A stretch of 60,027 nt of DNA from positions 3,966-63,992 of the forward strand of contig CAYTTB010000007.1 in the NCBI GenBank assembly GCA_964440565.1, written 5' to 3'. This document shows, piece by piece, positions 1 through 60,027 of the stretch; positions within the stretch are counted from its first letter, which is position 1; the number at the start of each line of letters is the position of its first letter. The position numbers and the translations under genes were made by a program. The notes below the pieces were generated by a model. The model saw only the letters and a list, made by a program, of their open reading frames with translations. It ran no database searches and was not told where the DNA came from. This DNA comes from an uncultured Thermoanaerobaculia bacterium (GTDB lineage Bacteria; Acidobacteriota; Thermoanaerobaculia; Thermoanaerobaculales; Sulfomarinibacteraceae).

Positions 1-252
1 CTCGCTCGCTCTCCCCACGGGGCCCGGTCCGGGCGGCCCCCCGCGGCTCCGCGTTGGCAAGGCGCCGGAGAGCCAGATCGTACAGCTCCGCGCTGCGCTC
101 GAGCTGGCCCTCCCGTTCCAGCATCTCGCCGTAGCGGAGCGCGATCCAGCGAGCCCCTCCTCGAACAGACGCCGCGCCTCCTCGGACCGGCCCGCCCGCA
201 GCGCCTCCTCGGCGGGCTTCACCCACCGCCGGTTGATCTCGTGCCACTTCAT
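1..252 (-). pseudogene. TPR-like helical protein, frameshifted, running off the window edge
   Basis: ATG at 252 (TACACT 6 nt upstream) reads MKWHEINRRWVKPAEEALRAGRSEEARRLFEEGL. The TPR-like pattern continues in another frame as WIALRYGEMLEREGQLERSAELYDLAL. Confidence 0.45.
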
Positions 253-291
253 GCCGCCAGTGTACCCGGGGGGCGCTGCCGGACCACGGGT

Positions 292-1716
292 CTACGCCTC
301 CGGCACCACGGTGAGCGCCAGCAGGGTCTCCCGGTACACGGTGGCGACGGCGTGCAGGCCCCCGAGCCCGGCCGCGAGCTCCACCTCGCGGCCGCGCCGG
401 CGCCGCGGTGCGAGGTGGGCCGCGAGGCGCTCGAGCAGGCGGCGGAGGGAGGCGCCCTCGAGGGTCACGCCGGTCTCGCCGAGGGCGGCGTCGAGGGCGA
501 ACGCCTCGAGGAGCCTGTCCGCCTCGGCCTCGAAGAGCCGCGGGCCGCGGAAGAGCTCGAGGCCGAGCAGCCGTCCGTCCGCGAGCGCCGCGATGCCGCA
601 GGTGCCCTCGGGCAGGTCGAGCCGCTCCACGGCGGGACGCACCCGCTCGCGCGCGGCCTCGATGCCGTCCACCAGGGCCTCGGTGGTGGACGCCACGGCC
701 AGGGATGCGAGGCAGTGCCTCACCTCCGTCCACACCTCGGCCTGGCCCGCGTGTTCCGGGCCGTCCGGCCGGCAGGCGGCGCGGGAGCGCACCGCGGCCG
801 GAGCCACCGCCGCGATCCGGAACCGGCGCTCCGCGTCGTGCCACCGGCCCCGCTCCACGCACCGCACCGCGATCCGCTCCGTCCTGCCGGGCTCCACCAC
901 CGCGGGACGGGCCACCACCCGGTCCTGCTTGCCGCCCACCAGGATCACGCCCGGCGGCAGGAACACCGGGACCGGGCCGGTGTTCTCCACCAGGAGCTCG
1001 GGCACCGACCCGTGCTCGTCCACCTCCCGCACGATCACGGTCCCGTCCTCCACCGCCCCGGCCACGGGGCGCACCACCGGGTCCGCCCCGCCGGGGAGCG
1101 AGAGCGGCACCACCGTGAGCCCGTCGGCCTGGATCGCCTCCCCGATCTCCACCGCCTCGAGCGCCCGCCGGGCCGCGGCGGCGGCACGGCGGGGCTCGGC
1201 GGGGGGCCGGCGGGACGCGGCCCGGGGGGCGAGCCGCAGCAGCAGCCGGGTCTCGGGCAGCAGCGGCACCCCGCGCTCCCGCAGCCGGCGCTCGAGCCGG
1301 CGCGCCCTCCGCCGGTCGAGCCGCCCCCCGGCCCACGCGTCGAGCACCTCGGCGTGCGCCGCCTCCGACGGCGCGAGCGGCGGCTCGGGCGGCTCGAGGA
1401 CGGCGCGTTCGCCCTTCGCCGTGAGCGTCACGGCGAGCTCGATGGGCTTGCGGTACCCCGGGCTGCCCCCCGGGAGCACCTCGCCCTCGAGCTCGATCCA
1501 GCCGCGGTCGAGCAGGGAGGCGAGCCAGGCCGCCTCCTCGCGCGGCAGGTACCCGCACCCGTCGCCCGCCTCGTCCAGGACGCGGATCGCGTTGGGGTCG
1601 TGCGGGTTGTCCGGCTCGCGCGCGAGCTCGACGGGCTCTCCCTCCTCGAGCTCGGCCTCGGCGTACCGCAGCCCCACCACGTCCACCACCAGGGTCCCCA
1701 GCTCCGTGCGTTCCAT
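292..1716 (-). CDS. HIRAN domain fused to DUF6569 (ARPP-1 family) domain
   Basis: N-terminal VVGLRY...LAREPDNPHDPNAIRV...GYLPRE is the HIRAN signature. C-terminal SVPELLVENTG..PVFL..G.ILVGGKQDRVV...RCVERGRW matches DUF6569. GGAGGT SD before ATG 1716. Confidence 0.8.
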   Translation of the reverse strand: MERTELGTLVVDVVGLRYAEAELEEGEPVELAREPDNPHDPNAIRVLDEAGDGCGYLPREEAAWLASLLDRGWIELEGEVLPGGSPGYRKPIELAVTLTAKGERAVLEPPEPPLAPSEAAHAEVLDAWAGGRLDRRRARRLERRLRERGVPLLPETRLLLRLAPRAASRRPPAEPRRAAAAARRALEAVEIGEAIQADGLTVVPLSLPGGADPVVRPVAGAVEDGTVIVREVDEHGSVPELLVENTGPVPVFLPPGVILVGGKQDRVVARPAVVEPGRTERIAVRCVERGRWHDAERRFRIAAVAPAAVRSRAACRPDGPEHAGQAEVWTEVRHCLASLAVASTTEALVDGIEAARERVRPAVERLDLPEGTCGIAALADGRLLGLELFRGPRLFEAEADRLLEAFALDAALGETGVTLEGASLRRLLERLAAHLAPRRRRGREVELAAGLGGLHAVATVYRETLLALTVVPEA

Positions 1717-1817
1717 GGACACCTCCCCCGCCGGCGTACCCGGCCCCGGCGCACCGTGCGCCGGGGAGGAGCGCGTGCCCGCACCGGCGGTCGCATGCCC
1801 CCTACCTGGGGCCCGCT

Positions 1818-1836
1818 GCGGACAGGTACGGGCCGC
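1818..1836 (+). promoter_or_regulatory. 19-bp semi-palindromic site, copy 1 (GCGGAC-AGGTACG-GGCCGC)
   Basis: The same motif occurs at 5775, 7223 (inverted) and 12413. Function inferred. Confidence 0.7.
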
Positions 1837-1977
1837 GGGGCGTGGCGACCGCCCATGACGCCGCTCGTGCGAGGGCGACGCGGGTCGGTGGGAGACGCTC
1901 CGGGACGCCGTCCCCTCATCGATGCACGGCGCCGGGGGCCGCCTCGAGCCGCCGCGGAACGGCGGCCGCGCGGGGAC

Positions 1978-2005
1978 TTGACACGCGTTTTTTTTCTCCT
2001 ACGTT
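1978..2005 (+). promoter_or_regulatory. sigma70-like promoter TTGACA-N16-TACGTT with a T8 tract in the spacer
   Basis: Perfect -35 at 1978-1983 and TAnnnT at 2000-2005, upstream of the ORF at 2060. Confidence 0.6.
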
Positions 2006-2059
2006 TCCGCTGGGGGCAACAACCGACCCGTGCCGGCACGGCGAGAAGGAGGAGCACTC

Positions 2060-2260
2060 ATGGGGAGCGGAACGAGGTGGGTGCGGTTCTGGGGTTTGGT
2101 GGCCGCGTCGGCGCTGGCGGTGGCGACGCTCGCGCAACCCGTGGCGTACGCGCTGCGAACACGCTGCGTCCAGTTTCCGGACGGCTCGAGCGTTCACTGC
2201 GACGAGTTCTGCTTCGTGTACCGGGACGACGGATCGTACGCGGGCTGGATCCGCTCCTGA
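2060..2260 (+). CDS. Small secreted Cys-containing peptide (66 aa)
   Basis: Strong SD. Signal peptide ending in AYA, then LRTRCVQFPDGSSVHCDEFCFVYRDDGSYAGWIRS. Confidence 0.7.
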   Translation: MGSGTRWVRFWGLVAASALAVATLAQPVAYALRTRCVQFPDGSSVHCDEFCFVYRDDGSYAGWIRS

Positions 2261-2262
2261 GG

Positions 2263-3381
2263 ATGGAGGCGTCAGCCGTGTTCCGTCGGGTTGCCGTCTC
2301 GGTATCGCTCGCCGTCGCTGTCCTCGGGGCCCGGGTGCCCGCGCTCGCGGCAGGGGAGGTACGGCCCGTTCCGGTGCGAACGTTGCTTCCGGGCCGTGAT
2401 GAGGGCCGCGGCATGCAGTTCGCGTTCGCCGACCGGAAGGGACGGCTGGTCGTTCTCCGTACCGAGCCGCTCGAGACCTGGCGGCTGCAGCGTGACGGGA
2501 GCTGGGAGGGCCCTCGTCCCGCCGGCGATCCCCGAACCGCAGGCCTCTTCGTGCGCGACGCTGCCATGGACGCCTTCGGGGAACGGTTCCTCCTGCTTTC
2601 CGACGAGGATCTGTGGCTCGTGGAAGGGAACCGGTCGCGGGAGCTGCCCCCGTCCCGCTGGATGCCCACCGCGGTGGCGCTCCTGGGCGACGAGCCCGTG
2701 GTGGCTGTGCTGCCCATGGCCGCGGGCACGCCGTTTCCGCCTCGCGCCGGCGGGAACGCGGCGCCGCCGTTCCTCCTGAGGCTCCAGCACGACCGGTGGC
2801 GGGACCTCGTGCCGCGCCCCGCCACCGCCCCCAGCGGTGGGGTGAGAGAGTTGCTGGCGGAGTCCGCGGTGCGGCTCCTGAGTCCCGACCGGCGGACGCT
2901 GTGGGTGGCAGGGGAGTACGAGGGCGGGCTGCGCCGGTACAGCGCAGCGGGCCGCCTGCACGAGCGGTGGGAGCTTCCGGCGGCGTCCGGAGATCGCGAC
3001 GCCTCGGAGCGGGCGAGGGGGAGCGAGCGGTTGCGCGCCGAGCTCGAGGAGTCGGGAGTGGTGCTGGAGGGCGCCGGCGTGGGTGCGATGCCCCGCCGGG
3101 TGCGGGTGCGGGGCCTCGGTGCGGCGAGGGACGGCACGATCTACCTGCTGGTCTCGGGCGACGAGGGGGGCAGCCTCCTCTACCGGCACGATCCCGCGAG
3201 CGGAAGAACGATGCGCTGTGCCGTCGCGTTGGGAGGGGGGGGCCGGACGACCCTCGCGTGGAGCGGCGAGAGGTTGATCATCGCACCGCAGCCCGCGCGG
3301 GAGGCGGTGGTCGCCGTGTCGGGGGAGGATCTCGAGCGCGCGCCGTGGGAGGAGGTGACGCCCGTGGGTGGCGCGCGGTGA
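2263..3381 (+). CDS. Secreted hypothetical protein, beta-propeller-like
   Basis: ATG 2 nt after the peptide stop. Signal peptide, then repeated blade-like segments (DAAMDAFGERFLLL, SPDRRTLWVA, ARDGTIYLLV). Confidence 0.65.
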   Translation: MEASAVFRRVAVSVSLAVAVLGARVPALAAGEVRPVPVRTLLPGRDEGRGMQFAFADRKGRLVVLRTEPLETWRLQRDGSWEGPRPAGDPRTAGLFVRDAAMDAFGERFLLLSDEDLWLVEGNRSRELPPSRWMPTAVALLGDEPVVAVLPMAAGTPFPPRAGGNAAPPFLLRLQHDRWRDLVPRPATAPSGGVRELLAESAVRLLSPDRRTLWVAGEYEGGLRRYSAAGRLHERWELPAASGDRDASERARGSERLRAELEESGVVLEGAGVGAMPRRVRVRGLGAARDGTIYLLVSGDEGGSLLYRHDPASGRTMRCAVALGGGGRTTLAWSGERLIIAPQPAREAVVAVSGEDLERAPWEEVTPVGGAR

Positions 3382-3405
3382 GGGACCGGCGTCGCGCTGG
3401 TGCGG

Positions 3406-4095
3406 TCAGCCCGGGCCGCAGGCGAGGCGAAAGCGCGCGAACAGCTCCCGCGACCAGGTGTCGTCGAGATCCTCGGGGTGCCACTGGACGCCGATGACGG
3501 GGCGGCCGGGCTCGCCGCCCTCCACCGCCTCGATCACCCCGTCGGGAGCTCGCGCCGCGACCCGGAGATCTCCGGGATCGGCGATCCCCTGGTGGTGGCG
3601 GGAGTTCACCTCGAGCTCCTCCGGCAGCCACGCCAGGTGGACGGCTTCCCGGCTGCGCCGGACCGGGTGGCGCGGGAGGTGGCGGGGCCGCCCGTCGTCG
3701 GCGTGGCCGGGCAGGCCGGCTCGCTCGAGGTCCTGGATCAGCCGCCCCCCGTGCGCCACCGCGAGCAGCTGGCACCCGTAGCACACCGCCAGCACGGGAA
3801 GCCCCCGCTCCCGGGCGGCGGCGAGGAGCCGGAGGTCCAGCTCGTCCCGGGCCGGGTCGGTCTCGAGCGTCACCCCCGGCTCGGGCACCGCCCCGTACCG
3901 CCACGGCTCCACGTCCGGCCCGCCGGAAAGCAGCAGCCCGCCCGCTCCCGCGAGGGCGGCCCGCACCGCCTCCTCCGGCGTCGCCGGCGTCACCCAGACG
4001 AGCTCCTCCGGGCGCCCCCCGGCCCGCTCCCACGCCGCGCCGAACCGTTCCTCCTCGAACGGCCGCCTCACGCTCCGCACCGCCAGCACCCGCAC
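3406..4095 (-). CDS. Peptidase C26 / gamma-glutamyl-GABA hydrolase family (class I glutamine amidotransferase)
   Basis: Motifs GLLLSGGPDV.P..YG, PVLAVCYGCQ, VNSRHHQ and GVQWHPE. Confidence 0.9.
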   Translation of the reverse strand: MRVLAVRSVRRPFEEERFGAAWERAGGRPEELVWVTPATPEEAVRAALAGAGGLLLSGGPDVEPWRYGAVPEPGVTLETDPARDELDLRLLAAARERGLPVLAVCYGCQLLAVAHGGRLIQDLERAGLPGHADDGRPRHLPRHPVRRSREAVHLAWLPEELEVNSRHHQGIADPGDLRVAARAPDGVIEAVEGGEPGRPVIGVQWHPEDLDDTWSRELFARFRLACGPG

Positions 4096-4557
4096 CCGGC
4101 CAGTGTAGCGGCGGCGCCCACGCTCCGTGGCCGAGACGGCGGGCTCGCCGGTGAGGCACGCGCGTTCGGGTCCACCGGTGTGATGTGCGAGGGCAAGCCC
4201 GTCGCCGGCCGGTGGAGCGGGCGGACGGGCGGAGCCGGGGTGCCACGGGCCCACGGCACCAGGTTTCCCCGCCCGCGGGGAGCCACGGGCGGGCGGGAAA
4301 GGCAGCGGATCGCCGGGTGATGGAGGCGGCGGGCCGGAGGGACGAGGGGGGATGGGGGCGTGCCCGGGCGGCCTCCCGGAGGGCGAGGCGGCAGCTCGCC
4401 CCTGGGGGCGCGGCGGGCGTGACGGCGCCGGGCGGGGCGGTGCCCGTCACGGGATCGCCACGATTCGCCCCGGCACCGCCACCCGGGTTGCCCGTCCCGG
4501 CCACCTTCAGGTATGACCCTGGTGGGGGAACCGACCAGTTCCGGAAGGAGGATGGCG

Positions 4558-5706
4558 ATGGGAGCGGTGACGAGACGAGCAGGCAGGGTGGTCGGAACGC
4601 TGCTCGCCCTGGCGGCCGCGCCGGCCGTGGCCGCCGCCCAGGGGCTCGCCCCCGAGGTGGTGGCCGCCGACGCGGTGGTGGCCACGCCGGAGGGCGTGAT
4701 CACGGTCCAGGGCGATCTCGTCCGGCTGCTCGACGGCACCGGGCCCTCCTCCCGGACGGTGGCCTCGCTCCGCCTCCCCGCGCGGGCCCGCGTGATCTGG
4801 CGTGCAGGCTCCACGGTGGTGCTCGACTCGGCGGACCCCGCCGCGCCGCTGTACCCGGACATGTACCGGGTGGTGAACCCGGACGCGGAGGGCACCGAAC
4901 CCGCGGACCGGGTGATGGTGGTGGCGCGCGACGGTGCGCTCCACGAGGTCCGCCGGCGGTTCTTCGATTGGGACTACCTCACCTGCGACGGTCTCCGGGT
5001 GGCGCGGCAGGCCGTGGGGCCGCCGGGGGGATGGGCGCTCGACGACCTGCTGACGGGGGCGTTCGTGGACGCGGCGCAGGTGCTCGTGACGCACGAGGAC
5101 GGGACCGAGGGCCCGCCGCGGTTCGTCCAGGTCCCGCAGCCCGCGGGCCCCGGCCGCACGCTGCTGCCGGTGCACGACGTCCTGCTGCTCGAGGACCGCG
5201 AGACCGGGCTCGTGTGGCGGGCCGACGACCGCACGCCGATGATCAGCGGGCTGTGCGCGTCGCCGGACCGGTCGCTGGTGCTGGTGGGGCGGCAGGACGG
5301 GTCGCTCGAGGTGCGGCGGATCGCCGACGGCTCGCTGCTCTGGATGCGCGTGGGCGGCCGGGAGCTGGGCGCCGCGCTGCTCGAGGCGGAGCTGATCGGC
5401 CAGGAGGCGTACCTCGCCATGCCGGCGGATCCCGAGCCCGCGGGGTTCTCCGAGGTGAACACGGTCACGCCGGTCCCCGACGGGTGGCTGGTGTGGTGGA
5501 GCGACGCCGGCACGGCGCCGGCGAGCTGGCTCGAGCACGTGGCGTGCGGCGGGGCGGGGTGTAGGGCGCGGATTCTCCACCCCTCGGTGCTCCGCACCGA
5601 CGCGGCGATCGAGGCTGTGGTGACGGGTTCGGGCTCCTACGCCCTCGACGAGAACCAGGGGCTGCTGGTGCGCGACGCCACCGGCTGGCGGCGCGCGACG
5701 CCCTGA
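4558..5706 (+). CDS. Secreted hypothetical protein (WD40/propeller-like segments)
   Basis: SD AAGGAGG and a signal peptide. The segment SPDRSLVLVGRQDGSLEVRRIADG is WD40-like. Confidence 0.65.
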   Translation: MGAVTRRAGRVVGTLLALAAAPAVAAAQGLAPEVVAADAVVATPEGVITVQGDLVRLLDGTGPSSRTVASLRLPARARVIWRAGSTVVLDSADPAAPLYPDMYRVVNPDAEGTEPADRVMVVARDGALHEVRRRFFDWDYLTCDGLRVARQAVGPPGGWALDDLLTGAFVDAAQVLVTHEDGTEGPPRFVQVPQPAGPGRTLLPVHDVLLLEDRETGLVWRADDRTPMISGLCASPDRSLVLVGRQDGSLEVRRIADGSLLWMRVGGRELGAALLEAELIGQEAYLAMPADPEPAGFSEVNTVTPVPDGWLVWWSDAGTAPASWLEHVACGGAGCRARILHPSVLRTDAAIEAVVTGSGSYALDENQGLLVRDATGWRRATP

Positions 5707-5747
5707 CGCTCCCCCGCCGCCGGGGCGTCCCCGCGGCGCCCCGGCGG
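5668..5747 (+). repeat. 80-bp direct repeat, left copy (gene 3' end + GC hairpin)
   Basis: 76/80 identical to 7052-7131. Encodes VRDA.GWRRATP-stop followed by the hairpin CCGCCGGGGCG..CGCCCCGGCGG. Confidence 0.95.
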
Positions 5748-6001
5748 TCGCATGCCCCCTACCTGGGGCCCGCTGCGGACAGGTACGGGCCGCGGGGCGT
5801 GGCGACCGCCCATGACGCCGCTCGTGCGAGGGCGACGCGGGTCGGTGCGAGGCGCTCCGGGACGCTCCCCTCCTCGATACACCGCGCCGAGGGCCGCCCG
5901 GCTGCCGCGGAACGCAGGCGACGCGGGGACTCGACAGGCGTTTTTCCCCTTTCCCCTGCGCGCAACGACCGACCCGTGCCGGCACGGCGAGAAGGAGGAG
6001 C
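5741..6001 (+). repeat. Duplicated intergenic leader, copy B (contains 19-bp site copy 2 at 5775-5793)
   Basis: See copy A. The promoter hexamers are degenerate in this copy (TCGACA). Confidence 0.95.
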
Positions 6002-6002
6002 G

Positions 6003-6743
6003 ATGCGACGGAAGGACATCCCGGCCGTGGTGCGAGAGCTCGTGATCTTTGTGGCCGTGACGTGCGCTGCGCCCGCCGTGCGGCCGGCTCTCGCCCTTCT
6101 CGAGGGCTGATCTCTCTCTCTCGATGGCTCGACAAGGGTGCGGGCCGAGGAGCTGGGTGGGGGATCGTACCTCGTGACGTACGAGGGCCCCGAGGGCACG
6201 CTCGGGATCCTCGTCGCCCCGGGCTTGCTCGAGGCGGGCCCGTTCTCGGTTCGGATCGCGGGCGCGGGCACGGGCACCGCGGGTGAGTACGTGCTGGCCG
6301 TGGAGGCGCCATCGGGGACCGCCTCCGCGCGGGTGGTGTACGATCCGACCCGTGTGGCGGCGGGTTGTGACGGTCCGGCGCGGCTTGACGACGGCGCGGC
6401 CGTGGGCCAGCTGCTCGACGGGTTCGCGCGCTCCCGCGAGGGGATCCTCCTGCGCGAGGCGAGCGCCTTCATCCTCGAGCAGCTGGAGATCTCCGAGGGT
6501 ATGCTGCGGGATATGTCGCGCGCGGCAGCGTGCGAGTACCTCGGCCCGCCGGAGGGCGGTCCGCCGAACGACCTGTTCAGCTGGACGTGCCTGGGAGCGG
6601 TGTTCAACCAGGTCGCGGCGGGTGCGGCGATGGTCGCTGGCTGCGGTACGCCGGCGTGCGGACCGGCATACGGCTGGTGCTGCGCGTCCGGCGTGGCGTG
6701 GTACACGTCGGCGTTCATCGGAACGTGGACATCCTGTTCGTGA
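6003..6743 (+). pseudogene. Secreted precursor with a Cys/Gly/Ala-rich bacteriocin-like C-terminus, interrupted by an in-frame TGA (6108-6110)
   Basis: The signal-peptide ORF from 6003 and ORF 6138-6743 are in the same frame, separated by a single TGA. C-terminus: WTCLGAVFNQVAAGAAMVAGCGTPACGPAYGWCCASGVAWYTSAFIGTWTSCS. Confidence 0.6.
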
Positions 6744-6767
6744 GGGGCCGATGGGACAGGAGGGCGC

Positions 6768-7031
6768 ATGGCGTGGTGGGAGATCGTGACGGCGCTCGGT
6801 GCGCTCGCGTTCGGGCTCGAGCGGGTGGTGCACGCTGGCTCCCGGAGAGCGGGCGCAGGGACCACGGTGGTCGGGATCGCGCTTCTCGCAGCCGGTGTCG
6901 TGGCCGTCGCGCGGGGGGTGGCCCCGATCTCGGCGCGGAGCGCCCTCTGGGGTCTGACCGGTATCGTGTGTACCCTCGCGGCGGGTCTGCACCTGGCGCC
7001 GCCGTCCACGGGCGACTCCGGGGAGAGCTGA
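6768..7031 (+). CDS. Small 3-TM membrane protein (candidate immunity protein)
   Basis: 87 aa with three hydrophobic stretches. AGGAGG SD directly after the Cys-rich gene. Confidence 0.6.
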   Translation: MAWWEIVTALGALAFGLERVVHAGSRRAGAGTTVVGIALLAAGVVAVARGVAPISARSALWGLTGIVCTLAAGLHLAPPSTGDSGES

Positions 7032-7051
7032 CGCCGGGGGCGGACGGCGGC

Positions 7052-7131
7052 GTCCGCGACGCCGCGGGCTGGCGGCGCGCGACGCCCTGACGCTCCCCCG
7101 CCGCCGGGGCGTCCCCGCGGTGCCCCGGCGG
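7052..7131 (+). repeat. 80-bp direct repeat, right copy
   Basis: Orphan duplicate of the 3' end of gene 4558-5706. Confidence 0.95.
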
Positions 7132-7139
7132 CGGCCGAT

Positions 7140-7177
7140 CCCATGCCGCGTTGTGGCGGCGGCCGTCCCCGGCCGCC
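7140..7177 (+). repeat. REP-like palindromic element (second copy inverted at 53862-53899)
   Basis: 36/38 identical to the other copy. GTGG followed by the hairpin GGCGGCCG-TCCC-CGGCCGCC. Confidence 0.75.
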
Positions 7178-7222
7178 GTGGGCGGGGACGAGGGCGCCGC
7201 GGCGCCGGACCCCGGCCGGGGT

Positions 7223-7241
7223 GCGGACCGTACCTGTCCGC
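7223..7241 (-). promoter_or_regulatory. 19-bp site, copy 3 (inverted; perfect arms GCGGAC-N7-GTCCGC)
   Basis: Reverse complement is GCGGACAGGTACGGTCCGC. On the + strand it reads TGTCCG-N10-CACCCT towards gene 7274. Confidence 0.7.
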
Positions 7242-7273
7242 TGCCCGGCCCACCCTGGGGGGTGGAGGTCACC

Positions 7274-7630
7274 ATGAGGAGGACACGGATCGCCACCGTG
7301 CTCGCCCTCGCCGGGGCGCTCGCCGCGGTCACGGCCCTCGCCTGTTCCGGGATGGGCTGGGTCGAGGGCTGGTGGGTGGACCGCGACCGGGACCGGGTGG
7401 AGGCGACGTTCGGGCTCGCCGTGGACTGCGGCGGCGAGGCGACGCCGTGCGCCGGGGTGCTGGTGTGGGAGGTCACCTTCTCCGACGGCACCGCCCCCGT
7501 GCGCCGCCAGGGGAGCCTCGCCTGGAGCGCCACCGGCCGGGAGGTGCTCACCCTTACCGGCTCCCTGGCCATACCCGACGACGCGCCGGTCCTCGCCGTG
7601 CGCGTCGTCCGCACCACCTGCCAGCCCTGA
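7274..7630 (+). CDS. Small secreted protein or lipoprotein, beta-rich
   Basis: GGAGG SD, signal peptide ending ALAC (lipobox-like), and additional Cys residues. Confidence 0.7.
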   Translation: MRRTRIATVLALAGALAAVTALACSGMGWVEGWWVDRDRDRVEATFGLAVDCGGEATPCAGVLVWEVTFSDGTAPVRRQGSLAWSATGREVLTLTGSLAIPDDAPVLAVRVVRTTCQP

Positions 7631-7726
7631 CCGCCCCGCACGCGTGGGGTCGGCCGCGGGTTGAACGTGTCGTCGGGCCCCATGAGAATAGTGCGAGGAT
7701 GGACGATCACCTCAGCGCCTGGACCC

Positions 7727-8149
7727 CGCACGCTGTGGCTCCTGCACCGGGAAGGCTACGAGGTCGGGCGCTACATCAGCCTCGAGCGCATCGTCGAGGA
7801 GACGAAGGAGAGCTACTACGACGCCCTCCAACGGTCGTCCCAGGGCTGGCACGAGGGCGAGCACGATCTCGTCCCGTGGCTCGAGTACTTCCTGGGCGTG
7901 ATGCTGCTCGAGGCGTACCGCCGCTTCGAGGAGCGCACGGGGGAGCTGGCGAGCCGGTACGGAGCGAAGACGGCACAGGTCCTCGCCGCGTTCGAGAAGC
8001 TCCCCGAGGAGTTCCGATATCAGGACCTCGAACGAGCCTGCCCGAACGTGAGCCGGCCGACCTTCCACAGGGTGCTGCGGCGCCTGAAGCACGAAGGGCG
8101 CGTCGCCTGCGTACGGGGTGGACGCGACGCCCTGTGGAGGAAGCTGTGA
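7727..8149 (+). pseudogene. C-terminal fragment of a Fic-family protein (with wHTH tail)
   Basis: GYEVGRYISLERIVEETKESYYDALQRSSQGWHEG.HD..PWLEYFLG is the segment that follows the Fic motif. The HPFxDGNGR motif and the N-terminus are absent. Confidence 0.75.
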
Positions 8150-8321
8150 CCGCGAGGGTGCCTGGCGAACGGCTTCGGGGACACGTTAATGTGACCAAGA
8201 ACGTCTACTTGAGGCGCCGACCGTGGAGAGCGAGGCCGACGGGTGAATGAACCGGCGAATCGGGTGACAGTGGGGCGGCCTGGTCTCGGCGTATCGCTGC
8301 AGCCAGCGGAAGGAGTCACGC

Positions 8322-8582
8322 ATGGGACGGCAGCGTCGCCTGTTCGACGGGCTGGAATCGGTGACCAGGAATCCGGGCCCCGTCGAGTGGCTCATCGAGG
8401 GGCGGAGTGTGAAGATGTTCCGCACCGAGGCCGTCCGCGCCGGCTTCGAGGCCGCCTACGACGCCGGGGACTGCCAGACCATCGTCGTCGTCGCCCGGAA
8501 GCTGCCGGAGAAGGTCCTCCAGGAGGACGAGAAGCGGCTCATGTACGACGACGTCGCGATGATGAGGATGGGGGAGGGCTGA
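8322..8582 (+). pseudogene. C-terminal remnant of a BREX-3 PglXI-like DNA methyltransferase
   Basis: FRTEAVRAGFEAAY...TIVVVARKLPEKVLQEDEKRLMYD resembles the C-terminus of methylases that precede BrxHII-type helicases (recalled, not searched). Confidence 0.6.
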
Positions 8583-8584
8583 CG

Positions 8585-9790
8585 ATGCCGCACATCCAGG
8601 AGCTCACGATCAAGAACTACCGAGTACTGCGAAACGTCACCTTCAAGGACTTGCAACCGTTCAACGTGCTGCTGGGTCCGAACGGCTGCGGAAAGTCCAC
8701 CGTGTTCGACGTTCTCGGGTTCCTCGGCGAGTGCCTGACCGTGGGCGTTCGGAAGGCCCTGGAAACCCGCGGGAGGCTCGCCGAGCTGCGCTCGCGCGGC
8801 AGCCAGGAGTCCGTCGTGATCGAGTTGAAGTACCGCGAATCGGACTTCGGTGCCCCGCAGTGGCAGCGTACGCCCCTCATCACGTATCACCTCGAGATCG
8901 GCGAGGTGTACGGTCGCGCGTCGATTCGGCGCGAGTTCCTTAAGTGGAGGCGCGGCCGTTACGGTAAGCCATTCAAGTTTCTGGACCTCACCGACGGGAC
9001 GGGCTACGTTGTCACCGGCGAACAGCCGGAGGATCGCGACGAGAGACGTGCTGTCACGCTCGAGGACGTCACCGTCCCCGCCATCGCGACGCTCGGGCAG
9101 CTCGCCGAGAACCCGCGGGTGGCGAGCCTGCGTCGTTTCATCGAGAGCTGGCACCTGTCGTATTTCATCCCGGACCGGGCCCGCGGCATCCCGGAGGCCG
9201 GAGCACACGAGCACCTCTCGCGCACCGGTGAGAACCTGGCCAACGTGGTGCAGTACCTCCACGAGCAGCACCCGGACGTGTTGGATCGGATCCTCTCGCG
9301 CATGTCGGAGCGGATTCCAGGGCTCGAGACGATCCGCGCGGAGCGGACGATCGACGGCCGGCTCGTGCTCCGCTTCAAGGACGGTCCCTTCGAGGACCCC
9401 TTCCTGTCGCGCTTCGTGTCCGACGGCACGCTGAAGATGTTCGCCTACCTCGTGCTTCTCATGGACCCCGATCCCCCCGCCCTGCTCTGCATCGAGGAGC
9501 CGGAGAACGGCCTGCACCCCAAGCTGTTGCACGTGCTGGCCGAGGAGCTTCGGGCCCACGCCAAGGGAGCGTTCTCCACCAAGGGAAGTCAGGTGCTCGT
9601 CTCCAGCCACGCGCCGTACTTCGTCGACGCGCTTCGACCCGAGGAACTCTGGATCATGCAACGGGGAGAAGATGGCTTCGCCACAGTCGAGCGTGCCGAC
9701 CGCATCAAAGGGGTGCCTGAGTTCGTCCAGGAGGGCGCCGTATTGGGGCGATTGTGGATGGAGGACCTTCTTCGGGGAGGGAATCCCTGA
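8585..9790 (+). CDS. ABC-type AAA ATPase (AAA_21/AAA_15-like)
   Basis: Walker A GPNGCGKS, signature SDGTLKM, Walker B IEEPENGLHP, H-loop SSHAPY. Confidence 0.92.
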   Translation: MPHIQELTIKNYRVLRNVTFKDLQPFNVLLGPNGCGKSTVFDVLGFLGECLTVGVRKALETRGRLAELRSRGSQESVVIELKYRESDFGAPQWQRTPLITYHLEIGEVYGRASIRREFLKWRRGRYGKPFKFLDLTDGTGYVVTGEQPEDRDERRAVTLEDVTVPAIATLGQLAENPRVASLRRFIESWHLSYFIPDRARGIPEAGAHEHLSRTGENLANVVQYLHEQHPDVLDRILSRMSERIPGLETIRAERTIDGRLVLRFKDGPFEDPFLSRFVSDGTLKMFAYLVLLMDPDPPALLCIEEPENGLHPKLLHVLAEELRAHAKGAFSTKGSQVLVSSHAPYFVDALRPEELWIMQRGEDGFATVERADRIKGVPEFVQEGAVLGRLWMEDLLRGGNP

Positions 9791-10380
9791 TGCACGTCGA
9801 GGTCTTCGTCGAGGAGCCGTCGGCGAAGGAAGCCCTGGACCGCCTGTTGCCCAAGATGGTGGGCGCGCGACACAGCTTCCAGGTCCACGCCTTTCGCGAC
9901 AAGCAGGAGCTATTGGAGGAGATACCCAAGCGGCTGATGGCCTATTCGAGGTGGATGCCCGCGGACTGGCGCATCGTGGTGCTGGTCGACGAAGATCGGG
10001 AGGATTGCAAGGCGTTAAAGGGTCGGCTGGTCGAAGCTGCCGAGGACGCGGGCCTGTCGGGCCGGGTCCTGTGCCGGATCGTCGTCGAAGAGCTGGAAGC
10101 CTGGTTCTTCGGGGACGTGGAGGCCCTGCGCGCCGCATACCCGAGGATTCCCAAGACACTCCATCGCAAACGACCGTACCGAAACCCGGACGCGATCGAG
10201 GGCGGCACGTGGGAGGCCCTCGACCGCCTGCTCCGTCGCCACGGCTACCGGGCGGGCCTCGTCAAGACCGAGGCGGCCCGTCGGATCGCCCAACACATGG
10301 ATCCCGAGCGCAACCGCTCGCACAGCTTCCAAGTGTTCCGGTGCGGCTTGGCGCGTTTGCTCCTCCGGGAAGCGCGGTGA
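9790..10380 (+). CDS. DUF4276 family (TOPRIM-like) protein
   Basis: Motifs VFVEEPS, VVLVDEDREDC, IVVEELEAWFFGD and NRSHSFQVF. TGATG coupling to the ATPase. Confidence 0.85.
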   Translation: MHVEVFVEEPSAKEALDRLLPKMVGARHSFQVHAFRDKQELLEEIPKRLMAYSRWMPADWRIVVLVDEDREDCKALKGRLVEAAEDAGLSGRVLCRIVVEELEAWFFGDVEALRAAYPRIPKTLHRKRPYRNPDAIEGGTWEALDRLLRRHGYRAGLVKTEAARRIAQHMDPERNRSHSFQVFRCGLARLLLREAR

Positions 10381-11470
10381 ACGAGGACCGGAGCGGCACC
10401 TGGGCCTTCAGCCTCGACCACGGCGAGCCATGCCGCGTCCTGGAGCGCGAGCGGCTCTGGGGGGAGGAGACCGTGCTCGTGTGGCTGCCGGGACGTCGGG
10501 CGGCCGTCCGGGTGCCTGCGCGACGGGTGGTGCCCCTCGAGGAGGCGGACTGCTGGACACTGGCCCGCATCGCGTTCACGGCCGCGGCCGCACGCATCGC
10601 GGACGCGCTCGAGCGCGACGTCCTGGTCGCGCCATTGGAGTGCCCCGTCATCCCCTTGCCGCACCAGATCCTGGCGCTCGAGCGGGCCATCTCGGGGGAC
10701 CGGGTCCGCTATCTGCTCGCCGACGAGGTCGGCCTCGGCAAGACCATCGAGGCCGGGCTCATCCTGCGCGAGCTGAAGATGCGGGGGCTGGTGCGGCGCG
10801 TGCTGGTGGTGGCGCCGGCCGGGCTCTGCCAGCAGTGGGTGGCGGAGATGCGCCGGCACTTCGACGAGGTCTTCCAGCTCGTCCTGCCCAAGGACCTGGA
10901 GATGCTGCGGCGCATCTCCGCCGTCGCGGGTCACGGGTCGGTTCGGCGCAGTGGCCCGTGCGTCCGACTCGCGACCCGAGCCCCGAGACCCGGGACCACC
11001 GCCGACCAACCCCTGGAAGGTGTTCGATCAGGTCGTGGTGCCTATGGACTCGGTCAAACCGATGGACCGGCGGCGGGGTTGATCGGCGGAGCAGGTCGCC
11101 CGCTACAACCGCGAGCGGTTCGAGGACCTGGTCACGGCCGGCTGGGACCTCATCATCGTGGACGAGGCGCACCGCCTCGCGGGGAGCACGGAGAACGTGG
11201 CGCGCTATCGCCTGGGCGAGGCGCTCACGCAGGCTGCCCCGTACCTGCTCTTGCTTTCGGCCACGCCCCACCAAGGCAAGACGGACGCCTTCCGCCGGCT
11301 CGTGAGTTTCCTCGACCCGGACGCCCTGCCGGACGACGAGTCGGTCCACCGCGAAAACGTGGCGCCCTACGTCATCCGCACCGAGAAGCGCCGGGCCATC
11401 GACGTGGATGGCAACCCGCTGTTCAAGCCCCGGCGCACCGAGCTCGTGCGGGTGCGATGGGGCGAGGCGG
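10377..11470 (+). pseudogene. SNF2/DEAH helicase (BrxHII-like), frameshifted, nonsense-interrupted and truncated
   Basis: Motifs PLPHQI, YLLADEVGLGKTIEAG, DEAH and LLLSATPHQG. Frame change at ~10930-11007, TGA at 11080-11082, and the second RecA domain is missing. Confidence 0.85.
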
Positions 11471-11490
11471 CCGATGGCCGCCTCGCGTCC

Positions 11491-11518
11491 AAGGTCGAAA
11501 GTCCAAAGTCCAAAGTCG
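11491..11518 (+). repeat. Heptamer tandem repeat (AA[A/G]GTC[C/G])x4
   Basis: aaggtcg-aaagtcc-aaagtcc-aaagtcg at the helicase truncation point. Confidence 0.8.
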
Positions 11519-11645
11519 CAACGCACGAAGGCCCGGGCCGGGGTAGTTTTCGAAGGCCGGTCCAGTGCCTTCAATCACTTGCGTTCCGAACTGTCGAACT
11601 TGGCCGGCCACCGTGGCGCGGTGCTCCGGCACCGGCACGGGCGGG

Positions 11646-12335
11646 TCACTCGGGTGCCACGGCGCCCTCCTCCCGGAGCCCGGCGAGCACGGTGCGCTTG
11701 GTGGCCTCGTACTCCTTCGGGGTGACGAGGCCCTGCCGGAGCAGCTCCCACAGGTCCACGATCCGGCGGTCGGGAGGGATCTCCCCCGGGGCGGGCGGGG
11801 AGCCGGAGGCGAGCTCGGCGGTGACCGTCCTCCGCAGGACCGCGGCCTCCTCGGGGGAGAGGCCGCCGGCCTCGGCGACCTCCCGGATCGCGGCGAGCCG
11901 GTTCCGGATCCGATCGGCCGGCCTCGCGGGCGCCGCGGCCGCCGCGGTGCCGGGGGGCAGCGGGTCGAGCTCCACGTGGAGCGTCTCGGGGACCAGACGC
12001 CACTGGGCTCCGGTGAGGGCGTCCACGCCCCAGCCGATGAGGCCGCCGGCGATCAGGTTGCCCGCCACCGCTCCGGAGAGCACCCGGTGGATCACCCGCT
12101 GCTCCTCGCGGTAGCCGTCCTTGCGCAGGACCACGAGGTGGGAGCGCTTCCGCTTGAGGTTCGGGGACACGGGGGTCTTGCCGATCTTCTCGCCGTCCAC
12201 CCACACGTCGGCTCCCGAGGGATCGGACGAGATCGAGACCACCTGCCCCGAGCCGTGCACGATGGAGGCACAGCCGGAGCCCACGAGCGCGAGCGCGGCA
12301 GCCGCGGCCAGGACCGTGATCCGTACTGCGTGCAT
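11646..12335 (-). CDS. Lipoprotein with a PEGA domain and tandem SHOCT-like C-terminal motifs
   Basis: Lipobox GSGC. PEGA motif ISSDPSGADVWVDG..IGKTP...KDGY. SHOCT-like GGLSPEEA and QGLVTPKEYEATKRTVL. Confidence 0.85.
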   Translation of the reverse strand: MHAVRITVLAAAAALALVGSGCASIVHGSGQVVSISSDPSGADVWVDGEKIGKTPVSPNLKRKRSHLVVLRKDGYREEQRVIHRVLSGAVAGNLIAGGLIGWGVDALTGAQWRLVPETLHVELDPLPPGTAAAAAPARPADRIRNRLAAIREVAEAGGLSPEEAAVLRRTVTAELASGSPPAPGEIPPDRRIVDLWELLRQGLVTPKEYEATKRTVLAGLREEGAVAPE

Positions 12336-12412
12336 CGAGACCTCCTCTCTGGTTTTCCGGCGGACGGGCCGCCCGCCGGGGTGAGCGTTCGCGGGACATC
12401 CTGGCCCCGGCC

Positions 12413-12431
12413 GGGGACAGGTACGGGCCGC
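12413..12431 (+). promoter_or_regulatory. 19-bp site, copy 4 (GGGGAC-AGGTACG-GGCCGC)
   Basis: Lies between the divergent PEGA and HNH genes. The minus strand reads TGTCCC-N10-CAGGAT. It abuts TATGCT (12434-12439) upstream of the HNH gene. Confidence 0.7.
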
Positions 12432-12458
12432 GGTATGCTCGTGGGGAGGACCGGACCG

Positions 12459-13397
12459 ATGGACCCGGCAGCGGCAGCGCGGGACGCCAGGGTGCGGCTC
12501 GCCGCCTTCGAGTGGCTCGAGCGGCAGGTGGGAGAGCACGGTGACGTGCTGGACTGGGCGGTGCTGGCCCTGGGGTTCACGTACCGCGGCCAGCGGGTGC
12601 CGCTGGTCTCGCAGCAGGGGATCTTCAAGCCGAGGGTGCTCCCGGAGATGCCGCTCTCGATCCGGACCTCGCCGGACGGACCGTACGACGACCACTTCGG
12701 CCCGGACGGCCTGCTGCGGTACGCCTACCGCGGCACGGATCCGGCGCACCCGGACAACGTCGCGCTGCGGAGGGCGATGCGGGCGCGGGTGCCGCTGGTG
12801 TACTTCCACGGGGTGGTGCGGGGAAGGTACCTCGCGGTGTGGCCGGTGTTCGTGGTGGGCGACGATCCGGGGTCGCTCACCTTCGTCGTGGCGGCGGACG
12901 ATCCCGTGGCGCTGGGCGGGCTGCGGCGGGTGGTCAGCGGCGAGGGGCAGCCGGTGGCGGGCTCTCCGGAGGAGCTCGGGCGCCGGCGGTACGTGACGGC
13001 GACCGTCCGCCGGCGGCTGCACCAGCGCGGCTTCCGGGAGCGGGTGCTCGCGGCGTACCGCGGGCGGTGCGCGCTGTGCCGGCTCGGGCACCGGGAGCTG
13101 CTCGAGGCGGCGCACATCGTGCCGGAGGGCGAGCCGGGCGGCGAGCCGGTGGTGCCCAACGGGCTCGCGCTGTGCGCGCTCCACCACGCCGCGCTGGACC
13201 GGTACCTCATCGGCGTGCGCCCCGACCACGTGGTGGAGGTCCATCCCGCGGTTCTCGAGGAGACCGACGGCCCGATGCTGCGCCACGGGCTGCAGGCGCT
13301 CCACGGCTCCCGCCTGCGGGCGCCGCGCTCGCCCCGGACCCGGCCCGATCCCCATCGCCTGGCGTGGCGGTACGAGCGGTTCCTCGAGGCGGTGTAG
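12459..13397 (+). CDS. HNH endonuclease with an SRA-like N-terminal domain (putative type IV restriction enzyme)
   Basis: HNH part: RLHQRGFRERVLAAYRGRCALC...LEAAHI...NGLALCALHH. N-terminal PYDD...YAYRGTD...DNVALRRAM...PLVYF. Confidence 0.85.
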   Translation: MDPAAAARDARVRLAAFEWLERQVGEHGDVLDWAVLALGFTYRGQRVPLVSQQGIFKPRVLPEMPLSIRTSPDGPYDDHFGPDGLLRYAYRGTDPAHPDNVALRRAMRARVPLVYFHGVVRGRYLAVWPVFVVGDDPGSLTFVVAADDPVALGGLRRVVSGEGQPVAGSPEELGRRRYVTATVRRRLHQRGFRERVLAAYRGRCALCRLGHRELLEAAHIVPEGEPGGEPVVPNGLALCALHHAALDRYLIGVRPDHVVEVHPAVLEETDGPMLRHGLQALHGSRLRAPRSPRTRPDPHRLAWRYERFLEAV

Positions 13398-13421
13398 CGT
13401 CGAGGCGGCGCGGGGGCCGGT

Positions 13422-14408
13422 TCACCCCGCGGGCGGGCGGTAGCGGGCGGCCCCGCGGGCGAGCTCCGAGGCGACCTCGGCGCGCAGCGCCTCCGGGGCG
13501 AGGACCTCGCAGAGGGAGCCCCAGCCCAGCACCCACGGCAGGAGCTCGCGCCACGAGGTGACGGTGAGCTCGAGGCGGGCGGAGCCGTCCGGGAGCTCCT
13601 CGAGCCGCTGGGAGGGGTGCCAGCGGGTCTCGCGGACGCGCGGCGCCGCCTCGGGGACGAACCGGAGGACCACGGTCTCGGGCTCCTCGTCCGCGATCCA
13701 CACCCCCCAGGCGCGGTCGAGGCGGGCGAGGAGGTCGCGAAGCGGCGGCGCCTCGAACTGGTCGGCCGTGAGCGCGGCACGGCGGACCCGTTCGATCTTG
13801 AGCACGCGCAGCGCCCCGGGCGGGTGGGCCTCGCCGATGGCGTACACGGCGGAGCCCACGGCGGAGGGCTCGAGCAGGTAGGGGCGGAACCGGTAGCGGC
13901 GGGTGGAGGGGCTCGTGCGCGGGGCGTACTCGAGCTCCACCTCGCGGCCGAGGATCCAGCCGCGGGCGAGGACGGAGAACGCCCGGGAGAACGGGCTGGG
14001 GCGGGCCGCGTCGCGCCGGGCGAGGTGCCGGAAGGCGGGGCCGAGCTCCTCGGGGACCACCTCGGCCAGCGCGGCGAGCGCCCCGTGCACGGCCGGGTTC
14101 GGCTCGTCGGCGGAGCGCTCGAGCAGGCGGCCGGCGAGGTAGAGCGCCGCGGCCTCCTCGAGCTGGAGCCGCACCGGGGGCACCTCCATCCGCGCCGCCT
14201 CGACCAGCCGCCACCGGTGTCCGTCGTGGCTCACCGGCAGCCGCCCGCTCTCGGAGAGCTCCGCGATGTAGCGGCGCACCGTGCGCGGCGCCACGCCGAG
14301 CCGGCCGGCGAGCTCCTCGGTGGTCCAGCGGCGGCGCGGGCTCGCCCAGAACAGCCGCTGCAGCTCCAGGAGCCGCGAGGCCTTGGTCAGGGCGTCGGCG
14401 AACACCAC
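13422..14408 (-). CDS. WYL-domain transcriptional regulator (wHTH-WYL-WCX)
   Basis: HTH ELAGRLGVAPRTVRRYI. WYL part PYLLEPS...YAIG...LKIERV. WCX part ETRWHPSQ...WVLGWGS.CEVLAP..LR. Confidence 0.92.
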   Translation of the reverse strand: MVFADALTKASRLLELQRLFWASPRRRWTTEELAGRLGVAPRTVRRYIAELSESGRLPVSHDGHRWRLVEAARMEVPPVRLQLEEAAALYLAGRLLERSADEPNPAVHGALAALAEVVPEELGPAFRHLARRDAARPSPFSRAFSVLARGWILGREVELEYAPRTSPSTRRYRFRPYLLEPSAVGSAVYAIGEAHPPGALRVLKIERVRRAALTADQFEAPPLRDLLARLDRAWGVWIADEEPETVVLRFVPEAAPRVRETRWHPSQRLEELPDGSARLELTVTSWRELLPWVLGWGSLCEVLAPEALRAEVASELARGAARYRPPAG

Positions 14409-14510
14409 GGGCGCCTCCCCCGCCAGTGTAGGCCATCGCCCCCGTCGCCCCGCCGGGCGCCGCCGGGTGCGCTGGCGGCGGCCGGCGTCCCCGCGCCGGG
14501 CCCGGCGCTT

Positions 14511-14528
14511 GACACCCCCGGGGGTGTC
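14511..14528. promoter_or_regulatory. Perfect 18-bp palindrome GACACCCCCGGGGGTGTC, candidate WYL operator
   Basis: Sits in the divergent region upstream of the WYL gene and overlaps TTGACA (14509-14514). Confidence 0.55.
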
Positions 14529-14565
14529 GGCCACCCTGGGGCGGGCCTCGGCCCGGGAGGTGGGC

Positions 14566-15585
14566 ATGCGCAAGACGGTCGTTCTCATCACTGGCGCCGC
14601 GGGCGAGATCGGGCACGGCCTCATCCACCGGCTGGCGGGCGAGGGCGTGCGGTCGCTGCTCACCCTCGACCTCAGGCCGCTGGACGGGGAGCTCGAGCCC
14701 CACGTGGAGCGCCATTACGTGGGCTCGATCCTGGACCGGGACCTGCTCCAGCGGATCCTGTCCGAGTACGAGGTGGACGAGGTGTACCACCTGGCGGCGG
14801 TCCTCTCGACGCGGGGGGAGTTCGCACCGGTGACGGCGCACCAGGTGAACGTGGAGGGGACGCTCAACCTCCTCGACTTCGCCCAGCAGCAGGCCGAGTC
14901 GCACGGGCGGACGGTCCGCTTCCTGTACCCGAGCTCCATCGCGGCCTACGGCCTGCCCGATCTCGAGACGAAGGCGCGCGCCGGACGGGTGCGCGAGGAC
15001 GAGTGGACCACCCCCATCACGATGTACGGCTGCAACAAGCTGTACTGCGAGCACCTCGGCCGGTACTACAGCCGCCACTACAAGCAGCTCGCGGCCCAGA
15101 GCCCGGCCGGGAAGGTGGACTTCCGTGCCATCCGGTTCCCGGGGCTCATCAGCGCGGTGACGGTGCCCTCCGGGGGGACCTCGGACTACGCTCCGGAGAT
15201 GATCCACGCCGCCGCACGCGGCGAGGCGTACGCCTGCTTCGTGCGCCCCGACACGCGGATCCCGTTCATGACCATGCCCGACGCGGTGGAGGCGCTGCTG
15301 CGCCTGGCGCGGGCGCCGCGCGACCGGCTCACCCGGACGGTGTACAACATCGGCGCCTTCGCGCCCTCGGCGGAGGAGATCCGGGAACTGGTCCTGGAGG
15401 CGTTCCCCGGCGCCGAGATCACCTTCGAGCCGGACCTGAAGCGGCAGGCGATCGTGGACTCCTGGCCCGAGGACGTGGACGACTCCGCGGCACGGCGCGA
15501 CTGGGGGCTGGACCCGGTCCACGACCTCGAGTCGGCGTTCCACGACTACCTGATCCCGAGGATCCGGGAGCGGTACCGGACCTGA
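14566..15585 (+). CDS. NAD-dependent epimerase/dehydratase, SDR-type L-threonine 3-dehydrogenase-like
   Basis: Motifs ITGAAGEIG, YHLAAVLS, PSSIAAYG, MYGCNK and GGTSDYA. Confidence 0.85.
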   Translation: MRKTVVLITGAAGEIGHGLIHRLAGEGVRSLLTLDLRPLDGELEPHVERHYVGSILDRDLLQRILSEYEVDEVYHLAAVLSTRGEFAPVTAHQVNVEGTLNLLDFAQQQAESHGRTVRFLYPSSIAAYGLPDLETKARAGRVREDEWTTPITMYGCNKLYCEHLGRYYSRHYKQLAAQSPAGKVDFRAIRFPGLISAVTVPSGGTSDYAPEMIHAAARGEAYACFVRPDTRIPFMTMPDAVEALLRLARAPRDRLTRTVYNIGAFAPSAEEIRELVLEAFPGAEITFEPDLKRQAIVDSWPEDVDDSAARRDWGLDPVHDLESAFHDYLIPRIRERYRT

Positions 15586-15708
15586 GGCACCGCCGCGAAT
15601 CGCTCGCGGGGCCGCCGCCGGCTGCGGGTTCACGGGACGGGGGTGGCATAACGCGACCGCAACCGGCCAGGTCGTTGCCCTGCAACCGGTTGGTCGTCCT
15701 GCCAAGTG

Positions 15709-15755
15709 ACACAACATGTGGTATTGACAGCCCGACGGGCCACTAGATATAGTGG
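15709..15755 (+). promoter_or_regulatory. Tandem NrdR boxes overlapping a sigma70 promoter
   Basis: ACACAACATGTGGTAT (15709-15724) and CCACTAGATATAGTGG (15740-15755), starts 31 bp apart. TTGACA at 15724-15729 and TATAGT at 15748-15753. Confidence 0.88.
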
Positions 15756-15829
15756 CTCGAGCCAGCTCAACTGCAGACGGCGGCACGTACCGGGCAGGGG
15801 CGTGCGCGTCGGCGGGAGGAGGACGGAGG

Positions 15830-18800
15830 ATGCGGATCGCGCGTCGGTTCACCAGGGCGGGATCGAGCCCCTACGAGGGAATCCGGTTCGTCACGCGCTC
15901 GAGCCAGATCCGGAACCCGGACGGCACCGTGGTGTTCTCCATGGACGACGTGGTGGTGCCGGAGGACTGGTCGCAGGTGGCGGTGGACGTCCTCGTCCAG
16001 AAGTACTTCCGCAAGGCGGGGGTGCCGCAGGTGGATGCCGAGGGGCGGCCGCTCCGGGATGCCGACGGCAACCCGGTGCTGGGCCCCGAGCGCGACGCGC
16101 GGCAGGTGTTCGAGCGCCTCGCGGGGTGCTGGACCCACTGGGGCAGGCGGTACGGCTACTTCGACAGCGAGGAGGACGCCGAGGCGTTCCACGACGAGCT
16201 GTGCCACATGCTGGCGCGGCAGATGGCGGCCCCCAACTCGCCCCAGTGGTTCAACACGGGCCTCCACTGGGCGTACGGGATCGACGGCCCGCCGCAGGGC
16301 CACTGGTACGTGGACCCCGAGACCGGGGAGGCCCGCCAGGCCGAGTCCGCCTACGAGCGGCCGCAGCCCCACGCCTGCTTCATCCAGTCCATCCGGGACG
16401 ACCTGGTCAACGAGGGCGGCATCATGGACCTGTGGCTCCGCGAGGCCCGCCTGTTCAAGTACGGCTCGGGCACCGGGACCAACTTCTCGCCGCTCAGGGC
16501 CGAGGGCGAGCCGCTCTCGGGCGGCGGCCGCTCCTCGGGGCTGATGTCGTTCCTCAAGATCGGCGACCGTGCGGCCGGGGCGATCAAGTCGGGCGGTACC
16601 ACCCGGCGCGCCGCCAAGATGGTGTGCCTCGACCTCGACCACCCGGACATCGAGCAGTTCATCCGCTGGAAGGCGGTGGAGGAGCGCAAGGTGGCGGCGC
16701 TGGTGACCGGGTCGCGGGTGATGCGGCGGCGGCTCCAGGAGGTGCTGGACGCCTGCTTCCCCGAGGGGGCGGCGACGCCCGCGGTGGACCCGGCGGAGAA
16801 CCGGGAGCTCGCCCGCGCACTCCGCCGGGCGCGCCGCGACGGGGTGCCCGAGGGGGCGCTCAACCGGGTGCTCCACCTCGCCCGTCAGGGGATCCGCACC
16901 TACCCCGTCGAGGAGTACGACACCGACTGGGACGGCGAGGCGTACTTCACGGTGTCGGGCCAGAACTCCAACAACAGCGTGCGGGTGCCCAACCGGTTCT
17001 TCGACGCCCTGGACAGGGGGGCGGAGTGGGAGCTCACCTGGCGGACCAGCGGCGAGGTGGCGCGGCGGGTCCCCGCCGCCCGGCTGTGGGACGAGATCGC
17101 CACCTGCGCCTGGGAGTGCGCCGACCCGGGGCTGCAGTTCGACGACACCATCAACGAGTGGCACACCTGCCCCGAGGACGGCCGGATCAACGCCTCCAAC
17201 CCGTGCTCGGAGTACATGTTCCTGGACGACACCGCCTGCAACCTGGCCTCGATCAACCTGGTGAGGTTCCTGCGCGAGGACGGCTCGTTCGACATCGAGG
17301 GCTTCCGGCACGCGGTGCGGCTGTGGACCATCGTGCTGGAGATCTCGGTGCTCATGGCCTCGTTCCCGAGCCGCCGCATCGCGGAGCTGAGCCACGAGTT
17401 CCGCACCCTCGGCCTCGGATACGCCAACCTCGGCTCGCTGCTGATGCGGCTGGGGGTCCCGTACGACTCCGACCGCGGGCGGGCGATCTGCGGCGCCATC
17501 ACCGCCCTCATGACCGGCGAGGCGTACGCGGTGTCGGCGGAGATGGCGCGGGAGCTGGGCCCGTTCCCGGGCTTTGGCCGCAACCGCGAGCACATGCTCC
17601 GGGTGATCCGCAACCACCGCCGCGCCGCCTACGACGCGGATCCCAACGACTACGAGGGGCTCACGGTGAAGCCGATGGGGATCGATCCGCACCTGGCGCC
17701 GCCGGAGCTGCTGCAGGCGGCGCGCGAGGCGTGGGACCGGGCGCTCGAGGGCGGCGAGCGGTACGGGTACCGCAACGCCCAGGTCACCTGCCTGGCCCCC
17801 ACGGGGACCATCGGGCTGGTGATGGACTGCGACACCACGGGGATCGAGCCCGACTTCGCGCTGGTCAAGTTCAAGAAGCTGGCCGGGGGCGGGTACTTCA
17901 AGATCGTCAACCAGGCGATCCCCGAGGCGCTCGCCCGGCTCGGCTACACGCCCGAGCAGATCGCGGCCATCGAGGCGTACGCGGTGGGCCACGGGACGCT
18001 CGAGGGCGCGCCGCACGTCAACCGGAAGACGCTCAGGGCGCGGGGGCTGGACGACGCGGCCATCGACCGGATCGAGGCCGCGCTGCCCGGCGCCTTCGAC
18101 CTGAGGAGCGCGTTCTCCGCGGCCGTGATCGGCCGCGACGCGCTGCGCAAGCTGGGGCTGGGCGACCACGAGATCGACGACTGGCGGCTCGACGTGCTCG
18201 CCCACCTGGGGTTTACCCCCGAGCAGGTGGAGGAGGCCAGCGACTGGATCTGCGGGCGCTACACGGTGGAGGGGGCGCCCCACCTCAGGCCCGAGCACCT
18301 GCCCGTCTTCGACTGCGCCAACCGGTGCGGGAAGAGGGGCACCCGCACCATCCGGTTCGAGGGGCACATCCTGATGATGGCTGCGGCGCAGCCGTTCCTC
18401 TCCGGCGCCATCTCCAAGACCATCAACATGCCGGCGGAGGCGACGGTGGAGGACGTCAAGTACGCCTACCGCCTCGCGTGGGAGAAGATGGTCAAGGCGA
18501 TCGCGCTGTACCGGGACGGCTCCAAGCTGAGCCAGCCGCTGGCCATGGCGCTGCCCGAGGAGCGCGAGGAGGAGCTCGCCGAGGCGGTGGCCCAGGGCGA
18601 CGTGGGCAGGGTGGCCGAGCAGCTGGCGCACCGGGTGGTGGCGTGGAGCGGCCGCCGCCGGCGGCTGCCGCAGCGGCGCACCGGGTACACCCAGAAGGCC
18701 TCGGTGGGCGGCCACAAGGTGTACCTGCGGACCGGGAACTACCCGGACGGCACGCTGGGCGAGATCTTCATCGACATGCACCGCGAGGGGGCGGCGTTCC

Positions 18801-19309
18801 GGAGCCTGATGAACTGCTTCGCCATCGCGGTGTCGCTGGGGCTCCAGTACGGGGTGCCGCTGCAGGAGTTCGTGGACGCCTTCGTGTTCACGCGCTTCGA
18901 GCCCAACGGGCCGGTCGCGGGGCACGACCGGATCAGGATGGCCACCTCGGTGATCGACTACATCTTCCGCGAGCTCGCCATCACCTACCTCGACCGGCAC
19001 GACCTGGCCCAGGTCGAGGTGCGCGAGGAGGACCTGCGCCACGACGCGGTGGGCATGCCCGGTGGGAACGCGCCGGGCGGCCGCGAGACGGCGCCACCGG
19101 TGGCGGAGGTGGCGCAGTTCGGGCGGCAGGAGGTGCCGCGCGCCGTGGGCGGCGGCCGGGAGGTGGGCCGCTTCCGGGCGTTGCGGGAGCAGGCGCAGCG
19201 GCTCGGGTACGAGGGCGACCCGTGCCCCGAGTGCGGCCAGTTCAAGCTGGTGCGCAACGGCACCTGCATGAAGTGCATGGAGTGCGGGGCCACGACCGGC
19301 TGCTCCTGA
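15830..19309 (+). CDS. nrdJ: Class II (B12-dependent) ribonucleotide reductase with TSCPD domain and C-terminal Zn ribbon
   Basis: Motifs [32 protein letters not shown] and YRDGSK. C-terminal CPEC..CMKCMEC. Confidence 0.97.
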
Positions 19310-19361
19310 GCCGGCCGGCGTCCCGGGCAGCGGCGGGTCGGGCCGCGGGCGTGCGGCCGGA

Positions 19362-20858
19362 TCACCCGAGGTCGGCGAGCCCGGGGACGAGCTTCGCGGC
19401 GGCCTCCATGTCGGGCGCCTGGATGCGGTCGCCTCGCAGGGGTGGCACCTCGTGCCGGAGCCGGGCGAGCGCCTCCTCGAGCGGCGGGGAGGATCGCAGT
19501 GGCCGGCGCAGCTCGATCCCCCGCGCCGCGGCCAGGTACTCCATCCCCAGCACCCGGCGGGTCATCTCCACGACCCGGGCGAGCTTGCGCGCGGCCCAGG
19601 TGCTCATGGAGACGTGGTCCTCCTGGCCGGCCGAGGTGGGGATCGAGTCCACCGAGGCGGGGTGGGCCAGGGTCTTGCACTCGGAGACCAGCGCCGCCGC
19701 CGAGACCTGCACCATCATGAGACCGGAGTCGAGCCCCGGGTCGGTGGCGAGGAACGGCGGCAGCCCCGACAGCGCGCTGTCGACGAGGCGGGCCAGCCGC
19801 CGCTCCGAGATGGAGGCCAGGTCGGCGAGGGCGGCGGCGAGGTAGTCGAGGGGAGCGGCGAGGGGCGCACCGTGGAAGTTGCCGCCCGAGATCACCCGCC
19901 CGTCCGGGAACACCATCGGGTTGTCGGTGGCCGAGTTGATCTCGATCTCCAGCACCCTCCGGACGTGCTCCAGGGCGTCGCGGGCGGCGCCGTGGACCTG
20001 GGGCGCGCAGCGGAGCGAGTAGGCGTCCTGGACCCGCCGGCAGTCGCGGTGGGACTCACGGATCTCGGAGCCCTGGAGCAGGCGGCGCAACCGGGCGGCG
20101 GCGCGCCGCTGGCCGGGGTGAGGGCGGGCGTCGTGGATGGCGGGATCGAAGGCGGCGTCGGTCCCGCGGCAGGCGTCCAGCGTCATGGCCGCCACCACGT
20201 CGGCGGCGTCGAGGAGGCGCGCCGCCTCCACCACGGCGAGCGCGGCCACCGCCGCCGACGCCTGGGTGCCGTTGATGAGCGCGAGCCCCTCCTTCGCCCG
20301 CAGCTCGAGCGGCTCGATGCCGGCGCGGGCCAGTGCCTCGCCGCCGGGCAGCCGTTCCCCCCGGTAGGTGGCCTCCCCCTCGCCGAGGAGCACCAGCGCC
20401 AGGTGGGCGAGCGGCGCGAGGTCCCCCGACGCGCCCACCGACCCCTGGCCCGGCACCACCGGGTGGACCCCCGCGTCGAGCAGCTGGAGCAGGCGCTCCA
20501 CAACCACGGGCCTGGCGCCGGCATGGCCGGTGGCGAGCACGTTGGCCCGCAGCAGCAGCATCGCGCGCACCACGGGCTCCGGGAGCGGCTCGCCCACCCC
20601 GCACGCGTGCGAGCGCACCAGGTTCAGCTGCAGGCGCTCGAGGTCCTCGTCGGCGATCCGCACCTCGGCGAGCTTTCCGAACCCGGTGTTGACGCCGTAC
20701 ACCACCCGGCCCGAGGCCACGATCTCCTCGATCACCGTGCGGGTCGCGGCCATCCGGGCGTGCGCCTCGGGATCGAGCTCCGCCCGGGCCCGCCCCGCGG
20801 CCACCGCCGCCACGTCCTCGAGCGAGAGCGTCCGGCCGTCCACCCGCACCGTCGCCAT
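19362..20858 (-). CDS. hutH: Histidine ammonia-lyase
   Basis: [11 protein letters not shown] motif [28 protein letters not shown] and QEDHVSM. Confidence 0.96.
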
Positions 20859-20910
20859 CTGCGCCACCTTCGCCTCCGGCCCGCCGGTCGCGGGCGGCGG
20901 CATTCTACCC

Positions 20911-21507
20911 TCAGGGGAAGCGGGGGTCGCGGCGCTCGAGGAAGGCGCGCGCTCCCTCCTGCGGGTGCCCGGTGGCGAAGAGGAGCCGGAAGGCGGCGTG
21001 CTCCAGGCGGAGGCGGGTGGCGGGGTGGGTGCTGGCGCGGAGCAGGTCGCGGGCCGCGGTGAGGGCGGGCAGCGACGCCGGGTCGGGGAGCGGCAGCGCC
21101 TCCCCGGCCGGAAGCACCGCCGCCGCGAGGCCGAGGCGGACGGCCTCCTCCGCGGGGACGGGGGTGGGGTCGAGGAGAAGCCGGCCGAGGGCCTGGCGCC
21201 CCGCCCGCACCGCGGCCCGGAGGGCACCCGCCGGAGGCAGCCCGCGGTCCCCGGGATCGAGGGCGGCGTCCTCGCGGAGCAGCACCAGGTCGAGGAGCAG
21301 CGCCGCCTCCAGCGCGCCACCGCCGAGGACCCCGCTCACCTCCGCGACGGTGACGGCGCGGGCGGTGGCGAGCCGCCCGGCCGTGTCGGGCGGAAGCGGC
21401 GGTGCGTCGGCGTCGCGGAACCGGACCACGACGAGGCCGGGCTCGGCGGCGGCCGCGGCGATCGCCGCCGCGCCGTCCTCGCGCCAGTCCAGCCGCTCCC
21501 GTCGCAT
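20911..21507 (-). CDS. Degenerate, short enoyl-CoA hydratase/isomerase (crotonase-like) protein
   Basis: Contains [23 protein letters not shown] and C-terminal [14 protein letters not shown]. The N-terminal oxyanion segment is absent. Confidence 0.7.
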
Positions 21508-21585
21508 GCCGGGAGGATAGCGCGGCGGCGCTCGATCCGCGCGACGAGGCGTGGCACAATGGCACCGGCGCGCCGGAGGTGGACG

Positions 21586-22125
21586 ATGGAACGCACCGTG
21601 CTGGCCGAGACCGAGCGCCACGGCACCGTGGTGCGTGCGGTGCTGGGCGACCTCACCCAGGAGCGGGTGGACGCCATCGTCAACGCCGCCAACAGCCGCC
21701 TCGCGCACGGCGGTGGCCTCGCCGGGGCCATCGTGCGGCGCGGCGGCCGCGAGATCCAGGAGGAGTCGTGGCGGGTGGCGCCGGTCCCGGTGGGCGGTGC
21801 CGCCTCCACCGGCGCCGGCCGGCTGCCCTCCCGGTGGGTGATCCACGCGGTGGGGCCGCGGTGGGGCGAGGGCGACGAGGAGGCGAAGCTGCGTTCGGCG
21901 GTTCGTGCCGCGCTGGAGGAGGCGCGGCGGCTGGGTGCGCGCACCGTGGGGCTTCCCGCCATCTCCACCGGGATCTTCGGGTACCCCAAGGCGGAGGGGT
22001 GCCGGGTGATCGTGGAGGAGGCCCTCGCCTGGCTGGCCGCCAACCCTGGCGAGCTGGAGGCGCTCCACCTCGTGGCCTTCGACCGCGAGACGGCGGGTCT
22101 GTTCGCCAACGCACTGAGCAGCTGA
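21586..22125 (+). CDS. Macro domain protein (O-acetyl-ADP-ribose deacetylase-like)
   Basis: Motifs [31 protein letters not shown] and [11 protein letters not shown]. Confidence 0.95.
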
Positions 22126-22196
22126 GACGTACGCGCGCTGACTCAAGATGATACAATACGCGGCCGGAGTGTCGTGAAGGGAGGGGAAACGCCTCG

Positions 22197-23687
22197 ATGG
22201 CTGATCTTTACCAACTTCGGACGAAGCCTGAGGAGCCGCTCGACTGCCTGTACGTCCTGCTCGCCGCCGGAGGCGGGGTCATCGACCGGCTGGAGCTCTC
22301 CGCCAGGGACCGGAAGGCGCTCGAGGCGAAGGCCCAGGCCCTGGCACCGCGCGGCGAGGAGGGCGAGCTGATCTCCGGGGAGTGCCCGCTGGCCATCGCC
22401 CATCGCCTCACCTTCGTGGGGATCGGGGAGGAGCGGAAGCTCACGCACAACCGGCTGCGGAGCGTGCTGCGCCGGGTGATCCAGCAGGCCACCAAGAACC
22501 GCGAGTACCAGATCGGGCTCGCCATCCCGGTCAAGATCCACGGGATGGCGGAGGGCGAGTCGCGCCTCTTCGCGCTGCTGGAGGCGGCGCTCGCCGACTA
22601 CACCTTCGACCACTTCAAGTCGAAGAAGAACGAGTTCGACAAGATCGACGGGATCCACTTCCTGCCGCTCGCGGGGGAGAGCGAGCAGGAGCTGGAGGCG
22701 AGGCTCGAGCGCGTTCGCCTCCTCGCCGGCTCGGTGCGCACCGCGCGCGACCTCGCCAACCGTCCGGGGAGCGACCTGACGCCGGAGGCGCTGGCGTCGG
22801 TGGCCCGGGAGCTGGCCGAGGAGAGCCAGGGCCTGCGGGTCACCGTCTTCGGCCCCAAGGAGCTGGCCAAGGAGCGGATGGGCGGGATCCTGGGCGTGGC
22901 CCGGGGGTCGGACGAGGAGCCGCGCCTCATCATCCTCGAGCACCGCCCCAAGAAGCCGAAGAAGAGCGTGGTCCTGGTGGGGAAGGGTGTGACCTTCGAC
23001 GCGGGCGGGATCTCGCTCAAGCCCGCCAAGGGCATGGAGTGGATGAAGTACGACATGGCCGGGGCGGCCACTGTGCTCGCCGTGATGCAGACGGTGGGCC
23101 AGCTCGAGCTCCCGATCAAGGTGGTGGGGCTGATCCCGGCCGCGGAGAACCTCCCCTCGGGGAGCGCGCTCAAGCCCGGGGACATCATCACGCTGGCCAA
23201 CGGCAAGACGGTGGAGGTGGACAACACCGACGCCGAGGGGCGGCTGCTGCTCGCCGATGCGCTCGCCTACTCCGAGAAGTTCAACCCGGACGTGGTGATC
23301 GACCTGGCCACGCTGACGGGGGCGTGCGTGGTGGCGCTGGGGCACGAGGCGGCGGGGCTCATGGGGAACGACCCGGAGCTCGTGGAGCGTCTCAGGAAGC
23401 TCGGCGAGGAGGTGGGCGAACGGGTGTGGCCGCTGCCGCTGTACGACGAGTACCTGGAGTACCTGAAGAGCGACTGGGCGGACCTCAAGAACGCTGGCAG
23501 CCGCTGGGGCGGCCCGGTGACCGCGGGGAAGTTCCTCGAGCAGTTCGTGCCGAACCACACCTCGTGGGCGCACCTGGACATCGCCGGCGTGGCCTGGGCG
23601 GAGCGCGAGCACAACGGGTTCCCCCGGGGCGCCACCGGCTTCGGCGTGGTGCTCCTGGTCACCTTCCTCGAGCGCCTGCTGAGGTGA
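22197..23687 (+). CDS. pepA: Leucyl aminopeptidase (M17)
   Basis: Motifs GKGVTFDAGG, MKYDMAGAA, NTDAEGRL and WAHLDIAG. Confidence 0.96.
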   Translation: MADLYQLRTKPEEPLDCLYVLLAAGGGVIDRLELSARDRKALEAKAQALAPRGEEGELISGECPLAIAHRLTFVGIGEERKLTHNRLRSVLRRVIQQATKNREYQIGLAIPVKIHGMAEGESRLFALLEAALADYTFDHFKSKKNEFDKIDGIHFLPLAGESEQELEARLERVRLLAGSVRTARDLANRPGSDLTPEALASVARELAEESQGLRVTVFGPKELAKERMGGILGVARGSDEEPRLIILEHRPKKPKKSVVLVGKGVTFDAGGISLKPAKGMEWMKYDMAGAATVLAVMQTVGQLELPIKVVGLIPAAENLPSGSALKPGDIITLANGKTVEVDNTDAEGRLLLADALAYSEKFNPDVVIDLATLTGACVVALGHEAAGLMGNDPELVERLRKLGEEVGERVWPLPLYDEYLEYLKSDWADLKNAGSRWGGPVTAGKFLEQFVPNHTSWAHLDIAGVAWAEREHNGFPRGATGFGVVLLVTFLERLLR

Positions 23688-23737
23688 CGTCCGGCGACGC
23701 GAGCCGCCCTGCGGCTCGCTGCCTCACGTCAGCGGCG
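23684..23737 (+). repeat. Palindromic dispersed repeat (second copy 28876-28929)
   Basis: GTGACGTCCGGCGACGCGAGCC-loop-GGCTCGCTGCCTCACGTCAGCGGCG is shared. The copies differ only in the loop. Confidence 0.85.
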
Positions 23738-23916
23738 GCGGCGCGGGTCCCCGCCGCGTGGTGGTGGAGGCTCCCGCCGGCCGCAGCACTCCGTACCCGC
23801 GCCGACCGCCGGGGGGCCGTCGCTTCCGGCTCCTCGGGTCGAGATACCGGCGGGACCCCTGGCCGTGGCGCCCCTTGTCACGGCCGGAGCTCCGTGCTAT
23901 CTTCGGGCTCGCCCGA

Positions 23917-23992
23917 GCGGGCGTAACTCAGTTGGTAGAGTGTCAGCTTCCCAAGCTGAAAGTCGCGGGTTCGAATCCCGTCGCCCGCTCCA
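23917..23992 (+). tRNA. tRNA-Gly (CCC)
   Basis: 76-nt cloverleaf, anticodon arm TCAGC-TTCCCAA-GCTGA, GTTCGAATC T-loop, encoded CCA. Confidence 0.97.
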
Positions 23993-24021
23993 GCCAACCG
24001 TCGAGACCCTCGGAGCGTGCC

Positions 24022-24522
24022 ATGGGCCTTTTCGGACGGAGCGATCAGCCTGCCACCCCGACCCGCCAGCAACCCGAGGAGCCCCGACCTCCCCAGCCGC
24101 GCGGCGCGCAGCCGCCCCCCGAGGTGACGCTGGTGGCGAGGTCGGCGACGGTCAAGGGAACCGTCACCGGCTCCGGCGACCTCCGCATCGAGGGCACGGT
24201 GGAGGGGAAGGTGCGGATCGGCGGCCGGCTCGTGGTGGGCGAGTCGGGTCGGGTGAAGGCGGAGCTCCACGGCAAGGCGGTCACGGTCGCGGGGACGGTG
24301 GAGGGGAACGTCACCGCCGACGAGCGGATCGAGCTCGCGCCCAGCGCCCGCCTCACCGGGGACATCACCGCCCCGCGGATCCTGATCCAGGAGGGAGCCA
24401 CCTTCGAGGGGAAGGTGTTCATGCGGTCGCCGGGCGGCGGTGCCGAGCGCTCCGGCGGAGCGAGACGGGGCGTGAGTTCGGCGCGCCGCTCTCGGGACGC
24501 CGGGACGGGCGGGGGATCCTGA
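24022..24522 (+). CDS. Bactofilin (polymer-forming cytoskeletal protein)
   Basis: Pro-rich N-tail, then [21 protein letters not shown]...[18 protein letters not shown]. Confidence 0.92.
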
Positions 24523-24555
24523 GCGGGACGCGGGGACCCGCCCGGCGCGCCGCCT

Positions 24556-24573
24556 TCGTGATACGCTTCACAT
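24556..24573. promoter_or_regulatory. Rex-like operator upstream of ald
   Basis: TCGTGATACGCTTCACAT compared with the consensus TTGTGAAnnnnTTCACAA. Confidence 0.55.
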
Positions 24574-24628
24574 GCTCGTGCCGGACCCGCGGGCGCCGGA
24601 CGGGCGGTTCGAGGGCGAGGAGGGACGA

Positions 24629-25747
24629 ATGCGCATCGGCATCCCGAAGGAGATCAAGGACAACGAGTACCGGGTCGGGATGGTTCCGGCCGGCGTGAGG
24701 GCGCTGGTGGACGAGGGACACCAGGTGTTCGTGGAACGCGGCGCGGGGGCCGGCTCCGGGATCGAGGACAGCGAGTACGTGGCGGCCGGAGCGACGATCC
24801 TGGACACCCCGGAGGAGGTCTGGGCCACCGCCGAGATGGTGGTCAAGGTCAAGGAACCGGTGGGGCCCGAGTACGAGCGGATGCGCCCGGGGCAGATCCT
24901 CTTCACGTACCTCCATCTGGCCCCGGAGCCGCACCTGACGGACGTGATGCTCGAGCGGGAGGTGACCGGAATCGCCTACGAGACGGTGACGGACGAGCAC
25001 GGGCACCTGCCGCTGCTCACCCCCATGTCGGAGGTGGCGGGCCGGCTCGCGATCCAGGTGGGCGCGTACTACCTGCAGCGTCCCAACGGCGGCCGCGGGG
25101 TCCTCCCCGGCGGGGTTCCGGGCGTCCCGCCAGCGGACGTGGTGATCCTGGGCGGGGGGACCGTGGGCGTCAACGCGGCCAAGATGGCGCTGGGTCTCGG
25201 CGCGAGGGTCACGATCCTGGAGAAGAACCTGGAGCGGATGCGCTACCTCGACGATATCTTCGGCGGAGCGGTGACCACCATCGCCTCCAACCGCCACAAC
25301 GTCGAGCTCGCGTGCCAGCGGGCCGACATTCTGGTGGGTGGCGTCCTGCTCCCGGGAGCCGCGGCGCCCAAGCTGGTGACCCGCGAGATGGTGGCCACCA
25401 TGAAGCGCGGCTCGGTGATCGTGGACGTGGCCGTGGACCAGGGGGGGTGCGTGGAGACGACTCGCCCCACCACGCACTCGAGCCCCACCTACGAGGTGGA
25501 CGGGGTGGTCCACTACTGCGTGGCCAACATGCCGGGGGCGGTCCCGCGGACCTCCACCTTCGCGCTCAACAACGCCACCATCCCGTACGCGCTGCGTCTG
25601 GCCGCCGGGGGGCTCGAGGCGCTGCGCCGGGACCCGCACCTCCGGGCCGGCCTCAACACCCACGCCGGCAGGCTCACGTGCAGGGCGGTGGCCGAGAGCC
25701 AGGGGAAGCCGTACACCCCCGCGGAGCAGGCGCTCGGGATGGCGTGA
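24629..25747 (+). CDS. ald: Alanine dehydrogenase
   Basis: Motifs [37 protein letters not shown] and [12 protein letters not shown]. Confidence 0.97.
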
Positions 25748-26911
25748 TCAGCGCTCCCCGGCGGGGGATCCGGGCGGCCGTCCGGGCTCCGGGGTGTCCT
25801 CCGGCCCGCAGACGGCGGCGGCCGGCGGGTAGAGCCACGGCAGGTAGCACTCCCGGTAGATGGAGAGCAGGGTGACGAGCGCGGTGAGGATCAGCGGGCC
25901 CACCAGGAGGCCGATGGGGCCGAAGGCGTCGAGCCCCCCGAGCAGGGCCAGGAAGACCAGCAGCGTGTGGAGCCGCATCCGGCGCCCGACCAGGGCGGGC
26001 TTGAGCCAGTACTCGACCACGGTGGCGAGGAGGCCCAACGGGACGAACAGGCCCACGGCCCTCGCCGTCTCTCCCGAAAGCAGCAGGACCAGGGCCACGG
26101 GGACGTAGACGAGAGAGATCCCCACGATGGGGAGGAAGGCCAGCAGCGCCATCACCACGCCCCACAGGACCGGTCCGGGCAGGCCCAGCAGAGAGAACAC
26201 CACGCCGCCCGCGACGCCCTGCACGATCCCCGCGAGGCCGTTCCCGATCACGAGCGACCCCGCCATCCCGATGAACCGGTCGTAGAGCAGGCGCTGCTGG
26301 GCGGGCGGGATGGGCACGAGCTCGGCCAGGGCGGCCGCCAGGGCATCGCCGTCCACCAGCAGGTAGTAGACGGCCAGCAGCCAGAACACGAACCCCAGCA
26401 CCAGCCGCACCAGCCCCTTGGCGAGGGCGACCCCCTGCCGGTAGAAGAAGCCGCCGAGCTTGACCCCCAGGCTGGCGAGGCGGTCGTACACCCCCTCCGG
26501 CGTCAGGCGTACCCCGAGCACGCCGAGAGTCCGGTTGATGCGGTCCAGCGTCTCCTGCCGGGCGGAAAGCACCTCGAGCAGCGACCGGTCGGCGAGCTGC
26601 TGGGTCGTGAGCTGGTAGAACCCGAGCGCCTCGCTCGAGACCGCCTGGGCGGTGAAGAACAGCGGCACCACGACCGCCGCGGTGAGGACGAGGCAGACCG
26701 CCACCGCGGCCAGGCGCGGCCGGTCGCCGAGCCGCCGCCGGAGACGGCGATACAGTGGCAGAAGCAGGCCCGCGGTCACCGCGGCGAGAAGCAGCACCCC
26801 GAGGAACGAGGCGAGGGTGCGGATGGCCAGGACGCCCACCAGAAGCGTCACCAGCAGGAACGTCCAGCGTACCGCCGGAGCGGGTGCTTCCACCGGTGGC
26901 CTCGCCGCCAT
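25748..26911 (-). CDS. AI-2E family transporter
   Basis: Multiple TM segments, with FLPIVG, LKPALVG, LGGLDAFGPIGLLVGP. Confidence 0.9.
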   Translation of the reverse strand: MAARPPVEAPAPAVRWTFLLVTLLVGVLAIRTLASFLGVLLLAAVTAGLLLPLYRRLRRRLGDRPRLAAVAVCLVLTAAVVVPLFFTAQAVSSEALGFYQLTTQQLADRSLLEVLSARQETLDRINRTLGVLGVRLTPEGVYDRLASLGVKLGGFFYRQGVALAKGLVRLVLGFVFWLLAVYYLLVDGDALAAALAELVPIPPAQQRLLYDRFIGMAGSLVIGNGLAGIVQGVAGGVVFSLLGLPGPVLWGVVMALLAFLPIVGISLVYVPVALVLLLSGETARAVGLFVPLGLLATVVEYWLKPALVGRRMRLHTLLVFLALLGGLDAFGPIGLLVGPLILTALVTLLSIYRECYLPWLYPPAAAVCGPEDTPEPGRPPGSPAGER

Positions 26912-26961
26912 GGGTCAAGCTTGACCGGGCCCGCAGCTCCCGGTCAAGTGACCGCCCCGCG

Positions 26962-28431
26962 TCACTGGGCGCGGACGAGGTCGCCCAGGACCGGACGGGT
27001 CTCCGAGTCCTCCACCACGAACTCGTGGCAGGTGTCGCAGTCCTGCGGGATCACGTGCTTGCCGTCCGCGGTCTGCATCTCGTCGTCGTGGCACCGCCAG
27101 CACCCCGGGAACTCCTCGTGGCCGATGTTGTTCGGATGGGTCTTCCAGTCGGTCTTCATCTCCGGGAAGACCGTGCGGCCGTAGATCCTGGCCGCGTCCT
27201 CGGCGGCTCGCTGGATCAGCTCCTGCCGTCCCTTCCACAGTTCGGGGTAGCTCTCGCGGTAGAAGTCGAGGAGCGCCGTCCGGACCGCCGCCACTCCCTC
27301 GTCGTGGGTGGAGTACTTCGCCTCGATGGCGCGCTTGGCCTCACGCTTGAAGTACGGGAGCTGGCGGTACTCCTCCCGCCTCGAGAGCAGGTCGTCGAGC
27401 GCCCGGTCCGGGGAGGGGAAGTAGTGGGTCGGGCGGTTGTGGCAGTCGATGCAGTCCATGATCCGGGCACGGCGCTCGAGCTCCTCGGGGGGTGGGAGCT
27501 CCTGGCCAGGCCGGGTGTAGACGCGGACCTCGCCGTCCGCGGTGGTCAGCTCGACCCAGCCGATCTCCTGCCGGCGGTCATCGAGCGCCACGTAGCGGAT
27601 CCTGTTGTCGGAGTAGATGTGCCACCAGTGGATGCCGCCGTGGGCGCCGAGGTCGAGACTGCCGCCGCCCGTCTTCATGATCATGGCGGTGTAGCTCGGC
27701 GTGTTCTTCTCGTCCTCGTCGAAGCGCGCGAAGATCTTCAGCTTGTCGCCGTGGTGCTTGGCAGGCCAGTGGCACTGCTCGCACGTGTCGCGGGAGGGGC
27801 GCAGGTTGTGGATCGGAGTCTCGATGGGCCGGTGGTAGGTTCCCCAGACCGTGTGCCACACCTGCCGCAGGCCATCGATCTTGGACTTGACGAACCAGGA
27901 CGCCCCCGGCCCGATGTGGCACTCGACGCACTTGACCCGGGAGTGGGGGGAGTTCTGGTAGGCCGTGTACTCGGGCTGCATCACCGTGTGGCAGGTGGTG
28001 CCGCAGAACTCCACCGTGTCCATGGTGACGGTGGCGAAGTACGACGCGAGCCCGAAGATGATCCCGTTGATGGCGGTGAGCACGAGCACGATCAGCGCCA
28101 CCCGCCTCAGACGCGGGTCGTTGAAGTCGAGCTTCGGGAAGACCGAGATCTCCTCGAGGGTCGCACCGCTGGCGAGGAGCCGCTTGCGCCGGCGCCACAT
28201 CCCGATGGGGATCAGGACGAGCGCGACGGCCATGATCCCCGGCAGGATCAGGTAGGCGAAGACCCCGATGTAGGGGTTGTGGAACCCCATCGAGAGGTGC
28301 GCCAGCATGAAGACGAAGATCAGGATCGCCGAGACGGTGGCGACGATGACGCCCGCGATGGTGAGCGGGTTGTTGGCGTAGTTGAACAGGCGCCCCTCGA
28401 GACCGATCCACTTCAGAACCCTCTGGACCAT
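26962..28431 (-). CDS. Membrane-anchored NapC/NirT-like multiheme cytochrome c (about 6 hemes)
   Basis: Three N-terminal TMs. Heme motifs CGTTCH, CVECH, CEQCH, CIDCH, CWRCH and CDTCH. Confidence 0.9.
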   Translation of the reverse strand: MVQRVLKWIGLEGRLFNYANNPLTIAGVIVATVSAILIFVFMLAHLSMGFHNPYIGVFAYLILPGIMAVALVLIPIGMWRRRKRLLASGATLEEISVFPKLDFNDPRLRRVALIVLVLTAINGIIFGLASYFATVTMDTVEFCGTTCHTVMQPEYTAYQNSPHSRVKCVECHIGPGASWFVKSKIDGLRQVWHTVWGTYHRPIETPIHNLRPSRDTCEQCHWPAKHHGDKLKIFARFDEDEKNTPSYTAMIMKTGGGSLDLGAHGGIHWWHIYSDNRIRYVALDDRRQEIGWVELTTADGEVRVYTRPGQELPPPEELERRARIMDCIDCHNRPTHYFPSPDRALDDLLSRREEYRQLPYFKREAKRAIEAKYSTHDEGVAAVRTALLDFYRESYPELWKGRQELIQRAAEDAARIYGRTVFPEMKTDWKTHPNNIGHEEFPGCWRCHDDEMQTADGKHVIPQDCDTCHEFVVEDSETRPVLGDLVRAQ

Positions 28432-28490
28432 GGCTCCCCCCGCGTGAGGTAGGACCGCGCCGGCGGGCACGGCGCGCGGAGTATACCGGC

Positions 28491-28508
28491 TCGTGAAATT
28501 TCGCGCAA
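28491..28508. promoter_or_regulatory. Weaker Rex-like operator upstream of the cytochrome gene
   Basis: TCGTGAAATTTCGCGCAA next to a minus-strand TATACT (28480-28485). Confidence 0.4.
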
Positions 28509-28712
28509 CGTCGCACCCGCCGGGACCCCTCGTCGAGGCGTCTCGCCTCTCGCGCTCTCCCCGGCGGACGTGCGGCCGCCGTCGTGCGACGCCGCGCTCG
28601 TGGTCCGTGCGGGCGAACGCGTCCACTGCCCCGCGCCGCTCCGGAGCCGGGCCGGGCCCCGGCACGGGCGGACGCCGGACTCGGCTCGGCGCTGGGCCGA
28701 GCGATGCCCCCT

Positions 28713-28862
28713 GTCATCCCGAGGAGCGGCCGCAGGCCGTGACGAGAGATCTCACCCACGGGGAACTCGCCGCGGTCAGGGCCTCGGGGGTGTGGGCGGC
28801 GAGGGAGGGGGGCGGGCGTCGCTGCGTCGGTGACATCGCCCGGGCTTCGCCCTCGGGGTGAC
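28713..28862. repeat. REP/BIME-like inverted element
   Basis: Arms GTCATCCCGAGG (28713-28724) and CCTCGGGGTGAC (28851-28862), with internal small hairpins. Confidence 0.65.
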
Positions 28863-28875
28863 GGAAAGCGTGGCC

Positions 28876-28929
28876 GTGACGTCCGGCGACGCGAGCCACT
28901 TCCCGGCTCGCTGCCTCACGTCAGCGGCG
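28876..28929 (+). repeat. Palindromic dispersed repeat, copy 2
   Basis: Matches 23684-23737. Confidence 0.85.
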
Positions 28930-29123
28930 CTGGCATCCCGGCTCTGCGGCGCCTGCGCCCGGTGGGCCCTCGCCTCGCCCCACCGCGGCCCCCCCCGCGG
29001 CGCCGGCACCCATCGTCTGCGGCCGGGGCGGCGTCTCGAGTCCCCCGGAGGCGAGTCGAGGGGTGAACGAGCACGGGGCGCGGCCTCGGGCCGCGCCCCG
29101 GATCGCGCTCGCACGGGCGCCGG

Positions 29124-29618
29124 TTACTTGCCCAGCGCCTCGCGGTACTTGGCGGGATCGTGCTTGAACTCGTGGATGGCGTTCTTGTTCTTCACCGCCT
29201 CCTCGAACTTCACCTGCTTGTGGTGGTCCTTCCCGTCGTGGCAGCGGTTACAGGTCTCCTGGGAGGGGATCACCAGACCGTTGGCGACCGCCTTCTTCAC
29301 GTCCTTCATGATCGACATCTTCTTGTACGCCGAGCCGGGCCCGTGGCACATCTCGCACTGCACGCCCGGGAAGTTCTCGGGGTCCGCGTTGGTCGCGTGG
29401 CACTTCGCGCACTCGGGCCCCCACGTGCGGCCCTCGGCGCCCTTCTTGGCCACCTCGGTGGCCTTCGCGTGCACGGTGTTCTGCCACGAGGTGAACTCCA
29501 CCTTGTGGCACATCTTGCACTTCTTGGCCCCGACGTAGGTGTAGTCCCCCGCACCGGCCGTGGCGGCGACCAGACCCGCCACCAGGACCACCGCCGCTCC
29601 GATCGCCAGCTTCTTCAT
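29124..29618 (-). CDS. Periplasmic tetraheme cytochrome c (c554-like)
   Basis: Signal peptide, then YVGAKKCKMCH, CAKCH, GVQCEMCHGPGS and CNRCH. Confidence 0.92.
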   Translation of the reverse strand: MKKLAIGAAVVLVAGLVAATAGAGDYTYVGAKKCKMCHKVEFTSWQNTVHAKATEVAKKGAEGRTWGPECAKCHATNADPENFPGVQCEMCHGPGSAYKKMSIMKDVKKAVANGLVIPSQETCNRCHDGKDHHKQVKFEEAVKNKNAIHEFKHDPAKYREALGK

Positions 29619-29834
29619 CCTCGTTCCTCCTTTCGCGTCGTTCACCAGGCTCCCCCTCCGGGGTCGCGCCGAATGTACCACTCACCTCGTGTACGGAGCA
29701 AGGCCTCGCCCCGTCCAGCGCGCGGCGCCGAGCGCTCGCCGCGGCCGGGCTCGGGCGGTGGGCGGCGAGCGACGCGCGCCGCAGTCCGCCGCCGGGTCCG
29801 CGTCGGGCCGCGGAACCCCGGCGAGCTCCCCGCG

Positions 29835-30461
29835 TCACGCGCCGTTCCCGTGGCGTTCGATCTCGGACCCGAACAGCCACGGCTGCTCCGTCTCCAGCGC
29901 CCCCTCCGGGTCGTGGCAGCGCCGGCAGCGCGCCTCGTACACCCCGGCCGCACCCACCACGACGCGCTCCGACGACGCGATGAGGCGCTGGGTGTAGCTC
30001 GCCGGGGCGCCGCAGCGGGCGCAGATGGCCGTGATCTTGGTGACCTCCTCGGCGATGGCGAGAAGTTCCGGCATGGGGCCGAACGGGACCCCCCGGTAGT
30101 CCATGTCGAGGCCCGCGACGATCACGCGCTTGCCCAGGTTCGCGAGGTGGGTGCAGACCCCGGGGAGACCCTCGTCGAAGAACTGGCCCTCGTCGATCCC
30201 CACCACCTCGGTGCGGGGATCGAGCCGCTCGAGAATCTGGGCGGCGTTCTCCACCGGCTCGGAGGGGATCCGCCAGCGCGAGTGGGAGACGACCTCGTTC
30301 TCCGCGTACCGCCGGTCCATGGCGGGCTTGAACACCTGGATCCTCTGGCGGGCGATGGCCGCCCGGCGCAGCCTCCGGATCAGCTCCTCGGACTTGCCCG
30401 AGAACATCGGCCCCGAGATCACCTCGATCCAGCCCGATCCCGGACGCAGCCGCACCGTCAC
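29835..30461 (-). CDS. tdk: Thymidine kinase
   Basis: Motifs [29 protein letters not shown] and YEARCRRC. Confidence 0.96.
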
Positions 30462-30501
30462 CCCTCGACCTCCGCCGACAGGGTAGCAGAGGCTGGAGCG
30501 C

Positions 30502-31062
30502 TCACGGGCCGGCGAGCCCCTCCCAGCGCGGGTCCGGCGCGTACCACGGGGCGAGCGCGGCCACCACCGCCGTCGTGAAGGCCGCCGCCCGGTCGATCCG
30601 GTCGCCGGTGAGGACGCCGAACGTCCCGCGCCCCGAGCGGACGTCGCGCTCGGCCGCGTACCGCTCGATGGCCTCGCCCAGCTCCTCGCCCTCGAGCACC
30701 GCCCGGGCCAGCGGCGGCGGCAGCGCGATCCCCGGTCCGCAGCCGAGGCCCAGCCGCTCCCCGTCCCACGCCGCGGCCCAGTTGCGCAGGACGAGCAGCG
30801 CCGGATCGCGCCGCAGCACCACGCAGCCGCCCTCGAGGCCCAGGGCGAGCCGGGCGCCGGTGGCCGCGAGCGCCGCCCGGGCCCGGTGGACCGCCCCCCG
30901 GATCCCCTCGACCTCGTCGAGGGGCATGGCCGTGACGCCGCTCGGCACCTCCACGGGGAACAGCTCGACCGGCTCGCCCGGCCACGGCCGGAGGCGCTCG
31001 AGCGCGCGGCGCGCCGCCTCGACCTTGGCGGCGCGCAGCGTCCCGACCGCGATCCGGATCAC
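30502..31062 (-). CDS. yjjX: Inosine/xanthosine triphosphatase (DUF84/YjjX family)
   Basis: Motifs IAVGT..AAKVEA, VPSGV..MPL, GA..RA, GLEGG and GTFGVLT. Confidence 0.82.
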
Positions 31063-31691
31063 ACCCCCACCTTCGGGCAGACGGGCTCGAGGTCGCACTC
31101 GCCGCACCGGGGCCGGCGCGCGGTGCAGACGTAGCGGCCGTGGAGGATCGTCCGCATCGAGAACGCCGGCCACTCCTCCCGCGGCAGCGCCGCCTCGAGC
31201 TCGGCCTCGATCCTGTCGGGATCGGTGGCGTCGGTGAGCCCGAGCCGCCGTGCCACCCGCCGGACGTGGGTGTCCACGGCGATGCCGGCGGGGATGCCGA
31301 ACGCCTCGCCCAGGACCACGTTGGCGGTCTTGCGGCCGATACCGGGCAGCCGCACCAGCTCCTCCACGGTGCGCGGCACCTCGCCCCCGTGCTCGGCCAC
31401 GAGGCGGGCAGCGAGCCCCTTGAGCGCCCGCGCCTTGTTGCGGTAGAAGCCGGTGGGGCGGACCACCTCCTCGATGGCCTCGAGGGGGGCCGCCGCGAGC
31501 TCCCTCGGCCCGGGCCACCGCCGGAACAGCTCGGGCGTGACCCGGTTCACCCGCTCGTCGGTGCACTGCGCGGAGAGGATCGTGGCCACGAGCAGCTCCC
31601 AGGGGGTGCGGTGGTGCAGCTCGCACCGCGCCTCGGGCCAGCGCCCGGCGAGCAGGCGCGCCACCGTGCGGATCCGCTCGCTCCTGTCCAC
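31059..31691 (-). CDS. nth: Endonuclease III
   Basis: LLVATILSAQCTD, HhH LPGIGRKTANVV, VDTHV and the Fe-S motif C.ARRPRCGEC.L..VC. Confidence 0.96.
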   Translation of the reverse strand: MDRSERIRTVARLLAGRWPEARCELHHRTPWELLVATILSAQCTDERVNRVTPELFRRWPGPRELAAAPLEAIEEVVRPTGFYRNKARALKGLAARLVAEHGGEVPRTVEELVRLPGIGRKTANVVLGEAFGIPAGIAVDTHVRRVARRLGLTDATDPDRIEAELEAALPREEWPAFSMRTILHGRYVCTARRPRCGECDLEPVCPKVGV

Positions 31692-31717
31692 GGTGCGATT
31701 GTACGCCCCCGTTCCGC

Positions 31718-33385
31718 TCAGTACTCGAACGCGGAGCCGCCGATGAACTCGCGCAGGATCGAGGTCTGCGGCACCTCGTCGGGGAACACCGGCACGAAGA
31801 TGGAGAGGAACTTGAGCAGCCGGTACGCCTCCGGGTAGGCGGGGCTGGTGCGCGGGACCTGGAGGAGGAACCGCTCGGCGTAGGTCTTGAGGACCGCGGG
31901 CTCGTACACCAGGGCGGAGTTGAACATCACGTCGGCCTGTTCCTGGTGGGGGAAGATCCACCGGCCCTCGCCGCGCCTGACCCGGTCCCACAGGAGCAGC
32001 GTGCGTTCCGCGGTGAACCCCCGGAACAGCCGGTCGCGGACGATCCGTCGGATCAGCCGGGCGTCCGAGGTGAAGATGCGGTTGTGGTCGTCGATGGCGA
32101 GCTGGGTCAGCGCCGAGGCGAAGATCCTGAGCTTCTGGTCGGCCGGGATCGCCTCGGTGAGGCGGTCGTTGAGGCCGTGGATCCCCTCGATGAGCAGGAT
32201 CTGGCCGTCCCGCAGCCGGAGCGGCACCCACCGGTCGCGGGGTCTGCGCGTGCCGGTGACGAAGTCGAACCGGGGGGTCAGCACCTCCCGGCCCTCGAGC
32301 AGGGCCGCCAGGTGCTCGTTGAGAAGGGCGAGATCGATCGCCTCGATGGACTCGAAGTCGGGCTTCCCCTCCTCGTCGAGGGGCGTGGCGTCCCGGTCCA
32401 CGTAGTAGTTGTCCAGGGAGAGGGCCACCGGCTCGATCCCGGCGACGCGGAGCTGGATCGCGAGCCGCTTGACGAAGGTCGTCTTGCCGGAGGAGGACGG
32501 GCCGGCCACCAGGACGATGCGAACCCGGTCGCGGCGTGACGCCACGAGGTCCGCGATCTCCGCGATCTTCTTCTCGTGCAACCCCTCGGCCACCCGGATG
32601 AGGTCGCCCACCGCGCCGTCCAGGCAGATCCGGTTGAGCTCGCCCACGTGGCGGACCCCCAGCAGCTCCTGCCACCGCTGGGTCTCCATGTAGGTGGCGA
32701 ACAGGAGCGGCTTCGGCACGAAGGGCGGCAGCCGGTCGCGGTTGGCCCGGCGCGGGAAGCGGAGGAGGAGACCGCCCCCGTACGGCATCACCCCGAAGGT
32801 GGCCAGGCAGCCGGTGTGCGGCGCGAACGGCCCGTGGGCGATGTCCACGAAGCGGCCGCAGGTGATGGTGTGGACGGTGGAGGAGCGGCGGGTGGCGAGC
32901 AGGGCGAGCTTGTCCTCGAGCCCGTGCCGGCGGCAGTGGTCCTCGAGCTCCTCGAGGGTGACCGTGGACCGGACGAACGGGCGTCGCTCTCTGTGGATCT
33001 CGCGCATCCGCGCCTCGAGCCGCCGCGCCATCGTCGGGAGAGGGGGGTGCTCGCCCCGCACCTGGAAGTGGTAGCTGTTGCCCAGCGACTGGCCGATGAC
33101 GAGGCGGGCGTCGGGGTAGAGCTCGCAGCACGCCTCGTACAGCATCAGGCTCGTGGAGCGCTTGTACACCGCCTCGCCCTCGCGCGAGCCGTACCGGACG
33201 AGCTCCAGCTCCACGCGACCCCGGAGCGGGAAGTCCAGCATCACCTGGCGCCGGTTGACCAGGGCGGCCAGGACGGTATCGGGAATCTCGCCGTCGACCT
33301 CGTTCAGGAACTCGTCCACCCGTGTGCCGGTGGGCACGTGGTGGACCGCCCCGCGGTACAGGACCTCGACGGTGCTGTCGTTCAT
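31718..33385 (-). CDS. Nucleoside (uridine) kinase with a ThrRS-like N-terminal region
   Basis: Motifs AGPSSSGKTT, SLDNYY, IEGIHGLN, RRIVRD and FNSALVYE. Confidence 0.9.
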   Translation of the reverse strand: MNDSTVEVLYRGAVHHVPTGTRVDEFLNEVDGEIPDTVLAALVNRRQVMLDFPLRGRVELELVRYGSREGEAVYKRSTSLMLYEACCELYPDARLVIGQSLGNSYHFQVRGEHPPLPTMARRLEARMREIHRERRPFVRSTVTLEELEDHCRRHGLEDKLALLATRRSSTVHTITCGRFVDIAHGPFAPHTGCLATFGVMPYGGGLLLRFPRRANRDRLPPFVPKPLLFATYMETQRWQELLGVRHVGELNRICLDGAVGDLIRVAEGLHEKKIAEIADLVASRRDRVRIVLVAGPSSSGKTTFVKRLAIQLRVAGIEPVALSLDNYYVDRDATPLDEEGKPDFESIEAIDLALLNEHLAALLEGREVLTPRFDFVTGTRRPRDRWVPLRLRDGQILLIEGIHGLNDRLTEAIPADQKLRIFASALTQLAIDDHNRIFTSDARLIRRIVRDRLFRGFTAERTLLLWDRVRRGEGRWIFPHQEQADVMFNSALVYEPAVLKTYAERFLLQVPRTSPAYPEAYRLLKFLSIFVPVFPDEVPQTSILREFIGGSAFEY

Positions 33386-33389
33386 CCGC

Positions 33390-33983
33390 CTACCCGCGTA
33401 CCAGGTCGGGGATGAGCTGGTCCAGGTCCAGCGTCGCCCAGGCGACGCGTCCCAGGTCGTGCCCCACGTCGCGCCACCCGGCGTGGACCACGGGGACCCC
33501 GCGACGGACCAGGCGCTCCACCGCCGGAATCAGCTCGGTGTCCGAGCTCACCACCAGCGGCACGTCACAGCGCCGCTCGAGGGTGAAGGCCACGAGGTCG
33601 GCCACCAGCGCCGCGGTGAGCCCCTTGCTGGTTCCCACGGTGAATGGCTCCCCGCACTCCGGGCAGGCGGTCCGTTCGGTTCCGCACCTCTGGCACCGGA
33701 CGCCGCGCTGGCGTCGCACGATGCGGCTGATGGAGACACGGAAGCCGGGCTGGGGCGCGAGGAACGTCTCCAGCCAGTTGAGCAGGTTCTCGTTGTGGGG
33801 GTCCACCGAGGCGTACACGTGGATTCCCTCGAACCGCAGCCCGTCGAGTCCGGGCAGCCGGCGCGCCGCCTGGAGCAGTACCTGTGGCAGCCCGAGCCAG
33901 TCGCACCGCGCCTCGCCGGCCCGCTCGTTCCAGTTGAGCTGGAAGTTCCAGTAGTCCACGAAGATCTTCGCTCGTTGGGCCAT
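33390..33983 (-). CDS. NYN domain protein with a Zn-ribbon insertion
   Basis: Motifs IFVDYWNFQ, CQRC..CPEC, KG and VSSDTELIPAV. Confidence 0.82.
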   Translation of the reverse strand: MAQRAKIFVDYWNFQLNWNERAGEARCDWLGLPQVLLQAARRLPGLDGLRFEGIHVYASVDPHNENLLNWLETFLAPQPGFRVSISRIVRRQRGVRCQRCGTERTACPECGEPFTVGTSKGLTAALVADLVAFTLERRCDVPLVVSSDTELIPAVERLVRRGVPVVHAGWRDVGHDLGRVAWATLDLDQLIPDLVRG

Positions 33984-34186
33984 GGGCCCCCCCGCCGCGC
34001 GTGCACGCGCCCGGCTACCATAGGCCGCCCGGCCCGCGGAGGCAACCCCGCGGTCCGGCCGCAGCGGTTCCGGCTTCCCTGTCGCCGCGTCCCGCCCATC
34101 GCCGCCGCCGGTGGCGGTGCGCCGCCGCCCGCCGGGTTGCTTGCCGGGCGGGCTGGGCGCCGGTAGGCTTCGCGCGGAGGGACCGG

Positions 34187-35335
34187 ATGGACTTCTCGCT
34201 CGACGAGACGCAGGCGATGGTCCGCGAGATGGTGCGCTCCTTCGCGGAGGAGCGGGTTCGCCCCGGAGCTGCGGAGCGCGACCGGACGGGGGAGTTTCCG
34301 CACGATCTGTTCGCGGAGATGGGCGAGCTGGGGCTCCTGGGAATGCTGGTCCCGGAGGCGTACGGCGGGGCGGGGATGGACGTGATCTCGTACCTGCTGG
34401 CGGTGGAGGAGCTGGCGCGGGTGGACGCCGCGCTGGCGGTGGGGATGAGCGTCACCAACTCGGTCTGCTGCTGGCCCATCGTCCGCTTCGGGACGGAGGA
34501 GCAGAAGCGCCGGTACCTTCCGGAGCTGGCGAGCGGGCGGGCGCTGGGCGGCTTCATGCTCACCGAGCCGCAGTCGGGCTCGGACGCGGCGAGCCTGAGG
34601 ACCCGCTACCGCGATGCCGGCGACCACTGGGAGCTCGACGGTTCCAAGGCCTGGATCACCAACGCGGGCGTGGGCCGCTACTTCGTGGTGCTCGCGACGC
34701 GCGATCCGGGTCTCGGTGCCCGGGGGATCTCGGCCTTCCTCCTCGACGCGGAGCAGGAGGGTGTGCACGTGCACCCCCCCGAGGAGAAGATGGGCCTCAG
34801 GTCGTCGCGGACCGCGATGGTGACCCTCGAGGGGGCGCGGGTGCCCAAGGACGCGATGCTGGGCGAGGAGGGACAGGGCTTCCGGATCGCGCTCGCGACG
34901 CTGGACCACTCCCGGCTCGGGATCGCGGCGCAGGCGGTGGGGATCGCCCGTGCCGCGCTGGAGGAGGCGCTCCGCTACGCGCGGGAGCGGGAGCAGTTCG
35001 GCCGGCCCATCGTGGAGCACCAGGCCATCGCGTTCCGGCTCGCGGAGATGGACACCGAGATCGCGGCGGCGCGGGCCCTGCTGTGGCAGGCGGCGTGGGC
35101 GAGCGAGCGGCCCGGGCGGCACTCGCGCGAGTCCGCGCGCGCCAAGCTGTTCGCGTCGGAGATGTGCAACCGCGTGGTGGGGTGGGCGGTGCAGATCCAC
35201 GGCGGCTACGGCTACTCGCGCGAGTACACCGTGGAGCGGCTCTACCGCGACGCGCGGGTCACCACCATCTACGAGGGCACCTCCGAGGTGCAGAAGATGG
35301 TGATCGCCCGCGCCCTCCGCGAGCTCCCTGTCTGA
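34187..35335 (+). CDS. Acyl-CoA dehydrogenase
   Basis: Motifs LTEPQSGSDA, GSKAWITN, QIHGGYGY and IYEGTSEVQ. Confidence 0.96.
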   Translation: MDFSLDETQAMVREMVRSFAEERVRPGAAERDRTGEFPHDLFAEMGELGLLGMLVPEAYGGAGMDVISYLLAVEELARVDAALAVGMSVTNSVCCWPIVRFGTEEQKRRYLPELASGRALGGFMLTEPQSGSDAASLRTRYRDAGDHWELDGSKAWITNAGVGRYFVVLATRDPGLGARGISAFLLDAEQEGVHVHPPEEKMGLRSSRTAMVTLEGARVPKDAMLGEEGQGFRIALATLDHSRLGIAAQAVGIARAALEEALRYAREREQFGRPIVEHQAIAFRLAEMDTEIAAARALLWQAAWASERPGRHSRESARAKLFASEMCNRVVGWAVQIHGGYGYSREYTVERLYRDARVTTIYEGTSEVQKMVIARALRELPV

Positions 35336-35580
35336 GCCGGGCGAGCACCGCCCCGGCGGCCGTTCGCGGGCCCGGGGCGGCGGACCCCCTGGCGGTGCCG
35401 GCCGTGCGGGCCGAGGCCGCCGGGGCCATCTCGGTCGCCTCGGGGCGGCAGCCGGGACGTGGTCGCGGCACGTGCGGGGAGCCTCCAGGAGGGGACGGTG
35501 CGTTTGACGTGCGGTGGCGGCGCTGATAGGATCCGCACGTTTCGCGCGCGGTCGGACGGCCGCGCCGGGAGGGTCCCACC

Positions 35581-35772
35581 ATGAGCCTGCTCAGGAGCCT
35601 CGCCAAGCGCCTCCTCGCGGAGCCGGAGCTGCCCCCCGAGCTGGGGCGCAACGAGCCGTGCTGGTGCGGCAGCGGCAAGAAGTACAAGAACTGCCACCTC
35701 GAGCGCGACGAGCGGAGAAGGTCGGCCGTGCGGGCCACGGTGGGTCGGAGGCCTCCCGAGGGGATGTTCTGA
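35581..35772 (+). CDS. Small SEC-C motif protein
   Basis: [18 protein letters not shown]. Confidence 0.85.
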
Positions 35773-35838
35773 GCCGGCATCCCGGCGCGGGAGCGTCCGG
35801 GGTTTGAGCCCGGCGCGCCGGGCGGCTACCCTGTCGCC

Positions 35839-37665
35839 GTGAGCAGCTTCCTCCGCGTCCTCGGCGTCGCCAGGCGGTACTGGGGCTGGGTGGCGATCTC
35901 GCTGGTGGCGATGGTGCTCACCGCCTCGGCCACCGTGTTCGCCTTCAACCTGGTGCGCCCGCTGTACGACGAGGTGCTGGGGCGGCCGGCAGCGGCGGAG
36001 GGCGGCGCGGTGAGTGCCCGCCTCCCGCGGACCGGGTTCGTGAGGGGGCTGGACCGGCTGGCCGCGGCGGCGCGCCGGAGGCTCTCCGGGATCGCGGGCG
36101 GCGACCGGCGGACGGTGCTGCTCCTGGTCCTCGTCGCCATCGTGGTCAAGAACCTCGCCACCTTCACCGCGCGCTACTCGGTGGCCCAGCTCGGTCTCGC
36201 CACCATCCGCGACCTCCGCAACCAGCTGTTCGACTCGCTCCTCCGCCAGAGCCCGCGGTACTTCCAGAGCACGTCCTCGGGCGTGCTGGTGGCGAGGGTG
36301 GTCAACGACGTGCGCCTGATCCACGAGGCGCTGGCCGAGCGGTTCGGCGACCTGCTGCAGGACTCGCTCACCGTGGTGGGCCTCCTGGTCTACGTCTTCT
36401 CCCTCGACTTCAGGCTGGCGCTGGCCACGCTGGTGCTCGCTCCGGTGCTCGTCGCGCCGGTCATCCACTTCTCGCGCCGTCTCCGCCGCCGGTCCCGCCA
36501 GTCCCAGGAGCGGATGGGCGACCTCACCTCGATCCTCGACGAGACCATCAAGGGGATCCGGGTGGTGCAGGCGTTCGGGATGGAGGAGTTCGTGAGCCGC
36601 AAGTTCCGGGCGGCCACCCAGCGCCACTTCTGGGCCAACCTCAAGGCACGGGCGATCCAGGCGGCCAACGCACCCGTGATGGAGATCGTGGGGACCGCGG
36701 GGGCGGTGGCGCTGTTCGCGTACGCCTCCTCGCAGATCGCCGCCGGCCGCATGACGCTCGGCGACTTCTCCGCCTTCCTCCTCGGGATCTACGGCACCTA
36801 CAACCCCATCAAGCGGCTGAACAAGTTCAACCTCGCGCTGCAGCAGGCGGCGGTCGCGGCGGAGCGTGTGTACCGGGTGATCGACGCCCCCGTGGAGGTG
36901 CGCGACCGGCCCGGTGCGGTGGATCTCGAGGATGTGGGCGAGGGGATCCGGCTCGAGAAGGTGTGGTTCGCGTACGAGGACGAGCACTGGGTGCTCCGCG
37001 AGTTCTCCCTCGAGATCCCGCGCGGGGCCACGGTGGCCCTGGTGGGGCATTCGGGGGCGGGCAAGAGCACCATCGCGCAGCTGATCCCGAGGTTCTGGGA
37101 CGTGCAGCGCGGCGCGGTCCTGGTGGGGGGGCACGACGTCCGCGAGGTCACCCTCGCGAGCCTCCGGCGCCGGATCGGCCTCGTGACGCAGGAGACGGTG
37201 CTGTTCAACGACACGGTCCGGGCCAACATCGCCTTCGGGCGCGAGGACGCGCCCATGGAGCGGGTGGTCGAGGCGGCCCGGGCGGCCTACGCGCACGAGT
37301 TCATCGAGGAGCTCCCCGAGGGGTACGACACCGTCATCGGCGAGGGCGGGGCGCGGCTGTCGGGGGGGCAGCGCCAGCGGCTCGCCATCGCTCGGGCGCT
37401 GTTCAAGGACCCGCCGATCCTGATCCTCGACGAGGCCACCTCGCAGCTCGATCCGGAGGCCGAGCGGCTGGTCCAGAAGGCCCTCGAGAACCTGATGCGG
37501 GGGCGCACGACGGTGGTGATCGCGCACCGCCTGTCCACGGTGCGGCGCGCCGACCGGATCGTGGTGCTCGAGCGCGGGCGGATCGTGGAGACGGGTACGC
37601 ACGAGGAGCTCATGGCGGCGGGCGGGGCGTACGCGCGCCTGGTGAGCCTGCAGGAGCTCGCCTGA
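35839..37665 (+). CDS. ABC exporter, MsbA-like (TMD + NBD)
   Basis: N-terminal TMs, then GHSGAGKS, LSGGQRQR, ILDEATS and IAHRLST. Confidence 0.93.
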   Translation: MSSFLRVLGVARRYWGWVAISLVAMVLTASATVFAFNLVRPLYDEVLGRPAAAEGGAVSARLPRTGFVRGLDRLAAAARRRLSGIAGGDRRTVLLLVLVAIVVKNLATFTARYSVAQLGLATIRDLRNQLFDSLLRQSPRYFQSTSSGVLVARVVNDVRLIHEALAERFGDLLQDSLTVVGLLVYVFSLDFRLALATLVLAPVLVAPVIHFSRRLRRRSRQSQERMGDLTSILDETIKGIRVVQAFGMEEFVSRKFRAATQRHFWANLKARAIQAANAPVMEIVGTAGAVALFAYASSQIAAGRMTLGDFSAFLLGIYGTYNPIKRLNKFNLALQQAAVAAERVYRVIDAPVEVRDRPGAVDLEDVGEGIRLEKVWFAYEDEHWVLREFSLEIPRGATVALVGHSGAGKSTIAQLIPRFWDVQRGAVLVGGHDVREVTLASLRRRIGLVTQETVLFNDTVRANIAFGREDAPMERVVEAARAAYAHEFIEELPEGYDTVIGEGGARLSGGQRQRLAIARALFKDPPILILDEATSQLDPEAERLVQKALENLMRGRTTVVIAHRLSTVRRADRIVVLERGRIVETGTHEELMAAGGAYARLVSLQELA

Positions 37666-37677
37666 CGGGAGGACGAC

Positions 37678-38574
37678 GTGGCGGTGGCCAGCATGACGGG
37701 GTTCGCGCGCGCCGGCGGGCGCCTCTCGGAGCGGCTCGAGGCGCGGGTGCTGGTGCGCTCGGTGAACCACCGCTACCTGGACGTGGTGGTGCGCCACGAC
37801 CTCCCCGTGGAGCTGCCCGAGGTGGAGGCGGCGGTGCGGGAGGAGGTGGAGCGCGTGGTGCGCCGGGGTCGGGTGGTGGTCCAGCTGCGCCTCGTGGCGG
37901 CGGCGCACCCGGGCCCGGTGCCCGAGGTGGACGGCGAGACGGTGGTGCGCCTCGCCAGGGCGGCCGTGAGCGTCTCGCTGCCCGCCGGTGTGGACCGCTC
38001 GCTGCGTCTCGGGGAGCTGCTCGCGTTGCCCGGGGTGGTCCGGCTCCCCGAGCCGGAGCTGCAGCTCCACGGGGACGAGATCGCGGCCCTCCGGTCGGTG
38101 CTGCGCGAGGCGCTCGCGGAGCTCGGGGCCATGCGCCGGCGCGAGGCGGAGGCCCTGGTGGCTCAGGTGGAGGAGGAGCTGGCGGCGGTCGAGGGGTTCG
38201 CCGCCTGGGTCCGGCCGCGGGTGGAGGAGCTCGTGGCCCGCCAGGTGGAGCGCCTCCGGACGCGGCTCGAGGCCCTGCTCGAGGGCGTCGCCGAGGTGGA
38301 CGAGGGCCGGCTGGTGCAGGAGGCCGGCACGCTGGCGGAGCGGGCGGACATCGCCGAGGAGGTGGTGCGCCTCGGAGCCCACGTGGCGGAGGCCCGGCGG
38401 CGGCTCGCGCACGGCGGGGAGGTGGGCAGGGCGCTGGACTTCCTGTGCCAGGAGATGCTCCGCGAGCTCAACACCATCGGCTCCAAGGCTCGGGACGCGG
38501 AGGTGGTGGCCCGCCTGGTGGACGCCAAGGGCGCGGTGGAGCGCCTCCGGGAGCAGGTGCAGAACCTCGAGTGA
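37678..38574 (+). CDS. yicC: YicC/YloC family endoribonuclease
   Basis: Motifs SMTGFAR, RSVNHRYLD, DFLCQEM.RELNTIGSK and REQVQNLE. Confidence 0.93.
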   Translation: MAVASMTGFARAGGRLSERLEARVLVRSVNHRYLDVVVRHDLPVELPEVEAAVREEVERVVRRGRVVVQLRLVAAAHPGPVPEVDGETVVRLARAAVSVSLPAGVDRSLRLGELLALPGVVRLPEPELQLHGDEIAALRSVLREALAELGAMRRREAEALVAQVEEELAAVEGFAAWVRPRVEELVARQVERLRTRLEALLEGVAEVDEGRLVQEAGTLAERADIAEEVVRLGAHVAEARRRLAHGGEVGRALDFLCQEMLRELNTIGSKARDAEVVARLVDAKGAVERLREQVQNLE

Positions 38575-38645
38575 GGCGGGCGGGGGCCGAGGCTCCTCCC
38601 GGGTGCCGCGGGCGAGGCGCCCGCCTCTGCTACGATGGCCGCACG

Positions 38646-40343
38646 ATGACCGGGCGGGCTCGCCGGGACAGCCAGGAGGTGGGCGGCCGGGCCGGGGTAC
38701 GGACGCCCTCGCGCGGCGAGGTGGTGGTGAGCGGCCGCTGGCCGCGGGCGGACTCGCGCGCGAACCGGCTGCGGCGGGGGGCCCCGAGGCTCAGGCGCCG
38801 GATCGCGGCCTCCATCGCGCTGGCGGTGCTGGCCACGCTCATGCTGAGCGGCATCGGGCTGGTCCTCTCCAAGCGCCGGTCGCTCCTCGACACCATGGAG
38901 GCCTCGGCGCGGACCTACGCCGGCCTCATCGCGTTGCCGCTGGCACGCCTCGCCGAGGAGTACCGGGCGTCCGGGTTCGAGCGCCTCCGCTCGCGGCTCG
39001 GGCACCTGATGGCGCTGAACTCCGAGGTGGAGCGGCTGGCGGTGGTGGACGTGGAGGGGCGGGTGGTGCTGGAGGCCACGCGCGACGCGGTACGCACCGC
39101 GCCGGTGGGCCGGGCACTGGAGCGGATCGAGGACCCCGAGCTGCTGGCGGCGGTCCGGTCGCTGGAGATCTCGGCCCGGCGCACCCAGGTGGGCGGGCGG
39201 CGGGTGTACCGGGTGGTGGCCCCGTGCGTGGAGGAGTGGGGACGGCACGCGTACTCGCTGGTGGCGAGCTTCGGGTACGAGCGGGTGAATCGCGCGGTGC
39301 TCGAGGCCATCGCGACCACCTCGGGTTTCCTCCTCCTCGGGCTGGTGGTGGCCTACCTGGCCTCGGTGCCGCTGGCCCGTAACATCTCCCAGCACCTGGA
39401 GCAGCTGCACGAGGGCGTGCTGCGCATCGCGCGGGGCGAGTTCAACGAGCGGGTGGAGATCCGCTCCGGTGACGAGATCGAGGACCTCGCCAACGCGTTC
39501 AACGCCATGGCCAGGGATCTCCACCGCACGGTGGGCGAGCTCCGGCGCGCGTACGGCGAGCTGCTGTCGCTGGATCGCGCCAAGGAGGATCTGCTGGCCA
39601 ACGTCTCCCACGAGCTGAAGACCCCGCTCACGGCGCTTCGCGGGTACCTCGAGCTCCTCGCCGACGGGCAGCTCGGGCCGCTGGAGCCGCGGGCCGAACG
39701 GGCGGTGGAGGTGTGCCAGCGGAACCTGCGCCGGCTGACGGTGCGCATCGAGGAGATGATGATGGTGGCCCGGGTCCACCGCGGGATTATCCTCCCCGCG
39801 GACGAGCCGGTGGCGCTGGGGCAGGTGATCGATACCGCCGTGGAGACGCTGCTGCCGCGGATCGAGCGCAAGCGCCTCTACTGCTCGCTGTCGCTGCCGC
39901 CCGACCTGCCGCAGGTGCACGGGAGCGTCGAGCACCTCGAGCGAGTGTTCCTCAACCTCGTGGACAACGCCATCAAGTTCACGCCGGAGGAGGGGTTCAT
40001 CCGGATCTCGGCCGAGGTCGCCGGCCACGGCGGGCGGGAGGGGGTGCTGGTGCGCGTGGCGGACAGCGGCGTCGGGATCCCGAAGGACAAGCTGGACCGG
40101 GTGTTCGACCGCTTCTACCAGGTCGATCCCAGCTCGAGCCGCGCGCACGGGGGCATGGGCCTGGGGCTCGCGCTGGTGCGGACCATCGTGGAGGCGCACG
40201 GTGGCGCGGTCTGGGCCGAGAGCGACGAGGGGCGGGGGGCCACGTTCTCCGTCTGGCTGCCGCTCCGCCGGGAGAGCTCGGGCGCGCGCCGGGCGTTCCG
40301 GGAGCCGGAACCGGAGACGGGCCGGTCCGGTCCGGTAGACTGA
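38646..40343 (+). CDS. HAMP-domain sensor histidine kinase
   Basis: Two TMs, HAMP, H-box VSHELKTPLT, NLVDNAIKFT, DSGVGI and GMGLGL. Start position uncertain. Confidence 0.93.
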   Translation: MTGRARRDSQEVGGRAGVRTPSRGEVVVSGRWPRADSRANRLRRGAPRLRRRIAASIALAVLATLMLSGIGLVLSKRRSLLDTMEASARTYAGLIALPLARLAEEYRASGFERLRSRLGHLMALNSEVERLAVVDVEGRVVLEATRDAVRTAPVGRALERIEDPELLAAVRSLEISARRTQVGGRRVYRVVAPCVEEWGRHAYSLVASFGYERVNRAVLEAIATTSGFLLLGLVVAYLASVPLARNISQHLEQLHEGVLRIARGEFNERVEIRSGDEIEDLANAFNAMARDLHRTVGELRRAYGELLSLDRAKEDLLANVSHELKTPLTALRGYLELLADGQLGPLEPRAERAVEVCQRNLRRLTVRIEEMMMVARVHRGIILPADEPVALGQVIDTAVETLLPRIERKRLYCSLSLPPDLPQVHGSVEHLERVFLNLVDNAIKFTPEEGFIRISAEVAGHGGREGVLVRVADSGVGIPKDKLDRVFDRFYQVDPSSSRAHGGMGLGLALVRTIVEAHGGAVWAESDEGRGATFSVWLPLRRESSGARRAFREPEPETGRSGPVD

Positions 40344-40360
40344 GGTCCGGGGAGGCAGGC

Positions 40361-40735
40361 GTGGCGCGAATCCTGGTCGTGGACGACGAGCCCGACGTGG
40401 CGGAGCTGGTGCAGACGATCCTCGCCGCCGAGGGCCACGAGGTGGAGGTGGCCACCGGGGGCCGCCGCGCGCTCGCACGCGTGCTCGAGGAGCCCCCCGA
40501 CCTCCTGGTGCTGGACCTCATGATGCCGGAGATGGACGGCTTCCAGGTGCTGAAGCTGATCCGGGCGGACGAGCGGACGGCGACCCTCCCGGTGCTCATC
40601 CTCTCGGCGCGGACGGCGCACGCCGACCAGATCGGCGGCCTCCAGCTGCGGGCCAACGCGTACGTCTGCAAGCCGTTCTCGCCGCGGGAGCTGGTGGCCG
40701 AGGTGCGCGCCCTGCTGGGCGCGGCGGGGGCCTGA
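40361..40735 (+). CDS. Single-domain response regulator
   Basis: Motifs ILVVDDE, LDLMMPEMDG and KPF. Confidence 0.93.
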   Translation: MARILVVDDEPDVAELVQTILAAEGHEVEVATGGRRALARVLEEPPDLLVLDLMMPEMDGFQVLKLIRADERTATLPVLILSARTAHADQIGGLQLRANAYVCKPFSPRELVAEVRALLGAAGA

Positions 40736-42003
40736 TGTCCCGCCGGCGCTCGATGCCGGAGGATCCGCTCGCCCTGCGCGCCGAGCTGCTCGAGGCGAGG
40801 GCGAGCCTCTACGACCCCGGGACCGGGCTGCCGACGCTGGCGGTGGTGACGGACAAGGTCGGACGGATGCTCGACGACCACGAGTCCGTGCGCGTGTTCC
40901 TGCTGCGGGTGGAGCAGGAGCAGGACCTCGAGCTGGTGGTGGGGTGGGAGGAGTATGACGGGATCGTCAGGGCGGCGGCCGGGTACCTCCGGGAGCTGGT
41001 GCTGGGCCTCGGTGACGACCGCTGCGTGCTGGCGCTGGACCGCGTCTGGGGCGACCGGTTCTACCTGTTCCTCGCGGGGCCGCCTCCGGGCGGGCAGCTG
41101 CTCGACGCGCTCCGGGGGCCGGTCCGCCTCCCGGGGGAGAGCGCTCCGGGGCTCGAGGAGGTGTGGCTGCGCGTCGGCCAGGGCACGGTGCGCCGCCTCC
41201 CGGCGCAGCGGGTGGAGCGCTGCGTCTACCGCGCGCTGGAGGAGGCGGAGCGGGACCTCAGCCGGAGGGTGGAGGAGCTGGACTCGGAGCGCCGTCGCGA
41301 GCTGGCCGAGATCATCTCCGGCCGCGCCATCCGTACCCTGTTCCAGCCCATCGTCCGGCTCCCCCAGCGGACCGTGGTGGGGTACGAGGCGCTGTCGAGG
41401 GGGCCCGCCGGGAGCTACCTGGAGCCCGCCGAGCACCTGTTCGGGTTCGCCGAGCGGGCGCGTGCCCTGGCCGAGCTGGAGCGGCTCTGCGTGGAGCGGG
41501 CGCTCGCCAACTCCCACCGGCTGCCGCTGGGCTCGACGCTGTTCCTGAACATCTCGTTCATGGGGCTGGAGCACCTCGAGGGCGACTCCGGGGGCCTCGT
41601 CCAGCTGGTGCGGGACGCCGGCTGGTCGCCGCGGGAGGTGGTGCTCGAGATCACCGAGCGAACCTACGCGGAGGACCCGGAGCGGGTGGGGCGCAGGATC
41701 CTGGCGCTGCGCCGCCAGGGGTTCCGGTTCGCCATCGACGACGTGGGCACCGGCTACAGCTCCCTGCACGTGCTGGCCGACATCCAGCCCGACTACATCA
41801 AGCTCGACCGCATGCTGGTGAGCGGGCTGGATCAGGAGCCGATCAAGCGGAACCTGGTCTCCGCGGTGACGGGGTTCGCCCGCTCGAGCCAGTCGCTGGT
41901 GATCGGCGAGGGGGTGGAGCGGGCGGAGGAGGCCAGCGTCCTCCAGGAGCTGGGCGTGCACCTGCTCCAGGGGTTCTACTTCGGACGCCCCGAGGAGATC
42001 TGA
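40735..42003 (+). CDS. EAL c-di-GMP phosphodiesterase with a degenerate GGDEF-like N-terminus
   Basis: D..TGLP and WGDRF in place of GGDEF. EAL motifs FQPIV, YEALSR, EITE, IDDVGTGYSSL, IKLDR, EGVE and QGF. Confidence 0.9.
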   Translation: MSRRRSMPEDPLALRAELLEARASLYDPGTGLPTLAVVTDKVGRMLDDHESVRVFLLRVEQEQDLELVVGWEEYDGIVRAAAGYLRELVLGLGDDRCVLALDRVWGDRFYLFLAGPPPGGQLLDALRGPVRLPGESAPGLEEVWLRVGQGTVRRLPAQRVERCVYRALEEAERDLSRRVEELDSERRRELAEIISGRAIRTLFQPIVRLPQRTVVGYEALSRGPAGSYLEPAEHLFGFAERARALAELERLCVERALANSHRLPLGSTLFLNISFMGLEHLEGDSGGLVQLVRDAGWSPREVVLEITERTYAEDPERVGRRILALRRQGFRFAIDDVGTGYSSLHVLADIQPDYIKLDRMLVSGLDQEPIKRNLVSAVTGFARSSQSLVIGEGVERAEEASVLQELGVHLLQGFYFGRPEEI

Positions 42004-42006
42004 CCC

Positions 42007-42732
42007 GTGACGGCCGCGCGCGATCTCCCGGAGGCGCTGGTCCAAAGCCCCATCCTCCGGGAGATGACACGGGAGGAGCGGGAGAAGGTGCTCGCGGTCG
42101 CGCTGGAGCGGCGCGTGGGGCGTGGCGAGACGCTGTTCCACGAAGGCGAGCGGACGGAGGGGCTGTGGGTCCTGGGCGAGGGGCTGCTCAAGCTGGTTCG
42201 CTACTCGCCCGACGGGCGCGAGCTCCTCCTGCACCTGGTGCGCCCGGGGCAGAGCTTCGCGGAGGCGGCGCTGTTCGGGCGCCAGACGTACCCGGCCACC
42301 GCGGTGGCGCTGGAGCGCTCCCGGGTCTGGTGCTGGCCGCGGCAGCGGCTGGTGGAGCTCCTGAGCGGCTCCCCGGAGCTGGGGCTGGGGCTCCTGGTCT
42401 CGCTCTCCCTGTGGGCGCGGCGGCTCGCGGACAAGCTCGAGCTGCTCACCCACCGGCGGGTGGAGGAGCGGCTCGCCGTCTACCTCGTGGGGCGGTGCGG
42501 CCGGCTCCCCCGTCCGGGGTGCGAGCTGCGCCTCTCCGAGGCACGGAACCTCATCGCCGCCCAGCTGGGGACGGCGCCCGAGGTGCTGTCGCGCACCTTC
42601 CGGCGTCTCCAGGACGAGGGGATCGTGGCGGTGGAGGGTTCCCTGGTGCGGATCCTCGACCCCGAGCGGCTGCTCCGGCTCGCGGGAGGGCCCCCGGGGC
42701 TCGCGGAGGCCGGCCCGCCCGGGGGGGCCTGA
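42007..42732 (+). CDS. Crp/Fnr family transcriptional regulator
   Basis: cNMP-like domain (GQSFAEAALF..YPATA) and HTH IAAQLGTAPEVLSR. Confidence 0.92.
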   Translation: MTAARDLPEALVQSPILREMTREEREKVLAVALERRVGRGETLFHEGERTEGLWVLGEGLLKLVRYSPDGRELLLHLVRPGQSFAEAALFGRQTYPATAVALERSRVWCWPRQRLVELLSGSPELGLGLLVSLSLWARRLADKLELLTHRRVEERLAVYLVGRCGRLPRPGCELRLSEARNLIAAQLGTAPEVLSRTFRRLQDEGIVAVEGSLVRILDPERLLRLAGGPPGLAEAGPPGGA

Positions 42733-42794
42733 CCCCGCCGGGACGGCGGGCCGGAGCCGCGGCGACGGCGCTAGGATGGGGCGTGCGCGTCGGG

Positions 42795-44255
42795 ATGCGG
42801 CCGTGGCTTCTCGGAGCTCTCGCGGCGGCGGTGTACGGGGCCGGTGCCGCGAGGACGGTGATGTGGGCGGACAGCTCGAAGCTCACGGTGTACGCACTGG
42901 CCGGGTACCTTCCCTCGCTGAACCCCGGCGACCACCCCGGCTGGACCGTCCTGGCGTGGGCGTGGCTGCGCCTTCCGGGTACGGGGGATCCGGTGCTGGC
43001 GTGCCACCTGCTGTCGTCGCTGCTGGGAGGGGTGGCGGTGGGCCTGGCCGCGGCGCTGCTCGGCCGGGCCGGCCACCGCCCCGAGGGGGCACTGGTCCTG
43101 GCGGCGGCGCACCCGCTGTGGTGGGCGGCGTCGCTCGCCGAGACGTACGCCGCCGCCGTGCTGGCGGTGCTGCTGGTGGCCTGGCTCGCCCCGCACGAGG
43201 GCGCCTGGCCGGCCCTGGGCGCCGGCCTCGCGGCCGGGTGGGGGATGGCGGTGCACGGCCTCACCGCGCCACTGTCGCTTCCGTTGCTGGCGGGGCTGCG
43301 GCGACGCCGGTGGCCGCTCGCGGCGGCGGGCGCCGCGCTGGGCGCGGCGCCGGTGTGGCTCGCGGTGCTGGGGACACCGCGCGATCCCCTCACGGGCCAC
43401 CGGGCCGCGGGCGGTGGCGCGGTGGCGTGGCACCTGCGAGCGTTCCTCGATCCCGGCCGCGCGCTCCCCGGCCTCGCGGTGGTGCTGGCCCTCGTCGCAC
43501 TCGCCCTCGGCCCTCTGGGGGCGCTCGCGCTGCTGCGGCGAGGCCGGGCGCGGCCGCTCCACCCGTGGCCGGCCGGGGGATGGATCGGTCTCGCGGCGCT
43601 CTCGCTCCTCCTCGCGGGGTACGCCCCGTACCGCCTGCACCTGATGGTGGCGCTCCTGGTGGTGGCCCTCGTCCTGCTCCGGCCCCCGCGGCTGGGCGGC
43701 TGGCTCGCGGTGGCCCACGTGGCGCTGCAGGCGGCGCTGTACCTGGCCGCGCCGCTGGCCCTGGAGCGGGCCGGTCTCGGCGACCTCGGGGTGCGGCGGC
43801 TGCCGTACCGGGACAACGACCGGTACTTCCTGTGGCCGTGGAAGGCCGGTGACCGCGGCGCCGGGCGGTACGCGCGGGAGCTGCTGGCCGCGGCGCCCCC
43901 CGGGGCGGTGGTGCTGGCCGACTTCAACCCGGGGGCGGTGCTGGCGCTCGTCGAGCGGGTGCGCCACCTCCGCCCCGATGTGGTGGTGGTGCCCACGGCG
44001 GTGGACGAGGCGCTGGGCGCGCCCGATCCGGCCGCGGCGCTGGCGGCGCGGATCCGGGCGGCGGCGCCGCGGCCGGTGGTCCTGGCGGACGGGTGGGAGC
44101 CGTACTACCGGCTCGACGAGCTCCGGTCGCGGTTCGCGCTGCACCTCGCCCGGTGCGGTCCGGGGTGGCTGGTGTCCTCGCCGGGGAGCAGCCCCTCCGC
44201 CCGCATCCAGGCGACGGCCTCGGCGAACATCGCCTCGAGCGGCGCGGGGCGGTAG
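42795..44255 (+). CDS. Polytopic membrane protein, DUF2723/GT-C glycosyltransferase-like
   Basis: TVMWADSS, HPGW, WWAASLAETYA and many TMs. Alternative start GTG 42783. Confidence 0.7.
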   Translation: MRPWLLGALAAAVYGAGAARTVMWADSSKLTVYALAGYLPSLNPGDHPGWTVLAWAWLRLPGTGDPVLACHLLSSLLGGVAVGLAAALLGRAGHRPEGALVLAAAHPLWWAASLAETYAAAVLAVLLVAWLAPHEGAWPALGAGLAAGWGMAVHGLTAPLSLPLLAGLRRRRWPLAAAGAALGAAPVWLAVLGTPRDPLTGHRAAGGGAVAWHLRAFLDPGRALPGLAVVLALVALALGPLGALALLRRGRARPLHPWPAGGWIGLAALSLLLAGYAPYRLHLMVALLVVALVLLRPPRLGGWLAVAHVALQAALYLAAPLALERAGLGDLGVRRLPYRDNDRYFLWPWKAGDRGAGRYARELLAAAPPGAVVLADFNPGAVLALVERVRHLRPDVVVVPTAVDEALGAPDPAAALAARIRAAAPRPVVLADGWEPYYRLDELRSRFALHLARCGPGWLVSSPGSSPSARIQATASANIASSGAGR

Positions 44256-45157
44256 CCGAGCTCCGCCACCGCCCGGTCGGAGCGGCAGACGATCCAGGCG
44301 GACACCAGGCGCACCGTCTCGGGGGTGAGGTCGGGCTCGCGGCGGGTCGCGTACGAGGCCCAGAGGGCGAGCCGCGCCACCGCCCGGAGGAGCAGGGTCG
44401 GGGTGGGACGGGGCGGCACCGGACGGCCGAGGAGCCGTCCCAGCAGGCGGACCCCGTCCAGGTACGAGGCGTCGGCCCCCCCGAGCAGGTAGCGGGATCC
44501 CGACGGGGCACGCTCGGCGGCGACCGCGAACATCCGGGCGACCTCGGCGGCGTGGCAGAACGAGCCGCCGCCGGGCGGGACCCCGGGGAGCCTCTCCGCG
44601 GCGACCATCCGGATCATCCGCCCCCAGTTGCGGGCGTCGTGGCGCCCCACGACGTTGGCGGGCTGGAGGATCACCGCGTCGAGCCCCCGCGCGGCGGCCC
44701 GCTCCACCTCCTCCTCCGCGAGCGCCTTGGTCCGGAAGTAGTGGATCGGGGTGCGCGCCCCGAGGCGCGGCGAGCCCTCGGTGAGGGGCCCCTCCTGGAT
44801 CCCGTAGGCGGCGATGCTCGAGGCGTGGACCAGGCGCACGCCCCTCCGGAGCGCGGCCTCGGCGGCCGCCCGCGTCCCGAGGACGTTGGTCCGATGCTGG
44901 CGCCGGTGGGCCGGCGGCCACATGGTCGTGTCGCCGGCGAGGTGGAACAGCACCCCGCCCTCGGGGATCGCGGCCGCGAGACAGCGGGCATCGGTGAGCT
45001 CGCCGCAGACCAGCTCGACCCCGTGCGCCGCGAGCCACGCGGTGTCGCTCCCCGGACGGTGGAACGCCCGCACCCGCCACCCCTCCGCGAGCAGCCGCTC
45101 CACCAGGTTGCGGCCGAGGAAGCCGGTGGCGCCGGTGACGAGAGCGGTCCGCCTCAC
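44105..45157 (-). CDS. NAD-dependent epimerase/dehydratase (dihydroflavonol reductase/HpnA-like)
   Basis: Motifs LVTGATGFLG, FHLAG, NVLGT, SSIAAYG and YFRTK. Confidence 0.88.
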   Translation of the reverse strand: MRRTALVTGATGFLGRNLVERLLAEGWRVRAFHRPGSDTAWLAAHGVELVCGELTDARCLAAAIPEGGVLFHLAGDTTMWPPAHRRQHRTNVLGTRAAAEAALRRGVRLVHASSIAAYGIQEGPLTEGSPRLGARTPIHYFRTKALAEEEVERAAARGLDAVILQPANVVGRHDARNWGRMIRMVAAERLPGVPPGGGSFCHAAEVARMFAVAAERAPSGSRYLLGGADASYLDGVRLLGRLLGRPVPPRPTPTLLLRAVARLALWASYATRREPDLTPETVRLVSAWIVCRSDRAVAELGYRPAPLEAMFAEAVAWMRAEGLLPGEDTSHPGPHRARCSANRDRSSSSR

Positions 45158-46011
45158 CCCGTGCTCTCCGGTGCCGCCGGGGCCGGCAGCTGGGCCAGGT
45201 ACAGCGCGGCGACGACCAGGGCGCCGCCCGCGAGCTGGGGGGCGGTGAGCCGGTCCCCCGCCAGCAGGTACCCGAAGGCCGCCGCGAACACCGGCTCCAT
45301 GGTCAGGATCACGGCGGTGCGGGCCGCCGAGAGGTGGCGCTGGACCAGGGTCTGGACCGCGAAGGCGAGCCCCGAGGCGACGAGGCCCGTGAGCGCGAGC
45401 GCGAACCACACCTCGCGCGGCGGTGGCCCCACCGGCTCGAACGCCGGCCACGCGGCCCCGAACAGCGCCGCGCACGCCAGCATCTGCGCGAGGGTCAGGG
45501 CACGCACGTCGTGGCGGGGAGCGTGGCGGGCGAGCAGCGCGATGTGGAGGCCGAACGCCACCGCGCATCCCAGGGTGAGCAGGTCGCCCCGGTTGAGCGG
45601 GGCCGCCCCGGTCCCCGACAGGAGGGCGGTGCCCGCGAGGCTGAGCGCCGCCGCCCAGCGGACCGGACGGGGCAGGGGGGTCCCGTGGAGCGCCCGGTCG
45701 AGAGCCGGGGCGATGACCACGAACAGTCCCGTGATCAGGCCCGAGTTGGTGGGCGTGGTGTAGCGCAGCCCCCAGGTCTGGAGCAGGTACCCCGCGGCCA
45801 GCACCGCCCCCAGCGCGAGCCCCGCCGCCAGCGAGCCACGGTCGAGCCGCCGCGCCCACAGCGCCCCCGTGGCCGCCGCGGCGAGCGCGAACCGCAGCGC
45901 GAGGAAGCCCATCACCCCCCACACCGCCACCGCGTCGCGCACCACGGTGAACGTCCATCCCCACACCGCGGTGACGCCCAGAAGCAGCGCCGAGGCCTGC
46001 CACGTCCGCAC
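45154..46011 (-). CDS. DMT/EamA family transporter
   Basis: Motifs WGWTF, RFALA, LQTWGL.YTT, GDLLTLGCA and EPVFAA. Confidence 0.92.
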   Translation of the reverse strand: MRTWQASALLLGVTAVWGWTFTVVRDAVAVWGVMGFLALRFALAAAATGALWARRLDRGSLAAGLALGAVLAAGYLLQTWGLRYTTPTNSGLITGLFVVIAPALDRALHGTPLPRPVRWAAALSLAGTALLSGTGAAPLNRGDLLTLGCAVAFGLHIALLARHAPRHDVRALTLAQMLACAALFGAAWPAFEPVGPPPREVWFALALTGLVASGLAFAVQTLVQRHLSAARTAVILTMEPVFAAAFGYLLAGDRLTAPQLAGGALVVAALYLAQLPAPAAPESTG

Positions 46012-46028
46012 CCGGGGAGTGTACCGGG

Positions 46029-46592
46029 TCAGGTGGCGGGGGGCCGCCGCGGGAGGGTGAAGGTGAAGACCGTCCCCTCGCCCTCGCGGCTCGTGAACGT
46101 CACCCGGCCGCGGAGGTACCGCTCGCCCAGCAGCTTCATGGAACGCGTCCCGGGGCCGCGTCCCGATCCCTCTCTGCCGACCGACCGGTGGACGATCCGC
46201 CGCCGGACCTCCGGAGGCACCGTGCCGGGGGTGGCGACGTGGAACGACACCGCCAGGGGGTCGGCCTCCACCGTGACGCGGACCGTCCCGCCCTCCGGAG
46301 TGGCCTCGAGCGCGTTCTTCACCATGTTCCCGAGCACCCTCAGGACGAGCGACGCGTCGGTGATCAGCTCGCCCGCCCGCGCGGCGCGGTGCACCACCAG
46401 CCGACGCCCCGCCGCCACGGGATGGACCACGAGCCGCTCGGCCAGACGATCGAGCAGGACGTCTACCTCCATCGCGAGGGGCCTTGGCCCGTGGCGCCCC
46501 CGCCCGGCCCTCGACTCCGCCGGCATGGCCCCTCCCGCTGGCGCGACCGCGGGCTCCCGGACTTCCGGCGCGAACGCCATGCTCGCCTCCAC
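46029..46592 (-). CDS. Stand-alone degenerate HATPase_c domain (histidine kinase fragment)
   Basis: GNMVKNALEAT, GRGPGT and GTVFTFTLP. No H-box. Confidence 0.6.
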   Translation of the reverse strand: MEASMAFAPEVREPAVAPAGGAMPAESRAGRGRHGPRPLAMEVDVLLDRLAERLVVHPVAAGRRLVVHRAARAGELITDASLVLRVLGNMVKNALEATPEGGTVRVTVEADPLAVSFHVATPGTVPPEVRRRIVHRSVGREGSGRGPGTRSMKLLGERYLRGRVTFTSREGEGTVFTFTLPRRPPAT

Positions 46593-46633
46593 CGCTGTGT
46601 ACCGGGGAGTGGCCGGTTTCGTACACTCCGGGG

Positions 46634-47560
46634 GTGGCGCAGGAGCCGCGGATCGCGTTTCCGGAGCCGGCCGGGGGAGGCGACCTCGCGTGGCGGGGCG
46701 CCGGCCTCGCGCTGGTGGGCCGCTCGGTCGCCGCGCTGGCGACGGCGTTCGCGCTGCCCGATCTCGGGGTGGCCGTGGACATGGGCGCGTGCTCGGCCCT
46801 GCTGGCGGCCCAGGACACGGTGCTGCTCACCCACTGCCACGCCGATCACGTGGCCGGCCTCGTGGCCTGGCTGTCGGCGCACACCCGGCGGCACCCGGGC
46901 CGGCCGACCCGGATCGTGGTTCCCGCGGAGCGCCGCGACGCGCTGCTCGCGGCGCTCGCCGCGTGGCCGGAGCTCGACGGCGTCCGGAGGCGGTGCGACC
47001 TCGAGGCGGCTCTCGTGGCCGTGCGGGCGGGCGATCGGGTGGACCTTCCCGGCGGATGGGCGGAGGCGTTCGCGGTGCGCCACGGGGTCCCCGCGCTGGG
47101 GTGGCGGCTGGGGAGGGCCGGGGAACGCCGTGCCCTCCTCGCCTTCGGCGGGGACGGCACGGTGGAGCCGTACCGGGAGAACCCGGGCCTCCTCGACGCC
47201 GGGCTCGCCCTGGTGGAGTGCACCTTCCTGGCCCCGGGGCAGCGCGCCGCCGCGCGCTGGTCCGGCCACGCTCACCTCCTCGACTGGCTCGAGCTCGCGC
47301 CGGACCTTCCGTGTGACCGTCTGGCGCTGGTCCACCTTCCGGCGGGCACGAAGCCCGCCGACCTCCGGCGGGCGCTCGACGGGTGGCCGGCGGGTGCGCC
47401 GCCCGTGCTGGCCTGGCTGTCCCCTCCCGACGCCGGCGGGTGCGCCGCTGCCGCGGCCGGGGCGCCGGTCGGGCGAGCCGGCGGCGGGGAGATGGAGGCG
47501 CCGGCCCGGGAGGACCCCGGCGGCGGCGGGCTCCGGGGGCGCGACCCGTTCCATCGCTGA
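46634..47560 (+). CDS. MBL-fold metallohydrolase (RNase Z-like)
   Basis: Motifs THCHADH, HGVPALG, GD, VECTF and GHAHL. Confidence 0.85.
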   Translation: MAQEPRIAFPEPAGGGDLAWRGAGLALVGRSVAALATAFALPDLGVAVDMGACSALLAAQDTVLLTHCHADHVAGLVAWLSAHTRRHPGRPTRIVVPAERRDALLAALAAWPELDGVRRRCDLEAALVAVRAGDRVDLPGGWAEAFAVRHGVPALGWRLGRAGERRALLAFGGDGTVEPYRENPGLLDAGLALVECTFLAPGQRAAARWSGHAHLLDWLELAPDLPCDRLALVHLPAGTKPADLRRALDGWPAGAPPVLAWLSPPDAGGCAAAAAGAPVGRAGGGEMEAPAREDPGGGGLRGRDPFHR

Positions 47561-47758
47561 GGCGTCGCCTCGCCCGGCGGCGTGCCGGGCCACGGGACCG
47601 GGGCCGCGTCCGGGTTCGCGATGGCGTGGTGCTGCTCCCCGGCCCGCCTCTCCCCGGCGCCCCTGCCCGCTGCGGGCTGCCCGCCGCGCGCCGGTCACGG
47701 CCGGCGCCCTTGCACCGCGGCGGGAGGGCCCGGCGTAGAATCCCCCGCGGAGGTGGCG

Positions 47759-48532
47759 ATGCGGCTCGAGGGTGCGGCGGTGGTGATCACGGGCGCGTCG
47801 GCGGGGATCGGGGCGGCGTGTGCGCGGGCGTTCGCGCGGGAGGGGTGCCGGCTGGCGCTGGTGGCCCGGCGCAGGCAGCGGCTCGAGGCGCTCGCCGCCG
47901 AGCTCGGGAAGCGGCACGGGATCGAGGTCCACACGGCGGTGCTCGACGTGCGCGACCGCGCGGCGGTGGAGGCGTGGGCGGCGGCGCTCCCGGAGCCGCT
48001 CTCGGCCCCCGACGTCCTGGTCAACAACGCTGGCCTCGCCCGGGGCCTCGCACCGCTCCACGAGGGGTCCGTGGAGGACTGGGAGGAGATGATCGACACC
48101 AACGTCAAGGGGCTGCTCTGGGTCACGCGGGCTCTGCTGCCCGCGATGGTGGCGCGCGGGCGCGGACACGTGATCCAGATCGGCTCCATCGCCGGGCACG
48201 AGGTGTACCCCGGCGGCAACGTCTACTGCGGGACCAAGCACTTCGTGGCCGCGCTATCCCGGGCGATGGGGATCGATCTCCTCGGCACGGGAGTGCGGGT
48301 GTCCTCGGTGGACCCGGGGATGGTGGAGACCGAGTTCTCGCTGGTCCGGTTCCACGGCGACCGGGAGCGCGCGGAGGCCGTCTACCGGGGCTTCCGGCCG
48401 CTGGGCCCGGAGGACGTGGCGGAGGCGGTGGTGTTCTGCGCGACCCGGCCGGCGCACGTCAACGTCCGCGAGCTGGTGCTGATGCCGTCGGCGCAGGCCA
48501 CGGCGGTGCACGTGCACCGCGGCGAGGGGTGA
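47759..48532 (+). CDS. SDR oxidoreductase, YdfG-like
   Basis: Motifs TGASAGIG, NNAGLARG, YPGGNVYCGTK and PGMVETEFS.VRF. Confidence 0.92.
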   Translation: MRLEGAAVVITGASAGIGAACARAFAREGCRLALVARRRQRLEALAAELGKRHGIEVHTAVLDVRDRAAVEAWAAALPEPLSAPDVLVNNAGLARGLAPLHEGSVEDWEEMIDTNVKGLLWVTRALLPAMVARGRGHVIQIGSIAGHEVYPGGNVYCGTKHFVAALSRAMGIDLLGTGVRVSSVDPGMVETEFSLVRFHGDRERAEAVYRGFRPLGPEDVAEAVVFCATRPAHVNVRELVLMPSAQATAVHVHRGEG

Positions 48533-48543
48533 GGGAGGCGGCG

Positions 48544-48861
48544 ATGACGGGGATGGCGATCCTGGCGCTGGGGATCCCGGCGGCGGCGGTGGTGGCGGCG
48601 CTCGGGTTCGAGCGGCTGATCGGGGACACCGTCCGGATGCGCCGGCGGACGTACCTGCGCCTGTTCGCCGCCGCGGGGGCCGCGGAGCTGGCGCTGGCGG
48701 CAGCGCTCCTGGCCCTCGGCGGCGGCGTGCGCGACGTCGCGCTGCCCGTCATCCTGGGCGTCCTCTGGCTCGTCTTCGCCGCGGGCCTGCGTCGGGCGTG
48801 GCGCGGGACGCTCCACCGCCCGGTGGGCGAGGACCCCTTCGAGGAGGGCCGCCGGGCATGA
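48544..48861 (+). CDS. Small 3-TM membrane protein
   Basis: SD GGAGG, hydrophobic segments, and ATGA overlap with the next gene. Confidence 0.7.
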   Translation: MTGMAILALGIPAAAVVAALGFERLIGDTVRMRRRTYLRLFAAAGAAELALAAALLALGGGVRDVALPVILGVLWLVFAAGLRRAWRGTLHRPVGEDPFEEGRRA

Positions 48862-49631
48862 CCCGCCGCGCCCTGCTCATGGCCTCCGGCGCCAACCGTG
48901 GGGCGTACTACGCGGGTTTCCTGGAGCCGATCCTGGACGCCGGGCTCGAGTTCCGGCTGCTGGCCGGGGTCTCGGCGGGCGGCATCGCGGCCGCCTGGTT
49001 CGCGGCGGGCGACCCGGAGGCGCTCCTCCGGTCGTGGCGGGAGGCGGACCGGTTCCGGGTGGCGTTTCACCCCCGGCTCCAGACCCGCCACCGCCGCACC
49101 GTGGACGGGCTGATCCGCTCCATCACCCTCCGCATCATGGATCTGGACGCCGCGCTGCGCTCGCCGGCCGAGGTGCGCGTCGCGGCCTCGCGGGTCGTGG
49201 CGCCGGGCTGGCCGCTGCCGCGCCTGGAGCGGGCGGTGCTCTCGAGCCGGGCCGCCCGCGACGCGGCCCACCTCGGCGCGATGCTCAGGGCCACCGCCTT
49301 CGTGCCCTGGATCAACGGGTGCGGCGCGGCCGTCGAGCTCGACGGCGAGCGGTACCTCGACGGCGGGCTCACCGGGCGGGTGCCGCTCGCCCTGGTCGCC
49401 CCCGGCGAGGTGGACGAGATCTGGGTCGCCGCCTGCTCACCCAACGGGCTGCGCGAGCTTCGCGCGGAGCTGGAGCGCGCGCACGGGCGGCCGGAGCGGC
49501 TGCTGGTGATCACGCCCTCGGAGCCCCTGCCGGTGGGCCGGTGGACGATGGCCTGGAAGCGGGTCTCCCGCGCGGTCGAGATCGGGCGCCGCGACATGGC
49601 CGCGGCGATCCGCTCGTACCGCGGGAGCTGA
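48858..49631 (+). CDS. Patatin-like phospholipase
   Basis: SGANRG (oxyanion variant), GVSAG and YLDGG. Confidence 0.82.
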   Translation: MTRRALLMASGANRGAYYAGFLEPILDAGLEFRLLAGVSAGGIAAAWFAAGDPEALLRSWREADRFRVAFHPRLQTRHRRTVDGLIRSITLRIMDLDAALRSPAEVRVAASRVVAPGWPLPRLERAVLSSRAARDAAHLGAMLRATAFVPWINGCGAAVELDGERYLDGGLTGRVPLALVAPGEVDEIWVAACSPNGLRELRAELERAHGRPERLLVITPSEPLPVGRWTMAWKRVSRAVEIGRRDMAAAIRSYRGS

Positions 49632-49636
49632 CCCGC

Positions 49637-49855
49637 TCAGCGGAGGCGCCCCGACCGGCCCAGGATCTCGCGGTACTCGCTGGGGTCGCCGTCGTCCTTC
49701 CCGCCCACCGGCGTCCCGCAGTGGGCGCACCGGTACTGGTACCGGTTCCCGGTGGGGAGGACGAGCAGCAGGTGGCGGCGCACCGGCCGCGCGGCCCCGC
49801 ACCGCGGGCAGAACACCTCGGACACCTCGAACTCTCGGTACTGCCGCTCCACCAT
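49637..49855 (-). CDS. Small Zn-ribbon protein
   Basis: CPRC...CAHC in 72 aa. Confidence 0.75.
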   Translation of the reverse strand: MVERQYREFEVSEVFCPRCGAARPVRRHLLLVLPTGNRYQYRCAHCGTPVGGKDDGDPSEYREILGRSGRLR

Positions 49856-50060
49856 GGCGCCCCATACGATGGACCCCGCTCCCGCCCCCGTCAAGGACCC
49901 CTCGCGGCGCCGGCGGCGCCCGGCCCGGGGGTGGGACGAGCTGGGGAGAGTCCCCTGCACCCCTGCCCGAGGTGGGGACGGTGATCACGGTGATCACCCC
50001 GGCGTGCGGGCCTGGGCTCGTGCCCGGCACCCCGGCCGCGCCGGGGTGGTGGGGTCGCGC

Positions 50061-50615
50061 TCAGCCGTCCACGAGCCGGCGGTAGCGCTCGGCGAGCTCG
50101 GGCCGTTCCAGGAGCGCGGCCAGCTCCTCCACCCGCGGGTCGAGGTAGGCACGGTCGAGCGTGGCGCGACGGCGCGCGAGGATCGCCGCCACGTCGTCGC
50201 GATCGCGCTGCCGGTCGGAGACGATCTTGTGAAGCACCAGGTCCTCGGCGGTGCAGAAGCGCACCGGGACGCCCCGCACGGCGAGCTCCACGGCGCGCCG
50301 GATGGCGTCCTCCTCGAACGGGAGCAGGGCGAAGACGAGGTCCACCTGGACACCGTCCTCGTGGACGACCGGGAGCACCCGCGTCCGTCGCGCGAACCCC
50401 TCCGGGTCCCGGGTCCGGGGCCGGTACCGGGATCCCAGCGCCCGCAGGAGCCTGCCCACGTCGCGCGGGTCGAGGAGCACGGTGATGTCGATGTCCAGAG
50501 TGCTCCGTGGCACGCCCCAGACGGCGTTGGCCAGGCCACCGATCACCATGTAGGGGATCCGTGCGGAGTGGAGGCGGCGGGCCACGTCCGCCAGGACCGT
50601 CTCGAGGTCAGCCAC
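50061..50615 (-). CDS. Nucleotidyltransferase (DUF6036-like)
   Basis: Motifs YMVIGGLA..WG.PRSTLDID, EDLVLHK and R.RDRDD. Confidence 0.85.
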   Translation of the reverse strand: MADLETVLADVARRLHSARIPYMVIGGLANAVWGVPRSTLDIDITVLLDPRDVGRLLRALGSRYRPRTRDPEGFARRTRVLPVVHEDGVQVDLVFALLPFEEDAIRRAVELAVRGVPVRFCTAEDLVLHKIVSDRQRDRDDVAAILARRRATLDRAYLDPRVEELAALLERPELAERYRRLVDG

Positions 50616-50859
50616 GGCTCCGTCCGAGGCGCGCCAGTGCATCGAGCATCCGGCGCACCCCCTCGAACTCGGGGTCGTCCTCGCGCCGGCGGGCGTCCGG
50701 AGGGAGGAGACGGTACAGCGCCGCCACCGCGGCGAGGGCCCGGGCCGGGTCCACGGCGACGGGGTGCTCCCGATCCCACCTCGCGTAGGCGGCCAGCGCG
50801 CGGTTGCGCTCGTGGAGCGCCTCGGCGTCGCCGATGCGACGGCTATCCTTCGTGCTCAC
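50608..50859 (-). CDS. Small helical protein upstream of the nucleotidyltransferase (candidate antitoxin/partner)
   Basis: 83 aa, overlaps the NTase start, and has TAGAAT 6 nt upstream of its GTG. Confidence 0.65.
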   Translation of the reverse strand: MSTKDSRRIGDAEALHERNRALAAYARWDREHPVAVDPARALAAVAALYRLLPPDARRREDDPEFEGVRRMLDALARLGRSRG

Positions 50860-51337
50860 AACAAGATTCTACCACAGCGAGGGTGGCCCGGCGTCCGCAC
50901 GGGTCGCGGCCGCTTCCCCTGCGGGGGTTTCATCGATCGGCCACACGGCGCTGTCTCCGGGCGTGGAGATGCTCCCGTGAAGTGCAACGGACCGAGCCAG
51001 CGCCTCCGCCCCGAGAGGCGGACCGGAGGTCCCGCACCCGGCACCCCGGCTCCGCCGAGGTGGCGCGGCGCGATGCGCACCCCACGGAGCGTGGACTTCC
51101 TCCGCAAGGGCGCCTCGCCCGTGAGCGGTTCCACCGGCGCCGGCGGCGGTGGTTCCGCAGGCGGGACGAGATGGGGCCAGCCCCCGCGATGGGAACACTC
51201 CCCCGCTCCCCGGCTCCCCCGCCACGTGACGGGGAGGGTGGCCATCTCCGGGTCGGGGCGCTCCGGGCCGGGCGGCGGGGCGGATGCCGGAACGGACCCG
51301 GAGCGTGTAGAGTGGAGGCACGACCTCGGGAGGCGTG

Positions 51338-53755
51338 ATGGAGGCCCTGTTCCTGGTGCTGCTCGGCATCCCGGCGCTCGCGGTGGCGGGCGGGATCGCG
51401 GGTCTGGTGGCGCTGGCCAGGGTGGCGGCGCTGCGGAGGGAGGTGGTCCGGCTCAGGGAGGAGCTCGTCGCCCTCGCGGCGCGGCCCGGTCCGGTGGAGG
51501 GGGAGCCTCGGGCGGTGGTGAACGTCGAGCCGGAGGCGAGACCGGTGGCCGAGGCGCCCGCGCCGGTCGCTCCGGCCGTGGGTGGGCCGGCGCCGGGTCC
51601 GGTTCCCGGGCCGGGGGTGTCGCCGCCGGTGGTGACGCCGGCCCCCGGGGAGCCGGTGCCGGCGCCAGCCGCGTCCCCGCCGGGCCCGCGCGGTGGGCGC
51701 GACTGGGAGCGGTGGCTCGGGGTGCGCGGCGCGGCGGTGGTGGGGGGCGGGGTGCTGGCGCTGGCGGCGCTGCTGCTGTACCAGTACGGGGTGGAGCGGG
51801 GGTTGATCGGCCCCGCGGAGCGGGTGGCGATGGGGCTCGCCGCCGGCCTGGTCTGCCTGCTGGGGTCGCTGCCGCTCCACCGCCGACACCCCGAGGCCGC
51901 CGACGCCCTCGCGGGCGCGGGAGCGGTGGCGCTGTACGCGTCGCTGTGGGCGGCGCGGCAGCTGTACGGGCTGGTGCCCACGGGGGTGGCGTTCGCTGGC
52001 ATGGCGGCGGTGACGGTGATCTGCGGGCTGCTGGCGGTGGGCCGGGGGTCGGCGCTGGTGGCCGGGCTGGGCCTCGCCGGCGGCTTCGCCACCCCGCTGC
52101 TGGTGGGCTCGCCCACGGCGCGGCCGGCGGCGCTGTTCGCGTACCTCGCGCTGCTGGACGCCGCGGTGCTCGCCACCGGCCGGGAGCGCTGGCGGTGGCT
52201 GGTCCCCGCCGCCCTGGGCGCGACGTGGCTGTACGAGGTGGGGTGGGTGCTGGGGTGGGGCGCCGCGCCCGACGTGTGGCTGGGCGTGGCGGTGGCCGCG
52301 GGCTTCGCGGCCCTGTTCTCCCTCGCCGGAGGCAGCGGCCGGCTCGCGGCGGCGGCGCTGGCGCTGGCGGCGGCCCCGGCCCTGGCGCCGGCCCTCCACC
52401 CGGCGGCGGGCCCGTGGCCGGTGGTGGTGGTGGCGGCGTCGCTGGCCGGGCTCGGGCTCCTGGTGGCGGGGCGGCTGGGCGCGCCGGGGCTGGGCACGGC
52501 GGGCGGGCTGGCCGCCGCCGCGCTGCTGGTGGCGCGGGCGGCGGCGGCACCGCTGCCCCACCCGGCGGCGTGGGCCCTGGCGGCGGCCGCGGCGGGGCTC
52601 GCGGCGGCCTGCCGCCTCGCCGCGGAGGCCGGCGGCCTGGCGCTGGCGGCGGGCTCGGCAGCGGTGACCGCCGGGGCGTTCGTCACGGCGCTCGTGGGCG
52701 CCGGGTGGGGCGGGGCGCTGGAGCCGTGGCTGGTCGCCGGGGCGGTGGCGGTGGCGCTGGCGCTGCGCCACGCGGCGGCGCCGGGGCCTCCCGCGTGGGC
52801 GGCGGTGGCGGGGGTCGTGGCGCCGTTGCCGGTGCTCGCCTGGGCCGTGGCGTTGCGGCCGGACGCGGCTGCGCCGCCCGTGGCGCTGTGGGCGCCGGTG
52901 GCGCTGGCCGGGGCGGTGGCGGCGGCGGCACGGGGGCGCGAGAGCGAGCGCGAGTGGTGGGAGGGGGGCGCCTGGGCCGCGGCGGTGGTGGGGCTCGCGG
53001 CGGTGGTGGCGCTCCGACCGGCGTGGGTGGGGCCCGGGCCATCGGCCCTGGACGTGGCCGCGTTCCTGGGTCTTCTGGCGCTGTGGTGGGCGGCGCGCCG
53101 TGCCGCCGCGGCGATGTTCGCTGCCACGGCGGTGGCGCTGGCGCTCGCGGAGATGGCGGTGGTCCCGCGGGGGGATGCCTGGGCGGGCCTGGACGCGGCG
53201 GTGCTGCTCGCCTCGGCGGCGGCGGTGATCCTGCTGCCCTCGCGGCTCGCCGGGGCGCTGGCGGCCACCCCCCTGGCGTGGCCGGTGGCGGCGCTCGCGG
53301 GCCCCGTCTGGCTGCCGGTGCTGCTGGGACGGTGGCGTGACCTCGCGGGCCGCGGCTGGGACGGCGTGCCGGCGGTGGCGCTGGCGGCCCTCGAGCTGGC
53401 AGCGCTGGCAGGACCCGGCGTGCGCCCGGGGGCGCGCGGGGCGGCGGGGTGGCACGGCGGGGCGGCGGTGGGGCTCGCCGCCATCGCGGTGGCGCTCCAG
53501 TTCCACCGCCACTGGATCACGGTGGGGTGGGCGGCGCTGGCGCTCGTGGTGCTCGCCGTGGGGCTCGCGCGGCGCAGCGGCACCGCCCGCTGGGCCTCTC
53601 TCGTCCTGCTCATGGCGACGCTGGCCAAGGCGTTCCTGTGGGATCTGGGCAACCTCAGGGACCTGTCGCGGGTGGCGGCGCTGGTGGGACTCGCGCTGTC
53701 CCTCATCGCGGTCTCCGTCGTCTACCGGCGGTGGGTGCTGCCGCGCGACGCCTGA
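51338..53755 (+). CDS. DUF2339 family membrane protein
   Basis: N-terminal TM and Pro-rich linker, WERWLGVRG, GLAGGFATPLLV, and C-terminal KAFLWDL..L....RV. Confidence 0.85.
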   Translation: MEALFLVLLGIPALAVAGGIAGLVALARVAALRREVVRLREELVALAARPGPVEGEPRAVVNVEPEARPVAEAPAPVAPAVGGPAPGPVPGPGVSPPVVTPAPGEPVPAPAASPPGPRGGRDWERWLGVRGAAVVGGGVLALAALLLYQYGVERGLIGPAERVAMGLAAGLVCLLGSLPLHRRHPEAADALAGAGAVALYASLWAARQLYGLVPTGVAFAGMAAVTVICGLLAVGRGSALVAGLGLAGGFATPLLVGSPTARPAALFAYLALLDAAVLATGRERWRWLVPAALGATWLYEVGWVLGWGAAPDVWLGVAVAAGFAALFSLAGGSGRLAAAALALAAAPALAPALHPAAGPWPVVVVAASLAGLGLLVAGRLGAPGLGTAGGLAAAALLVARAAAAPLPHPAAWALAAAAAGLAAACRLAAEAGGLALAAGSAAVTAGAFVTALVGAGWGGALEPWLVAGAVAVALALRHAAAPGPPAWAAVAGVVAPLPVLAWAVALRPDAAAPPVALWAPVALAGAVAAAARGRESEREWWEGGAWAAAVVGLAAVVALRPAWVGPGPSALDVAAFLGLLALWWAARRAAAAMFAATAVALALAEMAVVPRGDAWAGLDAAVLLASAAAVILLPSRLAGALAATPLAWPVAALAGPVWLPVLLGRWRDLAGRGWDGVPAVALAALELAALAGPGVRPGARGAAGWHGGAAVGLAAIAVALQFHRHWITVGWAALALVVLAVGLARRSGTARWASLVLLMATLAKAFLWDLGNLRDLSRVAALVGLALSLIAVSVVYRRWVLPRDA

Positions 53756-53861
53756 ACCGGCGGCGGCACCTGCGGGAGACGAGGCGGTCGCGAGACGGCC
53801 CCTCGGGGGCCCCGGCGTCCTCGCGCTCCCGCGCGCCCGGCCTCGGCCGTGCGCCTCCCGG

Positions 53862-53899
53862 GGCGGCCGGGGACGGCCGCCCCCACAACACGGCATGGG
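53862..53899 (-). repeat. REP-like palindromic element, copy 2
   Basis: Reverse complement matches 7140-7177 at 36/38. Confidence 0.75.
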
Positions 53900-54075
53900 G
53901 GCGGCGGCCCGGGCCACGGTCCTGGATCCGGCCGGGGGGTGGGCCGGCGAGCCCGGCCGTGCGCCTCCGCCCGGACCTCCCGCATCGGCGACGGGCCGTG
54001 ACAGGAACGGCAGGAGCCCGGGGAATCGGCGGTCTGCGGGTTGCCCCGCGGTGCGGGGTGGCCTACGATGCAGCG

Positions 54076-54582
54076 GTGATGCGACCACGGATCGTTCCGT
54101 ACCTCCTCGTGGCGGCGGTGGCGCTGCCGCTGCTCGCGGCCGGGCCCGCCGAACCGCCGCGGTTTCCCGACATGGAGCTGATGCCGCTGGACGGAGGCCC
54201 CCCGGTGGAGCTCGCCGACTTCCGCGGCCGGCCGGTGCTGATCACGTTCTGGGCGAGCTGGTGCGGCCCGTGCCGGGAGGAGCTCCCCGAGCTCAAGCGG
54301 ATCTACGACCGCCTGGCGGGCCGGGGCTTCGTCTTCGTGGCGGTCAACATGGACCGCGACCCGCGGCGGGCGAGGGCGTTCCTGAGGGCCCACGACCTCG
54401 CCATTCCCGCCTACCGCGTGTCGCCGGCACAGCTGCGCGAGCTCGGGGTACGCAGCATCCCCACCAGCGTCCTGCTCCGCCCCGACGGGCGGGTCGAGAT
54501 GCTGTACCAGGGCTACACCCCCTCGGCCGTTCGCGACATCGAGCAGCGGGTGCGGCGGATGCTGGGCGCGGGCAGGGGGTGA
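54076..54582 (+). CDS. TlpA-family thiol-disulfide oxidoreductase
   Basis: Signal peptide, FWASWCGPCREELP and IPT. Confidence 0.92.
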   Translation: MMRPRIVPYLLVAAVALPLLAAGPAEPPRFPDMELMPLDGGPPVELADFRGRPVLITFWASWCGPCREELPELKRIYDRLAGRGFVFVAVNMDRDPRRARAFLRAHDLAIPAYRVSPAQLRELGVRSIPTSVLLRPDGRVEMLYQGYTPSAVRDIEQRVRRMLGAGRG

Positions 54583-55412
54583 TGGCGGACAGCGCCGTCG
54601 CGACCCGGCGTGGCCGTCGGCTGGCCGTGGCGCTGGCGCTCGTCTCGGTCGCCTGGGGCGGATCGGTGGTGCGCGAGGTGGCGTGGCGGGCGGTGGCGTT
54701 CTACCCCGAGGACCTGGCGCGCCAGGTGTGGCGCCACCACCGCCGCTACGACGCGGGGGTCGAGCGCGGCCTCGCCGCGGCCGGCGGCGAGCCGGGCGAG
54801 GCGCTCGCGGCGCAGCTCGAGCGGTGCGTGCGGGCGCTGCGTACGCCCGTTCCGCTCGCCGATCTGGTGGAGGAGCTCGGGGTGCTCGCGACGCGGACGT
54901 GCGCGGCCAACGATCCGCTGGCGGTGTCCGACGGCGACCCGATGGAGCCGCGCTACGCGGCGGCGTGGGAGGCGTACGTCATCTCGGCGTTGCCGCGCCT
55001 CCGGCTGGTCTACTACGGGCCGAGCGAGCTCCTCCTGGAGCGGGAGGACCCGCGGGCGTTCGTGGCGGCGGTCCTGGCGCGTTCCCGCCGGCTGTACCCC
55101 TACGTGGGACAGGAGCTGGTGCGGGACGGTCGGGTGCGCGACTGGCGCACCGTGGACGACCGGTCGGTGGCCTTCGGGACCGCCGGCGTGGCGCTCTCGC
55201 ACGCCCTCACCGACCTCGCCAACCTCGCCACCTACGTGTGGGTCCGTGGTGGCGGGCTGCCTCCCACGCCGCGGCCCACCCCCCGCGGGCACGTGGGGCC
55301 CACGGTGACGGTGACCCTGGGAGGAGGGTTCCCCGAGCGCGAGCGCCCGGGGCGCGGCGCGCCGGCGATGCCGCCGGCGCGCCTCAGGCTCCCGACCCCG
55401 GGACCGCGGTGA
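54582..55412 (+). CDS. Secreted hypothetical protein, possibly a degenerate phospholipase C/P1 nuclease fold
   Basis: Signal peptide followed by AW. Helical, with LGVLATRTCAANDPL. TGATG coupling to TlpA. Confidence 0.55.
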   Translation: MADSAVATRRGRRLAVALALVSVAWGGSVVREVAWRAVAFYPEDLARQVWRHHRRYDAGVERGLAAAGGEPGEALAAQLERCVRALRTPVPLADLVEELGVLATRTCAANDPLAVSDGDPMEPRYAAAWEAYVISALPRLRLVYYGPSELLLEREDPRAFVAAVLARSRRLYPYVGQELVRDGRVRDWRTVDDRSVAFGTAGVALSHALTDLANLATYVWVRGGGLPPTPRPTPRGHVGPTVTVTLGGGFPERERPGRGAPAMPPARLRLPTPGPR

Positions 55413-55415
55413 CCG

Positions 55416-57092
55416 CTACAGCCCCTGGGGCTCCACCGGGGCGTTGGCGATCCCGGTGATGCCGCCGAGCCGGTCCACGACGGCCATCGCCACCGTGTAG
55501 CGGTCCACGGGCAGCTCGAACCGCATCGCGTACTGGAACGGGGCACGCTGCGCGTCCTCGAGCCGGCCGGAGGGGACCTCGAGCTTCTGCTCCTGGCGCC
55601 GCACGCCGAGCACCTCGCCGTCGGGCCCGTACACCGCCAGCCAGACCTCGACGTCGCCCACGTACCGGTCCCCCTGCGGCAGCAGGGTGAGGCGCCTGAC
55701 GGGCGCGATGGCGGTGGCGGTGAGCTCGAGCTTCTCGCCCGCCCGGTGCGCGTCGACCTTCACCGCCATGGGGAGGTCACCGCCCACCTTGGGGAACGAG
55801 GCCGGCGCCGCCAGCTGCATCGCCACCTGGGAGCCGCGATCGAGGTCGAAGTAGCCGCGGCGGTAGCGCAGCTCGACGCCGCGGCGCCGCACCTTGACCG
55901 TGATCCTGTGGTACCGGTTGTCGTGCCCGTGCGGGGCCCGGAACGCCAGGGAGTAGTACGTCCTGAGCTCCCGGTCGGCGGTCCTCAGGGCCGGCCGGAC
56001 CGTGTTGGCGTTGAAGTAGCGGCCGCCCGTACCGTCGGCGAGCATCCGCGGCAGCGTCTCCCAGTCCGCCTCCGCGTCGCTGGGCCGCGCCATGCCGGCG
56101 AACCTCGACGCCGCGTCCTGGTAGGTGAACGGGTTGTCGAGTCCCATCACGTTGCCCACGTAGATCCGGAACCCGGCCCCGTTGGCGAGCTGCACCACCG
56201 CCTCCCACACCTGGTTGATCCGGTCCAGGATGGTGGCCTGGAAGGCGTCGAAGTCGTCCCGCGGGTTGTCGAGGCGGCTGCGCGGGGTGCTGTCGGCGAT
56301 GTGCGCCGGCGTCAGCGAGAGGTCCATGTTGCCCACGAACACGATGGCCGCCTTCTTGCCCGGGAGGCTGGCGTAGGCCCGGAAGATGTCGGTGAGCCCA
56401 CGTGCCATGATCATGTAGGCCAGCAGGCTCCGCTGCCCCTGCTCGCGCATGGCGAACTGCACCAGCCCCTTGGGGTCGGCGGTGGTCTCGAGGAGGCGAT
56501 TGGCCGGCATCTCGTTGGAGGTGACGGCGAGCCGCAGCGGGTCGGCGAACAGTGACTCGTCGATCTGGTGCAGGCGCCGGTAGGTGGGGCGCCGGAGGAT
56601 CGCGTCCATCACCTCGAACACCTTCCGGGTGTCGGACGTGAACGGCAGCAGGATCTCGGCCTCGGCCCCGACCACCGCCACCGACCAGTCCACGTCGTCG
56701 CCGCCACGGGAGCGGATGAACGCCTTGGCCGAGTCCACGGCGCGCGCCACCCACGGGCGCTCGGTGAAGTTGAGGTCGAACAGCAGCACCACGTGGCGCC
56801 GGAACCGGTAATCCTGCGCGTCGGGCACCGGCTCCCCGTGGCCCTCGCGGTAGACCTCGCCGTCCACCACCCTGGCGAAGTTGGTGATCTGCCTCGGCTC
56901 CCCGTCCTCGAGGACGACGAAGTCCTCCTTCCGGAGATCGGTCACGGGTTTCCCGCCGTCGGTGACCATCACGTCCACGTTGACGGTGTTGACCTCGACC
57001 GTGCCCGAGAACCTGGGCTGCCCGGCGCCCGCCGGCGCCACCAGCGCGACCGCCGCGAGCACGGCCAGCGCGGTTCGGAATCCTCTCGTCAT
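55416..57092 (-). CDS. Acidobacterial VWA-domain (VWFA-related) protein
   Basis: [48 protein letters not shown]...D.RYHRI.VKV, YRRGY. Confidence 0.9.
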
Positions 57093-57279
57093 GACGTCCT
57101 CCCTGCCGGATCCGCTCCGGCGACCAGCGTCCCCCCCGGGGGACGCTGCGTCCCCCGGCGTGACCATCCGCGGCCGCAGGAACCCCCTTTCCTGCGCCCT
57201 CCGCGGGGGCCGGTGCAACCGTCGTGCCACCCGCCCCCATTCCCTGTTATATGCCGCGGCGGCCCCGGAGGCGACACCC

Positions 57280-58317
57280 TCAGCGGAGGAGGCCAGCGAT
57301 CACCCGCGCCGCGGTCTCCACTTCCGCCGTTCCGACCTCGTAGTGGGTCACCAGGCGCACCCGGTCGTGGCCGAGGGCGTTGGCCAGCACCCCCCGCTCG
57401 CGCATCGCGGCCACCAGCTCGCCGGCCCCGAGGCGCGCCGACGGCGCGAGGCGGAAGAAGACGATGTTGGTCTCCACGCTGGCGGGGTCGAGGTCGATCC
57501 CCGGGACGTCGGCGAGGAGCTCGGCCAGCCGGCGGGCGGTGGCGTGGTCCTCGGCGAGGCGGGGGAGCATCTCGTCGAGGGCGACCAGGCCCGCGGCGGC
57601 GAGCACCCCGGCCTGCCGCATCCCGCCGCCGAACATCTTGCGGATCCGACGCGCCTCGCGGATCGTGTCGGCGTCGCCCACCAGCAGCGAGCCCACCGGG
57701 GCGGCGAGCCCCTTCGACAGGCAGAACATCACGGTGTCGCACCCGCGCGCGAGCTCCGCCGCGGGCACCCCCAGGGCGGCGGCCGCGTTGTGGATCCGCG
57801 CGCCGTCGAGGTGCACGGCCAGCCCGTGCCGCCGGGCCACCTCCACGAGCTCGCGCATGCGGGCGGGGGGGGTCACCCTTCCGCCCGCGAGGTTGTGGGT
57901 GTTCTCGAGCACCAGCAGGCGGGTGGGAGTCCGGTAGCCGGCCTTCGGCTGGATCGCCCGCTCCACCGCCGCCGGGTCGAGGATCCCGTCCTCCGAGGGC
58001 ACCGGGCGCGGCAGCGCGCCGGAGAGCGCGGCCATGGCGCCCATCTCGAAGTTGAACACGTGACACCCCGCCTCGCCGATCACCTCCGAGCCGGGCACCG
58101 TGTGGAGGTGGATGGCGATCTGGTTCCCCATGGTCCCCGAGGGCACGAACAGTGCCGCCTCGCGCCCGAGGAGCGCGGCGGCGCGCTCCTCGAGCCGGGC
58201 GACGGTGGGGTCCTCGCCGTAGACGTCGTCGCCCACCTCGGCCTCCGCCATGGCGCGGCGCATCGAGGGGGTGGGACGGGTCACGGTGTCCGAGCGGAGG
58301 TCGATGATCCGGTCCAT
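57280..58317 (-). CDS. ltaE: Low-specificity L-threonine aldolase
   Basis: Motifs [37 protein letters not shown] and CLSKGL.APVGS. Confidence 0.95.
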
Positions 58318-58352
58318 GGTGACGAGTGTAGCCGCGCTGCGGGCGGAGCGGC

Positions 58353-59285
58353 TCAGCCGCGGGCCGCGACCCGGTCGCGGATCTCCACCGCGGCGGCCAG
58401 GGCGGCGGTGGCGGCGGCGCCGTCCACCAGCGGCGGGGCCTCGCCCCGGCAGGCGGCGAGGAACGCCGCCAGCTCGGCGGCGAGCGGCTCGCGCGGGCGG
58501 ACCTCCACCGCCAGGGGCTCGATCCGGCTCGCCCCGCCGGTGCGGACGAGGCGAGCCGCGGCGACGCTCTGCGCGGCGTAGTCCACCGAGAAGTAGGCGT
58601 CGCGGGCGAACAGCCGCAGCTTGCGCACCCGCTCGGCCGAGACGCGGCTGGCGGTGAGGTTGGCCACGAGACCCGAGGCGAACTCCACCCAGGCGTGGCA
58701 CAGATCCACCTTGTCGGTGAGCACCGGCACGCCCACGGCACGGATCTCCGCGATGGGCGAGCGGGCCACCGCCTGGGCGATCTGGAGGTCGTGAATCATC
58801 AGGTCCAGGATCACGTCCACGTCCACCGAGCGGGCGGTGAACGGCGAGAGGCGCTGCGCCTCGAGGTACCGCACCCCCTCGGCCAGGGAGAGGGCGGCCT
58901 GGACCGCCGGATTGTGGTACTCCACGTGCCCCACCGCCAGCACCCGGCCGCGGCGGGCGGCGAGCGCCACCAGCGACTCCGCCTCGGCCACGGTGGCGGC
59001 GATGGGCTTCTCGATCAGCACGTGGCACCCCGCCCCCAGCAGCGCGCCCGCCACCTCGTGGTGGGTCACCGTGGGGGTGGCCACCACCACCGCCTCGGCG
59101 GCCGTGGCGACCTCCTCCAGCGAGCCCAGCGCGGGCACACCGTGCCGCGAGGTCACGGCCTGGAGCCGGTCGGGGTCGGCGTCCCACGCCCCCACCATCC
59201 GGCTGCCCGGAAGCCTCGCGAGGATCCTGACGTGGTGGCGGCCCAGGTGGCCGGTCCCGACGACGGCGGTGCGGATGGCGTCCAC
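58353..59285 (-). CDS. Gfo/Idh/MocA family oxidoreductase
   Basis: Motifs [25 protein letters not shown] and TASRVS. Confidence 0.93.
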
Positions 59286-59352
59286 GGGGCGGGAGGATAC
59301 CACGCGCCCGCGCGGAGTCCGGTGGGCCTACAATGCGGCTCCGGGAGGCACC

Positions 59353-60027
59353 ATGGCACTGGACCTGCGCAAGCTGCTGGTGGACGTGTTCGACCCCCAG
59401 CCGGGGGAGACGGTGACGGTGATGGTGGACCTGCCGCACGGGGAGGTGGAGGACGACCCCGAGTGGCAGCAGCGGCGGCGGATGGCCGAGAGGTGGCGGG
59501 AGGAGCTGGCCCGGCTCGGCGCCGAGCGGGGGTTCACGGTGCGGCCGATGCTGACCTACCCGGCCACGGGGGCGAACAACGCGGACCTCCCGGCCGGCGG
59601 CTGGCTCGAGGGCGAGGAGGTGGAGCTGCTCCCGCTGCTGGAGAGCTCCACGCTGGTGATCGCCATGACCCAGTTCTCGGCCACCGCGCCGCTGGCCGCC
59701 ATCGCGGAGCGGCACGAGGACTTCCGGGCCGCGTCGATGCCCGGCGTCTCGCGCCGGATGGAGGAGACCGCGCTCGCCGCCGACTACGCCGAGGTGGCTC
59801 GCCGCTGCCAGGCGATCGCCGAGGCGATGGAGGGAGCCGAGCTCGTGGACGTGGAGTTCTCCACCGGGCACCGGTGCTGGTTCGACCTGCGGTTCCGGCG
59901 TCCCGAGGTGGACGACGGGTTCCTGCCGCGGTTCAAGGAGGGCGACCGGATCATCAATCTTCCGTCGGGCGAGACGTTCGAGGTTCCGTACGAGGGCGAG
60001 CGCGAGGGGGTTCCGTCGTGGACCGCG
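59353..60027 (+). CDS. M29-like aminopeptidase-related protein (partial, runs off the window)
   Basis: GGAGG SD. The open frame contains [15 protein letters not shown] and NLPSGETF. Confidence 0.6.

Follow-up and report, generated by a model that had tools for sequence, protein, structure and literature searches.

A near-identical 19-bp site in the likely promoters of at least seven, mostly defence-related, gene sets of an acidobacterial genome, and its putative HTH-WYL-WCX regulator

The window analysed here is the whole stretch of 60,027 nt, and it holds four copies of a 19-bp site that, judging from the sequence, most likely forms part of the promoters heading seven or more gene sets of this acidobacterial genome, mostly devoted to anti-phage defence and including a Cas9 locus. 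We consider it probable that this 19-mer is the operator of the HTH-WYL-WCX factor encoded at 13422-14408 and the upstream half of a special class of promoter heading seven units. Sequence and analogy with characterised systems suggest that the regulator would bind the site, activate instead of repress, and take single-stranded DNA (ssDNA) as its signal. The copies are very unlikely to be recombination sites, REPs, or hairpins.

Within the window the pattern G(C/G)GGACAGGTACGG(G/T)CCGC has four exact matches, at 1818(+), 5775(+), 7223(-), and 12413(+), against 0.05 expected (none of 100 shuffles reached four), and no further match with up to two mismatches. All four are intergenic in our gene map, exactly as the initial annotation had it. 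A whole-genome PWM scan retrieved eight high-scoring copies (25.7–29.5 bits), seven of them independent; the four outside the window are on contigs C16 (two), C121, and C77, so the motif extends beyond the accessory island. The best score below these eight, 19.9 bits, is lower than the maximum of a reversed-genome control (20.7 bits). The sequence GGACAGGTACGGNCC occurs seven times in the source genome versus none of 40 relatives, and as single matches in five of 400 genomes of the class (one being the unpublished genome G044), while a reversed control pattern was matched in about 20 genomes. Four copies are identical at 19/19 positions, a near-identity above the norm for binding sites. The 6-bp inverted arms described earlier are perfect only in the 7223 copy, the others pairing at 5/6 (GCGGCC/GTCCGC); GGAC-N7-GTCC is likewise perfect in the 7223 copy and has one arm mismatch in the other six independent copies. 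The copies at 1818 and 5775 are not independent, since both are inside a duplicated regulatory region (1780-1908 corresponds to 5737-5865 at 98%, and about 276 nt to each other at 89%), which agrees with the three unrelated flanks counted before. The features of the window are as follows, the strand of each candidate operator being that of the promoter direction.

292-1716, minus strand: HIRAN + ARPP-1 gene (Pfam ARPP-1 6e-58, HIRAN 6e-21)
1803-1808, minus strand: -10-like hexamer CAGGTA, 9 nt past copy 1, with A at position 2 and A, not T, at position 6
1818-1836, minus strand: candidate operator, copy 1 (29.5 bits), reading GCGGCCCGTACCTGTCCGC and pointing left to HIRAN-ARPP-1
5775-5793, minus strand: candidate operator, copy 2, which repeats copy 1 in the copied divergent regulatory region (5737-6001)
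7223-7241, plus strand: candidate operator, copy 3 (28.8 bits), GCGGACCGTACCTGTCCGC
7251-7256, plus strand: -10-like hexamer CACCCT, 9 nt past copy 3
7274-7630, plus strand: putative lipoprotein or secreted protein gene, first after copy 3, with a signal-peptide-like N-terminus by eye
7661-10380, plus strand: the four same-strand ORFs past 7274, up to HEC-01B
7661-8149, plus strand: SoFic-like wHTH
8322-8582, plus strand: ORF
8585-9790, plus strand: HEC-01A (PADLOC 3.5e-157)
9790-10380, plus strand: HEC-01B (PADLOC 8e-82)
11646-12335, minus strand: PEGA-domain lipoprotein gene (MHAVRITVLAAAAALALVGSGC...; PEGA 4.7e-10; RBS GAGAGGAGG)
12398-12403, minus strand: -10-like hexamer CAGGAT, 9 nt past copy 4
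12413-12431, minus strand: candidate operator, copy 4 (28.3 bits), GCGGCCCGTACCTGTCCCC, pointing left to the PEGA gene
12459-13397, plus strand: HNH_2 endonuclease gene, lying between copy 4 and the WYL gene stop
13422-14408, minus strand: HTH-WYL-WCX regulator of 328 aa, suggested to be the cognate protein

Copy 1 lies between the start of HIRAN-ARPP-1 (ATG 1716, minus, preceded by GGGGGAGG and 101 nt from the site) and a small plus-strand ORF at 2060. Copy 2, 69 nt past the stop of ORF 4513-5706, aims into the 3' end of that same ORF and is therefore probably a by-product of the duplication. Copy 3 stands 32 nt ahead of the ATG at 7274, whose product has no Pfam match; the transcription unit of this gene may extend to HEC-01, but a 172-nt gap (8150-8321) intervenes between the wHTH gene and ORF 8322-8582, and GC falls to 65%. 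Copy 4 has the start of the PEGA gene (12335, minus) 77 nt away on one side and, on the other, that of the HNH_2 gene (12436 or 12459) 5-28 nt off its distal edge. It is probably the ancestral WYL-adjacent operator, as the related genome G031 has WYL gene, operator, and PEGA gene directly in a row, and the HNH_2 gene is a probable insertion between the WYL gene and copy 4.

Read as GCGGCCCGTACCTGTCCGC, every independent copy has the start of a gene or RNA downstream, the TGTCC half facing a start in 7/7 intergenic cases, and at C16:498 a search in the opposite direction found no gene start. Five of the gaps to the start codon measure 21, 32, 32, 77, and 101 nt, and leaders of 100-600 nt separate the sites from DUF932 and tracrRNA/cas9. 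The hexamers CAGGTA, CACCCT, and CAGGAT after TGTCC(G/C)-N10 had been read correctly in the window. In the source genome nAnnnT stands exactly 9 nt 3' of the 19-mer at four of the seven independent copies (background 0.0166, P = 2.5e-6), and in related genomes at all nine (background 0.027, P = 8e-15), that is, in 13/16 operators combined. The -10 elements are weak, because the remaining three lack nAnnnT at this distance (CAGGTA, CACCTC, and C16:12819, where the fit is found at 8 nt) and not one of the seven begins with T. The -35 position is occupied by CCGTAC, which is not a -35 hexamer. CACCCTG also stands behind a canonical TTGACA-N17 at 14509-14538.

Besides HIRAN-ARPP-1, the putative lipoprotein gene upstream of HEC-01, and the PEGA lipoprotein, the site heads a tracrRNA-cas9-cas1-cas2-array unit on C121, a Hma-like helicase-methylase operon on C77, and two units on C16, one with a small ORF and a type I R-M system with Abi_C, the other a DUF932 gene. 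A WYL operator or promoter, the first of two readings offered by the initial annotation, thus gains from position, orientation, -10 spacing, comparative genomics, and the geometry described for DriD and PafBC, whereas the regulon envisaged with it (a DNA-end-binding protein plus envelope proteins) has given way to a genome-wide one dominated by defence systems.

The product of 13422-14408 contains a WCX dimerisation domain (PF25583, 71.7 bits, 6e-20), a WYL domain (PF13280, 23.9 bits with the cut-off at 21.8, 4e-5; 25.9 bits in the genome search), and an N-terminal winged HTH (HTH_11 4e-6, above cut-off; HTH_PafC 1e-5, below cut-off), for which the structure model shows two helices (30-37, 41-54) and a hairpin. 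Only one other WYL match was found in the genome, a 147-aa protein without HTH on another contig, leaving this gene as the only HTH-WYL-WCX one retrieved by the profile search; the motif scan of the genome found no operator ahead of it. Its best PDB sequence matches are DriD (8TP8, 1.5e-7, full length) and then PafC. Foldseek ranks DriD (8e-16) and PafBC (2e-13) above the repressors CapW (1e-7) and BrxR (8e-7); the model is only moderate (pLDDT 71.6, pTM 0.41), with a TM of about 0.3 to every match, so that closeness to activators rests on local similarity. Sequence and model together suggest a protein nearer to DriD than to PafBC.

Nine related acidobacterial genomes carry a GTA-centred 19-bp palindrome (7+5+7, 0-2 mismatches) just past the orthologous WYL gene, with otherwise different neighbours, and in G031 it heads a PEGA homologue, as the 12413 copy heads the PEGA gene. 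The pattern derived from the source genome (arms + GTAC centre) has three matches in 130,623 nt covering 10 WYL-orthologue loci, all 65-151 nt past the WYL stop. In an alignment of 11 orthologues the recognition helix reads PRTVRxY throughout. The zone past the WYL genes, 4.8% of the sequence, holds 7/18 palindrome matches (P = 1.1e-5), an enrichment that is in part circular, four of those genomes having been used to shape the detector; at loci new to it, where chance would place 0.47 matches in the zone, two of 10 fall there (P = 0.078 across 67 loci and 0.036 across 13 acidobacterial ones). None of 54 loci further removed, mostly from Chloroflexota and about 40% identical, has a palindrome past WYL. 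A WYL homologue is present in 20 of the 40 relatives (16 at 50-65% identity over full length) and the motif of the source genome in none of these, a pattern that calls for a drift in specificity.

If it works as DriD and PafBC do, the dimeric regulator would sense, through its WYL domain, ssDNA arising from phage attack, restriction, or DNA damage. The ssDNA-bound form would dock on the operator, at about -40 to -22 and followed after 9 nt by the -10 hexamer nAnnnT, and with no usable -35 it would recruit RNA polymerase in place of the -35 contact, switching on the seven transcription units together. DriD, the activator of an SOS-independent damage response in Caulobacter crescentus, has the same wHTH, helical bundle, WYL, and WCX arrangement at 22-24% identity. 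The DriD reports (PMC13004042, PMC10853764) describe a site ATACGAC-N7-GTCGTAT with a conserved centre and indirect readout, lying over the -35 position of promoters without a -35 at a fixed -10 distance. The sites found here likewise have two half-sites 7 bp apart (GAC-N7-GTC), cover the -35 position without a -35 consensus, and keep a constant distance to the -10. They differ in their arms (GCGGCC/GTCCGC) and in a centre of GTAC instead of an AT-rich tract; DriD's own promoter also carries a site, and DriD acts on repair and division genes (didA, recA, recJ, dnaG, bapE), not on defence systems.

Mycobacterial PafBC works by sigma adaptation through a -26 element, and its description (PMC8635444) gives the consensus tGTCgg(N10)tA(N3)T, read at GTC, in promoters without -35, and activation by ssDNA. 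The register matches TGTCC(G/C)-N10-nAnnnT, here in 4/7, but positions 5-6 differ and none of the -10 elements opens with T. Two paralogues make up the PafBC heterodimer, which uses one half-site, in contrast with the one gene here and the full palindromes seen in relatives; two adjacent paralogous HTH-WYL genes were not found in the genome. The PafBC regulon comprises about 150 damage-response genes in Actinobacteria versus 7-8 sites in this acidobacterium.

The same protein and operator could instead work as a repressor of the BrxR/CapW type that, sitting over the -35, blocks RNA polymerase until ssDNA de-represses the seven units, an arrangement we regard as unlikely. The characterised defence-associated WYL regulators, BrxR, CapW, and those of V. 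cholerae, are reported to be ssDNA-released repressors (PMC9122601, PMC11662680, PMC13622015). BrxR and CapW have the wHTH-WYL-WCX architecture, are encoded beside defence systems and are released by ssDNA, BrxR has two boxes inside one island as a further likeness, their fold matches (1e-7 to 1e-6) are significant, and a site centred near -31 would occlude the polymerase too. Those matches are, however, much weaker than those of DriD and PafBC, which rank 6-8 orders of magnitude higher, and promoters that combine CCGTAC, in place of a recognisable -35, with weak -10 elements leave little basal activity to repress. The BrxR operators (PMC9122601) differ in arms (10-11 bp), spacer (5 bp), and position (downstream of the -10). 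Both proteins are usually dedicated to the adjacent system, and in V. cholerae each system is reported to have a WYL protein of its own, with no cross-talk between them (PMC13622015).

It is very unlikely that the WYL gene is a mere neighbour and the site serves another factor, for instance an alternative sigma or a different HTH protein, the SoFic-like wHTH 7661-8149 being one candidate. The gene adjoins just one of the seven sites and the independent re-test of the linkage is weak (P = 0.04-0.08), but nine genomes in which the WYL orthologue has otherwise varied neighbours carry related palindromes directly past it, which speaks against such a factor; these palindromes suit an HTH dimer and not a sigma factor, and the GAC-N7-GTC and TGTC-N12-(-10) registers fit two solved WYL-promoter complexes (PMC13004042, PMC8635444).

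The other earlier reading, crossover sites at which a site-specific recombinase inverts or excises defence or secreted-protein cassettes as in a shufflon, found no support and is highly improbable. It would account for short inverted arms around an invariant asymmetric core, the inverted pair 5775(+) and 7223(-) 1.4 kb apart, a region rich in duplications, and three off-window copies 75-500 nt from contig ends; the contig breaks, however, fall at duplications longer than 31 nt. Among the 15 joints listed (63 further ones exist) from four public runs of three studies, none is at 1818, 5775, or 7223, a comparison made on contigs, which drop rare variants, and X1 record 8 and X3 record 23, from two strains, cross the 12413 copy unbroken. 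The assembly, 95% complete, has only two tyrosine recombinases (PF00589), on contigs C1 and C9, and no serine one (PF00239), and about 40 ORFs scanned on the motif-bearing contigs include no recombinase. A fixed 9-nt -10 spacing and a constant orientation to gene starts are unexpected of recombination sites, and a 5775 x 7223 exchange would swap identical upstream halves with no change.

A REP-like or RNA hairpin element (terminator or RNA-protein site) scattered in accessory DNA is hardly credible, despite the palindromic look, the intergenic placement, and the good folding of the 7223 copy (z = -2.5 and -2.8), given only eight copies in 3.46 Mb without a conserved stem-loop, four of five tested copies folding like shuffles on either strand (z -0.85 to +0.60), a conserved and uncompensated arm mismatch, no Rfam match at the copies, and no terminator-like site in 1500-13000.

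A defence circuit under a single regulator, as favoured here for the HTH-WYL-WCX factor and its operator, is already known in DdaA of Acinetobacter. That work (PMC12392091) describes a WYL activator of Moraxellaceae whose palindromic motif occurs at the promoters of unlinked systems, type I R-M and CRISPR-Cas, raising immunity under DNA damage, and so offers a functional precedent for damage response and anti-phage defence under one WYL activator. DdaA belongs to another phylum and WYL clade, and its motif is CGWCA-N5-TGWCG, with a regulon centred on core repair genes (recA, uvrA, ssb). In the genome studied here it is accessory and defence genes that follow the seven strong sites, and only two weak, statistically unsupported sites precede SbcCD-like and AddB-like nuclease genes.

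The 19-bp site G(C/G)GGACAGGTACGG(G/T)CCGC, which the initial annotation had placed at 1818 (+), 5775 (+), 7223 (-), and 12413 (+) and had not noticed in the core 45 kb, was recovered at all four positions with 0 mismatches, and the rest of the window held 0 further matches at ≤2 mismatches (0.05 matches to the pattern are expected in the window by chance). Scanning the whole assembly (G000, 3.46 Mb in 166 contigs, ~75% GC) with a weight matrix of the 19-mer gave eight sites of 25.7–29.5 bits, four in the window and four outside (C16:498, C16:12819, C121:100, and C77:13572), with all other sequence at ≤19.9 bits and a reversed-genome control up to 20.7 bits. The window corresponds to C7:3966–63992 of G000. 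The copies at 1818 and 5775 lie within a duplicated intergenic region (1780–1908 equals 5737–5865 at 98%, extending to ~276 nt at 89%) which ends at a shared RBS, the plus strand ORFs beyond it being unrelated, so that the window contains three independent copies. Another piece of the duplication patchwork of the island is an 80-nt direct repeat (95%; 5668–5747 and 7052–7131), spanning the last 12 codons and a GC-rich palindrome of two different plus strand ORFs (stops at 5706 and 7090).

The 15-mer of the motif occurs seven times in G000. In exact searches it was found in none of 40 relatives from the family and order, and in 400 genomes of the class it gave single matches in five (G044 included), which is the chance level; a reversed control pattern matched ~20 of the same 400 (counted from the table). 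Judged by these searches, the 19-mer motif is specific to this genome. Metagenome contigs, from a collection that may omit the genome's own records, yielded 16 single exact 19-mers with unrelated flanks, GC contents of 52–75%, and mostly within long open frames, which we regard as chance matches. Two 12-mer copies (C15:7109 and C26:20659) were also discarded as chance, since both fall within ORFs and are without the arms.

In the orientation GCGGCCCGTACCTGTCCGC, each of the seven independent copies in the genome is intergenic and faces a start, in agreement with the intergenic position first described for the window copies, which point, as was proposed, at the HIRAN-ARPP-1, 7274 lipoprotein, and PEGA genes:

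Window 1818, plus strand match: operator, ATG of HIRAN-ARPP-1 101 nt downstream
Window 7223, minus strand match: operator, putative lipoprotein gene at 7274, 32 nt
Window 12413, plus strand match: operator, PEGA lipoprotein gene, 77 nt
C16:498: operator, 119-aa ORF, 21 nt
C16:12819: operator, DUF932 gene, about 100 nt
C77:13572: operator, Hma-like helicase, 32 nt
C121:100: operator, cas9 leader, about 600 nt to the anti-repeat

Conservation between the independent copies is limited to the 19-mer itself and a short downstream flank, in which a hexamer nAnnnT stands exactly 9 nt past the 19-mer in four of the seven (CACCCT, CAGGAT, GACGCT, and GAGAGT; background frequency 0.0166, P = 2.5e-6); of the other three, one has it at 8 nt and two depart from it at hexamer position 6. 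CCGTAC occupies the place where a −35 element is expected. CACCCTG also follows a canonical TTGACA-N17 before the epimerase gene (14509–14538), which makes such −10 elements plausible in this organism. Between 1500 and 13000, a basic search for sigma-70 promoters and terminators, which is uninformative for non-canonical promoters, gave 0 and 0, and Rfam at gathering thresholds matched the tRNA at 23917 and nothing more in the whole window. The inverted 6-bp arms described earlier are perfect in the 7223 copy and imperfect in the others. Among five copies folded against shuffles, the 7223 copy was the one that folds better, the other four being no better on either strand, so the conserved thing is the sequence and not a hairpin. 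A start codon lies exactly 6 nt past the hexamer at C16:498, C121:100, and 1818/5775. At 1818 it opens a uORF out of frame with HIRAN and at C121 a non-coding frame (GC3 0.70); from its GC3 of 0.95, C16 is the sole case that looks like a real leaderless gene.

The candidate regulator is encoded on the minus strand at 13422–14408 and has HTH, WYL, and WCX domains. It is the sole such regulator found in G000, where the second WYL match is a 147-aa protein without HTH. Of 40 relatives, 20 carry a homologue, which in 16 is 50–65% identical over the full length, and the recognition helix PRTVRxY is invariant across 11 aligned orthologues. Ten orthologue loci were taken from relatives. A pattern with the G000 arms and a GTAC centre had three matches in 130,623 nt, all 65–151 nt past the WYL stop codon, and inspection by eye together with a generic detector brought to nine the genomes in which a 19-bp palindrome with GTA at its centre stands just after the WYL gene (e.g., TCGGCCC-GTACT-GGGCCGC, GGGGCAC-GTACT-GTGCCCC, or GCGGACA-GTACT-TGACCGC). 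With the hexamer criterion taken from G000 and the orientation set by the strand of the WYL gene, nAnnnT stands exactly 9 nt beyond the palindrome in 9/9 (TAGATT, TACCTT, TACAGT, TATGCT, GACAAT, and others; background 0.027, P = 8e-15).

The generic detector is permissive (138 matches in G000, ~1 per 25 kb) and is useful solely in combination with position. In 77 loci from named genomes, 7 of its 18 matches fell ≤250 nt past the WYL stop versus 0.86 expected (P = 1.1e-5), an enrichment that is circular in part, as some of those genomes had served in shaping the detector. Loci new to it had 2 of 10 matches in this zone versus 0.47 expected (P = 0.078 over 67 loci; P = 0.036 over 13 acidobacterial loci), and none of 54 more distant WYL loci, mostly from Chloroflexota, had a palindrome match there. 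A repeated 19-mer picked up by a GAC-N7-GTC detector in G011 (L028:2985 and 4095) was rejected, as it lies inside duplicated coding sequence.

Four orthologue loci carry a cas3 homologue behind the WYL gene (cas identities come from tblastn between loci and reading of the N-termini by eye). The operator is present, together with cas5 and cas7 homologues, in G011, G036, and G040; none was found in the fourth cas3 locus, L061. Apart from PEGA in G031, no synteny of window genes was seen around the orthologues. The operator of G031 is followed by a PEGA homologue, and G000 keeps the order WYL, operator, PEGA, broken by an HNH_2 endonuclease gene (12459–13397; PADLOC 'HNH' 1.3e-19) between the WYL stop and the operator, apparently inserted where regulator and operator meet. 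In G036, two ~34-nt repeat copies with a ~34-nt spacer come directly behind the operator and ahead of cas3 (L029 8337–8441), possibly as a mini CRISPR-like array within the promoter region. Around the WYL orthologue of G035 (L030 900–1400, 8640–8760, 10060–10580, and 13350–13820) we also observed a ~100-nt GC-rich element present in many copies (CGGCCGGCCAGCGGCCGGCCGCTACATT...), REP-like and unrelated to the operator.

On the basis of spacing and orthologue linkage, the 19-mer is probably a WYL operator, and the most fitting reading is that it forms the operator half of WYL-dependent promoters heading a small regulon, mainly of defence systems. The WYL regulon first proposed for the window thus keeps its operator and changes in scope, the predicted regulon being genome-wide and mainly defensive. 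If it is a WYL operator, activation is clearly favoured over repression. The activators DriD (8TP8/8TPK) and PafBC/PafC matched the regulator in sequence searches (1.5e-7 over the full length and 6.7e-5) and in Foldseek (8e-16 and 2e-13), and the repressors CapW and BrxR in Foldseek (1e-7 and 8e-7), with no sequence match at E ≤ 0.01; the structure model behind the Foldseek values is moderate (pLDDT 71.6, pTM 0.41), with TM ~0.3 to every match. The DriD site is given as ATACGAC(X)7GTCGTAT, with a conserved centre that is read indirectly, and DriD recruits polymerase upon ssDNA binding (PMC13004042, PMC10853764, PMC9186387). PafBC is described as recognizing tGTCgg(N10)tA(N3)T, the −26 element being read at GTC (PMC8635444), and the promoter-proximal half of the present 19-mer has the same register. 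BrxR operators are reported with 10–11-bp arms and a 5-bp spacer, downstream of the −10 (PMC9122601).

The other initial reading, shufflon-like crossover sites, was not supported: none of the 15 joints listed, out of 78 in contigs of four public runs (X1–X4, three studies), where rare events may escape, falls at 1818, 5775, or 7223. Runs X1 and X2 are from microbial mats in which the organism occurs. These contigs break at the duplicated stretches 1890–2026, 5712–5972, and 7096–7410, and those of two strains cross the 12413 copy. A weak joint 12416→15381 in two runs (X3 and X4), with a side of 22 nt and 37 foreign letters in between, probably reflects another organism or a repeat. A search of the assembly for recombinases turned up two of the tyrosine type, on C1 and C9, and none of the serine type; joints, recombinases, and the fixed −10 spacing together leave little room for crossover sites.

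Behind the predicted WYL operators lie, besides the HIRAN-ARPP-1, putative lipoprotein (7274), and PEGA lipoprotein genes of the window, several recognizable defence loci. The operator at C121:100–118 precedes a complete type II CRISPR-Cas locus, in which a tracrRNA anti-repeat (L009 713–748, cas9 strand, 32/36 complementary to the repeat) is followed by cas9 (HNH_4, RuvC_III, Cas9_a), cas1, cas2, and an array of at least 10 repeats of 36 nt (5199–5890). A 14-nt copy of the left part of the operator is seen inside cas9 (L009:3247), ~0.3 such matches being expected by chance. At C16:498 the operator is followed by a small ORF, HsdM, an Abi_C gene, and HsdR, and on C77 by an operon of an HmaA-like SNF2 helicase (PADLOC 1120 bits), an unknown protein, a second SNF2 helicase, a NYN protein, and an MmeI/Eco57I-type methylase. 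On the same strand after 7274 come a SoFic-like wHTH gene, HEC-01A (3.5e-157), and HEC-01B (8e-82), the latter pair possibly part of the same unit. Two weak look-alikes, one before an SbcD/SbcC-like pair (C22:12714, L038 ~3714–3732, 19.9 bits, TAGGCT 8 nt beyond) and one before an AddB-like PD-(D/E)XK nuclease gene (C15:45627, L039 ~3627–3645, 18.0 bits), have good −10 hexamers and scores within, not above, the control range; they may represent a DNA-repair branch of the regulon.

In three genomes, the WYL operator is followed first by an ORF of one ~85-aa protein family, VGKTI(T/A)AVV...WQL.L.F.D..YELY (L028:8647–8910 in G011, C16:538–897 = L008:538–897 in G000, and L040:3154–3273); this ORF precedes cas3 in G011 and hsdM in G000. 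The cas9 leader holds a decayed copy in a degenerate frame (L009:140–470, E = 0.0068). A profile search with the family gave 547 cluster representatives at E ≤ 1e-3; Pfam and PADLOC searches with 10 relatives each gave no match, and a word-indexed search with the small ORF behind the operator returned the query itself alone. Atlas look-alikes (score 0.90, a weak lead) are unnamed and partly from phages.

A bolder proposal, to which we give rather less than even credence, is that one ssDNA-sensing WYL activator acts as master alarm for most of the defensome through captured operator-promoter cassettes. The cassettes are near-identical, with 19/19 in four independent copies. Starting from a single ancestral WYL-adjacent operator, which in relatives stands before type I-C cas genes or a PEGA lipoprotein, they would have been placed before horizontally acquired systems of unrelated origin (tracrRNA-cas9, type I R-M, the Hma-like operon, HIRAN-ARPP-1, and possibly HEC-01), with the ~85-aa family as recurrent first cistron. 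If true, promoter capture would be a route that connects incoming defence genes to the alarm circuit of the host. It is an open question how a bacterium coordinates its many defence systems, and most characterized WYL regulators govern the neighbouring system only; V. cholerae is described as having separate WYL repressors for separate defence systems (PMC13622015). The functional precedent is DdaA of Acinetobacter, reported as a Moraxellaceae WYL activator with the motif CGWCA-N5-TGWCG and with repair genes, type I R-M, and CRISPR-Cas systems as targets (PMC12392091). This kind of system is thus already known through DdaA, DriD, PafBC, and BrxR, and the present locus would be a second, independent case of such reach, in the Thermoanaerobaculia. 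What is new is the WYL clade, the phylum (Acidobacteriota), the GTAC-centred 7+5+7 operator, an almost purely defensive predicted target set including a type II CRISPR locus with tracrRNA, and a visible path from one WYL-adjacent operator in relatives to seven in G000. With eight sites and one regulator, the set is small, well defined, and open to direct testing.

Two observations concern the variability of these regions. Read depth in the divergent strain of run X3 is ~7.5 at window 8545–10146 versus 50 or more elsewhere, so that this strain may lack HEC-01A/B; over the same stretch GC falls to 65%, which fits a recent acquisition of the pair. Three off-window operators lie 75–500 nt from contig ends, the end being always on the upstream side (C16:1–500, C121:1–100, and C77:13591–13649), which could reflect strain variation or repeats in defence regions.
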